NCBI GenBank assembly: GCA_963752475.1
Contig: CAVVYR010000007.1
Coordinates: forward strand, 256,001-320,000
Source: an uncultured Chloroflexia bacterium
GTDB lineage: Bacteria > Chloroflexota > Limnocylindria > Limnocylindrales > CSP1-4
Length of the DNA: 64,000 bases
Reading direction: 5' to 3'
The notes below the pieces were generated by a model. That model did not search any database. It was not told where the DNA came from and saw nothing but the letters and a program-made list of their open reading frames with translations. Positions 1-64,000 of this stretch are shown here, in pieces. A program made the translations under genes and the position numbers. Numbering within the stretch: the stretch's first letter is position 1; the number at the start of each line of letters is the position of its first letter.

Positions 1-160
1 CGGGCTCGTCGGCTCCCTCCCGGGTGATGTATCGGCCTCGGCGATCTCCGAGGCCCTCGCGCCTGCGCTCGACGCCGCCGGGTCGAGCCGGACGGTATCT
101 TCGCTGATGGCTTCGAATCAGGAGATACATCGGCCTGGACCACGGGGGACGAGAACGACC

Positions 161-1459
161 ATGCGGACCGCACCACTCACGCTGCTCACCACCGTCGCGC
201 TGCTCGCGACGGCGCTACCGGCGGTCGCCGAGGATGAGGGGCCGGTGCTGGAAGTGACGACCCACACGACGTACACCGTGCGGCCCGACAAGGGCGACGT
301 CGCAGTCGTGGCCAAGACGACGCTCGTCAACCGGGACAAGCCCAAGGGCGGCGCGTCCTCCGGCTTCTCGGGCTGGGGCACCATCTCCGTCCCGCCCGAG
401 GCGAGCGGTATCAAGATCAAAGGCAAGGGCATCAAGCCACACAAGGACTTCGCCGGCGAGGACGGGTCCTCGTGGTCGGTCTCGTTCCCCCTGATCTGGT
501 TCCGCGAGAAGCAGCGCCTGACCACTCGTTTCGTGCTTGCTGGCGACGGCAGCGGCTCGACCGTCGTGACCGACGACTACATCCATCTCTGCTGGACCGG
601 CATCAGCGGCGACAAGGGATCGATCACCGCCCGCCTGCCCGAGGGCTGGGAGCTCCGGCACACCGGCCGCGGCGGGGAAACGGTCGCGCAGTCGGCCGAT
701 GAGCAGGGTCTTGTCCTCGTGAGCGACCGCGTTACCGCGCCCGACGGTCGCGACACCTGCACCGAGGCCATCCGTCCCGACGGGCTCGAGCAGCGGACGA
801 TCGGCACGGGTCCGACCCGGCTCGAGCTGCGCACGCATCGCGCCGACACGGCACGGGTCGAGGCGGCAGCCGACGAGCTCGAGACGACGCTCGACTGGCT
901 CGAGACCCACGTCGGAGCGCCGGCGTCGGCCGACGAGACGACGTTCATCATCACCGAGAGCGCACGCGCCGCCTGGCCCTACTCGAGCGGCGGGCTGCAG
1001 CCTGACGAGCGCGGGCATCTCTCGCTCGTGTTCGAAGACACCGAGCCCGGCGCCCTCGCGCCCTCGCTCGCGCGGGCCTGGTTCACCACACTCGACGCGC
1101 CCGACTGGGTACGCGAGGGCATCGCGACCTGGAGTGCCGCCGAGGCCCTCGGGCTCGCCTGTCCCGCCGCACCCGAGGCCGCCGCGGAGCCGGCCGACCT
1201 CGATGGCGCCTGGAGGACGATGACTTTCGGCTTCCCGCTCGAATGGGAACGCTGGCACCAGCAGTCCGCGCTCGCCTGTCGCGTCGTCGAGGCGGTCGCC
1301 GCAGACGTCGGCACCGAAGCGCTCATCGAACAGGTCGCCGAGGCTCGCGTCGCAGAGACACCCCTCGACGATGTGAGTTGGCTGCCTGCGAGCGATGCGT
1401 GGTCCGCGCCGGTCATCGCGGCCTTCGACACCGCCGGCATCGACCTCCCGCCCGGCTGA
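161..1459 (+). CDS. secreted protein with degenerate gluzincin/peptidase MA-like domain
   Basis: Signal peptide MRTAPLTLLTTVALLATALPAVA. The segment PSLARAWF...WVREGIATW resembles the M1-type HExxHxWF...WxxEGxA motif but lacks the His/Glu residues. Start moved to ATG 161. Confidence 0.65.
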   Translation: MRTAPLTLLTTVALLATALPAVAEDEGPVLEVTTHTTYTVRPDKGDVAVVAKTTLVNRDKPKGGASSGFSGWGTISVPPEASGIKIKGKGIKPHKDFAGEDGSSWSVSFPLIWFREKQRLTTRFVLAGDGSGSTVVTDDYIHLCWTGISGDKGSITARLPEGWELRHTGRGGETVAQSADEQGLVLVSDRVTAPDGRDTCTEAIRPDGLEQRTIGTGPTRLELRTHRADTARVEAAADELETTLDWLETHVGAPASADETTFIITESARAAWPYSSGGLQPDERGHLSLVFEDTEPGALAPSLARAWFTTLDAPDWVREGIATWSAAEALGLACPAAPEAAAEPADLDGAWRTMTFGFPLEWERWHQQSALACRVVEAVAADVGTEALIEQVAEARVAETPLDDVSWLPASDAWSAPVIAAFDTAGIDLPPG

Positions 1460-1570
1460 ACGCACGTCCATCACGCTCCGCCCTGTGCGACACCGCCGGT
1501 TGGCAACCGCAGAAGTTCGCCGTGTTCGAGTAGCTCGACATGTGTCGGCACCCGCCCGATACTCGCGGCG

Positions 1571-2086
1571 ATGTCCGTGAAACCTGGCCTCCTGACGCTC
1601 TCCGAGGAGGACCGGCGCATGCTGGCTCCGTGGGTGGCTGACTGCGTGGAGCGGGCCCTGCCGTCGTTCGAAGAGGTGGCTCCCTCGGACCTTCGTCCGC
1701 GCCTCGCAGTCGAGGCGTTGCGGGCGTTCGCACGATGCGACCAACAGATCGAGGCGCTCCGGAGGCTGGCGTTCGAGGCCCACGCCGCCGCGCGCGCCGT
1801 CACCGAGCCAGCCGCGGTAGCGGCAGCCCGGGCCGCGGGTCAGGCGGCCGGCGTCGCTCACATGGCAGGACACGCGTTCCCCGCGGCCGCGTACGCGGTC
1901 AGGGCTGTGAGTATCGATACGACCGACCCCGAGATGGCAGCTGCTGCCGAAGTCCGGTGGCAGTTCCGGGCGACCAGTGCGTCCGTGCGCTCGATCTTGC
2001 GACGGCTGCCCAGACAGCAGCGCCCTGCCGGAGGGGCCTTCGGGGCGACGGCTCAGCTCCTTGACCTGATCGCTAGCGACGACTGA
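1571..2086 (+). CDS. Imm5-like putative immunity protein
   Basis: WVADCVERALPSFE...DLRPRLAVEA...AARAAGQAAGVAHMAGHA is the typical Imm-5-like Ala-rich helical pattern. Confidence 0.75.
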   Translation: MSVKPGLLTLSEEDRRMLAPWVADCVERALPSFEEVAPSDLRPRLAVEALRAFARCDQQIEALRRLAFEAHAAARAVTEPAAVAAARAAGQAAGVAHMAGHAFPAAAYAVRAVSIDTTDPEMAAAAEVRWQFRATSASVRSILRRLPRQQRPAGGAFGATAQLLDLIASDD

Positions 2087-2208
2087 CGTGGACGCGAGGC
2101 ATCAGTGCGACGTCTTCCCCGCACGGTGTGTCCGCTCGGCGACGGCAGGTAGCCCGCTGCCAGGCTCGAGCCCGGCAGCGGGCGGAAGTGAGTGGAGCCG
2201 AGTTCGAC

Positions 2209-2664
2209 TCAGGCGCGGCCGCGCGGCACCTTGATCACCGGGCACACGAACTGGCGTACGACGGTGTCGCTGGTGATGAAGCCGCCCGCCCTGGCAGCTT
2301 CGACCTCCTGCTCGGAATCGATGTCGCCACTGGCGTTGTCGTCGACCGCGGCGACCGCGGCCGAGTAGTCACTGAACGTGAGTGCATGCACCATCCAGCG
2401 TCCGCCGTTGTAATCCCGGTCGCCCGGCGCCGCGGTCGCGACGTTCGGCTGGTCGTCGATCGCGTAGATGATGTCGAAGCTGTGTGGCGGGGCGCCGGTA
2501 TGGCTCAGATCGGTCGGCGTGGTGACCGTTCGGTACAGCACGCCGTCGACATAGAATGCCGGTCCGGTGACTCCACCGGCTCCGTTGCCGGCGGCCACGG
2601 TGGCTCCCAGCACGAGCGTGAGCAGGGCGGCCAGTGCCGCCGAGATCGGTGTCCTGCTTCCCAT
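2209..2664 (-). CDS. secreted hypothetical protein
   Basis: AGGAG RBS, signal peptide, GDRDYNGGRW motif and EF-hand-like DDNASGDID. Confidence 0.75.
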   Translation of the reverse strand: MGSRTPISAALAALLTLVLGATVAAGNGAGGVTGPAFYVDGVLYRTVTTPTDLSHTGAPPHSFDIIYAIDDQPNVATAAPGDRDYNGGRWMVHALTFSDYSAAVAAVDDNASGDIDSEQEVEAARAGGFITSDTVVRQFVCPVIKVPRGRA

Positions 2665-2898
2665 GGATCTCTCCTTTGCTTGCCTCTGTCGCGTTGGCTG
2701 GGCCCTTGAGTACCAACGTGTCCCAGACGCTAGGGAGCCGGGATGTCCTGGGCGTGAAGCGGAAGCCTCGATACCGCGACGCTGGGATGTCGGGCCGATG
2801 ACGGACCTCGGCCATCTCGCGGACCGAAGACGGCTTCCTCACAATGAGTTACCTTCGCGCTGACACATACGAGACAGCAGCCTTACTCGGAGGGACCG

Positions 2899-3459
2899 AT
2901 GAGCTCGATGAACAAGTGGTGGCTGGCAGCACCCCTCGCCATGGGCCTGGTCGTGGCGGCCTGTGGTGGTGACGATGACTCGGCCGACGATGCGGCCACC
3001 GAGGCTCCGGCAGAAGCCGCGGCCACCGAGGCCGCAGCCGAGGAGCCCACCACGGAGCCCGTAGACGACAGCGCCGACCAGGCGCCCGGCAGCGGGATCG
3101 CGGTGGCCATGCTCGGCGACGAGGAGATCACCATCGAAAGTGCCCTCTGCTTCTTCGAGGAGCAGGAACGGGCCGGCCTTGGTGGCGTCTGGACGCACAC
3201 CGCGCAGGCCAGCGGCACCAACGCCGCCGGCGAGCCGGTGACCATCGGCCTCGACCGGGCACGCAACGAAGACGAGACCATCGAGGACTCGATCTACGTG
3301 AACATCGGCGAGCCCGCGGCTGACGACTTCGTGGGCCTGACCGCCGATGGCCCCGAGGGCCTCATCGAGTTCGGTGATTCGTCCGTCTCGGCTGAGGGCG
3401 TCGAGGTGGGTGAGTTCGGCAGCGATCCGCTCTCGCTGACGATCAGCTTCGACTGCTAG
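2899..3459 (+). CDS. lipoprotein, acidic
   Basis: GGAGG RBS, lipobox VAAC-GG, Ala/Glu/Thr linker and a beta-rich C-terminal domain with two Cys. Confidence 0.8.
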   Translation: MSSMNKWWLAAPLAMGLVVAACGGDDDSADDAATEAPAEAAATEAAAEEPTTEPVDDSADQAPGSGIAVAMLGDEEITIESALCFFEEQERAGLGGVWTHTAQASGTNAAGEPVTIGLDRARNEDETIEDSIYVNIGEPAADDFVGLTADGPEGLIEFGDSSVSAEGVEVGEFGSDPLSLTISFDC

Positions 3460-3491
3460 CACCAAGTGGCGAGTGAGGGCATCCTAGGCGC

Positions 3492-4655
3492 ATGTCGTCC
3501 GCTCTCGCTCGCCGTCTGGCGGCGCTGCTCGCCGTCGTCATCTTCACCACTGCGATTCCGCTCCCGGCGCTTGCTGCCGATGCCGACAAGGACGGCCTGA
3601 CCAACGCCTTCGAGACCAAGTGGCGCCTGACCTCGCCGACGAAGCAGGACAGCGATGGTGACGGCGTCATCGACTCCGCCGAGGACTTCGACAAGGACGG
3701 CCTGGGAGCCTTCGGGGAGCAGCGCGCCGGCACCAACCCGCGCAAGGCCGACACCGACGGCGATGGCGTAGCCGACCCCCACGAAGACCACGACGGCGAC
3801 GGCCGGATCAACGCCCTCGAGCAGGATGAGCGCCGCGTTCCCTTGGCCCTCAAGCCGACGCTCGCGAAGGCGGCCCGGGATCGGCCACAGATCAAGGGCA
3901 AGTGGTGTTCCCCGCCTCCCGGCAGCTCCAGGGTCAAGACCTGCCACTTCGGCAACCCCAGGAGCGACACCACGGTCGTGCTCATGGGCGACTCGCACGC
4001 CGTCGCCTGGTCGGAGGCCGCCTGGCGGGCCGCCGAGTCGCGAGGCTGGCACCTCATCACGCTCTTCAAGAGCGCGTGCGTGCCGCTGAAGGGGGTCTAC
4101 TCGGTGGCCATGCACAAACGGAACCGGGGCAAGGCCTGCACGGGCTGGCGTGACGATGCGCTGGAGTGGATCGCCAAGCGCGGCCGGAAGATCGATGTGC
4201 TGATCCTCGCGACCTCGGATGCCTACACCCTGGCCCGGCCCAACGGCTCGGTCATCAAGGCCGCCGCGAGCGCTCCCATCTGGGCCTCCGGCATGCGCAG
4301 GACGCTGAAGGCCATCCCGGAGCGGATCAAGGTCATCGTCCTTGGCGACGTGCCGCGAAACACCAGGGACCCGGTCACCTGCCTGAAGCACAACCGCCGG
4401 GACATGTCGCGCTGTGTCACACCCCGTGAGGGCGGGGCCTCACTCGTCGTGGCCAACGCGCTGCGCCGGGCGACCCGGAGCCAGGGTGAGTACCACCGTT
4501 CGCTGAACGGACAGATCTGCCCCTACGATCCGTGTCCGCTGGTCCAGGGTACGACCATGATCTGGCGTGACAAGTCGCACCTCACGGGCACCTTCGCGCG
4601 CAAGCTCATGCCCTCGTTCCGACGCATGGTCGGCACGGTCCTCAAGGGCAAGTAG
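3492..4655 (+). CDS. secreted SGNH hydrolase-like protein with N-terminal DxDxDG Ca-binding repeats
   Basis: Signal peptide, repeated DSDGDG/DTDGDG, GDSH block I and C-terminal WRDKSH (DxxH), with Cys pairs as in AT3-fused SGNH domains. Confidence 0.8.
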   Translation: MSSALARRLAALLAVVIFTTAIPLPALAADADKDGLTNAFETKWRLTSPTKQDSDGDGVIDSAEDFDKDGLGAFGEQRAGTNPRKADTDGDGVADPHEDHDGDGRINALEQDERRVPLALKPTLAKAARDRPQIKGKWCSPPPGSSRVKTCHFGNPRSDTTVVLMGDSHAVAWSEAAWRAAESRGWHLITLFKSACVPLKGVYSVAMHKRNRGKACTGWRDDALEWIAKRGRKIDVLILATSDAYTLARPNGSVIKAAASAPIWASGMRRTLKAIPERIKVIVLGDVPRNTRDPVTCLKHNRRDMSRCVTPREGGASLVVANALRRATRSQGEYHRSLNGQICPYDPCPLVQGTTMIWRDKSHLTGTFARKLMPSFRRMVGTVLKGK

Positions 4656-4660
4656 CCCCG

Positions 4661-5038
4661 CTATCGCGGTTTCGACAGCCGCCTGAGCTGGGAGCGGGCG
4701 TAGGTCCGGGCCCGCCGCTGGCCGCCGTTCTCCTCGATGGCTGCCTCCAGGGATGCGAGCACACGGATGAGCGCCTCGCGGTTCGGGTGCCAGCCTCGCC
4801 GTTCACACTCCTCGAGCCACTCGCTCGGCGTGCGGTGACCGCGCTGGCCGTTGCAGCGACTGCAGGCCGCGACCTCGTTCTCGATCCAGCTCGGCCCGCC
4901 CTTGAGACGGGGCACGACATGCTCGGTCGTGGCCTTGACGAGCCCCACGCCGATCTCACGACCACACCACACGCAGGCACGCCCGTCCCGCTCGAAGATG
5001 AGCGCCATGCGTGCCCGTCGGTCAGGTTTGGTGGCCAC
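4661..5038 (-). CDS. HNH endonuclease
   Basis: RDGRACVWCG...TTEHVVPRLKGG...AACSRCNGQRG. Confidence 0.85.
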   Translation of the reverse strand: MATKPDRRARMALIFERDGRACVWCGREIGVGLVKATTEHVVPRLKGGPSWIENEVAACSRCNGQRGHRTPSEWLEECERRGWHPNREALIRVLASLEAAIEENGGQRRARTYARSQLRRLSKPR

Positions 5039-5054
5039 GGCACAGAATGGTCAC

Positions 5055-5957
5055 ATGAGCGGTCGCTTCGCGCCGTCCCCGACCGGCGAGCTCCATCTGG
5101 GCAACCTCCGCACCGCCGCCGTCGCCTGGCTGGCGGCGCGGGCGTCGGGGGCGCCCTTCCTCATGCGCATCGAGGACCTCGACCGCGGACGTTCGCGCCC
5201 CGAGCACGAGGAGCGTCAACTGGCCGACCTCGCGGCCATCGGGCTCGACTGGGATGGCGAAGTCGTACGACAGAGCGAGCGCTTCGACCGCTACGACGCG
5301 GCCATCGACCGGCTCACCGAGGCCGGCCTGGTATACGAGTGCTTCTGTACGCGCCGTCAGATCCGCGAGGAGATCGAGGCCGCCCCCAGTGCCCCGCACC
5401 TGCCGCCCGATGCCTATCCCGGGACCTGCCGCGACCTCCCCTCCGACCGAGCGGTCGAGCGACGAGCCTCCGGCCGAGCGCCGGCGCTGCGCCTCCGCAC
5501 TGAAGGGCAGCGCATCGACTTCGACGACCGGCTCCACGGGCCGAGTGGGGGAGGGGTGGACGACTTCGTCCTTCGCCGCAACGACGGCACCCCGGCCTAC
5601 AACGTGGCCGTCGTCGTCGACGATGCCGAACAGGGGGTCACCCAGGTCGTGCGCGGCGACGACCTGCTCGACTCGACCCCACGGCAGGTCCTGCTGCAGC
5701 GACTGCTGGGCTATGCCACGCCCGAGTACCTGCACGTCCCGCTGGTGGTCAACACAACCGGTCAGCGCCTGGCCAAGCGCGACGGCGCCGTGACCCTCTC
5801 GGCTCTCGCCGAACGAGGCGTGTCGCCGGATGCGGTGGTCGACTGGATCGTCAAGTCACTCGGGATGGGCGAGGTCGGCGGGCTCTCCGAGCTCATCGAC
5901 CACTTCGATCCCAGCCCGCTACCGCGAGGCCCGATCGTGGTGCCGGACCTAGCCTGA
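5055..5957 (+). CDS. gluQ: glutamyl-Q tRNA(Asp) synthetase
   Basis: RFAPSPTGELHLGN, RIEDLD, CFCTR, RGDDL and RLAKRDG; about 300 aa with no anticodon-binding domain. Confidence 0.93.
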   Translation: MSGRFAPSPTGELHLGNLRTAAVAWLAARASGAPFLMRIEDLDRGRSRPEHEERQLADLAAIGLDWDGEVVRQSERFDRYDAAIDRLTEAGLVYECFCTRRQIREEIEAAPSAPHLPPDAYPGTCRDLPSDRAVERRASGRAPALRLRTEGQRIDFDDRLHGPSGGGVDDFVLRRNDGTPAYNVAVVVDDAEQGVTQVVRGDDLLDSTPRQVLLQRLLGYATPEYLHVPLVVNTTGQRLAKRDGAVTLSALAERGVSPDAVVDWIVKSLGMGEVGGLSELIDHFDPSPLPRGPIVVPDLA

Positions 5958-5970
5958 CGCCGGTTCCACG

Positions 5971-6834
5971 CTAGCGGTCGACGATGGGGCCGTTCGGCTC
6001 CGAGCCACTGGCGACCGGCATGTCGCTGGCGGACCAGTCACTGAACGAGCCGATGTAGACGAGCGGGTCGGGCAGGCCGGCCACGCGTGCGGCCAGGGCG
6101 CCGTAGCAGGCGGTCACGCCACTCTGGCACGACACGACCAGCGGCAGCTCGGCCCGATCACCCTCGCCGCGGATCAACGGGCGGACCTCATCGGCCGGCT
6201 TCATCCGGCCGTCCTCGGTCATCATCGAGCCGCAGGGTCGGTTGCGCGCGCCGGGGATGTGACCACCGATGGTGCCGGGGGTAGCTTCCTTGCCGCTGTA
6301 GGCATCGGGAGCCCGGACGTCGACGAGGTCGACCCTGCCCTCGAGTTCGGTCAGCTCCTCACGATCGACGGTGCCGGTCCACTCGGTGGCCAGCGTCATC
6401 GTCGCGGGCTCGGGGGCCGGCACTTCCGTGGTCCAAGGGCCGCCGACCTTCTTCCAGGCCGCGATACCGCCGTCGAGCATCTTCACGTTCGGATGGCCGA
6501 GCCGGTCGAGCATGGCCCACATGCGGGCGCCGAACTGGCCGCTGGCCGCGTCGTGGATGACGATCGTGTGCTCGCTGCCGAAGCCGAGCTCGCCCATGCG
6601 GGCGGCGAAGGCGACGGGATCGGGCACCGGCTTGGCGCCGGGACCGTCGGGTGCCGCGAGGTCGGTGTCGAGGTCGACGTAGACGGCACCTGGGATGTGG
6701 CCTTCGTCGTACTCCTTCCTGCCGCGGCCGGGCTCACCGAGGAAGAAACGGACGTCGGCGATGCGGATGCTGGGATCCGAGAGGGCCTCCAGCAGTTCGG
6801 CGGCAGAGATCAGGGGAAAGGTCTTCTCGTTCAT
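5971..6834 (-). CDS. two-domain sulfurtransferase (rhodanese/SseA family), divergent paralog
   Basis: GHIPGA twice, LDGG, active loop CQSGVT and YIGSFSDW. The ATG overlaps the upstream paralog's stop (ATGA). Confidence 0.9.
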   Translation of the reverse strand: MNEKTFPLISAAELLEALSDPSIRIADVRFFLGEPGRGRKEYDEGHIPGAVYVDLDTDLAAPDGPGAKPVPDPVAFAARMGELGFGSEHTIVIHDAASGQFGARMWAMLDRLGHPNVKMLDGGIAAWKKVGGPWTTEVPAPEPATMTLATEWTGTVDREELTELEGRVDLVDVRAPDAYSGKEATPGTIGGHIPGARNRPCGSMMTEDGRMKPADEVRPLIRGEGDRAELPLVVSCQSGVTACYGALAARVAGLPDPLVYIGSFSDWSASDMPVASGSEPNGPIVDR

Positions 6835-7748
6835 GGTCTTGAACATATGCTCAAGGCCGCAACTGCCGAAAGGCCGGAAGGCCTGAATTGAGACTGAGTG
6901 TCAGCCTGCGTCGGGGTCGACTCGACAGACATCCCGGCGCCCACCCAGTCGCTGTAGGAGCCCGGGTAGAGGATGGGGTCCGGTAGCTCGGCCACGCGCG
7001 CTGCGAGCATCCCGAAGCAGGCGGTCACGCCGCTGCCGCAGGAGATGACCAGCGGCCGCTTGGCGCGTTCACCCTCGCCGCGGATGAGCAGCCGGACCTC
7101 CTCCGCCGGCAGCAGGCGGCCGTCGTCGGTGACCATCGATCCACATGGTCGATTGCGCGCGCCAGGGATATGGCCGGCGACAACCTCCATCGGCTCGACT
7201 TCGCCGCGATAGCGCTCGGGCGCACGGACGTCGACCAGGTCGATCGCGTCCTTCGAGGCGGCGACGGTCTCGCGGTCCATCGTGCCGGGCCACTCGGGCG
7301 CCAGCGTCATCGTCGCTCGCATGGGCGTGGAGCGTTCGGCCGTCCACGGGCCATCGGCCGCCTGCCAGGCCGCGATGCCGCCGTCGAGCATGTAGACGGA
7401 GTCGTGGCCGAGCCGATCGAGCATCCACCACATACGCGCGCCGAACTGCCCGTGCGCCGCGTCGTAGATGACGACCGTGTGCCCGTCACCGAACCCGAGC
7501 TCACCCATGCGGTCGGCGAAGCGGGTGGGGTTCGGCAGAGGATGCCGGCCCTCGCCCGGGGGCGCCGCCAGGTCTCGGTCGAGGTCGACGAAGACCGCGC
7601 CGGGGATGTGTCCCTGCGCGTACTCCGCCTGGCCGCGTTCGGGCTGACCGAGGAACCAACGCACATCGGCGATACGCAGGCTGGGATCGCCGAGCGCCTC
7701 GAGCAGCTCGTCAGCGGAGACGAGGGGGTAGCGGTGTTCGTCGGTCAT
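6831..7748 (-). CDS. sseA: 3-mercaptopyruvate/thiosulfate sulfurtransferase
   Basis: GHIPGA, GRHPLP, active loop CGSGVT and YPGSYSDW. Confidence 0.9.
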   Translation of the reverse strand: MTDEHRYPLVSADELLEALGDPSLRIADVRWFLGQPERGQAEYAQGHIPGAVFVDLDRDLAAPPGEGRHPLPNPTRFADRMGELGFGDGHTVVIYDAAHGQFGARMWWMLDRLGHDSVYMLDGGIAAWQAADGPWTAERSTPMRATMTLAPEWPGTMDRETVAASKDAIDLVDVRAPERYRGEVEPMEVVAGHIPGARNRPCGSMVTDDGRLLPAEEVRLLIRGEGERAKRPLVISCGSGVTACFGMLAARVAELPDPILYPGSYSDWVGAGMSVESTPTQADTQSQFRPSGLSAVAALSICSRP

Positions 7749-7761
7749 GCCGACCACGGTA

Positions 7762-7878
7762 TCAGCGCCGGCGACGGGTGCCCGAGTCGCGCATGGTGGG
7801 CACGTCGTTGAACAGGAAGTAGCCGCTCAGCACGATGAGCACAGCTACAGCCAGGATCAGGAAGGTAGTCAGGTCCAC
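7762..7878 (-). CDS. small single-TM membrane protein (38 aa)
   Basis: GTG after AGAGGGAG RBS, hydrophobic FLILAVAVLIVLSGYFLF and a basic tail. Confidence 0.55.
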   Translation of the reverse strand: MDLTTFLILAVAVLIVLSGYFLFNDVPTMRDSGTRRRR

Positions 7879-8110
7879 GGGGTCTCCCTCTCTCGCACGG
7901 TGTCGACACGGATCGACGCTACCTTTATGACGCGCGGCGTCGACCGTGCCAAGGGCTCGATGAGGTACCTGCCCGGTGGCCGACTTGGACTCCCCGCGGT
8001 CCGTCGGTACCACTGACGGTCGGCAGGGATCGGGTCGCTACGGTGCCGTCGGATCGTAGAAGATCTCGACGTCAAGTGGGCCAGATATGCGTCGCTGGTC
8101 TGCGTGCCGA

Positions 8111-9121
8111 CTACGGGAGGTAGAGCTCCACCTCGATGAAGTAGTCATCGTCGAAGGTGCCCGGGAACTCGACGTTCAGCTCCACGGCCGGCTGGCTGGG
8201 CGCAGTGGATCCCGTCTGGATCGCGTCGCTGCCGCTGGCGCAGCCGTCGCAGATGTTGACGTCTGGCTCTGTGTACTGGTCGTCGGCGCCCGTCGTCGCC
8301 AGCCGATACCAAGAGTGGACGTCGCCGGACTGGCTGGTGATCCCGAGGCCGTTCGGGCCGGTGAAGCGCGGACCCGAGATGGTGTGCTGATCCTTGTCCC
8401 AGGCTGCGAAATCCCGGGGCCACGCCGGCTGGTGGGTGGTGGGGTACAGGCCCATCTCGACGATATCGCCGGCATCGGGCCCGTTGCCGTCAGTGTCGAC
8501 CAGCTGGGCGATCATCACGTCGCCCGCATCAGGGACCTGGTTCTTGTTGAGGTCCGCGTAGGCGATGGCGATCACGTGGGTCAGGTCGATCGGTACGGGC
8601 TGAGGCTCAGGGGACTGGGGTGGCGACGGCAGCAACGGCAGCAACGGCAGTTCGCAGTTCACTCTCGGCGCTCTGCCTGCGTTCTGGAAGCAGCGGTCTG
8701 TTCCGGGGCCGCCGTCGAGGCCATCGTTGCCGGCCCGTCCGACTACCAGGTCGTCGCCCACGCCGCCGAAGAGCTGGTCGGGGCCCTTGCCCCCGAAGAG
8801 GCGGTCGCTGCCGGCGTTGCCGTAGATGCGATCGAGCCCACGGTTGCCCGCGATGCGGTCATCACCGAGCCCACCGCAGATGAGGTCGTTGCCACCACGC
8901 CCGAGGATGATGTCGTCACCCGGGCCCGCGGCGATGATGTCGCGCCCGTTGGTGCCCCGGATGATGTCGTCACCAGGCGTTCCGCTGATCGTGGCCTCGG
9001 CTCCGCGGCACATGGGGTCGGCAGCGGCCGTCGGCATAGCCACCATGGCAGCAGCGAGCGTGGTCAGCAGAGCGGCACTCGTCACCATCGCTGTGCTGCG
9101 GCGGAGTCGGCTCATCCTCAT
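8111..9121 (-). CDS. secreted Ca-binding protein with RTX/hemolysin-type repeats
   Basis: Signal peptide, CxGxxATIxGT followed by GGxGxD nonapeptides; C-terminal domain shared with 22412-23344. Confidence 0.85.
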   Translation of the reverse strand: MRMSRLRRSTAMVTSAALLTTLAAAMVAMPTAAADPMCRGAEATISGTPGDDIIRGTNGRDIIAAGPGDDIILGRGGNDLICGGLGDDRIAGNRGLDRIYGNAGSDRLFGGKGPDQLFGGVGDDLVVGRAGNDGLDGGPGTDRCFQNAGRAPRVNCELPLLPLLPSPPQSPEPQPVPIDLTHVIAIAYADLNKNQVPDAGDVMIAQLVDTDGNGPDAGDIVEMGLYPTTHQPAWPRDFAAWDKDQHTISGPRFTGPNGLGITSQSGDVHSWYRLATTGADDQYTEPDVNICDGCASGSDAIQTGSTAPSQPAVELNVEFPGTFDDDYFIEVELYLP

Positions 9122-9169
9122 CAGGTAGTGGTCCTCCCTCTGTGGCCTGCGCGAAGGGGATGGGCGCGA

Positions 9170-9212
9170 GACCGTATGAGGAAAGGTACAGCGTCGCAGT
9201 AGGTATTACCAG
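9170..9212 (-). promoter_or_regulatory. putative promoter motif shared with the RTX paralog
   Basis: Minus strand CTGGTAAT-N14-TGTACCTTTCCTC; the same motif and spacing occur at 23374-23415. Confidence 0.55.
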
Positions 9213-9364
9213 TCCGCCGCGCTCCGGCAGAGACGGCGCAGCCTGCCCCGCGACGCATCGTCGATGCACAGCGATGCGGTTCGCGTCGTCGCGGTCGCGC
9301 GCCGGTGACCAGACGCGGGGCAGGAGCCGTTGGGGTCGTCGGCTGGCGTGAGTACGACTGACCT

Positions 9365-9760
9365 TTACCGGGTGATCGAGTCGACCGTCGCCAGCGGCAC
9401 CACGTCCCGAGCAGCCCTGGCGAGCCGTTCGTCCACGGTGATGAAGGCGTCGGCCTGAAGGGTCGTCAGCGCGATGTACTCGGCGTCGTACGTCGCGGGC
9501 CAGTCGAGTCGGTCGGCGAGCTCCCAGGCCACACGCTGCATGACTGCGTCCCCAAGCAGCCGCATCCGGAGCCCACGGATGTAGGTCAGGCGCTGACGCG
9601 CGGCCTCGGCCTCAAGCTCCCCTCGATGGACGTCTTCGTGAAGCATCGACAGGACATGTGACCGACTCGAGCTCGGCGCGAGCAGCTCGTGCTCGTCGCT
9701 GATGAGCGCGCCGGACTCCGCCAGGTACAACAGGGCAGTGTGGTGAACGACGAAGCGCAT
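9365..9760 (-). CDS. PIN-domain (VapC-like) protein
   Basis: MRFVV..., LLAP...RS, TYDAEYIALT..QADAFITVD. The first PIN Asp position is His. Confidence 0.8.
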   Translation of the reverse strand: MRFVVHHTALLYLAESGALISDEHELLAPSSSRSHVLSMLHEDVHRGELEAEAARQRLTYIRGLRMRLLGDAVMQRVAWELADRLDWPATYDAEYIALTTLQADAFITVDERLARAARDVVPLATVDSITR

Positions 9761-9962
9761 CGCCCCAGTCTATGGTGACCTTGCCTCCGATCCGACAGGC
9801 CACGCCGGTGCTGCGATCGGAGCAGCAGCCGCCCGGATCGATGGTCGCAGGGAGTACGACTCGACCGACAGACTACGCGTGGCGTCCCCGAAGAAGCCCT
9901 CCGGCTCTTGACTCGCTGAGCCGAACGGCGAGCATGAGTCGTTGTCAGGAGGTGACCTCACC

Positions 9963-10187
9963 TTGACTTCGCGTGACGCGCGACCCCCGCGGCTTGATCG
10001 CACGATCCGCGCTCTGCGCCGCTATCTGTGGCTCTTCGATGGCAACGTCCGAACTGACCGCAGCCGAGCGGGTAGGGGTTTCTACGTCGGTGGGCCTCCG
10101 GTGTCGTGGAGGTTCTTCCTGATCGTTGGCCTCGTGGGCGTCCTTCTGGCCCTGGCCCTCAGCATGCTCGGGCTAGCCCCGTCATAG
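9963..10187 (+). CDS. small membrane protein
   Basis: TTG preceded by AGGAGGTGA; C-terminal TM FFLIVGLVGVLLALALSML. Confidence 0.6.
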   Translation: MTSRDARPPRLDRTIRALRRYLWLFDGNVRTDRSRAGRGFYVGGPPVSWRFFLIVGLVGVLLALALSMLGLAPS

Positions 10188-10205
10188 GGGCACGGGGCTC
10201 GGTCG

Positions 10206-10868
10206 CTAGCGTTCCAAGGCGGCGACGCCGACGCCGACGGGGCAAGCCACGCCGGTACCGTGGTCCGGACAGTAGCCGCCCGGAGTCTTGCTCAGGTACT
10301 GCTGGTGGTAGGGCTCGGCGTAGTAGAACTCGCCGGCTTCGACGATCTCGGTGGTGATGTCGCCGTAGCCGGCTTTGCGCAGCTGTGCCTGATACGCGTC
10401 ACGTGAGGCCGCGGCCGTCACTCGATCCTCATCGGAACCGACCATGATCAGCGAGCGGTACTGCGTGCCCTGATCGTTGCCCTGGCGCATGCCCTGGGTC
10501 GGGTCGTGGTGCTCCCAGAAGACCTTGAGCAGTTGCTCGTAGCTCACGCGCCCCGGGTCGTACACCACGAGCACGACCTCCGCGTGGCCGGTCTTGCCGC
10601 TGCAGACTTCCTCGTAGGTGGGGTTCGGGGTGTAGCCGCCGGCGTACCCGACCGCCGTCGAGATGACGCCTTCGGTCTGCCAGAAGTCCTTCTCGGCGCC
10701 CCAGAAGCAGCCGAGTCCGAAGATCGCGGTTCGCGCACCATCGGGCCAGGGCGGTGTCAGCGAGGAGCCGTTGACGTGGTGCGGCTCATCGATGGAGATC
10801 GATTCGGCCCGGCCAGGGAGGGCGTCCTTGGGATCGGGCATGGCGGAGGGTCGTCGGAAGAGGAACAT
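10206..10868 (-). CDS. msrA: peptide-methionine (S)-S-oxide reductase
   Basis: [29 protein letters not shown] and [11 protein letters not shown]. Confidence 0.97.
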
Positions 10869-10959
10869 GCCGCCATGGTAGTGCCGCCTCGTCACGGCGC
10901 CATGACGTCCGGCCGGCGCGCTACCATTCCTGCGAGCCACCAACAGGAAGGAGCCAGGA

Positions 10960-11325
10960 TTGTCCTCTGAGGGCCTGTCTGAAGATCCCAAGGTCTACCG
11001 CGAGCGGCTGAACGAGCAGCCGGACGAGCAGATCGATGCCTGGATGATCGAGTTCATGCGCGACATGTCCATCCGTCGCGGCGTGCTTCCGGTGCTGGCC
11101 GACTTCCGCAAGGCCACCGGCTTCGGTGATGCCGACATCGAGCGCGCGTTCACCGCCGGGGGAGGGGCGCCTGCGACCATCGGCCGCACGAAGGACGGCG
11201 AGTTGATGGTGCCGGCCATCTCACTGCACTTCCTCGTTCCCGGCCTTCGTTCCCGTTCACCGAAGGCCCGCGAGCAGGAGATCGACTTCCTCGTCGAGGG
11301 CTTCCACGACGTCGTCTACATCTAG
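10960..11325 (+). CDS. hypothetical protein
   Basis: TTG with AGGAAGGAG RBS and strong GC3 bias. Confidence 0.75.
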
Positions 11326-11334
11326 ACGCCAGGG

Positions 11335-11736
11335 CTACCCGCTCGGGTCTACCCACATAGCGGGTCACTGGGCCAAGCGGGCGTCCTTCGTTCTCCATCG
11401 CACCCGCGGCGAGGGTGAAACGGCCAGCTGCTGGCGATGTGACCCGTGCCATGGGTAGAACAGCGCACGGCGCCGGCCCTGAGGGCTGCTGCTTGGCCCA
11501 GTGACCCACCCCGCGGGTAGGCCTCGCCCAGTCACCCACGGCGCCGGCCCTGAGGGCTGCTGCTTGGCCCAGTGACCCACCCCGCGGGTAGGCCTCGCCC
11601 AGTCACCCACGGCGCGGGTAGGCCTCGCCCAGTCACCCACGGCGCGGGTAGGCCCCGGCTCGGGTCTACCGACACGGCGCGTGGCTGGGCCCCGGGCCCC
11701 GGCTCGGGTCTACCGACACGGCGCGTGGCTGGGCCC
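11335..11736. repeat. compound tandem/inverted repeat cluster (REP/BIME-like)
   Basis: 71-bp unit twice from 11466; ~30-bp cccagtSacccacNNcgcgggtaggc units; 44-bp unit twice from 11651; an inverted copy near 11362-11378. Confidence 0.85.
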
Positions 11737-11758
11737 TGGACCTGCCCACGCCGCAGAG

Positions 11759-12247
11759 CTAGCTCGGCGGCCCGTCGTCGATGCGGCGGTCGTCGCCGAC
11801 GGAGCGTGCGCTCGCGACCCGGGTCTTGTCCGAGCGCGCCATCTTGGCCTCACGCTGCAGCATCTTGAGGATGCCCTCGACATCGCTGCGCAGCGCCCGG
11901 TCGCGGATCCTGTCGGTCCAGGACGCGCCGCTGACGGCCTCACGCTTGTCGATGTCGACATCGATGTAGCCGAGGTCCGGGTCGTCCTCGTCGACGTCGT
12001 CGAAGACGACGCGCATGACGATGAAGTGGCCGCTCGCGAGCTGCCACGCCGCCACGAACGAGTCGCCCTCAGCGACCTTCCAGCGGATGACGTGGCGCCG
12101 CGCCTCAAGGCGTCCTTCGGCGGGCAGCCCCTTGTAGTCCTCGCGTCGGATCTCGATGCCGCCGTGTCCGGTGAAGTAACGGTATAGCAGGTAGCCGAGG
12201 ACGAGAGCAGCGATCAGGTAGAGCAGCTCGTTGGGGATGTAGGGCAT
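11759..12247 (-). CDS. hypothetical membrane-anchored protein
   Basis: N-terminal TM LLYLIAALVLGYLLY and good codon bias. Confidence 0.75.
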   Translation of the reverse strand: MPYIPNELLYLIAALVLGYLLYRYFTGHGGIEIRREDYKGLPAEGRLEARRHVIRWKVAEGDSFVAAWQLASGHFIVMRVVFDDVDEDDPDLGYIDVDIDKREAVSGASWTDRIRDRALRSDVEGILKMLQREAKMARSDKTRVASARSVGDDRRIDDGPPS

Positions 12248-12277
12248 GGCGAGAGGAGAGCGTAGCGCCTCCGCCGA

Positions 12278-13432
12278 TTACTTCTCGGCCGCAGGAGCCT
12301 CGTGAGTGGCCTCGTGCGCGTCCCACTTCGCGGCCAGCTGACGAGCCAGCGGCTGGCTTGCGCCGTGGGCATCCCCGGCGCGGACGACCGCGATGGCGTT
12401 CTCGAGCTTGATCTTGGCCAGCGTCAGGTGCTTGGCGAAGAGCTGCCGCTCGATCGATGAGGCCTCGGCGAGCGCAGGATCGGTGGTCAGCGCATCCACC
12501 AGGTCGGCCACGGCCTGCTCCAGGTGCCCGGCCGCATCGTCGATGGTGGGATCGTCCACGGCCAGTCCCTCGGGCTCGATGGGGATGGCCACGTACGCCG
12601 CCTGCTGTGGCTCTTCGACCTCGATCGCAGCCTCGACCGCGGCCTCGTTCAGCGTCTCCCACTCGACATCGGCCATGGGCTCGGGCTCGGCGGCCAGCTC
12701 GGCTTGCTGCTCGAGCTCGGCGTCTCGCCTCGCCTGTGCCTCGATACGCCTGCGCAGCTTCACCAGGCTCAGCTCGCCCGAGGCGACCTGCTTGGCCAGG
12801 CGGCGTCGTCGCCGCGGATCTTCCACCTTCATCAGCTCGTAGGCGTGCGAGAGCGTGTCGCGGCGGACCGCCACTAGCTCGCGAACGTCATCAGGAGCGT
12901 CTACCAGGCGCAGTCGGTTCTCAAGGTAGCCCTTGTCCTTGCCCAGCTTGGTCGCCAGCTTGCGCAGGCTGTAGCCGTGTTCCTTGGTCATGCGCTCGAA
13001 CATCTCGGCTTCCTCGAGCGGAGAGATGTCCTCGCGCTGGAGGTTCTCGATGATGCCGATCTCGAGCGCGGCCTCTTCGTCGAGGTCCTCGATGATCACG
13101 GGGATCTCGGTCAGGCCGGCCATCTTCGCCGCCCGCCAGCGACGCTCGCCGGCCACGATCTGGTACCGCCCCTCGTCATAGGGACGGACGAGCACCGGCT
13201 GCAGCACACCGTGCTCACGGATCGACGCGGCGAGGTCGGCCAGCGCCTCCTCGTCGAAGTGCTGGCGCGGCTGATCGGGGTTGGAGTCGATACGGTCGAC
13301 CGGCATGCGGCGCACGTCCCTGACCGTTCCCGGCTCGTCCGGCTTGAGGAGGTCGATGAGGGCGGGGGTGTAGCCGGTGCGCTCGGTCGCGAGACGCGCA
13401 GCGGCCTGTGAACGGAAGTCTGGTCTAGCCAA
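12278..13432 (-). CDS. parB: ParB/Spo0J/Noc family CTPase DNA-binding protein
   Basis: [26 protein letters not shown] and an HTH; overlaps the parA stop. Confidence 0.93.
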
Positions 13433-14195
13433 GGTCGATCACCTCCTGTGCCAAGCCGCGATAGGCCTCGGCTGCGGCCGAACGGCGGGCGTACGACGTC
13501 ACGGGCTTTCCCGCCAGCGGTGCTTCCCCCAGTCGGACTGTCTGCTTGATGATGGCGTCGAAGACGTGGTAGTCACCGAGCTCGGACAGCTCCGCGAGCA
13601 TGTCCTTGGCCAGGTTGGTGCGGCCGTCGTAGAACGTCGGCAGGATGCCCATGATGCGAAGGCGCGAGTTGAGACCCTTGCCCTGGATCTGCGTCACGAG
13701 GTTGGCCAGCGCGCGGAAGCCCTTGAGGCTGTAGTACTGCGTCTGGACGGGGATGATCACGCTGTCCGCGGCCACCAGCGCGTTGATCGTGAGCAGGCCC
13801 AGCGTCGGCGGGCAGTCGATGATGACGTAGTCGTACTGCTTCTCGGCCCAGCCGTGGAGCACCTCGCGCATGGCGTGCTCGCGCCCGATGCTGCTGAAGA
13901 GCTGGTTCTCGGTGGCCGAAAGGTCGATGTCCGAAGGGGCCACGTCGACGTTCTCGGTCTCGGTGGTCTCGACGATGTCCTCGAGCGAGAGCGAGGCGTC
14001 GAGCAGCACGTTGGCGATCGAGATCTCGATGTCCTGGGCGTTGAGGCCGAGGCCGACGGTGAGGTTGGCCTGGGGGTCGAGGTCGACGCAGAGGACCTTC
14101 AGCCCCTGTTCGGCGAGCGCACCTGCGAGGTTGATGGAGGTCGTGGTCTTGCCCACGCCACCCTTCTGGTTGGCGATCGCGATGATCCGTGCCAA
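13425..14195 (-). CDS. parA: ParA/Soj family ATPase
   Basis: [21 protein letters not shown] and EAP. Confidence 0.95.
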
Positions 14196-14256
14196 GTTCG
14201 CTCTCCCAGTGATGCCGTGCGACGACTACGCGGCATTCCGCGCGAAGTCTACAGTA

Positions 14257-14276
14257 GTGGTGCGTCGACGCACCAC
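14257..14276. promoter_or_regulatory. perfect 20-bp palindrome abutting the putative parA -10
   Basis: GTGGTGCGTCGACGCACCAC, next to minus-strand TACTGT at 14256-14251. The core recurs at 52031-52046. Confidence 0.7.
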
Positions 14277-14445
14277 CCTGTCCGTACGGCGCGGCCACGC
14301 GTGGAGACAGCGCTTCGAGCCGCGCGGGGTCGGTGGTCGGTGCCGCCAGCTCGCGGGCCGCTTGCCACTGAACGGGCGAAGGCGACGAGTTCGTCAGTGG
14401 CTGGCCGGCAACGCCCGCTGGACTGACTCGGACGGTCGGCAAGCA

Positions 14446-14501
14446 ACGGCAACTCGGCTCGGCCCAGTCGAATACGGCAACTTGGCTCGGCCCAGTCGAA
14501 T
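14446..14501. repeat. 28-bp tandem repeat, two copies
   Basis: acggcaactYggctcggcccagtcgaat at 14446 and 14474. Confidence 0.85.
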
Positions 14502-14606
14502 GGCGCCGCGATCGGCGTGCGCGGCAAGACCCGCCAGCGGTACCGACACGGGCGGCGCTACGATGCATCGGCCATGGGGAGGCGATAGAGCGGAGGAGAG
14601 CCAAGG

Positions 14607-16160
14607 GTGAGCGACAACCGGGCGCAGATCGACCATCTCCACGAGCTGCGTGCCGAGTCGCGCCTCGGCGGCGGGCAGGTCCGCATCGACAAGCAGCACG
14701 AGAAGGGCAAGCTCACCGCGCGCGAGCGCCTGGAGCTGCTGCTGGACCCCGAGTCGTTCGTCGAGTTCGACGCCTTCGTCACGCACCGCTCGCGCGACTT
14801 CGGCCTCGAGAAGCAGAAGTACCTCGGCGACGGCGTGGTCACCGGCCACGGCAAGATCGACGGCCGGCTCGTGTTCGTCTTCAGCCAGGACTTCACCGTC
14901 TTCGGCGGCTCGCTCAGCGAGACCCACGCCGAGAAGATCTGCAAGGTCATGGATCTCGCGTCGAAGGTCGGCGCCCCGCTCATCGGGCTCAACGACTCAG
15001 GCGGCGCTCGCATCCAGGAGGGCGTGGAGTCGCTCGGCGGCTATGCCGACATCTTCCTGCGCAACGTCATGTCGTCGGGCGTCATCCCGCAGATCTCGCT
15101 GATCATGGGTCCGTGCGCCGGCGGTGCCGTCTACTCGCCGGCCATGACCGACTTCACGATGATGGTCGAGGGCACGAGCTACATGTTCGTGACCGGCCCC
15201 GGCGTGGTGAAGACGGTCACGCACGAGGATGTCGACTTCGAGCACCTCGGCGGTGCCTCGGTCCACACGTCCATCAGCGGAGTGGCCCACTACGCGGCGC
15301 CTGACGAAGGGGCACTCCTCGCGAGTGCGCGGCGTCTGCTCGGCCACCTGCCGCAGAACAACACCCAGGAAGCGCCGCGCGTGGCCACCGCCGACCCACG
15401 AGACCGCCGCGAGCCTGAGCTCGACGAGATCATCCCCGAGTCCTCGTCCCAGCCGTATGACATGCACGAGGTCATCGGTCGCATCGTCGACCACGGCGAG
15501 TTCCTCGAGTTGCAGCCGGCGTGGGCGGGCAACATCATCATCGGCTTCGCCCGACTCGATGGGCGTTCGGTCGGCGTGGTCGCGCAGCAGCCGTCGGTGC
15601 TGGCCGGCGCGCTCGACATCGACGCGTCGGACAAGGCCGCCCGTTTCGTCCGCACCTGCGACGCCTTCAATGTGCCGCTGCTGACCATCGAGGACGTGCC
15701 GGGCTTCCTCCCGGGCGTGTCCCAGGAGCACGGCGGCATCATCCGCCACGGGGCCAAGCTGCTCTACGCCTACTGCGAGGCCACGGTCCCGAAGGTCACG
15801 GTCATCACGCGCAAGGCCTACGGCGGCGCCTACGACGTGATGAGCAGCAAGCACGTCCGCGGCGATGTGAACCTGGCCTGGCCGACCGCACGCATCGCGG
15901 TCATGGGCGCGGAGGGCGCGGTCGGCATCCTCTACCGCGATGAGCTGGCCGAGGCCGAGGACAAGGATGCCGAGCGCGCCCGCCTCACGGCCGAGTACGA
16001 GGAGGCGTTCGCCAACCCCTACGTCGCCGCCGGCCGCGGCTACCTCGACGACGTCATCGTCCCGTCGGAAACGCGACCGCGCGTCATCGATGCCTTCGAG
16101 ATGCTCGAGGGCAAGCGCGACGACCAGCCGCGTCGCAAGCACGGCAACATCCCCCTGTGA
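14607..16160 (+). CDS. pccB: propionyl/acyl-CoA carboxylase carboxyltransferase (beta) subunit
   Basis: [36 protein letters not shown] and KHGNIPL. Confidence 0.93.
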
Positions 16161-16191
16161 TCGAGTCTTTGCGCAAAGACGGGGCGGGGCA

Positions 16192-17721
16192 GTGACGCCG
16201 CCCTTCCGCCGGCTGCTCGTGGCCAATCGTGGCGAGATCGCCGTGCGCATCTTCCGCACCTGCCGGGAGCTGGGCATCGAGACGGTCGCGGTCTACTCCG
16301 ATGCCGACGCGGGAGCCCTGCATGTCCGCCTGGCCGACCGAGCAGTGCGCCTGGGTCCCGCACCGGCGCCCGAGTCCTACCTGCGGGCCGATGCCATCAT
16401 CGAGGCCGCTGTCGCGACCGGTGCCGAGGCCGTCCACCCCGGCTACGGGTTCCTCTCAGAGCAGTCGACGTTCGGGGCGGCGGTGGAGGCGGCAGGCCTC
16501 GCGTTCGTGGGGCCGACGCCCGACACGTTGGCCTCGCTCGGTGACAAGCTCGAGGCGCGTGCGACGGCCATCGCCGCCGGTGTGCCGATCGTGCCGGGCA
16601 TGTTCGACCCGTTGCCCACCGGCGATGAGGCCGCCGTGACGCTCATCGAGGAGTCGGCCGCGGACATCGGCTATCCGCTGCTCATCAAGGCCGCTGCTGG
16701 TGGTGGCGGACGTGGCATGCGTCGCGTCGACGAGGCCGGGGAGCTATCGGCAGCCGTGTTCGCCGCAGCCCGCGAGTCGGAGCAGGCCTTCGGCGATGGC
16801 TCGGTGTATCTGGAACGGCTGGTCGAGGGCGGACGCCACATCGAGGTCCAACTGCTGGGCGATGCCGCGGGGGCCGTCGTGGCCCTGGGCGAGCGCGATT
16901 GCTCCACCCAGCGGCGCCACCAGAAGCTCGTGGAGGAAGCGCCGGCACCCGGTCTGAGCCAGGCCCAGCGTGAGGAGCTCCACCGGCTGGCGGTAAGGGT
17001 GGCCAGGCAGGTCGGGCTGCGTAACGCCGCCACGGCCGAGTTCCTCTACGCTGCCGATGGTTCGTTCTACTTCCTCGAGGTCAACGCGCGGCTGCAGGTC
17101 GAGCACGGCGTCACCGAGCTCGTCAGCGGCCTCGACCTCGTCCGCGAGCAGCTCTTCATCGCCGCCGGTCGGCCACTGTCGCCAGAGGTGCTCGCCGCCG
17201 CCGAGCGTGCCGCTACCCCCGATCGCCACGCCATCGAGCTACGCATCAGCGCCGAGGATCCCGCGCGCGAGTTCATGCCCGTGCCGGGTCTCGTCACCCG
17301 CTGGCGTGAGCCGGCCGGACCCGGTGTGCGCATGGACTCCGGCCTGGAGCAGGGCTGGCTGGTACCCGGCGACTACGACCCCATGCTCTCGAAGGTGCTG
17401 GCCGTGGCACCCGATCGCGAGCGCTGCCTCGCCCGTGCCCGCCGGGCGGTCGATGAGTTCGAGACCGGTGGCGTGCAGACGACGCTGCCGTTCCATGCCT
17501 GGCTGCTGGCCCATCCCGAGTTCACCGAGGCGCGTCTGCGGACCGACATGATCGCGCGCGACTGGGATCCGGGGCCATTGCGAGCTGCCGCGGCCGAGCG
17601 TGCCGCTGACGCCGTCACCCGCCACGTCAGCCGTGTCGAGGCGGGCTCGGACGGCGGCTCCGAGGCACCCGGTCCCTGCGCCGATCCAGCGCATGGCTGG
17701 AAGCCGGAGCCCTGGGCATGA
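16192..17721 (+). CDS. accC: biotin carboxylase subunit
   Basis: LVANRGEIA, HPGYGFLSE, GGGGRGMR, QRRHQK and EVNARLQVEH; GTG start at 16192. Confidence 0.9.
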   Translation: MTPPFRRLLVANRGEIAVRIFRTCRELGIETVAVYSDADAGALHVRLADRAVRLGPAPAPESYLRADAIIEAAVATGAEAVHPGYGFLSEQSTFGAAVEAAGLAFVGPTPDTLASLGDKLEARATAIAAGVPIVPGMFDPLPTGDEAAVTLIEESAADIGYPLLIKAAAGGGGRGMRRVDEAGELSAAVFAAARESEQAFGDGSVYLERLVEGGRHIEVQLLGDAAGAVVALGERDCSTQRRHQKLVEEAPAPGLSQAQREELHRLAVRVARQVGLRNAATAEFLYAADGSFYFLEVNARLQVEHGVTELVSGLDLVREQLFIAAGRPLSPEVLAAAERAATPDRHAIELRISAEDPAREFMPVPGLVTRWREPAGPGVRMDSGLEQGWLVPGDYDPMLSKVLAVAPDRERCLARARRAVDEFETGGVQTTLPFHAWLLAHPEFTEARLRTDMIARDWDPGPLRAAAAERAADAVTRHVSRVEAGSDGGSEAPGPCADPAHGWKPEPWA

Positions 17722-18200
17722 TCGATCATCGCGGCCACCTGCAACTGCACATCGATGGCGTCACCGACGAGGCCTATCACCGGGACCCGGCGGAGGTCGG
17801 GCCGCCCCAGGGCCGCCAGCCGGAGGTGCGGGTGCTGCCGCAGACGGCCGATGACCGCGCTGCCGGCATCCATCGCTACGAGACCACCGTCGATGGCTGG
17901 GTCTTCGAGGTCGGTGTCGAGGACGAGCCGCGCGCACTGTTGCGCCAGAAGGCGGGGCAGGGCGCCGGCGCCGGCGGCCGCAAGGGCAGCGATACCATCC
18001 GCGCCCAGATCCCCGGGCGTGTCGTCCGGCTGTGGGTGGCCGAAGGCGACGTGGTCGAGGCCGGTCAGCGGCTGCTGGCCATCGAGGCCATGAAGATGGA
18101 GAACGAGGTCCACGCTCCGCACGCCGGCACGGTCGAGTCGATCGCCGTCGAGGCTGGCAGCAGCGTCGAGCTCCGAGATGAGCTCCTGCGGCTGGCCTAG
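17718..18200 (+). CDS. accB: biotin carboxyl carrier protein
   Basis: EAMKMEN biotinylation motif. Confidence 0.9.
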   Translation: MIDHRGHLQLHIDGVTDEAYHRDPAEVGPPQGRQPEVRVLPQTADDRAAGIHRYETTVDGWVFEVGVEDEPRALLRQKAGQGAGAGGRKGSDTIRAQIPGRVVRLWVAEGDVVEAGQRLLAIEAMKMENEVHAPHAGTVESIAVEAGSSVELRDELLRLA

Positions 18201-18265
18201 CTTGAGGTGTACCCGGCCACGAGAGGTCGTCCCTAGGTCGAGTTGGCCGCACCCTCCGCGTCGGA

Positions 18266-20056
18266 TCAGCGGGAAAGACCCGGATCCCTCTCGAGCAGGA
18301 TCTGGTCGAACAGCGCGAGCTGGAAGGCGGCCTTCTCGCGCTGGGCTTGGGGCAGACGCTCGTCGAGGGCCTGGTACGCGAAGAGCAGCCTCACCAGGTC
18401 CGTGGCCGTCGCCGGCTTGAAGGTGAGCTGCTCGTAGCCGGGGACCGGCAACTCGAGCGAAGGCTGGGTCGTGCCATCTGCGGCGGTGGGCTGGTCCGCT
18501 GAGGGATCGCCGCTGCCGGTCTTGCGGAACCACAGCAGGGGCGCGTCGGGGCCGCTGGCCGTGGCGCTGCCGAGCAGTCGGCCATCCTGGTCGAAGAACC
18601 GGTACTTCCCGTCGACCTCCTTCACCTGGTACCAGGTCGTCGGCGACAGCTCGCGTGTCTCGCCATCGTGTCGCACCGAGAACCCATCCCCCGCCTGGAC
18701 CCAGCGACGTCCCTGCTTGAGCTTCGTGTCGGGCGGTCCGTCGGAGGAGCCATCCGCAGCGGCGGGCACGTCCGCTGAGGGATCGCCGCTGCCGGTCTTG
18801 CGGAACCACAGCAGGGGCGCGTCGGGGCCGCTGGCCGTGGCGCTGCCGAGCAGTCGGCCATCCTGGTCGAAGAACCGGTACTTCCCGTCGACCTCCTTCA
18901 CCTGGTACCAGGTCGTCGGCGACAGCTCGCGTGTCTCGCCATCGTGTCGCACCGAGAACCCATCCCCCGCCTGGACCCAGCGACGTCCCTGCTTGAGCTT
19001 CGTGTCGGGCGGTCCGTCGGAGGTGATCTCCCACGGCTGGGGATCGTCGGACATGGCCGCGTCGGCCTCGAGGCCTTCAGGATCGAGCGCGTCAGCTTCT
19101 TCCGCTTCTTTCCGCCCGGCGTTCATACGATCCACGACCTCGCGGAGGCCCCCTGTCAAGAGCCACTCGAGCACCTTGTCGGGATCGACCAGGAGGGCGG
19201 CCAACACGACGATGAGCTCATCCGACGTCTCTCCTGAGGGTCGCGCGACCGAGACATCGTCCGGAGGGTCGTCAGTGACCTCGGCAGCATCGTCGTGCTC
19301 GGCAGCTTCGTCGGGCTCGGAGCTGCCACTGTCCGCTTCGGCGGCGTCGTGGGCCGAGGCATCAGCGGACGTGTCCTCGTAGGACGCGGGCGGCGCGACC
19401 ACGAAGCTGGAGACTCCCGTCGCCGGGTCCCAGTCGAATGTGCCGAGGACGCGCTGGTACTCGGGCGGCGCCATGTTGCCGGTGTAGACCGTGCCCTTGG
19501 GGGGCATGGGCACGCGATCCCTGATCGTCTCCACGGTCTCGCACGGGCCGCCAGCCTCGCACTGGGTGATGGTGACGGTGATGTCGAAGCCGCTGTGTCC
19601 GTAGACGGCGGCGAGACGACCCGCGTCGAGTTCCCCCGCTGCGTCTGAGTACATGCATGGTTCGCTGACCTCAGCCATCAGCGCGTACGTTCCGGGCCGT
19701 CGCTCGATAGGATAGCCGGACGGCAACTCAGCCTCAGTGAAGATGAGTGGCGGGTCCTCCCAGCAGACGTAGCGAGAACCGGGAACACAGCCGTTGGTGC
19801 GGTTGGTGGTCCCGTCGCCTGGCTCCGGTCCCCCTGGATGTGGGGCTCGCAGTGTCATGCGGATGGCGTCCTGCTCTTCCCACTCGAAGTCGATGAGAAC
19901 AGCCGGCAACTCGTAGGGCGGATCCGGCGGCACCTCAGGCTGTCCCGAACGACAGTCCCACTCCTCCATCGCAGCCAACGAGCCTCCGGCGGTCGACAGA
20001 AGCAGCGATAGGCCCAACGTGACCGTCGCCAAGGCTCGGCTCGCGTGTCCCCCCAT
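18266..20056 (-). CDS. secreted hypothetical protein with internal 92-aa tandem duplication
   Basis: Signal peptide, Cys-containing N-terminal domain, acidic linker and two identical beta-rich modules. Confidence 0.75.
18494..19023. repeat. direct repeat of 254 bp, period 276 bp
   Basis: 18494-18747 and 18770-19023 appear identical. Confidence 0.9.
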
Positions 20057-20238
20057 GGACCAATGCTAGGACGCGGGGCAACCCCCGAGCCGGTCGGCGT
20101 CACCGAGGGCAGATCGTGGAGGTCTCGCCTAGTCGTCGGCGCCGGGCGCGGTGTAGCCAGAGCCCGACACGTTCCTTGCGGGAGATCGATGCGATCACGT
20201 GCCAACGACGCCACGGCAGAGGGTGCTACCGTCGAGCC

Positions 20239-21891
<1,653 letters not shown>

Positions 21892-21922
21892 TCAACCACG
21901 GCCGCGAGCCGCAGGAGGGAAC

Positions 21923-22393
21923 ATGGCAGAGGTCGGAGGCCGCACGTTCAGCCGCGTGCACCACGTGGCCTACATCGTGCGCGACATCGAGCAGTCCCTC
22001 GCGTTCTACCGGGATACGTTGGGCCTGACCGTGGGGCTCGTGCTGCCCATCGAGTCGGACGAGGTCATCGTGGCCTTCCTCGAGGTCGGTGAGACGAAGA
22101 TCGAGCTCGTGCAGCCGACCTCCGACACGACCGGCGTGGCGCGGTTCCTCGACAAGAAGGGGGAGGGCTTCCACCACGTCTGCTTCGAGACGCCCGACGT
22201 GGACCAGACCCTGGCCGATCTCGCGGCAAAGGGCATCGAGATCATCGACGAGCAGGCGCGCAAGGGGGCGGAGGGGCCGGTGGCGTTCATCCACCCGCGC
22301 TCGTGCAACGGCGTGCTCACCGAGCTCATCGAAGCACCGGGCGGCCCCGCCTGGGGCCGGCTGGGCTACGAGGGCGATCCGCTCGCACGGTAG
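21923..22393 (+). CDS. mce: methylmalonyl-CoA epimerase
   Basis: VOC fold motifs HHVA, KIELVQP, GEGFHHVCF, AFIHP and GVLTEL; adjacent to the mutase. Confidence 0.92.
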   Translation: MAEVGGRTFSRVHHVAYIVRDIEQSLAFYRDTLGLTVGLVLPIESDEVIVAFLEVGETKIELVQPTSDTTGVARFLDKKGEGFHHVCFETPDVDQTLADLAAKGIEIIDEQARKGAEGPVAFIHPRSCNGVLTELIEAPGGPAWGRLGYEGDPLAR

Positions 22394-22411
22394 TGCCGTG
22401 CGACGCGCCGG

Positions 22412-23344
22412 TCACGTGCCGGGAGCGGTCATCTCCACATCGATGTGGTAGTCATCGCCAGTGCCTGGGGCGACTATCGAGATGGCGCGCGCAGGCTTCC
22501 CGGGCGAGCCGATCTCCGCATCGACGTAGTCGTTGCTATCGGACGTCCGGTCTCCGATGCTCGATTCGAAGCCCGGTCCGAATTCCACGTACTCGTCGTA
22601 CTTGCTGGTGCCGGTTCGGTACCAGTTGTGCCCGCCACCTGTACTCTGCAGCCGGATCGTGTCGGTTTCGACGTCGTACACGCTCGTCACCACATGCCAC
22701 TTCACGCCCCACTTCTCGAAGTCGGCGGCGCTGGTGGGGGTGAGCGTGGTGGGATAGCGGCCCATGACCACGAAGTCCCCGATCGAGACCACGCCATCGC
22801 CGTTGACGTCGGCGAGCTTGGCGATCATGACGTCGCCCTTGTCGAACCGCTGGTTGCGGTTCATGTCGCTGTAGGCCACCGCCAGCCACGGCACCGAGCC
22901 CAGCTCACAGGTCTCGATGGGGCCGCCGCCGGTGCCCTGGTAGCAGCCATCGATGCCGATGCCGCCACGCAGGGCATCGTTCTGCTGGCCTCCGAAGAGC
23001 ACGTCGTTGCCGGGATTGCCGAAGATGACGTCGCGTCCCCGGCCACCGAAGACCCGGTCGTTGCCCGGACCACCGATGATGCGGTCGTTGCCCCCGCCCC
23101 CGCAGATGATGTCGTTGCCGCCGCGCCCGAAGATGCGGTCGTTGCCACCGCGCGCGACGATGACGTCACCTCTGGCGGTGCCGCGGATGATCTCGCTCTT
23201 GCCGGTGCCCACGATGGTGGCGGTCTTGCCGCCGCACTTGGGCTTGGCCGCTGAGGCCGGGGCCGCCACCGAGGCTACCGCCAGCGATGACAGCAAGGCG
23301 GCAGACGTGACGATAGCGAGCGTCCGGCGGGTGATCGACGACAT
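22412..23344 (-). CDS. secreted Ca-binding protein with RTX-type repeats (paralog of 8111-9121)
   Basis: Signal peptide, CGGKTATIVGT, GGxGND repeats and the shared C-terminal domain. Confidence 0.85.
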   Translation of the reverse strand: MSSITRRTLAIVTSAALLSSLAVASVAAPASAAKPKCGGKTATIVGTGKSEIIRGTARGDVIVARGGNDRIFGRGGNDIICGGGGNDRIIGGPGNDRVFGGRGRDVIFGNPGNDVLFGGQQNDALRGGIGIDGCYQGTGGGPIETCELGSVPWLAVAYSDMNRNQRFDKGDVMIAKLADVNGDGVVSIGDFVVMGRYPTTLTPTSAADFEKWGVKWHVVTSVYDVETDTIRLQSTGGGHNWYRTGTSKYDEYVEFGPGFESSIGDRTSDSNDYVDAEIGSPGKPARAISIVAPGTGDDYHIDVEMTAPGT

Positions 23345-23373
23345 GAGCTTTCCTCCTGGCCGGTCGTGTGCAC

Positions 23374-23415
23374 GACCGTGGAGGAAATGTACAGGGCGTC
23401 GCTGAGGATTACCAG
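23374..23415 (-). promoter_or_regulatory. putative promoter motif shared with the RTX paralog
   Basis: Minus strand CTGGTAAT-N14-TGTACATTTCCTC. Confidence 0.55.
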
Positions 23416-23438
23416 CCTGGTTCCCGGTCGGTGGCGGC

Positions 23439-24053
23439 TCAGTCCGTCGATGGTCGGTCCGAGGGCTCGGTCCAGTCCCCGTTGAGGTAGTGGTCGATCA
23501 CGGGCGTGATGGCACGAACGACTTGGTCCACCGGAGTCGAGGCCAGGGGTTCGACGGCGACGACGTAGCGAGCCATGGCCATGCCCACGAACTGCGTCGC
23601 GATCATCGTCGCCCGCAGCTCCGCATGATCGGTCTCGATGGACTCCGCGAGCGGGGTCAGCACTCGCTCCGCGAGCACCACGCGCATGATCTCCGCGGCC
23701 TCGGGTTCAGATGCCGCGGCACGGACGACGGCCAGCGCGGCCCTGCGCGTGCCCAGGTCGTCGAGCGTGCCGACGAGACCCCGAGCCACCCGCTCGGCGA
23801 GCTCGTCGGGCGGTCCGTCGAAGGCTCGGGCGATGAAGGTGTCGGGATCGACCGGTAGTCGTATCGACTGCGTGAACAGCTCCTGCTTGGAGCCGAAATA
23901 GTGCGTCACCAGCCGAGCGTCGACACCCGCAGCCGATGCCACGCTACGCATCGTCGTACGTCCGTAGCCAGCGTCCGCGAACTGGTCGCGCGCAGCGTCG
24001 AGGATGGCCTCGCGGGTGTCGCTGCCCGCCGGGCGGGGTCCGCGCTTCTTCAT
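23439..24053 (-). CDS. TetR family regulator
   Basis: TREAILDAARDQFADAGY...TTMRSVA...HYFGSKQELF; divergent from the MFS gene. Confidence 0.93.
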   Translation of the reverse strand: MKKRGPRPAGSDTREAILDAARDQFADAGYGRTTMRSVASAAGVDARLVTHYFGSKQELFTQSIRLPVDPDTFIARAFDGPPDELAERVARGLVGTLDDLGTRRAALAVVRAAASEPEAAEIMRVVLAERVLTPLAESIETDHAELRATMIATQFVGMAMARYVVAVEPLASTPVDQVVRAITPVIDHYLNGDWTEPSDRPSTD

Positions 24054-24063
24054 GGCACTTGCT

Positions 24064-24105
24064 TTTTCCACGTTCGTAGAATAGCATTTCCCCACACGAG
24101 GAATA
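24064..24105. promoter_or_regulatory. two putative TetR operators
   Basis: TTTCCnCnnnCGnnGAATA occurs twice with period 22 in the 67-bp divergent gap. Confidence 0.5.
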
Positions 24106-24120
24106 ATCGAGGAGGCACGC

Positions 24121-25641
24121 ATGGCAGCACCGACCACAGCGGAACTGACACCGCGCCAACGCCGGCTCGTGCTGGCGACGGTCGCGCTGTCGCTGATGGC
24201 CGTGGTCTCGGCCGTGGCCGGCCTCAACGTGGCGCTGCCCAGTCTGGCCGTGGACACCGGTGCGTCGCAGACGCAGCTGACCTGGATCGTCGACTCGTAC
24301 ACCGTCGTCTTCGCCGGGCTGCTGCTCATCGCCGGCGCGCTGGGCGACCGCTACGGACGCAAGCTGCTGCTGACGGTGGGTTTGCTGGTCTTCGGCGGGG
24401 CTGCGGCCATGGGCTTGTTCGTCACCGAACCCGACCAGCTCATCGCGGTGCGCATGGTCATGGGCGTCGGTGCGGCGGCGATCATGCCTACCACGCTCTC
24501 GGTCATCACCACCTCGTTCCCCGAGGAGGAGCGGGGACGTGCCATCGGCGTCTGGGTCGGCATCGCCGGTGGCGGGGCGATCATCGGCCTCGTCGTCACC
24601 GCGCTCCTGCTCGAGTGGTTCAGCTGGTCGTCGTTCTTCGGGCTCAACGTGGCCTTCGCGGCCGTCGGCCTCATCGGCACGCTGACGGTGGTCCCGCCGT
24701 CGGTCGACAAGGAGCCGCCGGCGCTCGATGTGGTCGGCGCGATCCTCTCGTTCGTGGCGATCGGCGCATTCGTCTTCGGGATCATCGAGGGACCGGAGCG
24801 AGGCTGGACAGACCCGCTGACGTTCGGTCCCATCGTCGTCGGAATCGTGGCCGGCATCGGCTTCATCCTGTGGGAGCTGCGCCTGGAGCATCCGCTGCTC
24901 GATCCGCGCCTCTTCCGGCTCCGCGGGTTCAGCGCCGGCAGTCTCACGCTGATCGTGCAGTTCATGGCCTCGTTCGGCTTCTTCTTCGTCGTCCTGCAGT
25001 ACCTGCAGTTCGTGACCGGCCGCTCACCACTGGAGGCGGCCCTGGCGATGCTACCGCTGCCGTTCGTGCTCATCCCGACGGCGCGCAACGCGCCCAAGAT
25101 CGCCGCCAAGATCGGGTTCAACCGCACCGGCCCCATCGGCCTGCTCGCGACGGCGGTCGGCTTCTTCATCCTCAGCCAGCTGCAGGTCGACTCGGGCTAT
25201 CTGCACTTCGTCATCGGCCTGCTCTTCTTCGGCTTCGGCATGGGCCTCGCCGGCACCCCAGCAACGACCGCCATCACAGCCTCCCTCCCGATGACGAAGC
25301 AGGGCGTGGCTTCGGCCTGGAATGACACGGCCCGGGAGCTCGGCAGCGCCTTCGGTATCGCCATCCTCGGCAGCATGCTCAACCAGGGCTATCGCGACGG
25401 CATGGCGCGGGTCGTGGCCGATCTGCCCGAGCAGGTCGCCGAGCGCATGATGAGCTCGATCGCCTTCACGGCCTCACCGATCGTGGGCATGATGGGCGAG
25501 GAAGGGGAGCGTCTCGTCGAGCAGGCACGCGAGGCTTTCGTCGGCGGCGTGGGCGATGCGGTGCTCACGGCCTCCATCATGCTTCTCGCGGCGGCCGTCG
25601 TCGTGGCCGTCGTGGCACCCCGTGCGAAGCGAGCTGCGTGA
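24121..25641 (+). CDS. DHA2 (EmrB/QacA-type) MFS efflux transporter
   Basis: About 14 TM segments; LNVALP, GDRYGRK, ELRLEHPLLD and RELGSAFGIA. Confidence 0.93.
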   Translation: MAAPTTAELTPRQRRLVLATVALSLMAVVSAVAGLNVALPSLAVDTGASQTQLTWIVDSYTVVFAGLLLIAGALGDRYGRKLLLTVGLLVFGGAAAMGLFVTEPDQLIAVRMVMGVGAAAIMPTTLSVITTSFPEEERGRAIGVWVGIAGGGAIIGLVVTALLLEWFSWSSFFGLNVAFAAVGLIGTLTVVPPSVDKEPPALDVVGAILSFVAIGAFVFGIIEGPERGWTDPLTFGPIVVGIVAGIGFILWELRLEHPLLDPRLFRLRGFSAGSLTLIVQFMASFGFFFVVLQYLQFVTGRSPLEAALAMLPLPFVLIPTARNAPKIAAKIGFNRTGPIGLLATAVGFFILSQLQVDSGYLHFVIGLLFFGFGMGLAGTPATTAITASLPMTKQGVASAWNDTARELGSAFGIAILGSMLNQGYRDGMARVVADLPEQVAERMMSSIAFTASPIVGMMGEEGERLVEQAREAFVGGVGDAVLTASIMLLAAAVVVAVVAPRAKRAA

Positions 25642-25702
25642 CCACCAGGCGCCGTCACGCGGCTCGCGTCAGGCGGTTCGCGCCTGGAGATGCTTGTGGT
25701 CG

Positions 25703-25969
25703 TCAGCCGCCGGCAGCCATCAGCATCATGCCCAGCAAGCTGACGACGGCGCAGCCGACGACGATCACGAAGGATCGCCCGCGGGAGATGTGGTCGTGAT
25801 GGACCACGAACTGCATCGTGGGCGTCTCGAACTCCGTACCGCGATAGCGATCGACGAACGACTCCTGGCGAGGGGTCTCGCGATAGGAGCGGTTGACCGT
25901 GGTCGATGCCTGTGACTTGGCCTCGGTGATGCGCGTCAACAGCGATGGTCGAGAGGTCATTCGGTTCAT
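25703..25969 (-). CDS. small hypothetical protein with C-terminal TM
   Basis: C-terminal hydrophobic helix and AAGGGG upstream; start uncertain (25969 or 25960). Confidence 0.5.
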   Translation of the reverse strand: MNRMTSRPSLLTRITEAKSQASTTVNRSYRETPRQESFVDRYRGTEFETPTMQFVVHHDHISRGRSFVIVVGCAVVSLLGMMLMAAGG

Positions 25970-26298
25970 GTGGTCGAAGCCCCTTGTGATCGGAGAGGGT
26001 GGAGCCTCGAGGGCTCTGGATGAAGGGTGACCCGGGATGCCACAGTTGTAGCAGCAGGTCGCTGTCGAGGTAAGTCCCACTAACCGCAGCCAACCGCGTC
26101 GCACCGCCCGATCCGTTGGGACCATCGAGCCCGGACCGGTTACTTCTGCTGACCGGCGGACCGTCGCGTGCACCGGCCCACCTGTCCCAGCCCCGCTACC
26201 CCAGCAGCCTGGACGGGTCATGACCCGTAGGGAACGACCCTCCGGTTACCAAGCGGCCATGGCAGGGTGTCGACCGCCAGCGGAGGCTGCGCGGTCAG

Positions 26299-26853
26299 AT
26301 GCAACCTGCCACCTTGAGCCTCGTCCTCGAACCCCAGGCCGAGGACATCCACGAGCCTGACTACTCCGCCTACGCCCCGCTCGTGCGGTTCGAGGCCTTC
26401 CTCGCGGCGCAGCGGCTGTTCGGCTGGGTACGTCTCGACGCCGATCGCCTCACCGATCTGCTCAACTTCCACGACCTCGTCGGACTATCGAACGCACTCG
26501 TGGAGGAGAGTCGAGACGGCTCGGTGGTCCTGACTGACGAGACGCTCATCCCGACGTCGGAGATCGTCGCGGTCGTCGCAAGCGGGCCCCGAGGTGACCC
26601 GTCGCGTCGAGTCGAGACCCGCGTGCATCCAGTCCTCGTCGAATCCGGCGTCTACCGCGTCGGCGGCCTGCTCCACGCCCCGCCCGGCGTAGACCCGGCG
26701 GACCGCTTGCGCAACGGCGACCACATGGTCCCGCTGACCGAGGCCTGGCTGGAGTATCCGTGGGGTGAGCGGAGCCGACGCGACGCCCGCTCGACGGTCA
26801 TCGTCAACCGGCGGGTGGCGACCAGCTTCGAGGTCCTCCGCTCGATCTCGTAG
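26299..26853 (+). CDS. hypothetical protein
   Basis: GGAGG RBS, good codon bias, RLTDLLN...GPRGDPSRR. Confidence 0.75.
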   Translation: MQPATLSLVLEPQAEDIHEPDYSAYAPLVRFEAFLAAQRLFGWVRLDADRLTDLLNFHDLVGLSNALVEESRDGSVVLTDETLIPTSEIVAVVASGPRGDPSRRVETRVHPVLVESGVYRVGGLLHAPPGVDPADRLRNGDHMVPLTEAWLEYPWGERSRRDARSTVIVNRRVATSFEVLRSIS

Positions 26854-26862
26854 CGTGCGAGG

Positions 26863-28281
26863 CTAGTCCCGGGAACGGCGGCTGAGCTTCTCGCCGGGCA
26901 TGGCCTCGAACCGGCCGCCCGATCGATGGTCGGAGCCTTGGCGCCTGGCGCCGTTTCGCTTGGCGCTGCCGTTGCTGGACCAGCGGCGCTTGCCGCCGTT
27001 GCCCGCCTTGGCCTCGTAGCGGGCACCATCACGGCCGCCGCTCTGTGGCTGTGACCGCTGCCCTGCGTCCGGCTGATTCGGGCGCTTCTTGCTGCGGTTG
27101 CGGCCACGCTTGGGCTGGCTTGGCGACGCCACCTTGACCTGCAGCTTGAAGCTGGGCTCGAAGCCGTCCACGACCTCGCGATCGATGGGCTTCTTGAGCA
27201 GCTTCTCGATGGCGCCCATGAGCTCCTGCTCCTCGACGCCGACGAGCGAGGTGGCGGTGCCCTCCAGCCCGGCGCGGCCGGTGCGACCGATGCGGTGGAC
27301 GTAGTCCTCGGGCACGTTGGGCAGCTCGTAGTTGACGACGTGGGGGAGGGCCTCGATATCCAGGCCGCGAGCGGCGATGTCGGTCGCGACGAGGACCTGC
27401 GACTTGCCGTTCTTGAAGGCGGTCAGGGCTCGGACTCGCTGTGACTGGCTCTTGTTGCCATGGATGGCGGCGGCATCGATGCCGGCCTTGCCCAGCTGCT
27501 CGGCGAGGCGGTTGGCACCACGCTTCGTGCGCGTGAACACGAGCGCCTGCTCGGAACTGCGCCTGCGTAGCATGTGCGCGAGCAGGTGTCGCTTCTGGTT
27601 CTTGTCGACCGGATGGACGACCTGGCGGATGGGTGCGGCGGTGGCGTTTCGCGGCGCGACGTCGATCGACACCGGGTCGTTCAGCAGGTCCTCGGCCAGC
27701 CGGCGGATGCGGGGCTCGAAGGTGGCGCTGAAGAGCAGGCTCTGGCGCTCGGTCGGCAGCAGCTGCAGGATGCGCTTGATGTCGTGGATGAAGCCCATGT
27801 CGAGCATGCGATCGGCCTCGTCCAGGACCAGGATCTCGACCCCGCCCAGATCGATCGTGCCCTGGCGGACGTGGTCGAGCAGGCGGCCCGGGGTGGCCAC
27901 CACGACATCGACGCCGTGGCGCAGGGCGCGGACCTGGCGGTCCATGCGCATGCCGCCGAAGATGGCCGCCGAGCGGACGGGCCGATGCGCCCCGTAGGTG
28001 CGGACGGAGGCCTCGACCTGGAGCGCGAGCTCACGGGTCGGCACGACGACGAGAGCGCGGACCCGGCGGGGACCCTTGCTGCGCGTCGCGTGGAGCGTCT
28101 GCAGCATCGGCAGCACGAAGGCCGCGGTCTTGCCGGTGCCGGTCTGCGCGCCGGCGAGGAGGTCTCGGCCGGTGAGGATGGCGGGGATGGCCTGCGCCTG
28201 CACGGGCGTCGGCTCGGTGTAGCCCTGGTCCGCGATGGCACGCAGGGATTCGGGCCGCAGCCCAAGGGTATCGAAGGTCAA
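26863..28281 (-). CDS. rhlE: DEAD-box RNA helicase, RhlE-like
   Basis: [34 protein letters not shown] and a basic tail. Confidence 0.92.
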
Positions 28282-28593
28282 GGAAGCTCCTGACGGGGCC
28301 CGCCCGCGACGACGCGGGGCCGGTCAGGGCGTAAGGACTCGGGGGATGGTCTTAGGGAAACCAAGGCGCGGACCGGAGGCGCCCGTCGAGGTGAGTCCTG
28401 ACTATAGCGCACTCACCGACTTTCCCTTTCTCGCGACCGCAGTCGAGCACAGGCTCGACCGGACTCGGAGACCAGGCGTAGTTCCGGCGGACGTTGTCGA
28501 CAGACTCGCCCGGCGACCGCGGGCATTGGAAAGGGCAGTCCGGCACTTGTGCGCTGTCGTACTGCGGAGCATCCTGAGACTTGGAGGTCGATC

Positions 28594-28764
28594 ATGCTCA
28601 CCGGAGTCGCCCTGATCGTCATCGTGTTGGTGGGGCCGTATGTGCTCTGGAAGGGCTGGCTGAGGCTGTATCCCGGCATCTCGCTGCGGCAGGACTACGG
28701 CATCCAGGGTGGTTGGTTCGGGGCCAGGGCCTTCATCGAGCGCCTGCGCTCCGCGACCCGCTGA
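28594..28764 (+). CDS. small membrane protein (56 aa)
   Basis: GGAGG RBS and N-terminal TM. Confidence 0.55.
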   Translation: MLTGVALIVIVLVGPYVLWKGWLRLYPGISLRQDYGIQGGWFGARAFIERLRSATR

Positions 28765-28860
28765 AACCGGACTGGGTGCGGTCTGTCAACAACGTGTCCG
28801 GGAGCTTCAGTTGGGCTCGCCCACGTACGATGGGCCCAACGGCGTCATCGCGGCGGTGGC

Positions 28861-29748
28861 TCAGTCGGGCTTGATGCCGACCTCGATGAGCATCTGCGGG
28901 ATCTGGGTCGGTGACTCGGCGACGCGGATGCCGGCTGCCTCGAGGGCGGAGATCTTGCCTTCCGCGGTGCCACCGGAGCCGCTGATGATGGCGCCGGCGT
29001 GGCCCATGCGCCGACCCGGAGGCGCCGTGCGGCCGGCGATGAACGCGACCATCGGCTTGTCCGGCATGTGCGCCGCCTTCCACTCGGCCGCGGCTTCCTC
29101 TGCCCCGCCGCCGATCTCACCCATGAGCACGACCGCGTCGGTGTCAGCGTCGCCCTTGAAGAGCTCGAGCATGTCGATGAAGTCCGAGCCGTTGACCGGG
29201 TCGCCGCCGATGCCGACGCAGGTGGACTGGCCGATGTCCATGTCGGTCATGGCCTGCACGACCTCGTAGGTCAGCGTGCCCGAGCGGCTCACCAGCCCGA
29301 CCCGGCCCGGCCGATGGATCGATCCGGGGATGATGCCGACCTTGGCCTCACCCGGTGTCGTCGCGCCAGGGCAGTTGGGCCCGACGAGGCGAGCGCCGCG
29401 AGCGGCGACCTCGTGCACCACGGGGATCATGTCCAGCGCCGGGATGTGCTCGGTGATGGCGAAGATCGTCTCGATCCCCGCATCGACCGCCTCCATGATC
29501 GCGTCAGGCGCGGCGAACGCCGGCACGAAGATGACCGATGCGTTGGCCCCGGTCGCGTCGACCGCCCGCGCGCAGGTGTCGAACACCGGCACGGCGCCAT
29601 CGAGCGCGGTCTGGCCGCCCTTCCTGGGCGTCACACCGGCGACGACGTTGGTGCCATAGGCCAGCATCTGGCTGGCGTGGAAACCACCTTCGCGCCCGGT
29701 GATGCCCTGGACGATGAGGCGCGTGTCCTTGTTCACGAGGATGCTCAT
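28861..29748 (-). CDS. sucD: succinyl-CoA synthetase alpha subunit
   Basis: [20 protein letters not shown] and MGHAGA. Confidence 0.97.
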
Positions 29749-30920
29749 GCGGCACCTCCCGCCAGCTCGACGGCCTTCTCGACCGCTTCATCGAGCGTCT
29801 CGGCGGTGACGATGTCCGCGCCCGAGTCGGCGAGGATCTCCGCCGCGATATCCGCGTTGGTGCCGACGATGCGCACGACCATGGGCACCGAGCGAGTCTG
29901 CTTCTCTCGGGCCTCGACAAGTCCACGGGCGACCTCATCGCCACGGGCGATGCCGCCGAAGATGTTCACGAGGATGGCCTTCACGTTCTGATCCGTGAGG
30001 ATGAGGCGCATGGCTTCGGCCACCTTGTCCGACCGAGCACCGCCACCGATATCGAGGAAGTTGGCCGGTTCGCCGCCGGCGCGCTTGACGAGGTCCATGG
30101 TGGTCATGGCCAGGCCAGCCCCGTTGACCATGCAGCCGATGTTGCCGTCGAGCCGGATGAACGAGAGGTTCGCCTCGCGCGCGGCCACGTCCGTGGGGTC
30201 CTCCTCGTCGAGGTCGCGCATCTCCTCGTGGCCCGGATGCCGGCCCAGCGCGGAGTCATCGAGGGTGATCTTGGCGTCGAGCAGCTGCAGCGTCTCGACC
30301 GGCCCATCGGGGCCATCCTCGCGCACGACCGCGAGCGGGTTGATCTCGACGAGGTCCGCATCCTCGTCGATCGCCACCTGCACGAGCCCGGCGCAGATGG
30401 CTGTTGCCTGCCTGAGGTGGTCGCCGAGCCCCAGTGCGAAGGCCATCTCGCGTGCCTGGAACGGCTGCAGGCCCAGCTGTGGATGAGCGTGGACCTTGGC
30501 GATGGCGTCGGGGTCCTCCTCCGCCAGCGTCTCGATCTCGACGCCGCCTTCGGCGGAGCCCATGAGCATGATGCGCTGCTCGGTGCGGTCGAGGACCGCC
30601 GCGAGGTAGAGCTCACGCACGATGTCCGCGCCGGGCGCGACGAGCACGCGGCGGACGGTGATGCCCTTGATGTCCATGCCGAGGATGGCTTCGGCCGCGG
30701 CCTCTGCCTCTTCGGCCGAACGGGCCAGCTTGACCCCGCCGGCCTTGCCACGACCGCCGACGAGCACCTGCGCCTTGACCACGACCGCGGACGAGCCGCC
30801 CTCGAGGTAGGACGCAGCCTGCTCTCGAGCTTCGGCCGAAGTGCCGGCGACCGAGTAGGCGGGAACGGGTAGCCCAGCTCGTTGGAGCAGGGACTTGGCG
30901 TGGAATTCTTGTAGTTTCAT
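29745..30920 (-). CDS. sucC: succinyl-CoA synthetase beta subunit
   Basis: [30 protein letters not shown] and NIFGGI. Confidence 0.97.
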
Positions 30921-31109
30921 GCTCGTGCTCGAGGATAGCGTGACCAAGCAGGGCCCGTGGAGGCGGCACGGTGACACATGGGTCGCAAGTCAAGCACCGG
31001 TGATGCGTTACATTGACTGGCACCGTCCACCGCCCGAACGATCGACACCGCAAGGGGAACACAGGACAGCGATGACGCCCGCGCCCATGAAGCAGCCAGA
31101 CCGCCGCCC

Positions 31110-31952
31110 ATGACCGTGACCCCGGAGGTCCAGCAGGGCCGCAAGGTCGAGCCGGCGCCAGCGACCAAGCCGCAGGGCTCAGCAAGCCGTGGCTTCGGTG
31201 ACACGTTCCGCCTGGACCGCTGGATCATCAAGCCTGCGCTCATCGCCGGCGGCCTCATCGCCTTCATCCTCTACGCGACCTGGTCGTCGATCTTCGGCAT
31301 CCCGTACTTCGGCTTCGACTACGCGGCCAACGGCTATCACTCGCCCTTCTTCGGTATCGACCTCGGCGGAGCGCTGAACCTGCCGGCCTGGTTCAGCGCG
31401 GCCATCCTCGTGCTCTGGATCCAGGTCTTCTTCCGCGCCACCTGCTACTACTTCCGCGGCGCGTACTACAAGGCCTTCTTCCTCGATCCGCCCAGTTGCG
31501 CGGTCGGTGAGCCCAAGATCCATCGTCGCTTCGCGATGGAGAACAAGTTCCCGTTCATCCTCATGAACGCGCACCGCTTCGCGCTCTACCTCGCCTTCAT
31601 CCCGTTGGTCGTGCTGTGGTGGGACCTCGTCGTCTCGATGGTCCACGACGGTCAGTTCCGACTCGGCCTGGGCGTCTTCCTCATCGCCGCAGACGCGATC
31701 CTGGTCACGCTCTACGTGGGCTCCTGCCACTCGTTCCGGCACCTCGTCGGCGGCTCCATGGACTGCTTCAGCTGCACGGCCTACACCGAGACGCGCCACG
31801 GCATCTGGAAGTGGGTCAGCCGTATCAACGTGCGCCATGGCACCTGGGCCTGGCTGAGCCTCTTCAGCATCGTGCTGGTGGATCTCTACGTGCGCGCGCT
31901 CGCACTGGACATCATCAACGAGGCCACCCCCATCATCGGAGGCTTCCTGTAG
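31110..31952 (+). CDS. succinate dehydrogenase membrane anchor, mycobacterial Sdh1-like
   Basis: Multi-TM protein with FRATCYYFR, PPSCAV, CHSFRHLVGG and CFSC; first gene of the sdh operon. Confidence 0.85.
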   Translation: MTVTPEVQQGRKVEPAPATKPQGSASRGFGDTFRLDRWIIKPALIAGGLIAFILYATWSSIFGIPYFGFDYAANGYHSPFFGIDLGGALNLPAWFSAAILVLWIQVFFRATCYYFRGAYYKAFFLDPPSCAVGEPKIHRRFAMENKFPFILMNAHRFALYLAFIPLVVLWWDLVVSMVHDGQFRLGLGVFLIAADAILVTLYVGSCHSFRHLVGGSMDCFSCTAYTETRHGIWKWVSRINVRHGTWAWLSLFSIVLVDLYVRALALDIINEATPIIGGFL

Positions 31953-33760
31953 TGGCCGGTATCGAGACCCGACCGCACGACGTCCTCATCATCGGCGCCG
32001 GCGGCGCCGGCCTGCGTGCCGCGGTCGCCTGTATCGAGGCCGGCCTGTCCGTGGGCGTGGTGTGCAAGTCGCTGCTGGGCAAGGCCCACACGGTCATGGC
32101 CGAGGGCGGCATGGCCGCCTCGCTGGCCCACGTCGACGATCGCGACGGCTGGACCACCCACTTCCGCGACACGATGGTCGGCGGCTACCGGCTGAACAAC
32201 CCGCGCATGGCCGAGCTCCACGCCAAGGAGGCGCCCGACCGCGTCCGCGAGCTCGAGGAGTGGGGCGCCGTCTTCGACCGCACCCGCGACGGTCGGATCC
32301 TGCAGCGGCCCTTCGGCGGCCACACCTACCCGCGCCTCGCGCACGTCGGCGATCGCACCGGCCTCGAGCTCATCCGCACGCTGCAGGACCGCAGCGTGGC
32401 CGTGGGCGCACAGGTCTACCAGGAGGTCATCATCACCCGCCTCTCGATGAAGGACGGGAAGGTGAACGGTGCCATCGGCTACAGCCGCATCGACGGCGAG
32501 CCCATGGCCTTCCCGGCCAAAGCCGTCGTGCTCGCCTCGGGCGGTGTCGGCCGCGCCTTCGCCGTGACCTCGAACTCGTGGGAGTCCTCGGGCGACGGCC
32601 AGGGCCTGGCCTATCGCGCCGGCGCCGAGTTCATCGACATGGAGTTCGTCCAATTCCACCCCACCGGCATGGTCCACCCCGCGGGCGTCAAGGGCCTGCT
32701 CGTGACCGAGGCCGTGCGCGGCGAGGGCGGCATCCTGCGCAACTCCGAGGGGGTGCGCTTCATGTGGGACTACCTGCCTGAAGCCCGCCGCGACGAGTAC
32801 GCCGCCACCGACGAAGAGGCACGTGCCTGGGTCGACGACCTGACCGAGGGCCGTCAGAGCCAGCACCGCCGTCCGCCCGAGCTGTCCACCCGTGACAACG
32901 TGGCTCGTGCCATCTACACCGAGGTCAAGGAGGGCCGCGGCTCACCCCACGGCGGTGTGTTCCTGGACATCAGCTACCTGCCGGCCGAGCGCGTACGGGC
33001 CAAGCTGCCCTCGATGTACGAGCAGTTCAAGGAGCTGGCCGACGTCGACATCACCGCCGGGCCGATGGAGGTCGGGCCGACGATGCACTACATCATGGGC
33101 GGCATCAAGGTCGACGCCGAGGTCGGCCAGACCACGACCCCCGGCCTCTATGCCGCGGGCGAGGTCGCGGCCGGGCTCCACGGCTCGAACCGCCTCGGTG
33201 GCAACTCGCTGACCGACCTGCTCGTCTTCGGGCGGCGCGCCGGCGAGGCAGCCTCGGAGGCCGCAGCATCCACCACGGCCATGCCGGACTTCGAGCAGGC
33301 CTTCATCGACGAGTCGGTCGAGGCCATGTTCGCGCCCTTCGAGCGCGAGACCGGCGAGGATCCCAACGTGCTCCATGCCGAGCTGCAGCAGACGATGTCG
33401 TCGCTGGTCGGCATCTTCCGGCTGGAGTCGGACCTGGAGCAGGCGCTCGAGCGCATCGAGGGCTACAAGGCGCGCTGGGACGGCCTGCGGGTCACCGGGC
33501 CACGCCGCTTCAACCCCGCCTGGGACCTCGTCTTCGAGCTACGCAACATGCTCGTCGTGTCGGAGGCCATCGCGCGCTCGGCCCTGGAGCGGCAGGAGAG
33601 CCGTGGTGCGCATTCGCGCCTCGACTTCGTCGGCCCGCAGGAGGGCTGGGACCAGGTCAACGTGCACACCCATCGAGACGGCGACGACATGGTCGTGGAG
33701 CAGCGACCGGTCGTGGAGCTCCCCGAGGAGCTGGCCGAGCACTTCGTGAAGAAGGCGTAG
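31952..33760 (+). CDS. sdhA: succinate dehydrogenase/fumarate reductase flavoprotein
   Basis: GAGGAG, AHTVMAEGG, QFHPTG, TEAVRGEGG, HYIMGG, HGSNRLGGNSL and ESRGAH. Confidence 0.95.
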   Translation: MAGIETRPHDVLIIGAGGAGLRAAVACIEAGLSVGVVCKSLLGKAHTVMAEGGMAASLAHVDDRDGWTTHFRDTMVGGYRLNNPRMAELHAKEAPDRVRELEEWGAVFDRTRDGRILQRPFGGHTYPRLAHVGDRTGLELIRTLQDRSVAVGAQVYQEVIITRLSMKDGKVNGAIGYSRIDGEPMAFPAKAVVLASGGVGRAFAVTSNSWESSGDGQGLAYRAGAEFIDMEFVQFHPTGMVHPAGVKGLLVTEAVRGEGGILRNSEGVRFMWDYLPEARRDEYAATDEEARAWVDDLTEGRQSQHRRPPELSTRDNVARAIYTEVKEGRGSPHGGVFLDISYLPAERVRAKLPSMYEQFKELADVDITAGPMEVGPTMHYIMGGIKVDAEVGQTTTPGLYAAGEVAAGLHGSNRLGGNSLTDLLVFGRRAGEAASEAAASTTAMPDFEQAFIDESVEAMFAPFERETGEDPNVLHAELQQTMSSLVGIFRLESDLEQALERIEGYKARWDGLRVTGPRRFNPAWDLVFELRNMLVVSEAIARSALERQESRGAHSRLDFVGPQEGWDQVNVHTHRDGDDMVVEQRPVVELPEELAEHFVKKA

Positions 33761-33763
33761 CGC

Positions 33764-34591
33764 ATGGCAGATCAGGCGAAGCTCTGGGTCAACCGGGGCG
33801 AGGAGAACGACGAGGGCGAGTTCTTCGAGTACGTGGTGCCGGCGGGGGAGGGCATGGTCGTCCTCGACGCCATCCACTGGATCCAGCAGAACGTCGAGCC
33901 GGACCTGGCCGCCCGCTGGAACTGCAAGGCCGCCAAGTGCGGCTCGTGCTCGGCGGAGATCAACGGCAAGCCGGGCTTGATGTGCAAGACGCGCCTGTCG
34001 GACTTCGAGGAGGGCGAGGCCATCACGGTCGAACCCATGCGCACGTTCCCGCGCATCCGCGACCTCGTCACGGACGTGTCCTGGAACTACTCCATCAACG
34101 CCAAGCTGACGCCGTTCACGCCTCCCGCTGCTCCGCAATCCGAATGGCGCTGGCAGCAGGAGGACGGCGAGCGGAGCCAGGAGTTCCGCAAGTGCATCGA
34201 GTGCTTCCTGTGCATGGACACGTGCCACGTGCTGCGCAACCACGAGACCGACTTCGAGTTCTTCGGGCCGCGGTTCCTGGTTCGAGCCGCGTCGCTCGAG
34301 ATGCATCCGCTCGACCAGGCCGATCGGAAGGAACAGCTCAAGTACGACGGTGGCATCGGGTACTGCAACATCAACAAGTGCTGCACCGAGGTCTGCCCCG
34401 AGCACATCAAGATCACCGACAACGCCATCATCCCGCTCAAGGAGCGGGTGGCCGACGACTACTACGACCCCATCCGCTGGCTCTGGAACAAGATCCGCGG
34501 CGGTCGCTATGGGTCCTCGGCCGATGGTGCGGGCATCGAGGTCAGCGACGAGGCGAAGGCACTCGACGAGAAGCCTGGCTCCGACGACTAG
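33764..34591 (+). CDS. sdhB: succinate dehydrogenase/fumarate reductase Fe-S subunit
   Basis: CKAAKCGSC, CIECFLCMDTC and CNINKCCTEVCP. Confidence 0.95.
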   Translation: MADQAKLWVNRGEENDEGEFFEYVVPAGEGMVVLDAIHWIQQNVEPDLAARWNCKAAKCGSCSAEINGKPGLMCKTRLSDFEEGEAITVEPMRTFPRIRDLVTDVSWNYSINAKLTPFTPPAAPQSEWRWQQEDGERSQEFRKCIECFLCMDTCHVLRNHETDFEFFGPRFLVRAASLEMHPLDQADRKEQLKYDGGIGYCNINKCCTEVCPEHIKITDNAIIPLKERVADDYYDPIRWLWNKIRGGRYGSSADGAGIEVSDEAKALDEKPGSDD

Positions 34592-35056
34592 ATGGCCGAC
34601 CGACTCCTGATCCGCACCGACGGTGCGTCGCGCTCCAACCCCGGGCCGGCTTCGGCTGGCGCCGTACTCATCGACGCGGCCCTGCCCAACGCGACGGCGG
34701 TGGACGCGCCGGTGCTGTCGGTGGTCTCGCGACCGCTGGGGGTCCAGACCAACAACGTGGCCGAGTACACCGCGCTCGTGCTGGCGCTGCGTGAGGCGCA
34801 GCGACTGGGTGCCTCATCCATCGACCTGCGCCTGGACTCGAAGCTCATCGTGGAGCAGCTGCACGGCCGCTGGCGGGTGAAGGACGCCAAGATGCGCGAG
34901 TTCTGGACGGAGGCGAAGTCACTGCTGGCGGGTTTCGACTCGTGGGACGCGACGCATGAGCCACGCGCCACCAACAAGGCTGCCGATGCGCTGGCCAACC
35001 TGGCCCTGGACGATCCTGCCGCCGCCGCCGAGCTGGAGGCCAAGTACCGGGAGTAG
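34592..35056 (+). CDS. rnhA: ribonuclease HI family protein
   Basis: TDGASRSNPG, TNNVAEY, DSKL and NKAADALAN. Confidence 0.92.
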   Translation: MADRLLIRTDGASRSNPGPASAGAVLIDAALPNATAVDAPVLSVVSRPLGVQTNNVAEYTALVLALREAQRLGASSIDLRLDSKLIVEQLHGRWRVKDAKMREFWTEAKSLLAGFDSWDATHEPRATNKAADALANLALDDPAAAAELEAKYRE

Positions 35057-35404
35057 GGCATGGGCCTGCCGCAACGGTGGCCGTGGTCGGCAACAGCGGC
35101 TCGCGGCCTATCACCGCCGAGTGACGCGCGGTCCTGCCGGTTTGCGTGGGGCGGGCATTGGGCGTGGCCGCGAAACCGTGGCGAGAGCGCTGTGCGCCGA
35201 GCGAGCAAACTCGACCCGTCTGCCCTCGTTCTTGCTGGTCTCGTGCACGTGGCGTGCGGCGATGACGTTCGTGCTCGTGGGGCGGGCAGGATCAGCAGAT
35301 TCCGGGTCAGGCTGGTCGAGATCGTCTGCGGGGTGCACATCGTGGCCGGGACGGGCCGAGCAGGCCGCCTGCCGTGCACGGGCGCTGGTGGTAGAGTCCG
35401 TCGG

Positions 35405-35742
35405 CCAGTGAGGTGGCCGGATGGTCGCGTGTGGCGGGGCGACCCGTCACCCGAGGAAAGTCCGAGCACCACGACGCAGGGTAGCGGGTAACTCCCGTCC
35501 GCCGCGAGGCGCGGACCAGCGCCACAGAGACGAGTCGGTTCGGCTTCGGCCGGCCGGGTGAAACGGGCAAGCTCTACCTGGTGCAAGGCCAAATAGGAGG
35601 GCATGTGCCGGCGAAAGCCGCACAGGGGTGCGTCGCCCTGCCTTCGGGTCGGCTGCAAGAGGCGTCGGGCAACCGGCGTCCCAGATGGATGACCATCCCC
35701 GCGCGAGCGGGACAGAACTCGGCTTACAGGCCACCTCGCTGG
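35405..35742 (+). ncRNA. rnpB: RNase P RNA (type A)
   Basis: GAGGAAAGTCC, AGCGCCACAGAGA, GGGTGAAACG, GCAAGGCCAAATAG and ACAGAACTCGGCTTA; P1 helix ccagtgaggtggcc/ggccacctcgctgg. Confidence 0.97.
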
Positions 35743-35836
35743 TGTCACTTCGGGCGTCGTCATCGACTCGTCGCACGAACGTCGCAGATTCGTTCCATCT
35801 ACCCCAAACGCCCCGACCCTCATGAGGTAAACCCCG

Positions 35837-36757
35837 ATGCGATCCACTACTTCCGCGCTGACAGCCAGCTTCCTGCTCGTGGCCCTCGCCGTCCCCGCGG
35901 CGGCGCAGGACGCAGCCCTCGACCGGATCGAGATGCCGAACGCCTGGGAGCCCGAAGGCATCACCACCGACGGCGAGTCCCTCTTCGCCGGCTCACTGGC
36001 CAACGGTGCCATCCTCGTGGCCGATCCGGAGACTGGCGCGACGGAGGTACTCATCGAGGGCGCTGAGGGCGACATCGTCGCCGGGCTCGACCATGACGGC
36101 GCCGGTCGGCTCTGGACCGCCGGCGCGACCACTGGTGAGGTCCGTGCCTATGATGCCGCGAGCGGCGAGCTGCTGGCGTCCTATCCCTTCGAGTCCGGTT
36201 TCCTCAACGACGTCGCGGTGACGCAAGACGCGGTGTACGTCAGCGACTCCTTCGTGCCGCAGGTAGCGGTCATCCCGTTGGGCGAGGATGGCGCGCTGCC
36301 GGACCCGGCCGACGCCTTCACCCTGCCCATCAGCGGTGACCTCGAATACGGCGAAGGCTTCAACGCGAACGGCATCGTCGCCGCTCCCGCCGGGCTCGTG
36401 CTCGTGCACTCGGGCCAGGGCCAGCTCTACCGCGTGGACCCTGAGACCGGCGAATCGAGCCTCATCGACACCGGCGACGCGGATCTCACCGCCGGCGACG
36501 GCCTCGAGCTCGTCGACCAGACGCTCTACGTCATGCGCAACCGCGCTGGAGAGATCGTGGCGGTCGAGCTGGACGCCGAGCTGACGACCGGCATGGTCAC
36601 CGGCTCTGCGACCTCCGATGACTTCGCGGTGCCCACCACCGTGGCAGCGCTCGGCGACGACCTGTGGGTCGTCAACGCACGATTCGGTATCGAGGTGACG
36701 CCCGAAACGTCCTACTGGATGAGCCGGGTCGACGTGCCCGCCCCGACCGACGGCTAG
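35837..36757 (+). CDS. secreted SMP-30/gluconolactonase-like beta-propeller protein
   Basis: Signal peptide; PEGI, FLNDV, NANGI, GDGL and PTT blades. Confidence 0.8.
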   Translation: MRSTTSALTASFLLVALAVPAAAQDAALDRIEMPNAWEPEGITTDGESLFAGSLANGAILVADPETGATEVLIEGAEGDIVAGLDHDGAGRLWTAGATTGEVRAYDAASGELLASYPFESGFLNDVAVTQDAVYVSDSFVPQVAVIPLGEDGALPDPADAFTLPISGDLEYGEGFNANGIVAAPAGLVLVHSGQGQLYRVDPETGESSLIDTGDADLTAGDGLELVDQTLYVMRNRAGEIVAVELDAELTTGMVTGSATSDDFAVPTTVAALGDDLWVVNARFGIEVTPETSYWMSRVDVPAPTDG

Positions 36758-36880
36758 GCCCACCTCCGGATGGGCCCACGTCCGGATCATCGGTCCACCG
36801 CGGCGCTCAGCAGTGCCGCTAGACTTCAGCGCCCAGGCACCACCCGAGGTGCCAACACACGAGAAGGAGTCGTCGAACTC

Positions 36881-37570
36881 ATGACCAACCCCCGCAGGCG
36901 CATGGCCGCCGTCGCCGGCAGCATGGCCCTCTCGATGTCGCTGGCGCTGGCTCCGGCGGCGATGGCGCAGGACGGCCCTGAGGCCACCATCGAGAGCTTC
37001 CTCGACGCTGTCGCCGCCAAGGACTTCGAAGCCCTCCCTGGTTTCTTCTGCGAGGAACAGGCCGGGCAGGCAGCCAACTTCGATATCGCCGCCGCCGCCG
37101 GCGAGATGCCCGACGGGATCGACGTCCAGTCCCTGCTGGATGCTGTGGTCTTTGATGTCACGCTCGACTCGCTCGAGGTCATCAGCGAGTCCGAGACCGA
37201 GGCCGTCGTGCGCGTCGCAGGCAGCATGGCCATGGATCTCGACCAGGATGCGCTCGTACCCTTCGTCGAAGTCATCATCGAGATGAGTGGCATGGAGGCC
37301 GACGAGGCCACGCTGGCGATGTTCATGGACATCGTCGCGTCCGAGTTCGAGGCTGAGGCCCAGGACCTCGACGGCGACGTCACCCTCGTCCCCGGCGATG
37401 CCGGCTGGGTCATCTGCAGCGACCTCGACTTCGGGGGCGACGACATGATGGAAGAGGACATGGCCGACGACTCCGTGGACGACGAGATGTCCGATGACAT
37501 GAGCGACGACGACATGGCCGAGGAGGGCATGGAAGACGACGACATGGCCGAGGAGGACGACGGCGAGTAG
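36881..37570 (+). CDS. secreted acidic protein with Met/Asp-rich tail
   Basis: AAGGAG RBS, signal peptide, two Cys and C-terminal DDM repeats. Confidence 0.8.
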   Translation: MTNPRRRMAAVAGSMALSMSLALAPAAMAQDGPEATIESFLDAVAAKDFEALPGFFCEEQAGQAANFDIAAAAGEMPDGIDVQSLLDAVVFDVTLDSLEVISESETEAVVRVAGSMAMDLDQDALVPFVEVIIEMSGMEADEATLAMFMDIVASEFEAEAQDLDGDVTLVPGDAGWVICSDLDFGGDDMMEEDMADDSVDDEMSDDMSDDDMAEEGMEDDDMAEEDDGE

Positions 37571-37610
37571 GCCGCCTCTTGCCGGCCACTCAGCCGGCAC
37601 CAGACGAAGC

Positions 37611-37639
37611 GACGCCCGTCCCTGCAAGGGGCGGGCGTC
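37611..37639. terminator. GC-rich hairpin between convergent genes
   Basis: gacgcccgtccct-gca-aggggcgggcgtc; no U tract. Confidence 0.55.
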
Positions 37640-37668
37640 CTGCTGTCCGTGGGTCGAAGTGGGTTCGG

Positions 37669-38007
37669 CTAGTCCTCGTCGGGACGGAAGATGCCCGTGG
37701 CGGTGCAGGCCTCGCACACGCCGCGGGCCTCGCCGACGTCACCCAGGGCTAGCGGCTCGTCGGTGCCGTAGAGGCACATGACCTCATAGCTCGTTCGCTG
37801 CGGGCGGCCGGGCAGGGCCGAGACCTGGTCGATGCGTCGGAAGGTGCAGCGGCGTAGACGACCGACCGGTGTCACTGACTCGGGCGCGGGCGCGTCGCCG
37901 AGTGGCACCGGGACACCGATCTCGGGCGCGGGTGGGCGCACCACGGGGCTGGTCGGCATGGGGGCGATGGCATCGAGGGCGCCGGGTCGGCGCCGAGCGA
38001 TCGTCAC
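37669..38007 (-). CDS. small 4-Cys hypothetical protein divergent from mraZ
   Basis: GTG with AGAGGA RBS; Pro-rich N-terminus, then RRCTFRR...MCLY...CEAC. Confidence 0.7.
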   Translation of the reverse strand: MTIARRRPGALDAIAPMPTSPVVRPPAPEIGVPVPLGDAPAPESVTPVGRLRRCTFRRIDQVSALPGRPQRTSYEVMCLYGTDEPLALGDVGEARGVCEACTATGIFRPDED

Positions 38008-38166
38008 TGGCAGGTCCTCTGCAGTCGGCTGGGAATCCGAACCTAGGCCAGTGGAACCGCTCCCACCATGACCGATAGGTACCCCGGCAAGAACCACCGG
38101 AATCACCCCGGGCCCACGTTTCCTCGATGAATTCGTGACGGTGGGCCGATTTCTGCGAAACGACCC

Positions 38167-38230
38167 TTGACGAGGCCCACGGATTGGGTATGATGCCCAT
38201 CCAAGTGGCACAAAGTGGTGCAAAGTGGGG
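38167..38230 (+). promoter_or_regulatory. dcw sigma70 promoter plus MraZ-binding repeats
   Basis: TTGACG-N16-TATGAT, followed by three AAGTGG repeats at 10-bp period (GTGG at 38205, 38215 and 38225). Confidence 0.85.
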
Positions 38231-38376
38231 AAGAAGGGAGAACCGGGGACGTAGAACCACCGCCGTGGTGGGGAAGACGGACCAGGGAAACCAGCTTCAC
38301 CGTCAGTGAGGGAGTCGGGAGAGACCCGGCCACTGAAGCGTCGTCGATGTCACTAGTCGGAGCCAGCCCAAGCCCC

Positions 38377-38805
38377 GTGTTCACTGGTGAGTATCGACAC
38401 ACGGTCGACGACAAGGGACGTCTCGCGATCCCGACGCGTCTCCGTGCGCAGCTCGCCGAGGGCGGTCAGGTCAGCGCCTGGATGGATGGGTGCGTCGCAC
38501 TCCATCCGAAGGACGAGTGGGAGCAGATGACCTCCAAGGTCGATGCCCTTCCGTTCACCGCCGAACCGGCACGGAAGCTACGGCGCTTGCTCTATGGCTC
38601 GGCCTACGAGGCCAAGCTCGATCGACAGGGCCGGTTCGTCCTGCCGCAGAAGCTTCGCGAATACGCGGGCATCGAGGCAGAGGTCGTCCTGGTCGGTGCG
38701 GGAAGCCGCATCGAGCTGTGGTCACCCGAGCGGTGGCGCGAGTTCAGCGAGCAGATGGATCAGCCCGAGGCTCTAGCCGAGTCGCTCGACGGGTTGGGTA
38801 TCTGA
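38377..38805 (+). CDS. mraZ: transcriptional regulator MraZ
   Basis: FTGEYRHTVDDKGRLAIP, LDRQGR and RIELW; alternative start at 38347. Confidence 0.95.
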   Translation: MFTGEYRHTVDDKGRLAIPTRLRAQLAEGGQVSAWMDGCVALHPKDEWEQMTSKVDALPFTAEPARKLRRLLYGSAYEAKLDRQGRFVLPQKLREYAGIEAEVVLVGAGSRIELWSPERWREFSEQMDQPEALAESLDGLGI

Positions 38806-38854
38806 ACCATATGAGCCTCCAGGGTCTGGATGGACCGTCGGGGCAGTCGAATCG

Positions 38855-39811
38855 GTGATGGAACAGGAAGTAGGGCACCTGCCCGTGATGCTTGAGGAGG
38901 TCATCTTGGCTCTCTCGCCGCACCCGGGCAGCTTCCAGATCGATGCGACTGTCGGCGGCGGAGGGCACGCTGTTCGGATCCTGGAGGCCGCCACACCCGG
39001 CGGCCGGCTGCTGGGCATCGACGCCGATGCTCGCGCGGTCGAACGATCCACCCGGCGACTCGCACCCTACGGCGAGCGCGCGGTCGTTAGGCAAGCTAAC
39101 TTCGAGTCGATCGCCGACGTGGCCGTCGACAACGGCTTCGAGGCCGTCGACGGAATCCTCATGGACCTGGGCGTCAGCTCCCAGCAGCTCGACGATGACG
39201 ACCGCGGTTTCAGCTTCCGCTCTGACGACGACCTGGACATGCGTTTCGACACACGCTCGGGCATCCCGGCCAGCGCGGTCGTAGCCACCTACAGCGAAGC
39301 CGAGTTGGCCGGGGTCTTCAAGCGCCACGGTGAGGAACCGCACGCACGCCGCATCGCCCGCGCCATCGTGGCCGAACGCGCGATGGAGCCCATCGAGAGC
39401 CCGGCCCGGCTGGCCGAGATCGTGACCAGGGCCACGCCGCGTCCCCGGAACCCGCGCCGGCGACGCATCCACCCTGCCACCCGCGTGTTCCAGGCACTGC
39501 GCATCGAGGTCAACCGTGAGCTCGAGACGCTGCCGGCCGCGCTGGAGAAGGCGATCGACCTGCTCAAGCCCGACGGACGCCTCTGCGTCATCAGCTACCA
39601 CTCCCTCGAGGACCGCATCGTGAAGCGCCTCCTGGCGCGGGAACGGCGCGGTTGCATCTGTCCACCCGAGTTCCCCGTGTGCGTCTGCGGCAAGGAGCCG
39701 CGCGTCGCGAACGTGGGTGCTCAGCCACAGACGCCAAGTGAGGCGGAGGTGGCGTCCAATCCCCGTGCGCGCAGCGCCAAGCTGCGGGCCGCCAGGAGGC
39801 TTCCAGCATGA
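38855..39811 (+). CDS. rsmH: 16S rRNA m4C1402 methyltransferase
   Basis: HLPVM, DATVGGGGH, DLGVSS, LDMR, FQALRIEVN, HSLEDR and RSAKLR. Confidence 0.97.
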   Translation: MMEQEVGHLPVMLEEVILALSPHPGSFQIDATVGGGGHAVRILEAATPGGRLLGIDADARAVERSTRRLAPYGERAVVRQANFESIADVAVDNGFEAVDGILMDLGVSSQQLDDDDRGFSFRSDDDLDMRFDTRSGIPASAVVATYSEAELAGVFKRHGEEPHARRIARAIVAERAMEPIESPARLAEIVTRATPRPRNPRRRRIHPATRVFQALRIEVNRELETLPAALEKAIDLLKPDGRLCVISYHSLEDRIVKRLLARERRGCICPPEFPVCVCGKEPRVANVGAQPQTPSEAEVASNPRARSAKLRAARRLPA

Positions 39812-40011
39812 GCAGCCGTCACGGCAACTCGCGGCGCCAGGCGTATGGCCGCCGCATGAAGGATCTGCGCACCCGTCGCAGCTCGGACTTCGAGGTCGAT
39901 CTCGAGGGTCCCAATGGCTGGAACCGGGGTGGATCTTGGGACAGCGACCGGTCACTCCATAGCGGCGCCCTCGACGTCGACAGCAGCAGCTCGAGCGCTC
40001 GCGCCCGCTGA
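39808..40011 (+). CDS. small hypothetical protein inserted between rsmH and ftsL
   Basis: ATGA overlap with rsmH and TGATG overlap with the next gene. Confidence 0.6.
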   Translation: MSSRHGNSRRQAYGRRMKDLRTRRSSDFEVDLEGPNGWNRGGSWDSDRSLHSGALDVDSSSSSARAR

Positions 40012-40382
40012 TGGCTGTCTACCAGGGTGCACGCCTGCGCACGAACGCACTGCCGGCGGCCGAGGCATCGGCCCGTCCGCCGCGCGCGGCTGCGCCGGCG
40101 AGCGTCGGTGCCGCCGCACGGGTCCGTCCCGTGGGCCTCCTCATGGCTGCCATCGTGGCCGCCACGATCGTGGGCATGGTGTACCTGACGCAGACTCTGG
40201 GTACCAATGCCGCCTCGACCGAGATCGATCGGCTCGAGGTGCAGCGCAACAAGCTCATCACCGAGATCAAGCGACACGAGATCGTGGCGCTGGACATGAC
40301 CCAGGCTGAGGTCGTGGAGCCCAAGGCCCGCGATCAGAAGCTCAAGCGGCTGGGCGATCCCGTCGTCCTGTCCGCGCCCTGA
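40011..40382 (+). CDS. ftsL: FtsL-like cell division protein
   Basis: Single TM followed by a coiled coil; position directly before the PBP gene. Confidence 0.65.
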   Translation: MAVYQGARLRTNALPAAEASARPPRAAAPASVGAAARVRPVGLLMAAIVAATIVGMVYLTQTLGTNAASTEIDRLEVQRNKLITEIKRHEIVALDMTQAEVVEPKARDQKLKRLGDPVVLSAP

Positions 40383-40383
40383 T

Positions 40384-42405
40384 ATGCCAGCTCTCGGTCG
40401 CACCGACAGCCGGCTACGCATGGTGGCCATCCTCCTCGTGTTCGCCGTCATCGGCACAGCCGCCGGGCTGCGCCTGGGCTACTGGCAGGTCGTCGCCTCC
40501 GACGAGCTGACGGCCCAGATCGATGAGGTCAAGGCACGCAGCGAGGCCGCGTCGCAGAAGGTCGTGCGGGCCGACATCGTGGATCGCGATGGCGTGGTCC
40601 TGGCCAAGACCTCGTCGTTCGACAAGCTCGTGGCCTACCCCGACATCATCGTCGCTGACGACCTCGAGCCGGCCGTGGAACTGCTCGCGGCGTTGCTCGA
40701 CCTCGACACTCGCCGGCGCCTCGAGTACGTGGACATCCTGACCAAGGGTCTCGAGGACGGATCGCGTTTCGTCACGCTCGACACCAAGCTTTCGCTGGCC
40801 CAGAGCGAGAAGGTGCGTGACGCGATGGAGGATAGGCTCCTGCCGGGATATGGGCTCGAGGCCATGGACGTGCGCTACTACCCGCGCAAGGGCGGCGAGC
40901 CAAACACCTCGCTCGCGAGCCACATCCTGGGCTTCGTCCGTGCCGACGGCCGTGGCGGCGAGGGCGTCGAGCGCTACTACGACGAGGAGCTCACGACGGT
41001 CGACCCCGAGCTCGTGGACCTGGCCACGCTCGACGGCACGGCCGTCACGCTTCGCGGCATCGAGCCTGATCCGCTGCGGCTGACCATCGACGCCAAGCTC
41101 CAGCGGGCCATGGAGAAGGAGCTCCACACCGCGTATCTCGCGAACCAGGCCGAGAGCGCCAGCGCCATCGTCATGGACCCGCACACAGGCGCCATCCTCG
41201 CGGCGGCCACGGTGCCGGCCTACGATGCCGAGGACTACGCGGCCATCGCCAACGACGACATGAGCACGCTCGTGAACCGCGTCTTCCAGCACGCGTACGA
41301 GCCCGGTTCGGTGATGAAGATCTTCACCGCCACGGCCGCGCTCGACCTGGGGCTGGTCACGCTCAACACGGTCATCAAGGATCAGCGCGAGCTCGAGTTC
41401 TGGAAGTACACGGTACGCAACGCCGATCACAAGTCGAAGGGCAACCTGAAGGTCAAGGACGTCATCGCCCTCTCGCGGAACGTAGCCACGGCCAAGATCG
41501 CGCGCAAGCTGGGGCCCAACAACACGCAGAAGGCCGCCAAGCGGCTCTACAACCTGTGGGACAAGGTGGGCATGACCGGCCGCACCGGTGTCGACATCTC
41601 AGGCGAGGCCAGCGGCGCCTGGTACGACCCCAGGGACTACCAGTGGGCGCCGGTCGACCTGGCCAACCGCGCCTTCGGCCAGGGCGTGTCGGTGACGTTG
41701 CCACAGCTGGCCCGCGGCTTCTCGACCATCATCAACGGCGGCTTCCTGGTGCAGCCGCATTTCAACTCCGACACCGACGACGCCCTGGCTGAGCCCGAGC
41801 GGGTGCTCAAGGCCAAGACCGCCAAGCAGGGGCGGGAGATCCTGCAGCACGTCACCGGCTCGGTGCCGTGGTACGCGAAGGGCTCGCTCATCCCCGGCTA
41901 CGAGATCGGCGGCAAGACCGGCACGGCCCAGATCTGGGACGTCAAGAAGGGCCAGTGGAAGGAGCGGCGCTTCAACCACAGCTTCATCGGCTACGTCGGC
42001 GGCAGGCACCAGGAGTACGTCATCGCGGTGCGGCTGGAGGAACCCAAGCCGATCAAGATCGAGCAGGGTGCCATCCCGCTGCGCATCGAGTCCTACGAAC
42101 TCTTCCAGATGATCGCGCGTTCGACCATCAAGCAGATGAAGATGAAGAAGTCCAAGGACCCCAGAGCCGGGCTACCCATCCTCGGCACCGACGCCGCCAA
42201 GAAGCTGAGCCCCGTTCGCAACCGCGCCGTCGTCCAGAACGCCCAGGAGCAGGCCTCCGTGGAGAGGACATCGGCTCCTGCGGGCAAGAAGCAGACGACC
42301 AAGAAGCAGTCCGCGAGCGGACCGGCAGCCTCGGTCGGCCGGAACGTGCAGTCCGCCGGCATGCCCGTCGCGACGGAACCACCCGCCTCCGATCAGGGCA
42401 CGTAG
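40384..42405 (+). CDS. ftsI: class B penicillin-binding protein (FtsI/SpoVD-like)
   Basis: TM, RADIVDRDG, RYYP, SVMK, SRN and KTGT; no PASTA domains. Confidence 0.9.
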   Translation: MPALGRTDSRLRMVAILLVFAVIGTAAGLRLGYWQVVASDELTAQIDEVKARSEAASQKVVRADIVDRDGVVLAKTSSFDKLVAYPDIIVADDLEPAVELLAALLDLDTRRRLEYVDILTKGLEDGSRFVTLDTKLSLAQSEKVRDAMEDRLLPGYGLEAMDVRYYPRKGGEPNTSLASHILGFVRADGRGGEGVERYYDEELTTVDPELVDLATLDGTAVTLRGIEPDPLRLTIDAKLQRAMEKELHTAYLANQAESASAIVMDPHTGAILAAATVPAYDAEDYAAIANDDMSTLVNRVFQHAYEPGSVMKIFTATAALDLGLVTLNTVIKDQRELEFWKYTVRNADHKSKGNLKVKDVIALSRNVATAKIARKLGPNNTQKAAKRLYNLWDKVGMTGRTGVDISGEASGAWYDPRDYQWAPVDLANRAFGQGVSVTLPQLARGFSTIINGGFLVQPHFNSDTDDALAEPERVLKAKTAKQGREILQHVTGSVPWYAKGSLIPGYEIGGKTGTAQIWDVKKGQWKERRFNHSFIGYVGGRHQEYVIAVRLEEPKPIKIEQGAIPLRIESYELFQMIARSTIKQMKMKKSKDPRAGLPILGTDAAKKLSPVRNRAVVQNAQEQASVERTSAPAGKKQTTKKQSASGPAASVGRNVQSAGMPVATEPPASDQGT

Positions 42406-42446
42406 GGGTGACGGGATGGACGTCGGTGCGTGATGAGGCGAGGCGG

Positions 42447-43892
42447 ATGACACCAGACGCGGCGTCGATGAACGACGCCGCGACGCGATTCGATGCGCCC
42501 TCGCTCGCAGCCGCAGCCGACGGCCGACTCCTGATGGCGGGAGGAGCTGCCATCAGCGGTGGCGCCATCGACTCGCGTCTGGTGACCGAGGGCGTGGTCT
42601 TCTTCGCCCTGCCGGGCGAGCGCACTGACGGCCATGCGTTCCTGGAGCAGGCCGTGGAGGCGGGCGCGGCAGCGCTCGTGGTCAGCGACGAGCTGACGCC
42701 GGTGCGCATCGAGTCCCTCAGCGCCGATGGGCGCGTCACGATCGTGCGCGTAGCGGACACCAAGGTCGCGCTGCGGGCCGTCTCGGCCGCCTACCGCGAC
42801 CGCTTCACGCCGCTCGTCGTGGGCATCACCGGCTCGCTGGCCAAGACCTCGACCAAGGAGCAGATCGCCGAGGTCCTCGAGGAGGGCTTCGAGGTCCTGC
42901 GCAACCCGGCCAACTGGAACAACGAGATCGGCCTGCCCATGACGCTCCTGCGCCTGCGTCCCGAGCATCAGGTCGCGGTCCTCGAGATGGGCCTCTACAC
43001 CACCGGCGAGATCGCCCTCCTCGCGCGCCTGGCGCGACCGTCGGTCGGCGTGGTCACGGCCGTGCGCGGTGTACACCTCTCACGCGCCGGCTCCATCGAG
43101 GCCATCGAGACCGGCAAGCGCGAGCTGGTCGAGGCGCTGCCGGCCGACGGCTGGGCCATCCTCAACGCCGACGACGATCGCGTCCGCCGCATGGCCGATC
43201 ACACCGCTGCCGGTGTGCGCACCTACGGCTTCGCCGACGATGCCGACGTCCGCGCCACCAACGTCGTCTCGCTGGGCACCGAGGGCATGCGCTTCACGCT
43301 GCACATCGATGGCGAGGCCTACGAGGTCAGCACGCCCGTCCTCGGTCGGCACGGCGTGCACAACGCGCTGGCCGCGGTGGCCGTGGCGGAGCGTGCCGGC
43401 ATGGACATCGCCGAGGTCATCAGCGGGCTGGCACGGCCGCTCCGGATGCCCCACCGCTCGCAACTCGTGACGGCCGGTCCGTGGCGCATCCTCGACGACT
43501 CCTACAACGCGTCTCCTGACGCTGTCCTGGCAGCTCTGGACCTCCTCTCAGAGCTGCCGGGGCGGCACTTCGCGGTGCTCGGAGAGATGCTCGAGCTGGG
43601 TGACAGCGCCGAGGCCGAGCATCGTCGTGTCGGCGAGTACGCCGCGGCCGTCGCCGACGGGCTGGTCGTCGTGGGCGAAGGCGCGCGCGGCATCGCGGAC
43701 GCCGCGGTCGAGCGTGGCCTCGATGCCGACCGCGTTCACATGGCCGCCGATCGCGAGGAGGCGCTCGCGATGCTGCTGGCACAGCTGCAAGGGGGTGACT
43801 CGGTCCTCGTCAAGGCCTCACGTGGGGCTGCGCTCGACCTTCTCGTCGAGCGCCTGGTGCTGGCCGCTGAGGCAGCAGGGGGGAGCGCATGA
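42447..43892 (+). CDS. murF: UDP-MurNAc-tripeptide--D-Ala-D-Ala ligase
   Basis: DSR, DGH, NNEIGLP, DDSYNA, GEMLELG and KASRG. Confidence 0.95.
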   Translation: MTPDAASMNDAATRFDAPSLAAAADGRLLMAGGAAISGGAIDSRLVTEGVVFFALPGERTDGHAFLEQAVEAGAAALVVSDELTPVRIESLSADGRVTIVRVADTKVALRAVSAAYRDRFTPLVVGITGSLAKTSTKEQIAEVLEEGFEVLRNPANWNNEIGLPMTLLRLRPEHQVAVLEMGLYTTGEIALLARLARPSVGVVTAVRGVHLSRAGSIEAIETGKRELVEALPADGWAILNADDDRVRRMADHTAAGVRTYGFADDADVRATNVVSLGTEGMRFTLHIDGEAYEVSTPVLGRHGVHNALAAVAVAERAGMDIAEVISGLARPLRMPHRSQLVTAGPWRILDDSYNASPDAVLAALDLLSELPGRHFAVLGEMLELGDSAEAEHRRVGEYAAAVADGLVVVGEGARGIADAAVERGLDADRVHMAADREEALAMLLAQLQGGDSVLVKASRGAALDLLVERLVLAAEAAGGSA

Positions 43893-44878
43893 TCGGCGGC
43901 GAGTCCATCGTCTACGGCGTCCTTGTCTCGTTCGCCATCGTGGTCGTGCTCATGCCGGCGTTCATCCGGCTGCTCAAGCGTGTGGGCATGGGCAAGCGCA
44001 TCCGCCTCGAGGGGCCGCAGACGCACTACACCAAGGAAGGCACGCCGGCCATGGGCGGCCTGCTCATCGTGCTCGTGGTCCTGGGCATCGCGGGCGTCAT
44101 CGAGCTCATGACCGGCAACTTCCTCGACGGCTCCACCATCGCGCCACTGGCCACGCTGGCGCTGGTGGGTGGGCTGGGCACGGTCGACGACTGGCTCAAC
44201 GCCCGCACTGGCGACGGCATCAGCGCGACCCAGAAGCTGCTGTGGCAGACGGTCGTGGCCGGGGCTGCGGCGTGGCAGATCCAGAACACCTATGGCATCG
44301 ACCAGCTGGCGGTGCCGTTCGTCGGCGCGGTCGACATCCACCCGTCCCTGTTCATCCTCATCGCGGCCTTCGCTATCGTGGCCACGAGCAACGCGGTCAA
44401 CATCACCGACGGCCTCGACGGCCTCGCAGGCGGCACGCTCATCTTCGCCTTCGTGGGCTACATGATCATCGCCTACACCTTCGGTCAGCCCAACCTGGCC
44501 GAGGTCTGCGCGCTCATCATCGGCGCCCTCCTCGCGTTCCTCTGGTTCAACGTCCACCCGGCGCAGATCTTCATGGGTGACTCCGGCTCGCTTGCGCTGG
44601 GCGCCACGCTGGCGGTCACCGCCGTGATCTCGGGCCAGGTCCTGCTGCTGCCGCTGATCGGCCTCATCTTCGCGGTCGAGACCCTCTCGGTCATCCTGCA
44701 GGTGGCCTCGGTGAAGCTCCGCGGCAAGCGCATCTTCAGGATGTCGCCGCTGCATCACCACTTCGAGCTGTCAGGCTGGGATGAGGAGAAGATCACCCTC
44801 CGCTTCTGGATCATCGGCGCCCTTTCGGCACTCATCGGCGTGGCCTTCTACATGGCCACCGTCGGGCTCCTGAATTGA
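43889..44878 (+). CDS. mraY: phospho-MurNAc-pentapeptide transferase
   Basis: GTPAMGG, NITDGLDGL, FMGDSGS and PLHHHFE. Confidence 0.97.
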   Translation: MIGGESIVYGVLVSFAIVVVLMPAFIRLLKRVGMGKRIRLEGPQTHYTKEGTPAMGGLLIVLVVLGIAGVIELMTGNFLDGSTIAPLATLALVGGLGTVDDWLNARTGDGISATQKLLWQTVVAGAAAWQIQNTYGIDQLAVPFVGAVDIHPSLFILIAAFAIVATSNAVNITDGLDGLAGGTLIFAFVGYMIIAYTFGQPNLAEVCALIIGALLAFLWFNVHPAQIFMGDSGSLALGATLAVTAVISGQVLLLPLIGLIFAVETLSVILQVASVKLRGKRIFRMSPLHHHFELSGWDEEKITLRFWIIGALSALIGVAFYMATVGLLN

Positions 44879-46356
44879 CGGCGATGGAGACCCCACCGGC
44901 GTCCGCCATCGATCTGGAGGGACTGGGCCTGGAGGCCTTCCGCGACCAGCCGGTGGCCGTGCTCGGGTTGGCGCGCAGCGGCACCGCCCTGACGCGCTTC
45001 CTGGCCGACCACGGGGCCCGGGTCACCGTCTATGACACCCGCACCGCCGACCAGTTGGCCGACGCCATCGCTGGGCTCGGCGACCGACAGCTCCGCTTGC
45101 TGTTGGGTCCCGATGTCGATCCGGCCGAGGCGCTCGCGGGCCAGGCGCTCATCTGCACCTCGCCCTCGGTCAGCAGCCGCTATCCCACGACCGAGCCGCG
45201 CCTGCGCGCCGCGCTCGCCGCGGTCGAGGCCGAGGGGCGGGTCGCGGTGGTCAGCGAGGTCGACCTCTTCCTGCGCCTGTGCCCCGCGGCCACCGTCGGT
45301 GTCACCGGCACCAAGGGCAAGACCACGACCTCATCGCTCACGGCCGCGGTCCTCGCCGCCGGCGAGCCGCCCGTCCTGCTCGGCGGCAACATCGGGGTCC
45401 CGCTCATCGAGCGCCTGCCGGAGCTGACCTCGAACCATCGCGTGGTGCTTGAGCTCTCGGAGCTGCAGCTGCCCACGCTCTCGCGCGGCACCGACATCGC
45501 GGTCTACACCCACGTCACCTCCGATCACCTCGATCGCCACGGCTCCCTCGAGGCCTATCGCGCGGTCAAGCAGCGGCTGGTCGAGCTGCTGCCGACCGGC
45601 GGCGTGCTCGTGCGCAACGACGACGACCCGGTGGTCTCGGCATACGCCGCGCCCGAGCGCGCTCGCACGGTCACCTATGCCCGATCCGCTCCCGAAGCCG
45701 CGTCGGTGGGCATCGCCGATGACTGGGTCGTGGCCGGCTCGGCCATGGTTCCTGCGGGGCACGACGGCCGGGTCCTGCCACTGGCCGACATCCCCATCCC
45801 CGGAGAGCACAACGTCTCCAACGTGCTCGCGGCGGTGGCCGTGGGCCTGCTCTACGGCGTGGTGCCCGACGCCATCGCCGACGCGGTGCGCGGGTTCGGC
45901 GGCGTCGAGCATCGGCTCGAACGCGTCGACGAGATCGCCGGCGTGACCTACATCAACGACTCCCAGGGTACGCAGCCCGACGCCGTCATCGCGGCCGTTC
46001 GTGCCTTCGAGCAGCCGCTCGTGCTCATCGCCGGCGGTCGCTCCAAGGGGAACCCCATCGAGTCACTCGCGGCAGCCGTCGCGGAACGTGCCACGGCCGC
46101 GGTGCTCATCGGCGAGACGGCCGAGGAGCTGGCCGCTGCCTTCAGCGCGGCAGGGCTCGAGCGCATCGAGCGTGCCGGCTCCATGGACGACGCGGTCGCC
46201 CTGGCCACCAGGATCGCGGGCGAGGCGACACCGGCGACCGTGCTGCTGAGTCCGGCTGCCGCTTCGTTCGACATGTTCATCGACTACGAGGCTCGCGGAC
46301 GGGCCTTCAAGGCTGCCGTGGCCGCGATCGCTGTCCCGGGGGAGGGGACCCGATGA
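44875..46356 (+). CDS. murD: UDP-MurNAc-L-Ala--D-Glu ligase
   Basis: GLARSG, GTKGKTTT, GGNIG, DHLDRH, HRLE and LLSPAAASFDMF. Confidence 0.95.
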   Translation: MTAMETPPASAIDLEGLGLEAFRDQPVAVLGLARSGTALTRFLADHGARVTVYDTRTADQLADAIAGLGDRQLRLLLGPDVDPAEALAGQALICTSPSVSSRYPTTEPRLRAALAAVEAEGRVAVVSEVDLFLRLCPAATVGVTGTKGKTTTSSLTAAVLAAGEPPVLLGGNIGVPLIERLPELTSNHRVVLELSELQLPTLSRGTDIAVYTHVTSDHLDRHGSLEAYRAVKQRLVELLPTGGVLVRNDDDPVVSAYAAPERARTVTYARSAPEAASVGIADDWVVAGSAMVPAGHDGRVLPLADIPIPGEHNVSNVLAAVAVGLLYGVVPDAIADAVRGFGGVEHRLERVDEIAGVTYINDSQGTQPDAVIAAVRAFEQPLVLIAGGRSKGNPIESLAAAVAERATAAVLIGETAEELAAAFSAAGLERIERAGSMDDAVALATRIAGEATPATVLLSPAAASFDMFIDYEARGRAFKAAVAAIAVPGEGTR

Positions 46357-47834
46357 TGGAGGCCCTGCGCTTCCCTTGGGACGACGACAGGCGGCGCGAG
46401 GTCGCGCCCAGCGCCTTCCGGCCGCGCTCGCGCCGCAAGTCGAGCCGCTCACAGGCCAGCCGCCAGCCACGCAAGCCTTCGACCCGACGCCGGCCCAGTG
46501 TCTCGCGCACCGCCGCCACCCTGCCCCTGCCCGAGGCGACGACGCGGGTGGGCACCAGTCACGCCTCTCGCGAGGCTGCGCGCGACCGCACGGCCGGACG
46601 TGTGGTCAAGGGCCCGCAGCGCGAGCGCCACGAGCCCGACTACGTGCTCATGGCCGTGGCCGCGGCGCTCTCGGCCATCGGCATCCTCATGGTCTATTCC
46701 AGCGGCGGCCACAGCGCCGCGCTCGAGGGCAGCGTCTTCGATGCTGTCAGCGAGCAGCTCGGCTGGGGCCTGCTCGGCGGTCTCGTGCTCTTCCTCATGA
46801 TGCGCATCGACTACCGCTACTGGCGCTCGTTCTCGATCCTCGGCATCGCCATCTCGATCGTGTTGCTGATCCTCGTGATCGGACCCAGCCTCCCGCCGCT
46901 ACTTCAACCCATCGACGCCAACGGCGCCACGCGCTGGTTGAAGATCGGCGGCCTGCCCTCGTTCCAGCCGACCGAGATCGCCAAGATCGCGCTGGTCATC
47001 TTCCTGGCCCACTGGCTCAGCCTCAAGGGCAAGTCGGTCGGCTCGTTCCGAGGCGGGCTCGTCCCGTTCGTGCTGCTCATCTCGGTCTTCGCGGGACTGA
47101 TCCTGCTGGAGCCCGACCTGGGCACGACCGGCGTTATCGTGCTCACCGCCTTCACCATGTTCTTCGTCGCCGGCTGCAGCATCTGGCAGCTGATGCTGAT
47201 GCTCCCGCTGGGTGTCGCGGCCGTGGCCGGCGTGGTCCTGATGAAGCCGTACATGCTCCAGCGCGTGACGATCTTCCTCGATCCGTTCGCCGATCCGGCC
47301 AACGCCGGTTACCAGACCGTGCGCGGCATCTACTCGCTGGCCTACGGCGGCATCACCGGCAAGGGCCTCGGCGTCAGCCAGCAGCCGGCCGGCCTCTCGG
47401 TCCCGGCCGCGGAGAACGACTTCATCTTCGCCGTCGTGGGCCAGGAGTTCGGCCTCTTCGGCGGGCTCCTCGTCATCGGCCTCTTCCTCGTGCTCGCCTG
47501 GCGAGGCATGCAGGTGGCCATGAACGCACCCGACACGTTCGGCGGCCTGATGGCCCTGGGCATCACCGCCTGGCTCACCTTCCAGGCCTTCATCAACATC
47601 GCCGTGGTCGTGAGCCTCATCCCCATGACCGGCATGCCGTTGCCGTTCCTGAGCAAGGGCGGGACCTCGCTCGTGGTCGTTCTCGCGGCCGTCGGTATCC
47701 TTCTATCCATCTCCCGAGAGACCGTTACCCGAGGTGCCAGCGCGCATGAGGATCCTCATCGCAGCCGGGGGCACCGGCGGCCACATCTATCCCGCCCTGG
47801 CCGTCGTGACCCAGCTGCAGACTCGCCAGCCTGA
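46353..47834 (+). CDS. ftsW: SEDS peptidoglycan glycosyltransferase
   Basis: NGATRW, FQPTEIAK, EPDLGT, NDFIFAV and PFLSKGGTS; long basic N-terminal extension. Confidence 0.93.
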   Translation: MMEALRFPWDDDRRREVAPSAFRPRSRRKSSRSQASRQPRKPSTRRRPSVSRTAATLPLPEATTRVGTSHASREAARDRTAGRVVKGPQRERHEPDYVLMAVAAALSAIGILMVYSSGGHSAALEGSVFDAVSEQLGWGLLGGLVLFLMMRIDYRYWRSFSILGIAISIVLLILVIGPSLPPLLQPIDANGATRWLKIGGLPSFQPTEIAKIALVIFLAHWLSLKGKSVGSFRGGLVPFVLLISVFAGLILLEPDLGTTGVIVLTAFTMFFVAGCSIWQLMLMLPLGVAAVAGVVLMKPYMLQRVTIFLDPFADPANAGYQTVRGIYSLAYGGITGKGLGVSQQPAGLSVPAAENDFIFAVVGQEFGLFGGLLVIGLFLVLAWRGMQVAMNAPDTFGGLMALGITAWLTFQAFINIAVVVSLIPMTGMPLPFLSKGGTSLVVVLAAVGILLSISRETVTRGASAHEDPHRSRGHRRPHLSRPGRRDPAADSPA

Positions 47835-48891
47835 TCTCCACCTGCGCTGGCTGGGCGGACGCCGTGGCCTCGAATCGGAGATCGTGCCCGCCGCGGACAT
47901 CCGCCTCGACCGGCTATGGCTGCGGTCGCTGCGCACCGTCGATGCTTCGCTGAACACGATCCTCGACCCGCTGCGCCTGGGGGCATCGGTGCCCCAGGCC
48001 ATCTGGAAGCTCATCCGCTGGCGGCCGGACGTCATCTACACCACCGGTGGCTACGTGGCCATCCCGGTGCTGGCCGCGGCCGCGCTGCTGCGGATCCCCA
48101 CGCTGCTGTGGGAGGGCAATGAGACCCCCGGTCGCAGCGTGCGCCTGTCGGCTCGGATGGCCACGCTGCGGTCCGTCTCCTACGCCGTCACCAGGGACCG
48201 GCTGCCGGCCCCGACGTTCGTCACCGGCACGCCCATCCGTGATCTCGGTGGTGGCGACAAGGCCGCGGCCCGCTCGCGGCTGGGCCTGCCGGGCGATGTG
48301 CCCGTGATGCTCATCTTCGGTGGGTCGCAGGCCGTGCGCCGTCTCAGCGACGCGGTGGCCGGATCGATCGGCGACCTCGTCGATCGCTGTTGCGTCGTGC
48401 ACATCACCGGCAGCGCGGCCATCGACGAGGCCGAGGCGCTGCGCGCGACGTTGCCGCAGGACCGACAGGAGCGTTACCGGCCCTTCGCCTTCCTGCACGA
48501 GGACATGGACGCCGCGGTGACCTCGGCCGACCTGCTCATCGGTCGGGCCGGGTCCTCGACACTGGCGGAGGCTACCGCTGCCGGACTGCCCATGGTGGTG
48601 GTGCCGTATCCGCACGCCGCGGCTCACCAGAAGGCCAACGCGGCCGAGATGGTCGACGCTGGGGCGGCCATCCTCATCGACGACGAGAACCTCGATGGCG
48701 GCACGCTGCTCGAGGCCTGCGACCTGCTGTACGACGACCGTCTGGCCGAGATGTCCGAGGCGGCCCTGCGTATCGCGCGACCCGGGGCTGCCGCTGCCGG
48801 CGTCCGGCTGCTGGAGGTCCTCGCCGCCGGCGAGCCCCTGCCCACGCAGGACGAGCTCGACGTCCTGACGCGCAGCGCGAGCGGCACATGA
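47746..48891 (+). CDS. murG: lipid II GlcNAc transferase
   Basis: GGTGGHIYP, TGGYV, GGSQ, RAGSST and HQKANA. Confidence 0.95.
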   Translation: MRILIAAGGTGGHIYPALAVVTQLQTRQPDLHLRWLGGRRGLESEIVPAADIRLDRLWLRSLRTVDASLNTILDPLRLGASVPQAIWKLIRWRPDVIYTTGGYVAIPVLAAAALLRIPTLLWEGNETPGRSVRLSARMATLRSVSYAVTRDRLPAPTFVTGTPIRDLGGGDKAAARSRLGLPGDVPVMLIFGGSQAVRRLSDAVAGSIGDLVDRCCVVHITGSAAIDEAEALRATLPQDRQERYRPFAFLHEDMDAAVTSADLLIGRAGSSTLAEATAAGLPMVVVPYPHAAAHQKANAAEMVDAGAAILIDDENLDGGTLLEACDLLYDDRLAEMSEAALRIARPGAAAAGVRLLEVLAAGEPLPTQDELDVLTRSASGT

Positions 48892-49844
48892 GGCGCCTGA
48901 CACACGACGAGCAGCTCAAGCTCGGCGGCGACATCCAAAGGCGCCTGGGTATCAAGACCTCACGCGATGAGCCGCTGGAGCGGTTCTCGACGATGCGCGT
49001 CGGTGGCCCGGCCGACCTCTTCGCCGAGGTGCGCAACCTCTTCGAGCTGCGCGGCATCGTGCGCTTCGCCCGCCAGCGCGACATCCCGCTGTTCCTCATC
49101 GGCCGCGGCTCCGACCTCGTCATCAGCGACGCCGGTATCGGCGGCCTGGTCGTGGTCGTGCGTGCCGCGGGCCTGCGCGTCACAGACGAGCGTGTCAGTG
49201 CGGAGGCCGGCGTGCAGATGGCCAAGCTGGCCACCATCGGCAAGCAGAACGGGCTCTCCGGTCTCGAGTTCGGGCTAGCCATCCCAGGCTCGGTCGGTGG
49301 CGCCGTGTGGGCCAACGCCGGCGCCCACGGCTCGGATGTCAGCGGCGTGCTCACCACCGCCCTCGTCGTCGACGCCGAGGGCGAGGAGCGAAAGCTCGGA
49401 CCCGACGAGCTGGGCATGGCCTATCGTGAAACGCGCCTGAAGCACAGTGTCCCGGGCCGGCCCGACGTCGTACTCGAGGCGTCGTTCGCACTGCAGCCCG
49501 CCGAAGCCGATACCATCGCCGAGCGCCTCGCCGCCATCCGTCGCTGGCGCCAGGAGCATCAACCGATCGGCCAGAAGTCGGCCGGTAGCGTCTTCCGCAA
49601 TCCCGAGGGGGACTCGGCCGGGCGCCTCATCGACGAGCTCGGGCTCAAGGAGCACCGCGTGGGCGGCGCCCAGGTGAGCCCCAAGCACGCCAACTTCATC
49701 GTCAACACCGGTGGCGCCACCGCTGCCGACGTGCGCGCGCTGGGCGACCACGTTCGCGAGACCGTGCGTCGTGAGCGCGGGATCGATCTGGCCTACGAGG
49801 TCGAGTTCGTCGGCGACTGGCCAGCCCAGGAGGAGGGGACATGA
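48888..49844 (+). CDS. murB: UDP-N-acetylmuramate dehydrogenase
   Basis: RVGGPAD, IPGSVGGA, NAGA, SAGSVFRNP and HANFIVN. Confidence 0.95.
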   Translation: MRRLTHDEQLKLGGDIQRRLGIKTSRDEPLERFSTMRVGGPADLFAEVRNLFELRGIVRFARQRDIPLFLIGRGSDLVISDAGIGGLVVVVRAAGLRVTDERVSAEAGVQMAKLATIGKQNGLSGLEFGLAIPGSVGGAVWANAGAHGSDVSGVLTTALVVDAEGEERKLGPDELGMAYRETRLKHSVPGRPDVVLEASFALQPAEADTIAERLAAIRRWRQEHQPIGQKSAGSVFRNPEGDSAGRLIDELGLKEHRVGGAQVSPKHANFIVNTGGATAADVRALGDHVRETVRRERGIDLAYEVEFVGDWPAQEEGT

Positions 49845-49879
49845 CCGCCATCTGCATCGAGCTGGGCACGAGCGCATGA
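49841..49879 (+). CDS. 12-codon bridging mini-ORF MTAICIELGTSA
   Basis: AGGAGGAGG RBS; ATGA overlaps with both the murB stop and the ddl start. Confidence 0.45.
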   Translation: MTAICIELGTSA

Positions 49880-51003
49880 GCTTGCCGCCGACCGCCATCG
49901 CGGTCCTCCTCGGTGGGCCCTCCGCCGAGCACGATGTCTCGCTCGTTTCGGGACGAGCCATCGCGGGCGCGCTCAGCGGTGCCGGACATGACGTCACCGG
50001 CTGGCTCCTGACGCTCGACGGCGTCTGGTGGCGGCTGCCGCCCGAGGCCCTCGATCCGACGTTGCCCCTCGATGCCTTCCGCGCACCGGCCCGGCTCGGA
50101 GCGGACGGTCCTTACGCTGCCTCGGCGGCGCTCGAGGCCATCGCCGGTGCCGACCCCACGCCGGTCGTGTTCCCCGCGCTGCACGGTCCGTTCGGTGAGG
50201 ACGGCCAGGTCCAGGCGCTGCTCGAGTCGGCTGACCTCACCTATTGCGGCGCCGGTCCCGCGGCTTCAGCGGTGGGTATGGACAAGACGCTCTTCAAGCG
50301 CGTCGTGGGCACGCTCGAGCTGCCGGTCCTGCCCTGGGCGGAGGTCCGCGCCGCGGAATATCGCGCCGACCCCGATAGCGTCATCGACGGCCTGCGGCGG
50401 TTCGCGGCTGGCTTCGCCGATCCGCGCCTCATCGTCAAGCCGGCTCGGCTCGGGTCGAGCATCGGGATCACCATCGTCCATGAGGTCGGCGGGTCCGATC
50501 TGGCCTCGGCCATCGAGACGGCCCTGCGCTACGACGACCTGCTGCTCGTCGAGCCATACCTCGACCACCCGCGCGAGCTCGAGACCGCGGTCATGGGCAA
50601 CAGCCGCATCGATGCCGTGGCCTACGGCCCCGGCGAGGTCCGGCCCGGCAACGAGTTCTACGACTACGAGGCCAAGTACCACTCGGCCGAGAGCGAGGTC
50701 ACCGCGTCCGCCGATCTCGACCCGGAGCTGGTCGAGTCCATCCGCAGCGCGTCCGTGGAGGTCTTCCTGGTCATCGGTGGGACCGGCTTCGCACGCGTGG
50801 ATATGCTCCTGAGCACCGATGGCATCCCCTACATCAGCGAGATCAACACGTTGCCCGGCTTCACGCCCATCAGCCTCTTCCCGCGCATGACCGCGCTCGG
50901 CGGCCATGACTTCGCGAGCACCTGTGAGCGCATCGTGGAGCTGGCCCTCGAGCGTGCTGCCGACCGCCCCAGCCACGAACTGACGCCAGACGAGCTGCCG
51001 TGA
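49876..51003 (+). CDS. ddl: D-alanine--D-alanine ligase
   Basis: GGPSAEHDVS, LHGPFGEDG, GSSIG, FYDYEAKY and EINTLPG. Confidence 0.96.
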   Translation: MSLPPTAIAVLLGGPSAEHDVSLVSGRAIAGALSGAGHDVTGWLLTLDGVWWRLPPEALDPTLPLDAFRAPARLGADGPYAASAALEAIAGADPTPVVFPALHGPFGEDGQVQALLESADLTYCGAGPAASAVGMDKTLFKRVVGTLELPVLPWAEVRAAEYRADPDSVIDGLRRFAAGFADPRLIVKPARLGSSIGITIVHEVGGSDLASAIETALRYDDLLLVEPYLDHPRELETAVMGNSRIDAVAYGPGEVRPGNEFYDYEAKYHSAESEVTASADLDPELVESIRSASVEVFLVIGGTGFARVDMLLSTDGIPYISEINTLPGFTPISLFPRMTALGGHDFASTCERIVELALERAADRPSHELTPDELP

Positions 51004-51962
51004 CCTACGCCCGCCCGGATCGCGCCGGCGCCATCGCGCCTCGGGATGCGGAACCTCCGCGGCGGCGACACACGGCCTTCGCGCGCCTGGTCGGCGCCAT
51101 CGGGCTGGTGCTGCTGACCTCGCTGCTCTTCTGGATGCTCACCGACGACGCCTTCAGCGTGACCGAGGACAGCGTCCGGTTCGAGGGCCTTGCGCACGCC
51201 GAGGAAGCCGCGGTGCGTGAGCTGCTTTCCGATCTCGAGCGCGGCCCCAACGCCTTCCGGGTTCGGACCTCGGAGATCGTCAGCGAGCTCTCGACGCTGA
51301 CCGAAGTGGACGCCGCCTCCGCGCGGGTCACGCTGCCGGCCGAGGTCACCGTCGAGCTCGACGAGCGCGACCCCGTGTTCATCTGGAGCAACGGCGCGCT
51401 CTCCTGGCTGGTGGACGAGGAGGGCATGCTCTTCGCACCTGCCGACGAGGCCACGGCCACGGCCGTGCGCGACGCCGTCGACGGCGGTTCGCCCGCCACG
51501 CCGGCTCCAGTCGAGGAGACGGCCGCCGACGGGGGCGCCGCTGCCGATGGGGCGGCCGACGACGAGGTCGGGCTCGACCCGACGCTGGCGGCACGTGCTG
51601 CCCTGCCGGTCGTCGAGGATGGCCGCATGCCGCCGGAGCCTCCGACGGTGGGGACGTACCTGCCACCCTCCGACCTGGCCGTGATGCGACAGCTGCTGGC
51701 GGTGACGCCGGAGCTGCTGGGCAGCCTCTCCAAGGACCTGCACCTGCGCGTCGACGAGGCCGGTGGCTACGTGCTCGAGAGCCAGGATCGCAGCTGGCGC
51801 GCGCTCTTCGGCTACTACACGCCCACGCTGCAGCCGCCGGAGGTCATCCCTCGACAGGTGCAGTGCCTGCAGTGGTTGCTCGCGAACGAGGAACGCAAGC
51901 TCGAGACCGTCCGGCTGGCGCTGTCGGAGGAGACTTGCGGGACCTTCACGAAGTACGGGTGA
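51000..51962 (+). CDS. ftsQ: FtsQ/DivIB-like protein
   Basis: TM plus POTRA-like region, LP...VELDER.P and LVDEEG; position between ddl and ftsA. Confidence 0.8.
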   Translation: MTYARPDRAGAIAPRDAEPPRRRHTAFARLVGAIGLVLLTSLLFWMLTDDAFSVTEDSVRFEGLAHAEEAAVRELLSDLERGPNAFRVRTSEIVSELSTLTEVDAASARVTLPAEVTVELDERDPVFIWSNGALSWLVDEEGMLFAPADEATATAVRDAVDGGSPATPAPVEETAADGGAAADGAADDEVGLDPTLAARAALPVVEDGRMPPEPPTVGTYLPPSDLAVMRQLLAVTPELLGSLSKDLHLRVDEAGGYVLESQDRSWRALFGYYTPTLQPPEVIPRQVQCLQWLLANEERKLETVRLALSEETCGTFTKYG

Positions 51963-52028
51963 GATAGTCGGACGAGCGCCGCGCCGGGTCCTGCGCGACC
52001 GCGCCGCATCGCCCACAATGTAGGAGCC

Positions 52029-52046
52029 GTGGTGCGTCGACGCACC
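52029..52046. promoter_or_regulatory. palindrome identical to the parA promoter site
   Basis: GTGGTGCGTCGACGCACC, just downstream of a putative -10 (CACAAT, 52014-52019) and upstream of ftsA. Confidence 0.7.
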
Positions 52047-52087
52047 GGGCCAGAGGGCAGGCCCAAGAGGTCGAGGAAGGGAAACAC

Positions 52088-53323
52088 TTGGAGTACGAAG
52101 CGATCCTGGTGGCGCTTGACGTCGGGACGAGCAAGGTCGTCGTGCTCGTCGGCGAAGTCACCAACGATGGCGCGCTGGACATCATCGGCAAGGGCGCCAT
52201 GCCCACGACCGGAGTCAAGAAGGGGCTCGTCAACAACATCGACCAGACGGTCAGCTCCATCCACGGCGCCATCGAGCAGGCGGAACGTCTCTCCGGCCTG
52301 CGTCTCGAAGCCGCCTTCGTCGGCGTCGGTGGCGACCACCTCGAATCGCTCAACTCCCGCGGCACGGTCGCGGTCAGCGGCGCCCATCGCGAGATCACGC
52401 GCGAGGACATCGAGCGCGCCACGGAGGTCGCCCGCGCGGTGACCATCCCCTCGAACCGCGAGGTGCTCCACGTCCTGCCCCGCGACTTCACCGTCGACGG
52501 CCAGGAGGGTGTCAAGGATCCGGAGGGCATGAGTGCCATCCGCCTCGAGGTCACGACCCATATCGTCCACGGTGGCGCGACGGCCCTGCAGAACCTGACC
52601 AAGTGCGTCCGCCAGGCCGGCGTCCGGCCCGATGAGCTGGTGGTCTCCGCCATCGCCTCCGGTGAGGCTGTCCTGACCGAGACCGAGCGAGAGCTGGGTG
52701 TCGCCGTGGCCGACATCGGTGCCGGCACCACCGACCTTGCGCTCTATGCCGAGGGCTCGCCCTTCCACACCTCGGTCATCCCGCTCGGCGGCGTCAACGT
52801 CACCAACGACATCGCCATCGGGCTGCGCACGAACCTCACTGCGGCCGAGGAGCTGAAGATGCAGTTCGGCTCCGAGGACGCCAAGGGTGCAGCCGATGAC
52901 GCCGAGGCGCCCGTCGAGATCATCGACGACGGCGTGGCTCGCCCCGCCCGCAAGTCCGACGTGACCGAGATCATCGACGCCCGCATGCGCGAGCTCTACG
53001 AGAAGATCGGCGACGAGGTGAACGAGAATGCCAGCGCCCACCGGCTGCCGGCCGGCTTGGTACTCACCGGCGGTGCCGCGCAGTTGGCCAACGCCGCCGA
53101 GCTGGCACGCGATGTACTCGACATCCCCGTGCGCGTGGCCTCGCCGGAGGGCGTGGGGGGATTGACCGACCACCTGCTCTCGCCGCAGTACGCCACCGCC
53201 ATCGGCCTGCTCGAGTGGGCCGCCCACGTCGTCACCACCGAGGACCTGCAGCGCTACGAGCCGCCACCGCGGACCCAGAGCTGGGACAAGCTGCGCGAGG
53301 CCGTTCGTCGCTTCTTCCCCTAG
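52088..53323 (+). CDS. ftsA: cell division protein FtsA
   Basis: LDVGTSKV, DIGAGTT, GLVLTGG and YATAIGL; C-terminal amphipathic helix. Confidence 0.97.
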   Translation: MEYEAILVALDVGTSKVVVLVGEVTNDGALDIIGKGAMPTTGVKKGLVNNIDQTVSSIHGAIEQAERLSGLRLEAAFVGVGGDHLESLNSRGTVAVSGAHREITREDIERATEVARAVTIPSNREVLHVLPRDFTVDGQEGVKDPEGMSAIRLEVTTHIVHGGATALQNLTKCVRQAGVRPDELVVSAIASGEAVLTETERELGVAVADIGAGTTDLALYAEGSPFHTSVIPLGGVNVTNDIAIGLRTNLTAAEELKMQFGSEDAKGAADDAEAPVEIIDDGVARPARKSDVTEIIDARMRELYEKIGDEVNENASAHRLPAGLVLTGGAAQLANAAELARDVLDIPVRVASPEGVGGLTDHLLSPQYATAIGLLEWAAHVVTTEDLQRYEPPPRTQSWDKLREAVRRFFP

Positions 53324-53614
53324 GTGTCCGACTCCACGGCGGTCGCCCGTGCCGCGCCGTGCTGGTCCGCTATGTGTGGGGTAGGCACGCTAAGGATGGT
53401 GAGGTGCCGCGAGGGGTGGCCGTTGACAGAATGCGACACATAGCCGCGCTCGGCGGACGCTTACGCACGATTCAGGCCATGGCCGCACTATCCCTCAGTC
53501 GAGCAGCGACGATATACTCGCCCGCAGACCAGGTGCTCTGATGAGCCACCCTGACCGTGCGGGTGGCCAACGGGCTGCAGATGCCTGGTGCGCGATCTTT
53601 GGAGGGTTCAGTAC

Positions 53615-54829
53615 ATGCCGTTGCGTTCAGACTCAGAGAACTTCGCCCTGATCAGGGTCATCGGAGTCGGCGGTGGTGGCAGCAACGCCGTCAACCGCAT
53701 GATCCGAGCCGAGCTGATGGGCGTCGAGTTCATCGCTGTCAATACCGACGCCCAGGCCCTGCTGCAGTCGGACGCCCCCAACAAGATCCGTATCGGCGAC
53801 AAGATCACCCGTGGCCTCGGCGCCGGCGGTGACCCCTCCATCGGCCAGCGCGCCGCTGAGGAAGACTCCGAGAAGATCGCCGACGCCCTTCGTGACTCCG
53901 ACATGGTCTTCATCACCGCCGGCATGGGTGGTGGGACCGGTTCGGGTGCCGCACCCGTCATCGCTGAGATCGCGCGCGATATGGGTTCCCTCACCATCGG
54001 CGTCGTGACCAAGCCCTTCGCGTGGGAGGGCGCGCGCCGCCGTCTCAACGCCGAGAAGTCGGCCGAGCTGCTGCGGGACAAGGTCGACACCCTCATCACC
54101 ATCCCCAACGATCGCCTCAAGGAAGTCGTCACCGAGGAGACGTCGATCGTCGACGCCTTCCGCGTGGTGGACGACGTCCTGCGCCAGGGTGTGCAAGGCA
54201 TCAGCGACCTCATCACCGTGCCCGGCCTCATCAACCTCGACTTCGCCGATGTGCGCGCGGTCATGCGCTCGGCCGGCTCGGCCCTCATGGGCATCGGCCG
54301 CGCCAGCGGTACGGACCGTGCCGCCGAGGCCGCCCGCGAGGCCATCAGCAGCCCGCTGCTCGAGGTCAGCATCAGCGGCGCCCAGGGCATCCTCTTCAAC
54401 GTGACCGGCGGTCCCAGCCTCGGCCTCTTCGAGGTCGACGAAGCAGCCGAGATCATCAAGGAGATGGCGGACCCGGAGGCCAACATCATCTTCGGCACCG
54501 TCATCGACGAGCGCATGGGCGACGATCTCCAGATCACCGTCATCGCCACCGGCTTCGACCACAACCGCGCCAATGCCTATCCGGGCCTCGAGGCGCAGGT
54601 GGACGAGGGTGCCGGCGTGCAGGCGGGTCTCGAGAACCGCGATTTCATGCAGGAGCTCGCGCGCCAGCGCACTGCCGCCGGCGACCAGGCCAGGACCGAG
54701 GGCGAGACCGAGGCCAAGCAGGCCGTGGCCGTCCCGGTGTCGAGCGGCGAGCCCGTCGCCGCCGGCGAGAAGACCGCTGCCAAGGAGGAGGATCTCGACA
54801 TCCCGGCGTTCCTGCGCCGCAGCCGCTGA
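53615..54829 (+). CDS. ftsZ: cell division protein FtsZ
   Basis: GGGTGSG, NLDFAD and C-terminal LDIPAFLR; GGAGG RBS. Confidence 0.98.
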
Positions 54830-54883
54830 TCCACGCCCACGAACACTGAAGCCGGCCCGCTCGACGAGGGGGCCATCTCCGAG

Positions 54884-55576
54884 TTGGCCGCTGCCCGCGC
54901 CGAGGTACTCGAGCGCATGGCGGCGGCCTGCGTGCGTTCCGGGCGCTCGCCCGACGCCGCCGTCCTGGTAGCGATCTCCAAGACCTGGCCGGTCGAGCGG
55001 CTGCGGTTGATCCAGGCGGCCGGGCACGACGTGCTGGGCGAGAACCGGGTGCAGGAGGCGGCCGGCAAGATCCCGGAGCTGGGCCCGGCGACTTGGCACC
55101 TGGTGGGACACCTGCAGAAGAACAAGGCGGCCAAGGCGGTCGAACTCTTCGACGTCATCGAATCGGTCGACTCGGTCGCGCTGGCCGCTCGGCTGGACCG
55201 GCTGGTGGGGGAGCGTGGTTCGCGCTCGGGCGGTCCGCTGCCCATCCTGCTGCAGGTCAACGTCGATGCTGACCCGGCCAAGGCCGGCTTCGAGCCCGAG
55301 CCGCTGGAGCGGGAGCTCGAAGACGTCCTGGTGCTATCGAACGTGCGCGTCGATGGGCTCATGACCGTCGGCTTCCACACCGGGGGCGGGGATGTGGCGC
55401 GGCCGACCTTCGTCCGACTCCGCGAGCTGTCCGAGCGTCTGCGCGCAGCCGATGAGCGGCTCGGCCCCGAGCTCTCGATGGGCATGACCGACGACTACGA
55501 GGTCGCGATCGAGGAAGGCAGTACGCTGGTACGCGTGGGTCGGGCGCTCTTCGGGGAGCGACCCAAGCCCGTCTAG
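54884..55576 (+). CDS. yggS: YggS/PROSC PLP homeostasis protein
   Basis: AISK, GENRVQE, WHLVGHLQKNK, LSMGM and VRVGRALFG. Confidence 0.95.
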   Translation: MAAARAEVLERMAAACVRSGRSPDAAVLVAISKTWPVERLRLIQAAGHDVLGENRVQEAAGKIPELGPATWHLVGHLQKNKAAKAVELFDVIESVDSVALAARLDRLVGERGSRSGGPLPILLQVNVDADPAKAGFEPEPLERELEDVLVLSNVRVDGLMTVGFHTGGGDVARPTFVRLRELSERLRAADERLGPELSMGMTDDYEVAIEEGSTLVRVGRALFGERPKPV

Positions 55577-55597
55577 TCCGAGGGGAACCCGAATCGA

Positions 55598-55849
55598 GTG
55601 GAAGACTTCCTACGCATCCTGCTGCAGTCGCTCGTCACCACCGCCTGGGTGGTCATGCTGGGACGTGTCCTGATGAGCTGGATCGACCCGCAATTCGAGA
55701 AGCCGCTGGGCCAGTTCCTGTACAGCCTCACCGAGCCGTTCCTGGCGCCGATCCGCAACATCCTGCCGCAAACAGGCATGTTCGACTTCAGCCCGCTGGT
55801 GCTGCTGATCGGTCTGGGCATGCTGATGCGGGTGACCTGGTACCTGTGA
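55598..55849 (+). CDS. yggT: YggT family membrane protein
   Basis: LMSW, TEPFLAPIR and DFSP. Confidence 0.93.
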   Translation: MEDFLRILLQSLVTTAWVVMLGRVLMSWIDPQFEKPLGQFLYSLTEPFLAPIRNILPQTGMFDFSPLVLLIGLGMLMRVTWYL

Positions 55850-56130
55850 GCGCCGTGATCGCGGTGCGCGTGGCGCCGCGGTCGAGCCGCGAAGCCATCG
55901 AGGGAGTCGATGACGCTGGCGAGTTGCGCGTGCGCGTGACCGCGCCACCGGCCGACGGTGCCGCCAACGCCGCGGTCATCAAGCTGATGGCCAAGGAGCT
56001 GCGCCTGCCCAGGAGCGCGGTGAGCGTGGCCTCCGGCAGCACGAGCCGACACAAGCGCCTGCGGATCGAAGGCGTGGACGCGGCCGAGCTGCGGGCGCGT
56101 TGGCCGGGCGTGAGCTTCAAGGAGCGCTAG
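55846..56130 (+). CDS. yggU: DUF167/YggU family protein
   Basis: VRVAPRSS, APPADGAAN and GSTSRHK. Confidence 0.92.
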   Translation: MSAVIAVRVAPRSSREAIEGVDDAGELRVRVTAPPADGAANAAVIKLMAKELRLPRSAVSVASGSTSRHKRLRIEGVDAAELRARWPGVSFKER

Positions 56131-56199
56131 AAGCACATCAGTCGCCGATCGGACGCCGTCAGTCGACCGTTCTGTGGATCCTCGTTCCAGGCTGTGCTT

Positions 56200-56372
56200 C
56201 GCGACCAGCGGCTATCCCCTGATGGCTGAACCCGACGTGCTCGATGGCCAAGTTGCCGCATCTCAGCCTCCGGCAGGCTCGGATCGACAGTCCGAGTCCC
56301 CATCGGGCTGATGGCGCGCACCCAGGGCCCCAGGCTGGTCGAGTTCAGCCCGCCAGGGATGATCGAGTCACG
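56200..56372 (-). ncRNA. candidate rod-shaped structured RNA (6S-like?)
   Basis: End-to-end pairing atccctggcgggctgaactcgac/gtcgggttcagccatcaggggat with nested stems; G-U wobbles favour the minus strand. Confidence 0.4.
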
Positions 56373-56446
56373 GAGCAGCCCAACCTGACAGCGCCAGATC
56401 GCTTGCAGGCGCATCGTCGCCGTCGGGCTATACTCTTCACTCCCAC

Positions 56447-56523
<77 letters not shown>

Positions 56524-56536
56524 CCGTGACCCAAGA

Positions 56537-56570
56537 ACGAAGGCGGAGTCGATGACGGCTCCGCTTTCGT
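56537..56570 (+). terminator. putative terminator after tRNA-Val
   Basis: acgaaggcggagtcg-atga-cggctccgctttcgt hairpin. Confidence 0.65.
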
Positions 56571-56722
56571 GTTGCGGGCGTATGGGCGGCCACCGACGCC
56601 ACCATCGACAGCACCTGACAGCGGAATCGGAAAAGACTCCTCGACTCAACCCCTCGTGCACATAGAGGTCGGTGCCGCGTGCTTCACTAGCACGGACGCA
56701 GGCCGGACGGAACGGGAGGGGT

Positions 56723-57283
56723 ATGGATCCGGAGGTCGTGGTGCGAGCGCAACACGGGGACGAGGCCGCATTCGAGTCGATCACCGTCGCCGCCTACCCG
56801 CGGCTCTATCGCATCGCCCACGGCATCCTGCGCGAGCATGGTGCCGCCGATGATGCCGCCCAGACCGCGCTCGTCGATATCTGGCGCCGGCTCCCGCGCC
56901 TGCGTGACCCCGAGAGGTTCGACGGCTGGTCCTACCGGCTGCTCGTGCGCATCTGCTACGCCGAGGTCAAGCGCCGGCCGAAATGGCTGCCCGACGAAGC
57001 CATCACGCGCTCGAACGAGCCTCGCGCCGCCGATCCTTTCGGCGCCGTGCTCGACCAGGACCAACTGGAGCGAGCGTTCGGCGCCCTGAGCGTGGACCAT
57101 CGCGCGGTCATCGTCCTGCGCTACCTGCTGGACCTGCCCCTCGAGCAGGTGGCCCAGGCGCTCGACATCCCGGTCGGCACGGTCGGCTCGCGGCTCCATC
57201 GTGCGCTCGAGGTCCTGCGCGCGAGCGTCGAGGCCGGCGACCGCACTGAGCCCTTGCACGCCGAGTCGGAGGGACGCTCATGA
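56723..57283 (+). CDS. ECF RNA polymerase sigma factor
   Basis: GDEAAF, ADDAAQ, FDGW and region 4 VAQALDIPVGTVGSRLHRA; GGAGGGG RBS. Confidence 0.93.
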   Translation: MDPEVVVRAQHGDEAAFESITVAAYPRLYRIAHGILREHGAADDAAQTALVDIWRRLPRLRDPERFDGWSYRLLVRICYAEVKRRPKWLPDEAITRSNEPRAADPFGAVLDQDQLERAFGALSVDHRAVIVLRYLLDLPLEQVAQALDIPVGTVGSRLHRALEVLRASVEAGDRTEPLHAESEGRS

Positions 57284-59928
57284 ACGACGAGCAGTTCACC
57301 CCGGTCATCCAGTCCTGGCTGCGCTCGAATGACACCGTGCCGCCCGAGCCGCTCGAGCGCACTGACCGCGTGATGGCCCGCGTCCGTTCCACGCGTCAAC
57401 TCGGGCGCCACTGGCCGCCGGAGGCCCTCGTCCCGGAGGTCGAGCCGACCACGGACGGCCCAGGACTCGGCGTCCACCCCGCTCGAGACCGACAAGTCCA
57501 CTGGCTGCCGAGTCGGTTCTCGATCGTCATCGCGATGCTTGCTGCGCTGGTCGTGCTACTGACCGCCAACCTGCTCCTGCTCGACCCGGCGCGGACCGAG
57601 CAGCGCGGTGTCGCCCCACTCCCGGGAGCCGAGGAGTCCGCCGAGCCGAGCAAGGCCATCAGCTGGATCACCGAGCCGGTCAGCCTCGAGGCGGACGCGC
57701 TACGGCTCCACGTCGGCGACATCGTCGTGACAGCTGTGGCCGAAGCGTCCGTCGAGGGCTCCGGAGACCAGGCTCGCCAGCGAGAGCTGGCAGTCGACTG
57801 GCAAGAGAACGACACGTGGCAGCACCTGCAGCTGTACCTCGCCGCGGACGACACGCACTGGTGGATCAGCGAGCTCTTCACCAGCCATGGCACCGAAGCC
57901 ACCAGCACGGTCACCTTCGATACCACGCGCCTGCCTCGGACCACGATCGGAAGCGCGTTGACCACGGATCTCCGACTCACCGGGACGCCGGACGGCGACA
58001 GCGCCCAGACCGGACCCGTCGAGCTGGAGATCGATGGGCTGGTGCTTCGAGCGTTCGAGCCCGGCACCGGTGTCGACCGCGTGGCCACGGAAGTCGGACG
58101 TGTGACCGCGACCGGCGATACCGTCGGCCCAGGGGTACTGCGTGTCGTCGACGACGGCACGAGTCATGGCCTCGAGAGCGTGTTGCACGTCGCCGTGACC
58201 CCCGACGGGCGCGCTTGGGCGGCCACGACCACCCACATCTACGAGCTGGGCGTCGAGGGCGGCTTGCGCGCGATCGACGGTGGGCCGCGTACGATCGAGG
58301 GGCTGGCTGCAGGGGCGGACGATCGCCTGCTTCTGCCCGCGGACGGTGGCGGGTGGCTGCCGACGGATGGCCACTCGTGGCTCGAGTCGGCGTGGTCGGG
58401 ATCGGCGTCCTTCGACGAGGCCGTGATCAGCGCGGACGGTTCGCTCTGGGGCGTCACGAGCGAAGCCGGAGAGATGTTCGGACGGATCGATGCCCTGGGC
58501 ACGATGACGACCAGCGGCATGGCGCTCGCTGATGGGTCGCCCGTCGACCTCGAGGACGGTGCAGCCGCGGGGTCGATCGTGGCCCTCGCGGACGGTTCGG
58601 TCTGGGTCGCGACCGGCCCTGGAGGCGCCATCAGGCGATTCGATGGCGAGGACCGGGGCGCGATCGATGAGATGCACGAACCGTTCGGAACGTATGAGGC
58701 CGGGCAGCATGTCCTCGATCTTGCCGCCAGCACGAACGGGGTGGTCTGGGCCCTGCTCGAGGACCACGCCGGGCAGTATCTCGGGCGTTTCGACGGCACG
58801 ACGTGGTCCCTGCACGTCTGGGACGACGTGGTTGCCGGGTTGCCCGACGATGCCCAGCGGTCATGGGCCTTCCCGGATGGCATCGCCGCTGTGCTCTCCG
58901 ATGGCGCCGTGCTGGTCGCTCCCGTCGACGTCTACGCTGACACGGGCTCCTCGGGGTTGCTCCGCTACGACGGCCGTGCCTCGAGGGTGGCGGCCGATGT
59001 CGCGTTCGACGACTTCGCGGCAACGCCCGATGGGCGGGTGTGGGCCGCGGGTTGGTCAGGCCTGCATCTGCTCGACCCGACCGCGTGGCCCGAGGCGGCG
59101 GGTCCGGTCACGGCCGATGACCAGGTCCCTCCCGGACGAGTGGTGCTCGACCTGCGGCCCAGCCGCCGGCTCGAGCAGGTCGTGGCGTATCTCCAGCGCC
59201 AGAGCGAACAGACCGACCTCGGGCTCGACCCCGAGGCCTTCCTCCGACTCGCCCGCGACCCGGGCGACCACTGGCGTGAGCAGTACCCGTTCCTGAAGGA
59301 AGCCCCGGAGGGCAGCAGCCTGGAGGGTTTCCTCGCCTCCGGCACGTACGAGGGACCGTCGGACATCGCCGCCGAGGACCTCGTCGCGCGGATGCTCGAG
59401 GAGTGGGACGAACGGATGTCGCCGTACGTCGCGGAGGCGGAGCGGAGAGGTATCGACTTCTACGATGCGCTCATCGTCGCCAGTCTCGTCGAGCGGCAGG
59501 CCCGCGACGACGCCGACCGTGCGAGGATCGCCGGCGTCTACTGGAACCGGCTCGACCCCGACGTCTACGGCGATCAGACCGGCGGCCTCCTGAACGCCGA
59601 CCCGGCCGTGGTCTACGCGACCGACTCGATGGCGCTCGAGGATCTGCCGGTCGAGGACTGGGACGGCTATCGCTTCTGGGACCTGCTCGGGATCGATGAC
59701 TACAGCGTCGTCGAGGTCGACCCCGAGTACGCGTCCTTCCAGACGTATCGCACGAAGGGGCTGCCCGAGTGGCCCATCGTGACCCCGGGCGCAGCCTCGA
59801 TGGCGGCAGCGCTGGATCCGGATACCGGCGACGGCAGCCTCTTCTTCTTCGCTTGTCCGGGCTCGACCACGCACGTGTTCGCCCAGACCTTCGACGAGCA
59901 CCTCGAGAACATCGAGCGATGCGACTGA
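57280..59928 (+). CDS. putative anti-sigma membrane protein with beta-propeller-like region and C-terminal MltG (YceG) domain
   Basis: ATGA-coupled to the sigma gene; short cytoplasmic N-terminus, one TM and DGxxW repeats. MltG motifs LEGFL..TY, ASLVERQA, IAGVYWNRL, NADPAVVY, TY..KGLP..PI..PG and HVFAQTFDEH. Confidence 0.85.
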   Translation: MNDEQFTPVIQSWLRSNDTVPPEPLERTDRVMARVRSTRQLGRHWPPEALVPEVEPTTDGPGLGVHPARDRQVHWLPSRFSIVIAMLAALVVLLTANLLLLDPARTEQRGVAPLPGAEESAEPSKAISWITEPVSLEADALRLHVGDIVVTAVAEASVEGSGDQARQRELAVDWQENDTWQHLQLYLAADDTHWWISELFTSHGTEATSTVTFDTTRLPRTTIGSALTTDLRLTGTPDGDSAQTGPVELEIDGLVLRAFEPGTGVDRVATEVGRVTATGDTVGPGVLRVVDDGTSHGLESVLHVAVTPDGRAWAATTTHIYELGVEGGLRAIDGGPRTIEGLAAGADDRLLLPADGGGWLPTDGHSWLESAWSGSASFDEAVISADGSLWGVTSEAGEMFGRIDALGTMTTSGMALADGSPVDLEDGAAAGSIVALADGSVWVATGPGGAIRRFDGEDRGAIDEMHEPFGTYEAGQHVLDLAASTNGVVWALLEDHAGQYLGRFDGTTWSLHVWDDVVAGLPDDAQRSWAFPDGIAAVLSDGAVLVAPVDVYADTGSSGLLRYDGRASRVAADVAFDDFAATPDGRVWAAGWSGLHLLDPTAWPEAAGPVTADDQVPPGRVVLDLRPSRRLEQVVAYLQRQSEQTDLGLDPEAFLRLARDPGDHWREQYPFLKEAPEGSSLEGFLASGTYEGPSDIAAEDLVARMLEEWDERMSPYVAEAERRGIDFYDALIVASLVERQARDDADRARIAGVYWNRLDPDVYGDQTGGLLNADPAVVYATDSMALEDLPVEDWDGYRFWDLLGIDDYSVVEVDPEYASFQTYRTKGLPEWPIVTPGAASMAAALDPDTGDGSLFFFACPGSTTHVFAQTFDEHLENIERCD

Positions 59929-61208
59929 TCGCGGCGCTGGCGATCTGCCTGGTGCTGTCGTCGGCCGCCGCCACGCAGGCGGCAGGCTCGGAGGACGCGC
60001 GCTACACCTGGACGGAGTTGAGTCGAGCGACGCACGAGGCACACCGGACCAGGTCGGGACTGCCCGGTGCCGGGCAGTTGGGATCAGCCTGGGTCGATGT
60101 CGAGAAGAACCGGGTCGGCCTGCGTTTCGAGCGCGGCGCCCTCGAGCGGGCTGACTTGGCGTCGGCTGAACGCAAGTGGGAGCGGGCGCTGGGTGTGCCG
60201 GTCTACATCTGGCGCGAGGAGATCGTGCCGTCGATACCGCGCGCCGGAGCGTGGGTGAAGCTGCCCGACGCTCCGTGGGGTGCAGCCAACGCCGTCGCGG
60301 TCGCCATCGATGGGGACATGCTCGTGCTCGACCGTGAGACTGGGCGGGTCCTGCGGTTCGATCCGGAAAGGAACACCTGGATGCGCGGCGCCCGTGCGCC
60401 GAAGCCATTCCGGTCGTACGGCGCGTCGATCGGGACCGGCAGCGAGCTGATCCTGCCGCACACGAAGGACGCCAGTCGGATCGCGACGTACGACCCCACT
60501 GCTGACAGGTGGCGTACGCGCAAGCTCCCGCCATCACCGCTTTCGGGTCCTGACGCCGTGGTCTGGGCCGACGGGCGGTTGGTCGTGGCGGACATCGAGA
60601 CCGAGAGCGAGGTCGACATCGAACGGTCCCTCGCCCTACTGGACCTCGATACCGGCGAGTGGACCGAGCTGCCGGCACCCGAGGCCCCGAGCCAGCTCGT
60701 CGGCCTGCATTGGACCGGATCAGTCATCCTGGCCGTGACGACGGACGAGTACGAAGACCTCGTCCAGGTCACTGTCCTTGACCTCGACGACCGCGAATGG
60801 AGCGAACCCCTCACCGGGCCTCTGAGCTGGTGGTATCGGCACGGGGTCTGGATCGGTGACCGGCTCCTCTTCACGGGCGGCGGCGATCATGGGCCGAGTG
60901 ACGCCTCGTTCGACCCGGTCACGATGACTTGGACGGAGGAGGACTACGTCTGCCCCGTCGGTACACGCGAGGCGATCTGGACTGGCGAGCTCCTCGTCAG
61001 CGAGTCGAGCCGCTACTCGCTCGACCCTGACACTGGCACCTGCTATCGCTTCACCGGGCGCGATCGCACGATGAACTCCAACGCCGTCGTCTGGACCGGC
61101 GATCGCGTCATCTACTGGTCCGGCGGTGGCGCGGAGGAGGGGCAACCGGACCCATACCGCCACAACGGCCACGCCTTCGTGTTCTTCGACGAAGAGGTCC
61201 AGGGATGA
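59919..61208 (+). CDS. secreted Kelch-like beta-propeller protein
   Basis: Signal peptide MRLIAALAICLVLSSAAATQA; repeated WTG...YDP...W blades. Confidence 0.8.
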   Translation: MRLIAALAICLVLSSAAATQAAGSEDARYTWTELSRATHEAHRTRSGLPGAGQLGSAWVDVEKNRVGLRFERGALERADLASAERKWERALGVPVYIWREEIVPSIPRAGAWVKLPDAPWGAANAVAVAIDGDMLVLDRETGRVLRFDPERNTWMRGARAPKPFRSYGASIGTGSELILPHTKDASRIATYDPTADRWRTRKLPPSPLSGPDAVVWADGRLVVADIETESEVDIERSLALLDLDTGEWTELPAPEAPSQLVGLHWTGSVILAVTTDEYEDLVQVTVLDLDDREWSEPLTGPLSWWYRHGVWIGDRLLFTGGGDHGPSDASFDPVTMTWTEEDYVCPVGTREAIWTGELLVSESSRYSLDPDTGTCYRFTGRDRTMNSNAVVWTGDRVIYWSGGGAEEGQPDPYRHNGHAFVFFDEEVQG

Positions 61209-61306
61209 CGCCAGCCAGCTGCCAACGTGGCCCTGACGCGGACCGGCCGTCCTGTGAGTGAGAGCGGCATGATCGGTCCGGCGAACCGCGCCACCGAGCG
61301 TGATCC

Positions 61307-63506
61307 ATGGCTCGCGTGATCGGCGCCCGAGCTCGGCCGTGGATCGCATCGATCGCGATGGTCCTGTGCCTGGCGACAGTGAACGCTCTGATGTCGCCGC
61401 CGATCGTGGCCAAGGCTCCGGTGGACACAGATGAGCTAACACTCGACTACAGGGGCTGGGATGGCCGCATCACACGGCCGCTCGGCTACTGGTGGGAGCA
61501 GGGATCCGGAGGTGAGTGGTGGGTCGAACGCGCCAACCTCCGCCCGGACGGTCGCCTCACGCTGCACCTGGCGATCGATCCGATCGAAACGACCGTGCCT
61601 CTCGACCCTGGACCCGCGGTCCTCTTCGCATCTGCCCACCTGTCCGGCGACGGCGGCAGCGTCGGCCTCGGGGCGCGAGTCGGCAAGCCAGTGCACGTGA
61701 CCACACGTCCTTGTCGAGGCTCACAGCGATGCGAGATGCGTGCGAACGTCGTGCTTCCGACGCACCGGCTGGAGTCGGCCGCTGCCGGCGTTCGACATCC
61801 GGCCACTTGGCATGCACTCGGCGTGAACCTGACACTCGTTCGCACCTTCGGCCAGGGGACGTGGGTCCAGGTGCTCCCGCTCGAGGGACGCGGGCTCACG
61901 GGACGCGTCGGTACGGTTTCGGACCCCGGCACGTTCAAGGCGCACACCCGCTACTTCGGTGCGTTCCCGCTCGAGCAGGGCGAGCGCTGGCTGGCGAACC
62001 TCCCTCGCGAGGTCCGGTACGAGCCGGTGCTTCGCATCACCGAGCGTATCCGGCAGAAGGGGGACGAGAGCCAGATTCCCGAAAGCGTCCCGTTCCAGCT
62101 CGACGTGGACGCGGGCGACTGCCTGGGCTGGAGCCTGATGAACGCCACTGGTGACATCGCCTTCGACGAGACCGAGCGGCTGTTCGGCCGGGAGGTGCGC
62201 ACGGTCGATGTGCCCGTCGGGTCGGAGTGGTACGTGCGCTCGCCGAGCCTCGAGAACCTCGACATGCCCTCCGAGACGGTCCATAGCTTCGGACCCTTCT
62301 CGGCGGATAGCGACGGTCTGCGGATCGAGGGTTCGTGGCGCTGCGGCGAAGTCAGCGGTGATGTGACGACGTCCGCGCTGGCGGCGCAAGTCGCGAGCGC
62401 AGCCGCATCACCGTACGTGTGCGAGGAACCTCGTGATCGGATCGTCGAGGAGCCGGGCGTCCTGGCGGGGGAGTGGTCGAGCATCGCGACCGCGCCGATC
62501 CCTGGGCGGCACTCCCACACGGTCACCTGGACCGGCGAAGAGGTCATCGTCTGGGGCGGCATCGAGACCGCCGAAGACGGCTCCACGAGCATGCCGGCCG
62601 ACGGCGCTGCCTATGACCCCGCAACCGATACGTGGCGACCGATCAGCGAGGCGCCGATCAGGGGCCGGATCGGGCACACGGCGGTGTGGACCGGTGATCA
62701 GCTCATCATCTTCGGTGGCCGACGAGGAGACCGGCTTCGGGGCGATGGTGCCGCGTACTTCCCGACAACGGACACATGGCGTCAGATCCCCACGCTCGAG
62801 AGCGGCCTCCGACGCCGCTCGCATCATGCCTTCTGGACGGGCAAGCAGATGCTCATCTGGAGCGGCATCGGGCCGAGCGGCAGTCGCTATTGGCGAGATG
62901 ACGTCATGCTCGCGTACGACCCTTCGACCGACGACTGGTACGGAGATCGGTCGCCACTGTTCCGGCGCTGGGGACCTGATGGCCTCGCCGGTGACGGGGA
63001 GTTCGTCTTCGCCGTCAGCTACGGCGGTGGCGAGCGGCCCGAGATGGCGGTCTACGAGGTCTCCACCGAGCAGTGGCATGCCATCGCCGAGCCTGGAATC
63101 TCTGGACGGGCCCCGGCGTCACCCATCTGGACCGGCGCTGAGCTGCTGCTCTTGCGCCCGAGTATCCGGCTCGGCGGGGATCGATCTGCCGGCGAGTGCC
63201 GCCTACGACCCATCCGGCTCGTGCTGGCGCAGCGTCTCAACAGCGATACCGACGCATTCCGTCGCCTCGGCACCGTCGTGGACCGGGGAGCTGGCGGTGT
63301 TCGCCGGTCGCGAAGGCTTGGCCTACGACCCTGACGCCGACCGATGGCTGGCGATGCCGGCAGACGATCGCGCGGCTCGCACCGAGACGCCGTTCGTGTG
63401 GGCAGGAGATCGCATCTTCGCCTGGGGTGGGGTGGACCCGGCCACCGGGGCCGTGCTCGAGGACGGCGTAACGTACCGAGTACCGCTGGAGGGCGAGCCC
63501 AGATGA
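61307..63506 (+). pseudogene. secreted Kelch-repeat protein with a frameshift near 63160 (real or sequencing error)
   Basis: VWTG..IVWGG...AAYDP..W repeats continue in another frame after about 63160 to TGA 63506. Confidence 0.7.
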
Positions 63507-63565
63507 GAAGTATCGTGTTCGCTCGGCTTCGCTTGGCCATGCTCGCCTGCCTGTTCAGGTCATGA
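63503..63565 (+). CDS. 20-codon bridging mini-ORF or signal-peptide remnant
   Basis: MRSIVFARLRLAMLACLFRS with ATGA overlaps at both ends. Confidence 0.35.
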   Translation: MRSIVFARLRLAMLACLFRS

Positions 63566-64000
63566 GAGCGCCACTCGCGATGGCTGCCGTCGTGGTGGTC
63601 CTACTTACCGGGATGATCGCCGAGGGTCAGCCTGCCGCCGCGGCAGAGTCCGAAGCCACCGATCTCAGACCCAACGCGGAGCGGCCGCTCACCCACGAGG
63701 AACTGCTGATGATCCGGGGTGAACGCGAGCGCTCCGCGACGTGGGGCTCCGCCATGCTCGTGGCCGAGACCGTCCTCGAACGCGACCGGCCGCTGCGCGG
63801 CGGCGACCAGTGGTCGGGTGAGGGTCCGGCGTTCGGCGCCTTGCCGCGCGACGAAGTCCACCCGGGAGATCCGCTCGTACTGGCTTCCAGGACCGTGACC
63901 GCACGGCTCCCGGCCGACGACGGTCCCGTCCGCGGCCTCCTCGCTATCTCCGACAGCCGGTCCGACGCGTTGCGCTTGCAGGGCACCGTCGAGATGCCTG
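63562..64000 (+). CDS. secreted hypothetical protein, 5' part (runs off the window)
   Basis: MRAPLAMAAVVVVLLTGMIAEGQPAAAAE...; open to the window end. Confidence 0.7.
   Translation, partial: MRAPLAMAAVVVVLLTGMIAEGQPAAAAESEATDLRPNAERPLTHEELLMIRGERERSATWGSAMLVAETVLERDRPLRGGDQWSGEGPAFGALPRDEVHPGDPLVLASRTVTARLPADDGPVRGLLAISDSRSDALRLQGTVEMP

Follow-up and report, generated by a model that had tools for sequence, protein, structure and literature searches.

The window, the whole 64,000-nucleotide stretch of DNA analysed here, carries three overlapping genes: a group 4 ECF sigma factor, a membrane receptor that ends in a copy of the lytic transglycosylase MltG, and a Kelch-repeat protein (Table 1). 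The reading frame that opens at ATG 56723 is matched by the Pfam families Sigma70_r2, Sigma70_r4_2 and Sigma70_ECF and by the ECF model TIGR02937 (72 bits against a cut-off of 42.9), and this start codon is backed by alignment with orthologues and paralogues. A profile of the sigma factor, which has a normal sigma-4 region, matched the solved chains of SigW, SigE, RpoE, SigL and CnrH, with SigW, SigE and RpoE as the best matches. The receptor gene is coupled to the sigma gene as the original prediction had described, with its ATG at 57280 and the sigma stop codon overlapping in an ATGA (GCTCATGAACG). The Kelch gene starts within the receptor gene, sharing its last 10 nt, and comes third in a conserved operon, with 73-75% identical copies directly downstream of the receptor in two other genomes, G022 and G014.

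Table 1. Position and basis of the features of the sigma factor/receptor locus (positions in the window).
Feature	Position	Strand	Basis
Conserved leader before the sigma gene	56619..56722	+	87-91% identity over ~100 nt in two orthologous loci
ECF (group 4) sigma factor, 186 aa	56723..57283	+	Profile matches; start by alignment
Receptor gene, anti-sigma-like, with probably inactive C-terminal MltG domain, 882 aa	57280..59928	+	ORF and profiles
N-terminal cytoplasmic module, residues 1-46, ends RQxGRxWP; presumed sigma-binding	57280..57417	+	Alignment
Single transmembrane helix, residues ~80-102	57517..57585	+	Hydropathy
Domain A, extracytoplasmic, without Pfam family, residues ~110-265	57607..58074	+	Homologue coverage
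Reg_prop-type beta-propeller, seven repeats, residues ~290-600	58147..59079	+	Reg_prop and repeats
MltG/YceG catalytic subdomain without LysM-like part, residues 623-879	59146..59916	+	PF02618
Gln740 codon (CAG), position of the catalytic Glu	59497..59499	+	Alignment to E. coli Glu218
Ala776 codon, in place of the DPT-motif Thr (E. coli Thr247)	59605..59607	+	Alignment
Kelch-repeat protein with signal peptide, 429 aa	59919..61208	+	Kelch family matches

The leader that precedes the sigma gene is present in a second, duplicated copy in G014, and contains TAGAGGTCGG 61 nt 5' of the sigma ATG. An element of the form TAGAGG(A/T)C(C/G)G lies 61-69 nt 5' of the start of this sigma gene and of three of its paralogues in the same genome (C6, C8 and C14), and a fourth (C29/L047) has the related element TAGAGAGG. 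The leader may hold a promoter or a 5' UTR; a search for a target promoter or regulon found none. The ftsZ gene is located at 53588-54829, and in this genome the operon lies at the end of the dcw cluster. The distance to ftsZ of about 2 kb that had been pointed out therefore stands, at 1.9 kb, while the linkage itself is not conserved: in both G014 and G022 ftsZ and the fusion are found on different contigs. The host is a Chloroflexota bacterium of soil or sediment, and the ECF complement of these Chloroflexota is very large.

The sigma-coupled module and the domains outside the membrane

The single transmembrane helix, the propeller-like region with DGxxW repeats and the MltG subdomain that had been read from the sequence are all recovered by hydropathy, by Reg_prop and by PF02618, respectively. 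The receptor has only one hydrophobic stretch, with a 19-residue Kyte-Doolittle maximum of 2.79, and this separates a short cytoplasmic N-terminus from the extracytoplasmic domains. In an alignment of nine sequences the residues W13, Q40, R43, W45 and P46 of the N-terminal module are invariant. No match to this end of the receptor was found among the Pfam anti-sigma families (residues 1-100, E up to 5), the NCBIfam models or the solved anti-sigma chains in the PDB, and residues 1-60 hold neither an HxxxCxxC motif nor any cysteine. To our knowledge RQxGRxWP is not a described anti-sigma signature. The module is present in 67 database proteins, and every source name seen for these was 'hypothetical protein'.

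The module is strictly coupled to sigma genes. All three orthologous copies with DNA context, the window included, have the sigma gene next to them, as the original prediction would require, and the neighbours in G022 and G014 are 92-93% identical to the window sigma factor. Each of the four paralogues of the module in the same genome starts 4 nt before the stop codon of a paralogous sigma gene. In a sample of the genus covering 14 other genomes, a paralogous ECF sigma gene, with 46-67% identity, lies directly upstream of the module at 20/20 loci (at 19 of the 20, module and sigma gene each gave a match, in the same orientation), bringing the total to 27 loci. Furthermore, in two database proteins a sigma factor and the module are joined in one reading frame. 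A co-oriented sigma gene beside it is one of the marks of an anti-sigma factor, and on this gene order the receptor is anti-sigma-like; the module probably holds the sigma factor. The paralogues in the same genome that share the module carry propellers only, with no enzyme-like part, which fits a family of receptors with exchangeable sensor ends.

Like RseA, RsiW and RskA of class I and CnrY of class II, the receptor is encoded directly 3' of an ECF sigma gene with translational coupling, and is a single-pass protein with a short cytoplasmic N-terminus; this N-terminus has no sequence similarity to any of the four. Class I anti-sigma domains are described as four-helix domains of about 100 residues, often with HxxxCxxC, and those of class II as shorter than 50 residues (PMC7406223). 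We rejected class I, as the conserved part is only about 46 residues long, has no cysteine and has no relative in Pfam or among solved structures. The length fits a CnrY-like class II domain, with fewer than 50 conserved residues and without a sequence match.

Beyond the membrane, domain A is spanned by most of the 150 matches listed, of 242 at E <= 0.001 in a representative library. Pfam found nothing on this stretch in the 38 homologues scanned or in the window protein; 31 of the 38 are without any Pfam family and three have a dockerin. A comparison of domain A with the PDB gave no sequence match. Domain A is a widespread, unannotated extracytoplasmic domain. The propeller fold that follows is predicted from seven DG..W-type repeats counted within residues 300-600; Reg_prop reaches 26.5 bits when this region is scanned alone and 19.8 bits when the whole protein is scanned, respectively above and below the cut-off of 20.4.

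Glutamine in place of the catalytic glutamate

The C-terminal domain matches YceG (PF02618) with an E-value of 1.5e-39 and 136.6 bits against a cut-off of 32.4, over profile positions 71-274 of 275; with TIGR00247 it scores 68.5 bits, below the cut-off of 103.4. The LysM-like subdomain, profile positions 1-70, is absent, and the alignment with E. coli MltG and with the genome's own canonical MltG begins after it. This subdomain has been tied to effective peptidoglycan binding (PMC11533991; bioRxiv 10.1101/2021.03.06.434200).

The catalytic motif reads ASLVERQA, and Gln740 aligns with Glu218 of E. coli MltG and Glu296 of the genome's own canonical enzyme, confirming the assignment made from the letters alone. 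E. coli K-12 MltG (NC_000913.3) has Glu at 216 and 218 of IIEKE; the catalytic glutamate, Glu218 in E. coli, Glu242 in B. subtilis and Glu307 in M. abscessus, is absent from the receptor. All four fusion copies, from four assemblies, have Gln and none has Glu, so that the expectation of a conserved Gln in homologous fusions holds. Outside the fusions Glu is found in 46/46 YceG domains, comprising 23/23 unbroken canonical MltG domains of the genus (7 of 31 loci were left out for broken or partial domains) and 23/23 other long YceG proteins. Contigs from a public run also read CAG at this codon, not GAG; the short-read contig from run X1 spans 59346-59525 without a difference, and may come from the source sample, so is not independent. 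The identity of this contig and the same Gln in all four assemblies speak against an error in base calling.

The rest of the cleft is largely retained. All fusion copies keep 56 of the 64 columns that are invariant in the 23 canonical domains, and their fixed changes are E740Q, K749R, T776A and Y857F. Asp774, the equivalent of E. coli Asp245, which is reported to be 95% conserved (bioRxiv 10.1101/2021.03.06.434200), is present within NADPA. The positions aligned with Tyr392, Phe393, Val394 and Phe404, named as pocket residues in M. abscessus MltG (PMC11533991), are all Phe in the receptor. The E218Q variant of E. coli MltG, cited in the original prediction as the standard inactive mutant, indeed serves as the catalytically inactive control in PMC8135044, and by extrapolation from it the MltG domain of the receptor is probably catalytically inactive.

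Descent from the housekeeping MltG and selection

The MltG-like part is identical to the genome's own canonical MltG, whose motif is VEREA, at 160/263 residues (61%). In a tree of 28 rows the four fusion domains group together as a single clade with support 100/100, nested within a 20-row clade of the canonical MltGs of the genus (100/99). The stem of the fusion clade has a length of 0.39, compared with about 0.04-0.09 for nearby canonical inner branches and about 0.01-0.06 for the fusion tips. On this phylogeny the MltG-like part is a duplicate of the housekeeping MltG that arose within the genus. P0005, an unfused relative, shares 48% identity across domain A and the propeller and ends eight residues past the last blade. 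We propose that the duplicated subdomain was appended to a pre-existing receptor of domain A and propeller, and that the catalytic Glu would then have changed to Gln and the DPT Thr been lost, while the rest of the cleft, with its Asp and aromatic pocket, was kept.

Pairwise dN/dS for the MltG-like part is 0.15, 0.21 and 0.19 at dS 0.37-0.41, lower than for any other part of the protein, and 0.27-0.30 for the whole receptor. Pairs of canonical MltGs give 0.12-0.21 at dS 0.27-0.30 and 0.18-0.55 at dS 0.44-0.60. Judged by these rates, purifying selection on the MltG-like part is as strong as on the housekeeping enzyme.

The fusion is present in three of the 49 genus genomes and on one further database contig, and a scan of metagenome contigs found no copy; this distribution suggests that it is dispensable and young. 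Single-base breaks interrupt the reading frame in two of the four copies (G014 and G022); the other two, P0001 and that of the window, are unbroken. In G014 and G022 the canonical mltG is likewise split, as is ftsZ in G014, which points to assembly errors in the fusion copies; real decay of the two could also have occurred. An architecture common to four assemblies excludes the possibility, foreseen in the original prediction, of a one-off misassembly.

A candidate wall sensor and its alternatives

We propose that the sigma factor and the receptor form a young, lineage-restricted pair in which the inactive MltG end acts as a non-catalytic, ligand-binding sensor, a reading that we hold to be somewhat better than even. 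The partner protein crosses the membrane once and presents, in order, domain A, the seven-bladed propeller and, at its far end, the MltG copy. The likeliest ligand would be peptidoglycan glycan strands, either uncross-linked or nascent. Occupation of the receptor would alter its stability or conformation and free the sigma factor. Once free, the sigma factor would activate the operon that encodes it, and with it the co-transcribed gene for the secreted Kelch protein. Purifying selection, descent from the housekeeping MltG and the adjacent sigma gene lend support to the sensor idea of the original prediction. Its glycan-sensing part is weakened by the missing LysM-like subdomain and the lost DPT Thr, and its sigma-binding part by an N-terminal module that matches no known anti-sigma family. 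The more specific proposal, that an E218Q-type MltG cleft on a novel type of short anti-sigma module senses uncross-linked nascent strands and sets ECF sigma activity, we put forward tentatively and regard as somewhat doubtful.

A close parallel in design is the SigI6/RsgI6 pair of C. thermocellum, whose GH10 sensor shares 57% identity with a genuine xylanase, shows very low activity and still binds (PMC4711584). In both systems the extracytoplasmic end of a membrane protein is a copy of the organism's own glycan-cleaving enzyme, with 57% identity to that enzyme in RsgI6 and 61% in the receptor, for which we infer both lost activity and retained binding; in both the protein belongs to a family of several paralogues with exchangeable sensor modules. 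In contrast to RsgI6, the partner here is an ECF sigma factor and not SigI, the N-terminal module has no match to RsgI_N in Pfam, the catalytic residue is cleanly replaced, and the ligand is presumed to be a polymer of the cell's own wall instead of a plant polysaccharide from outside. SigI factors are described as lacking a sigma-4 region (PMC4711584); with no RsgI_N match and a normal sigma-4 region in the sigma factor, we rejected an RsgI-type/SigI pair. RsgI signals by autoproteolysis (PMC10328401), which has no shown counterpart in the receptor.

In its Pfam match, its Asp, its aromatic pocket and the 56 of 64 retained columns, the C-terminal domain resembles MltG/YceG of E. coli, B. subtilis and M. 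abscessus and Lmo1499. It differs from them in having Gln for the catalytic Glu, Ala for the DPT Thr and no LysM-like subdomain, in lying about 520 residues from the membrane helix rather than adjoining it, and in being coupled to a sigma factor. The LytM factors EnvC and NlpD are catalytically degenerate homologues of wall enzymes that act as regulators, and RsiV is a receptor for lysozyme; as in the receptor, a wall-enzyme fold, or the binding of such an enzyme, has been put to regulatory or signalling use, with different folds, partners and outputs. Among these we know of no YceG domain and no dead transglycosylase on an anti-sigma factor.

The inactive domain might instead dock on class A PBPs or on RodA or FtsW complexes and report on or damp the synthesis machinery, which we consider unlikely. 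In vitro, E. coli MltG E218Q still reduced the amount of transpeptidase products from PBP1A and PBP1B, and B. subtilis MltG is reported to interact with PBP1 and PBP2B (PMC8135044); the loss of the glycan-binding LysM-like subdomain and the position of the operon at the end of the dcw cluster would also suit such docking. However, the residues of the cleft whose conservation is ascribed to substrate contact are retained in the receptor, and the dcw linkage does not extend to the other genomes.

It is rather improbable that the receptor is an effector. In that case the sigma factor would control a dominant-negative form of MltG, anchored in the membrane, which would vie with the active enzyme for nascent strands and thereby make glycan chains longer under stress, and the N-terminal module would have a role other than sigma sequestration. 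Co-transcription with the sigma gene would induce both together, and no similarity between the module and anti-sigma domains was detected; the coupling of the module to sigma genes at all 27 loci, its fusion to sigma factors and its paralogues with propellers alone argue against this and for a receptor.

We think it very improbable that the domain is still an enzyme, with altered chemistry or with a different acid/base residue, for which Glu738, located two positions upstream, would be a candidate. Glu738 and Asp774 are retained, YceG chemistry can vary, SpMpgA being a muramidase (bioRxiv 10.1101/2021.03.06.434200), and very low activity persists in RsgI6-GH10 (PMC4711584); but E. coli E218Q is inactive despite Glu216 (PMC8135044), and the DPT Thr has been lost as well. 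M. abscessus MltG, with LLQREA, has Gln upstream and Glu at the catalytic position, which shows that catalysis can do without the upstream Glu. An assembly artefact or a functionless, decaying pseudogene, to which the frame breaks in two of four copies and the metagenomic origin of all the genomes might point, is largely refuted by the architecture and junction common to four assemblies, the low dN/dS, the two intact copies, the single-base nature of the breaks and the splitting of mltG in the same two assemblies and of ftsZ in G014, and has next to no probability.

The importance of the system is limited by its narrow distribution and its restriction to uncultured organisms, and the general principle of an enzyme-derived anti-sigma sensor has a precedent in RsgI6. 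Direct sensors of bacterial wall synthesis are few, and how its state is sensed is still poorly understood; the receptor offers a concrete, testable candidate for a sensor of glycan strands or of the synthases. The substitution by which MltG is inactivated in the laboratory has here arisen in evolution, and the resulting domain has since been kept under strong constraint and connected to a sigma factor. The locus is also a dated case of the passage from enzyme to receptor module, with the duplication falling within one genus, an unfused relative extant and the donor gene in the same genome. It draws attention to three unannotated elements, namely the sigma-coupled N-terminal module, domain A and the very large ECF complement. 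If the proposed sensing of glycan strands is correct, this would be the first anti-sigma factor built from a lytic transglycosylase, and its MltG domain would be a ready-made natural probe that binds glycan strands.

The sigma-receptor-Kelch unit and its surroundings

The window lies on contig C7 of a metagenome-assembled genome of 4.25 Mb in 38 contigs (88.8% complete, 5.8% contamination). When the stretch was sought in public DNA runs, one run with parts of it was found, whose contigs cover 13 of 30 bins; no public RNA run matching it was listed. The original prediction described an ECF sigma gene coupled by ATGA to a gene for a receptor with one transmembrane helix, a propeller-like region and an MltG subdomain, and this description agrees with our matches. 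The sigma factor matches the sigma families in the table and TIGR02937 (72 bits, cut-off 42.9), with SigW, SigE, RpoE, SigL and CnrH as its closest solved relatives.

Coordinates of features at the locus and of related leader elements
Feature	Position	Strand	Remarks
dcw cluster	38855-56127		complete; mraW, PBP transpeptidase, mraY, murD, ftsW, murG, murB, ddl, ftsA, ftsZ
tRNA-Val gene	56447-56523		upstream of sigma gene
Leader element	56660-56722		before window sigma gene
ECF sigma gene, 186 aa	56723-57283	+	Sigma70_r2, Sigma70_r4_2, Sigma70_ECF
Receptor gene, 882-aa ORF	57280-59928	+	ATGA common to sigma stop and receptor start
N-terminal module	57280-57417		receptor residues 1-46
Domain A	57607-58074		receptor residues ~110-265
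Codon of Gln740	59497-59499		CAG
Kelch-repeat protein gene, 429 aa	59919-61208	+	signal peptide; 10-nt overlap with receptor gene end
Second Kelch-propeller protein, 675 aa	61307-63334		98-nt gap after the first; Kelch families at residues ~390-545
ORF	from 63562		hydrophobic N-terminus; runs past window end
Leader element, L044	556-624		paralogous sigma operon
Leader element, L045	3686-3753	-	paralogous sigma operon
Leader element, L046	509-574		paralogous sigma operon
Leader element, L047	447-515		paralogous sigma operon; related form only
Duplicated leader and sigma start, L048 (G014:C3:313000-321800)	1959-4172		leader and first 37 sigma codons, ~6 kb upstream

The receptor begins with a module of 46 residues that ends in RQxGRxWP, in which W13, Q40, R43, W45 and P46 are invariant in nine sequences, and its sole strongly hydrophobic stretch lies at residues ~80-102. 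For the part that follows, domain A, sequence searches gave neither a Pfam family nor a solved relative. It is covered by most of the 150 listed matches (of 242 at E <= 0.001, in a representative library), stands beside dockerin in 3 of 38 scanned proteins, and is also part of a multi-domain protein of 2023 aa; possibly it is an extracellular binding domain that has yet to be described. Seven DG..W-type repeats occupy residues ~290-600, a region that alone scores 26.5 bits for Reg_prop against a cut-off of 20.4. Profile or sequence searches of domain A, the propeller and the N-terminal module against solved structures gave nothing significant. Residues 623-879 match YceG (PF02618; E 1.5e-39). 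Of the 275 profile positions this match spans 71-274 only, so the receptor is missing the LysM-like subdomain that true MltGs have close to the membrane; a three-way alignment of the receptor, E. coli MltG and the genome's own canonical MltG likewise shows this part to be absent.

The three-gene unit is kept in two relatives from the same genus, G022 and G014, where the sigma gene again adjoins the receptor gene, as the original prediction had asked of homologs (sigma identity 92-93%, Kelch identity 73-75%). The ~100-nt leader at 56619-56722 is also kept, at 87-91% identity. At the position of the second Kelch protein, G022 has a protein of 704 aa with only 28% identity and a weak BNR match. 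In G014 the duplicated leader stands 5' of a paralogue of the first Kelch gene (38-41% identical), which looks like a local cassette rearrangement.

Upstream, the dcw cluster is followed by an Ala_racemase_N (YggS-like) gene, yggT (YGGT), a DUF167 gene and tRNA-Val, and then by the unit; FtsA is encoded in this Chloroflexota genome. A link of the receptor to the nearby ftsZ had been hinted at; a functional link to ftsZ or the dcw cluster is not kept in the relatives. In G022 and G014, ftsZ and the fusion lie on separate contigs, and neither dcw-cluster genes nor those that follow them were found upstream of the unit within 5.4 kb (G022) or 8 kb (G014). The neighbourhood is therefore not kept, and we regard the closeness of ftsZ as incidental.

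In the leaders of paralogous sigma operons, the element TAGAGG(A/T)C(C/G)G stands 61-69 nt before the start codon; next comes a GC-rich hairpin of 7 bp, one pair of which covaries among four paralogues. Together these could represent a promoter -10 region and a 5' UTR hairpin. The element alone is unspecific in the genome, with 46 matches against a rough estimate of ~32 expected, and a regulon search with the 125-nt leader gave no second copy in the same genome. Across 56100-63600 no sigma-70-like promoter was found and terminator-like sites numbered one, against 1.5 expected; Rfam returned only the tRNA on 56100-57300.

Fixed loss of the catalytic glutamate in a constrained cleft

To place the catalytic position we aligned E. 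coli K-12 MltG (from NC_000913.3) with the receptor and the genome's own canonical MltG. E. coli Glu218, the second Glu of IIEKE, aligns with receptor Gln740 and with canonical Glu296, which confirms the predicted Glu-to-Gln replacement. EcMltG E218Q and BsMltG E242A serve as inactive controls (PMC8135044), M. abscessus MltG has Glu307 as its catalytic residue (PMC11533991), and a study that depicts the E. coli active site with Glu218 and Asp245 aligns over 10,000 YceG domains in its Supplementary Figure 6 (bioRxiv 10.1101/2021.03.06.434200). The Asp is kept in the receptor (Asp774), with the Thr two residues further on replaced by Ala776. At all positions aligned to the M. abscessus pocket residues named in PMC11533991 (Tyr392, Phe393, Val394 and Phe404) the receptor has Phe.

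Three further fusion proteins were found among 5.8 billion proteins: P0001, an intact protein of 882 aa that is 77% identical to the receptor, and P0002 and P0003, the products of the G022 and G014 copies. All three read VERQA, so the Gln is kept in the homologous fusions, a check that the original prediction had proposed. Among 26 long YceG proteins recovered with the MltG part, 23 of the 23 non-fusion ones keep the Glu. One of these, P0154 (880 aa), represents a second type of long YceG protein and is built quite differently: a signal peptide or transmembrane helix and ~540 unannotated N-terminal residues precede a full YceG domain that includes the LysM-like part; its VEREA is intact and its MltG part is 57% identical to that of the fusion. 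All four fusion copies keep 56 of the 64 columns that are invariant in 23 canonical domains, and their fixed differences are E740Q, K749R, T776A and Y857F. The loss of the catalytic Glu is fixed, and the rest of the cleft is constrained.

Selection on the domain was estimated by pairwise Nei-Gojobori dN/dS for the three copies with DNA. The MltG-like part gave 0.15, 0.21 and 0.19 at dS 0.37-0.41, the lowest values of all receptor parts (domain A 0.32-0.61, propeller 0.24-0.28, whole gene 0.27-0.30). The canonical MltG of the genus gave 0.12-0.21 (dS 0.27-0.30) and 0.18-0.55 (dS 0.44-0.60). The dead domain is constrained no less than the live enzyme, in a comparison that is rough, with dS apparently compressed in this GC-rich genus.

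The G022 copy carries one single-base insertion, and the G014 copy a deletion-insertion pair that leaves ~33 codons out of frame and one more insertion. We take these frame breaks as probable assembly errors, because single-base breaks also split canonical mltG in both assemblies (several further MAGs from this genus show them too) and ftsZ in G014. Apparent pseudogenes in these two assemblies call for caution.

Origin of the MltG-like domain by duplication

A second MltG of the window's genome, full-length, is encoded on contig C14 (437 aa, profile positions 1-274, motif ASFVEREA), and the fused domain is identical to it at 160 of 263 residues (61%). A YceG match is present in 47 of 49 genomes of the genus, with a second locus only in this genome, G022 and G014, in each case the fusion. 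Unbroken domains could be taken from 24 of the 31 genus loci, the seven with broken or partial domains being excluded; 23 are canonical, all with Glu, and one is the window fusion. In the class as a whole, a match was found in 289 of the 301 genomes sampled, and as we read the table it is the only one in 277 of them; 12 of the 301 are flagged as unpublished, and only this class tally draws partly on them. When metagenome contigs were scanned with the four copies aligned, three loci came back, all distant canonical MltGs at 27-29% identity and none a fusion, and a genome-contig scan for further copies returned only the G022 contig. The fusion is rare, with four assemblies, and young.

A maximum-likelihood tree was built from 28 domain rows: P0004 as outgroup, P0001, the two fusion copies with frame breaks (translated across these with X) and the 24 domains without breaks. 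In it all four fusion domains group together (support 100/100), and their clade is nested in a 20-row clade of canonical MltGs from the genus (100/99). The fusion stem branch is 0.39 long, compared with ~0.04-0.09 for nearby canonical inner branches and ~0.01-0.06 for the fusion tips, which points to one burst of fast change followed by slowing. With the fusion clade so nested, the donor was the genus's own MltG, and the domain arose by duplication. A foreign origin of the locus is unsupported, given this nesting and a GC content of 0.67-0.70 throughout. Database protein P0005, which is 48% identical over domain A and propeller and ends eight residues past the last blade, looks like the unfused receptor type.

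Sigma coupling and a candidate peptidoglycan sensor

The N-terminal module belongs to no known anti-sigma family by sequence. Residues 1-100 match nothing in Pfam at E up to 5, and the module itself has no NCBIfam model, no solved relative, no Cys and no zinc motif. Class I anti-sigma domains have ~101 residues in four helices, and class II is the two-helix CnrY type (PMC7406223); the conserved part of the receptor, at ~46 residues, is shorter than class I and has a length described for class II.

The module is coupled to a sigma gene at every locus sampled. Four paralogues in the same genome (on C6, C14, C8 and C29) each begin 4 nt ahead of the stop codon of a paralogous, 51-57% identical sigma gene. 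All four run on into a transmembrane helix and three then into propeller-like regions; the C8 paralogue has no propeller or Pfam match, and none of the four has the MltG part. In 14 other genomes of the genus, a paralogous ECF sigma gene (46-67% identical) lies directly upstream in 20 of 20 sampled places, on the same strand in 19, with 11-286 nt between the matched parts; at the twentieth only the sigma match passed the stricter search. A module profile found 67 longer database proteins, for which every source name seen was 'hypothetical protein'; PF02618 occurs only in P0001 and P0002, a few have Kelch or Reg_prop, and in P0235 and P0236 a complete ECF sigma factor is fused in frame to the module. 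The case for the receptor as a candidate anti-sigma factor comes from this coupling.

The module pattern MxDE..P.L..WL...D..P......RVM..V...RQxGRWWP, seen in the window and in database proteins P0177-P0239, marks an unannotated family. The 4.2-Mb genome has a very large ECF complement: TIGR02937 matches 51 times, with 37 matches listed as above the cut-off, and upwards of 20 of its ECF factors are 45-57% identical to the window sigma, often clustered on C4, C6, C19 and C36.

We propose that the N-terminal module would sequester the sigma factor, that the Gln740 domain would bind without cutting, that its ligand would be a glycan strand, and that the state of this ligand would set release of the sigma factor, perhaps through regulated proteolysis. 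M50-family site-2 proteases are present in the genome, which is hardly informative, as 14 of 14 control genomes have them too. The closest system that has been worked out is RsgI6 of C. thermocellum: its GH10 sensor shares 57% identity with a real xylanase and, at very low activity, retains binding to its polysaccharides (PMC4711584).

The main caveat to this proposal is the missing LysM-like subdomain, which published work ties to effective peptidoglycan binding and, in E. coli, to function (PMC11533991; bioRxiv 10.1101/2021.03.06.434200); the propeller or domain A may substitute for it. The MltG-like domain may instead dock onto peptidoglycan synthases, and in its inactive form EcMltG still disturbs the output of PBP1A and PBP1B (PMC8135044). 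The original observation is confirmed, and the data show the architecture, the duplication origin, the fixed Glu loss, the constraint on the remaining cleft and the sigma coupling of the module. Judged by titles and abstract openings, literature searches on MltG/YceG or lytic transglycosylases with anti-sigma factors, ECF sigma factors or pseudoenzymes gave no description of such a fusion. Taken together, it is plausible and partly supported that the receptor is of anti-sigma type with an enzyme-derived sensor, in which a dead MltG is carried on an undescribed N-terminal module.
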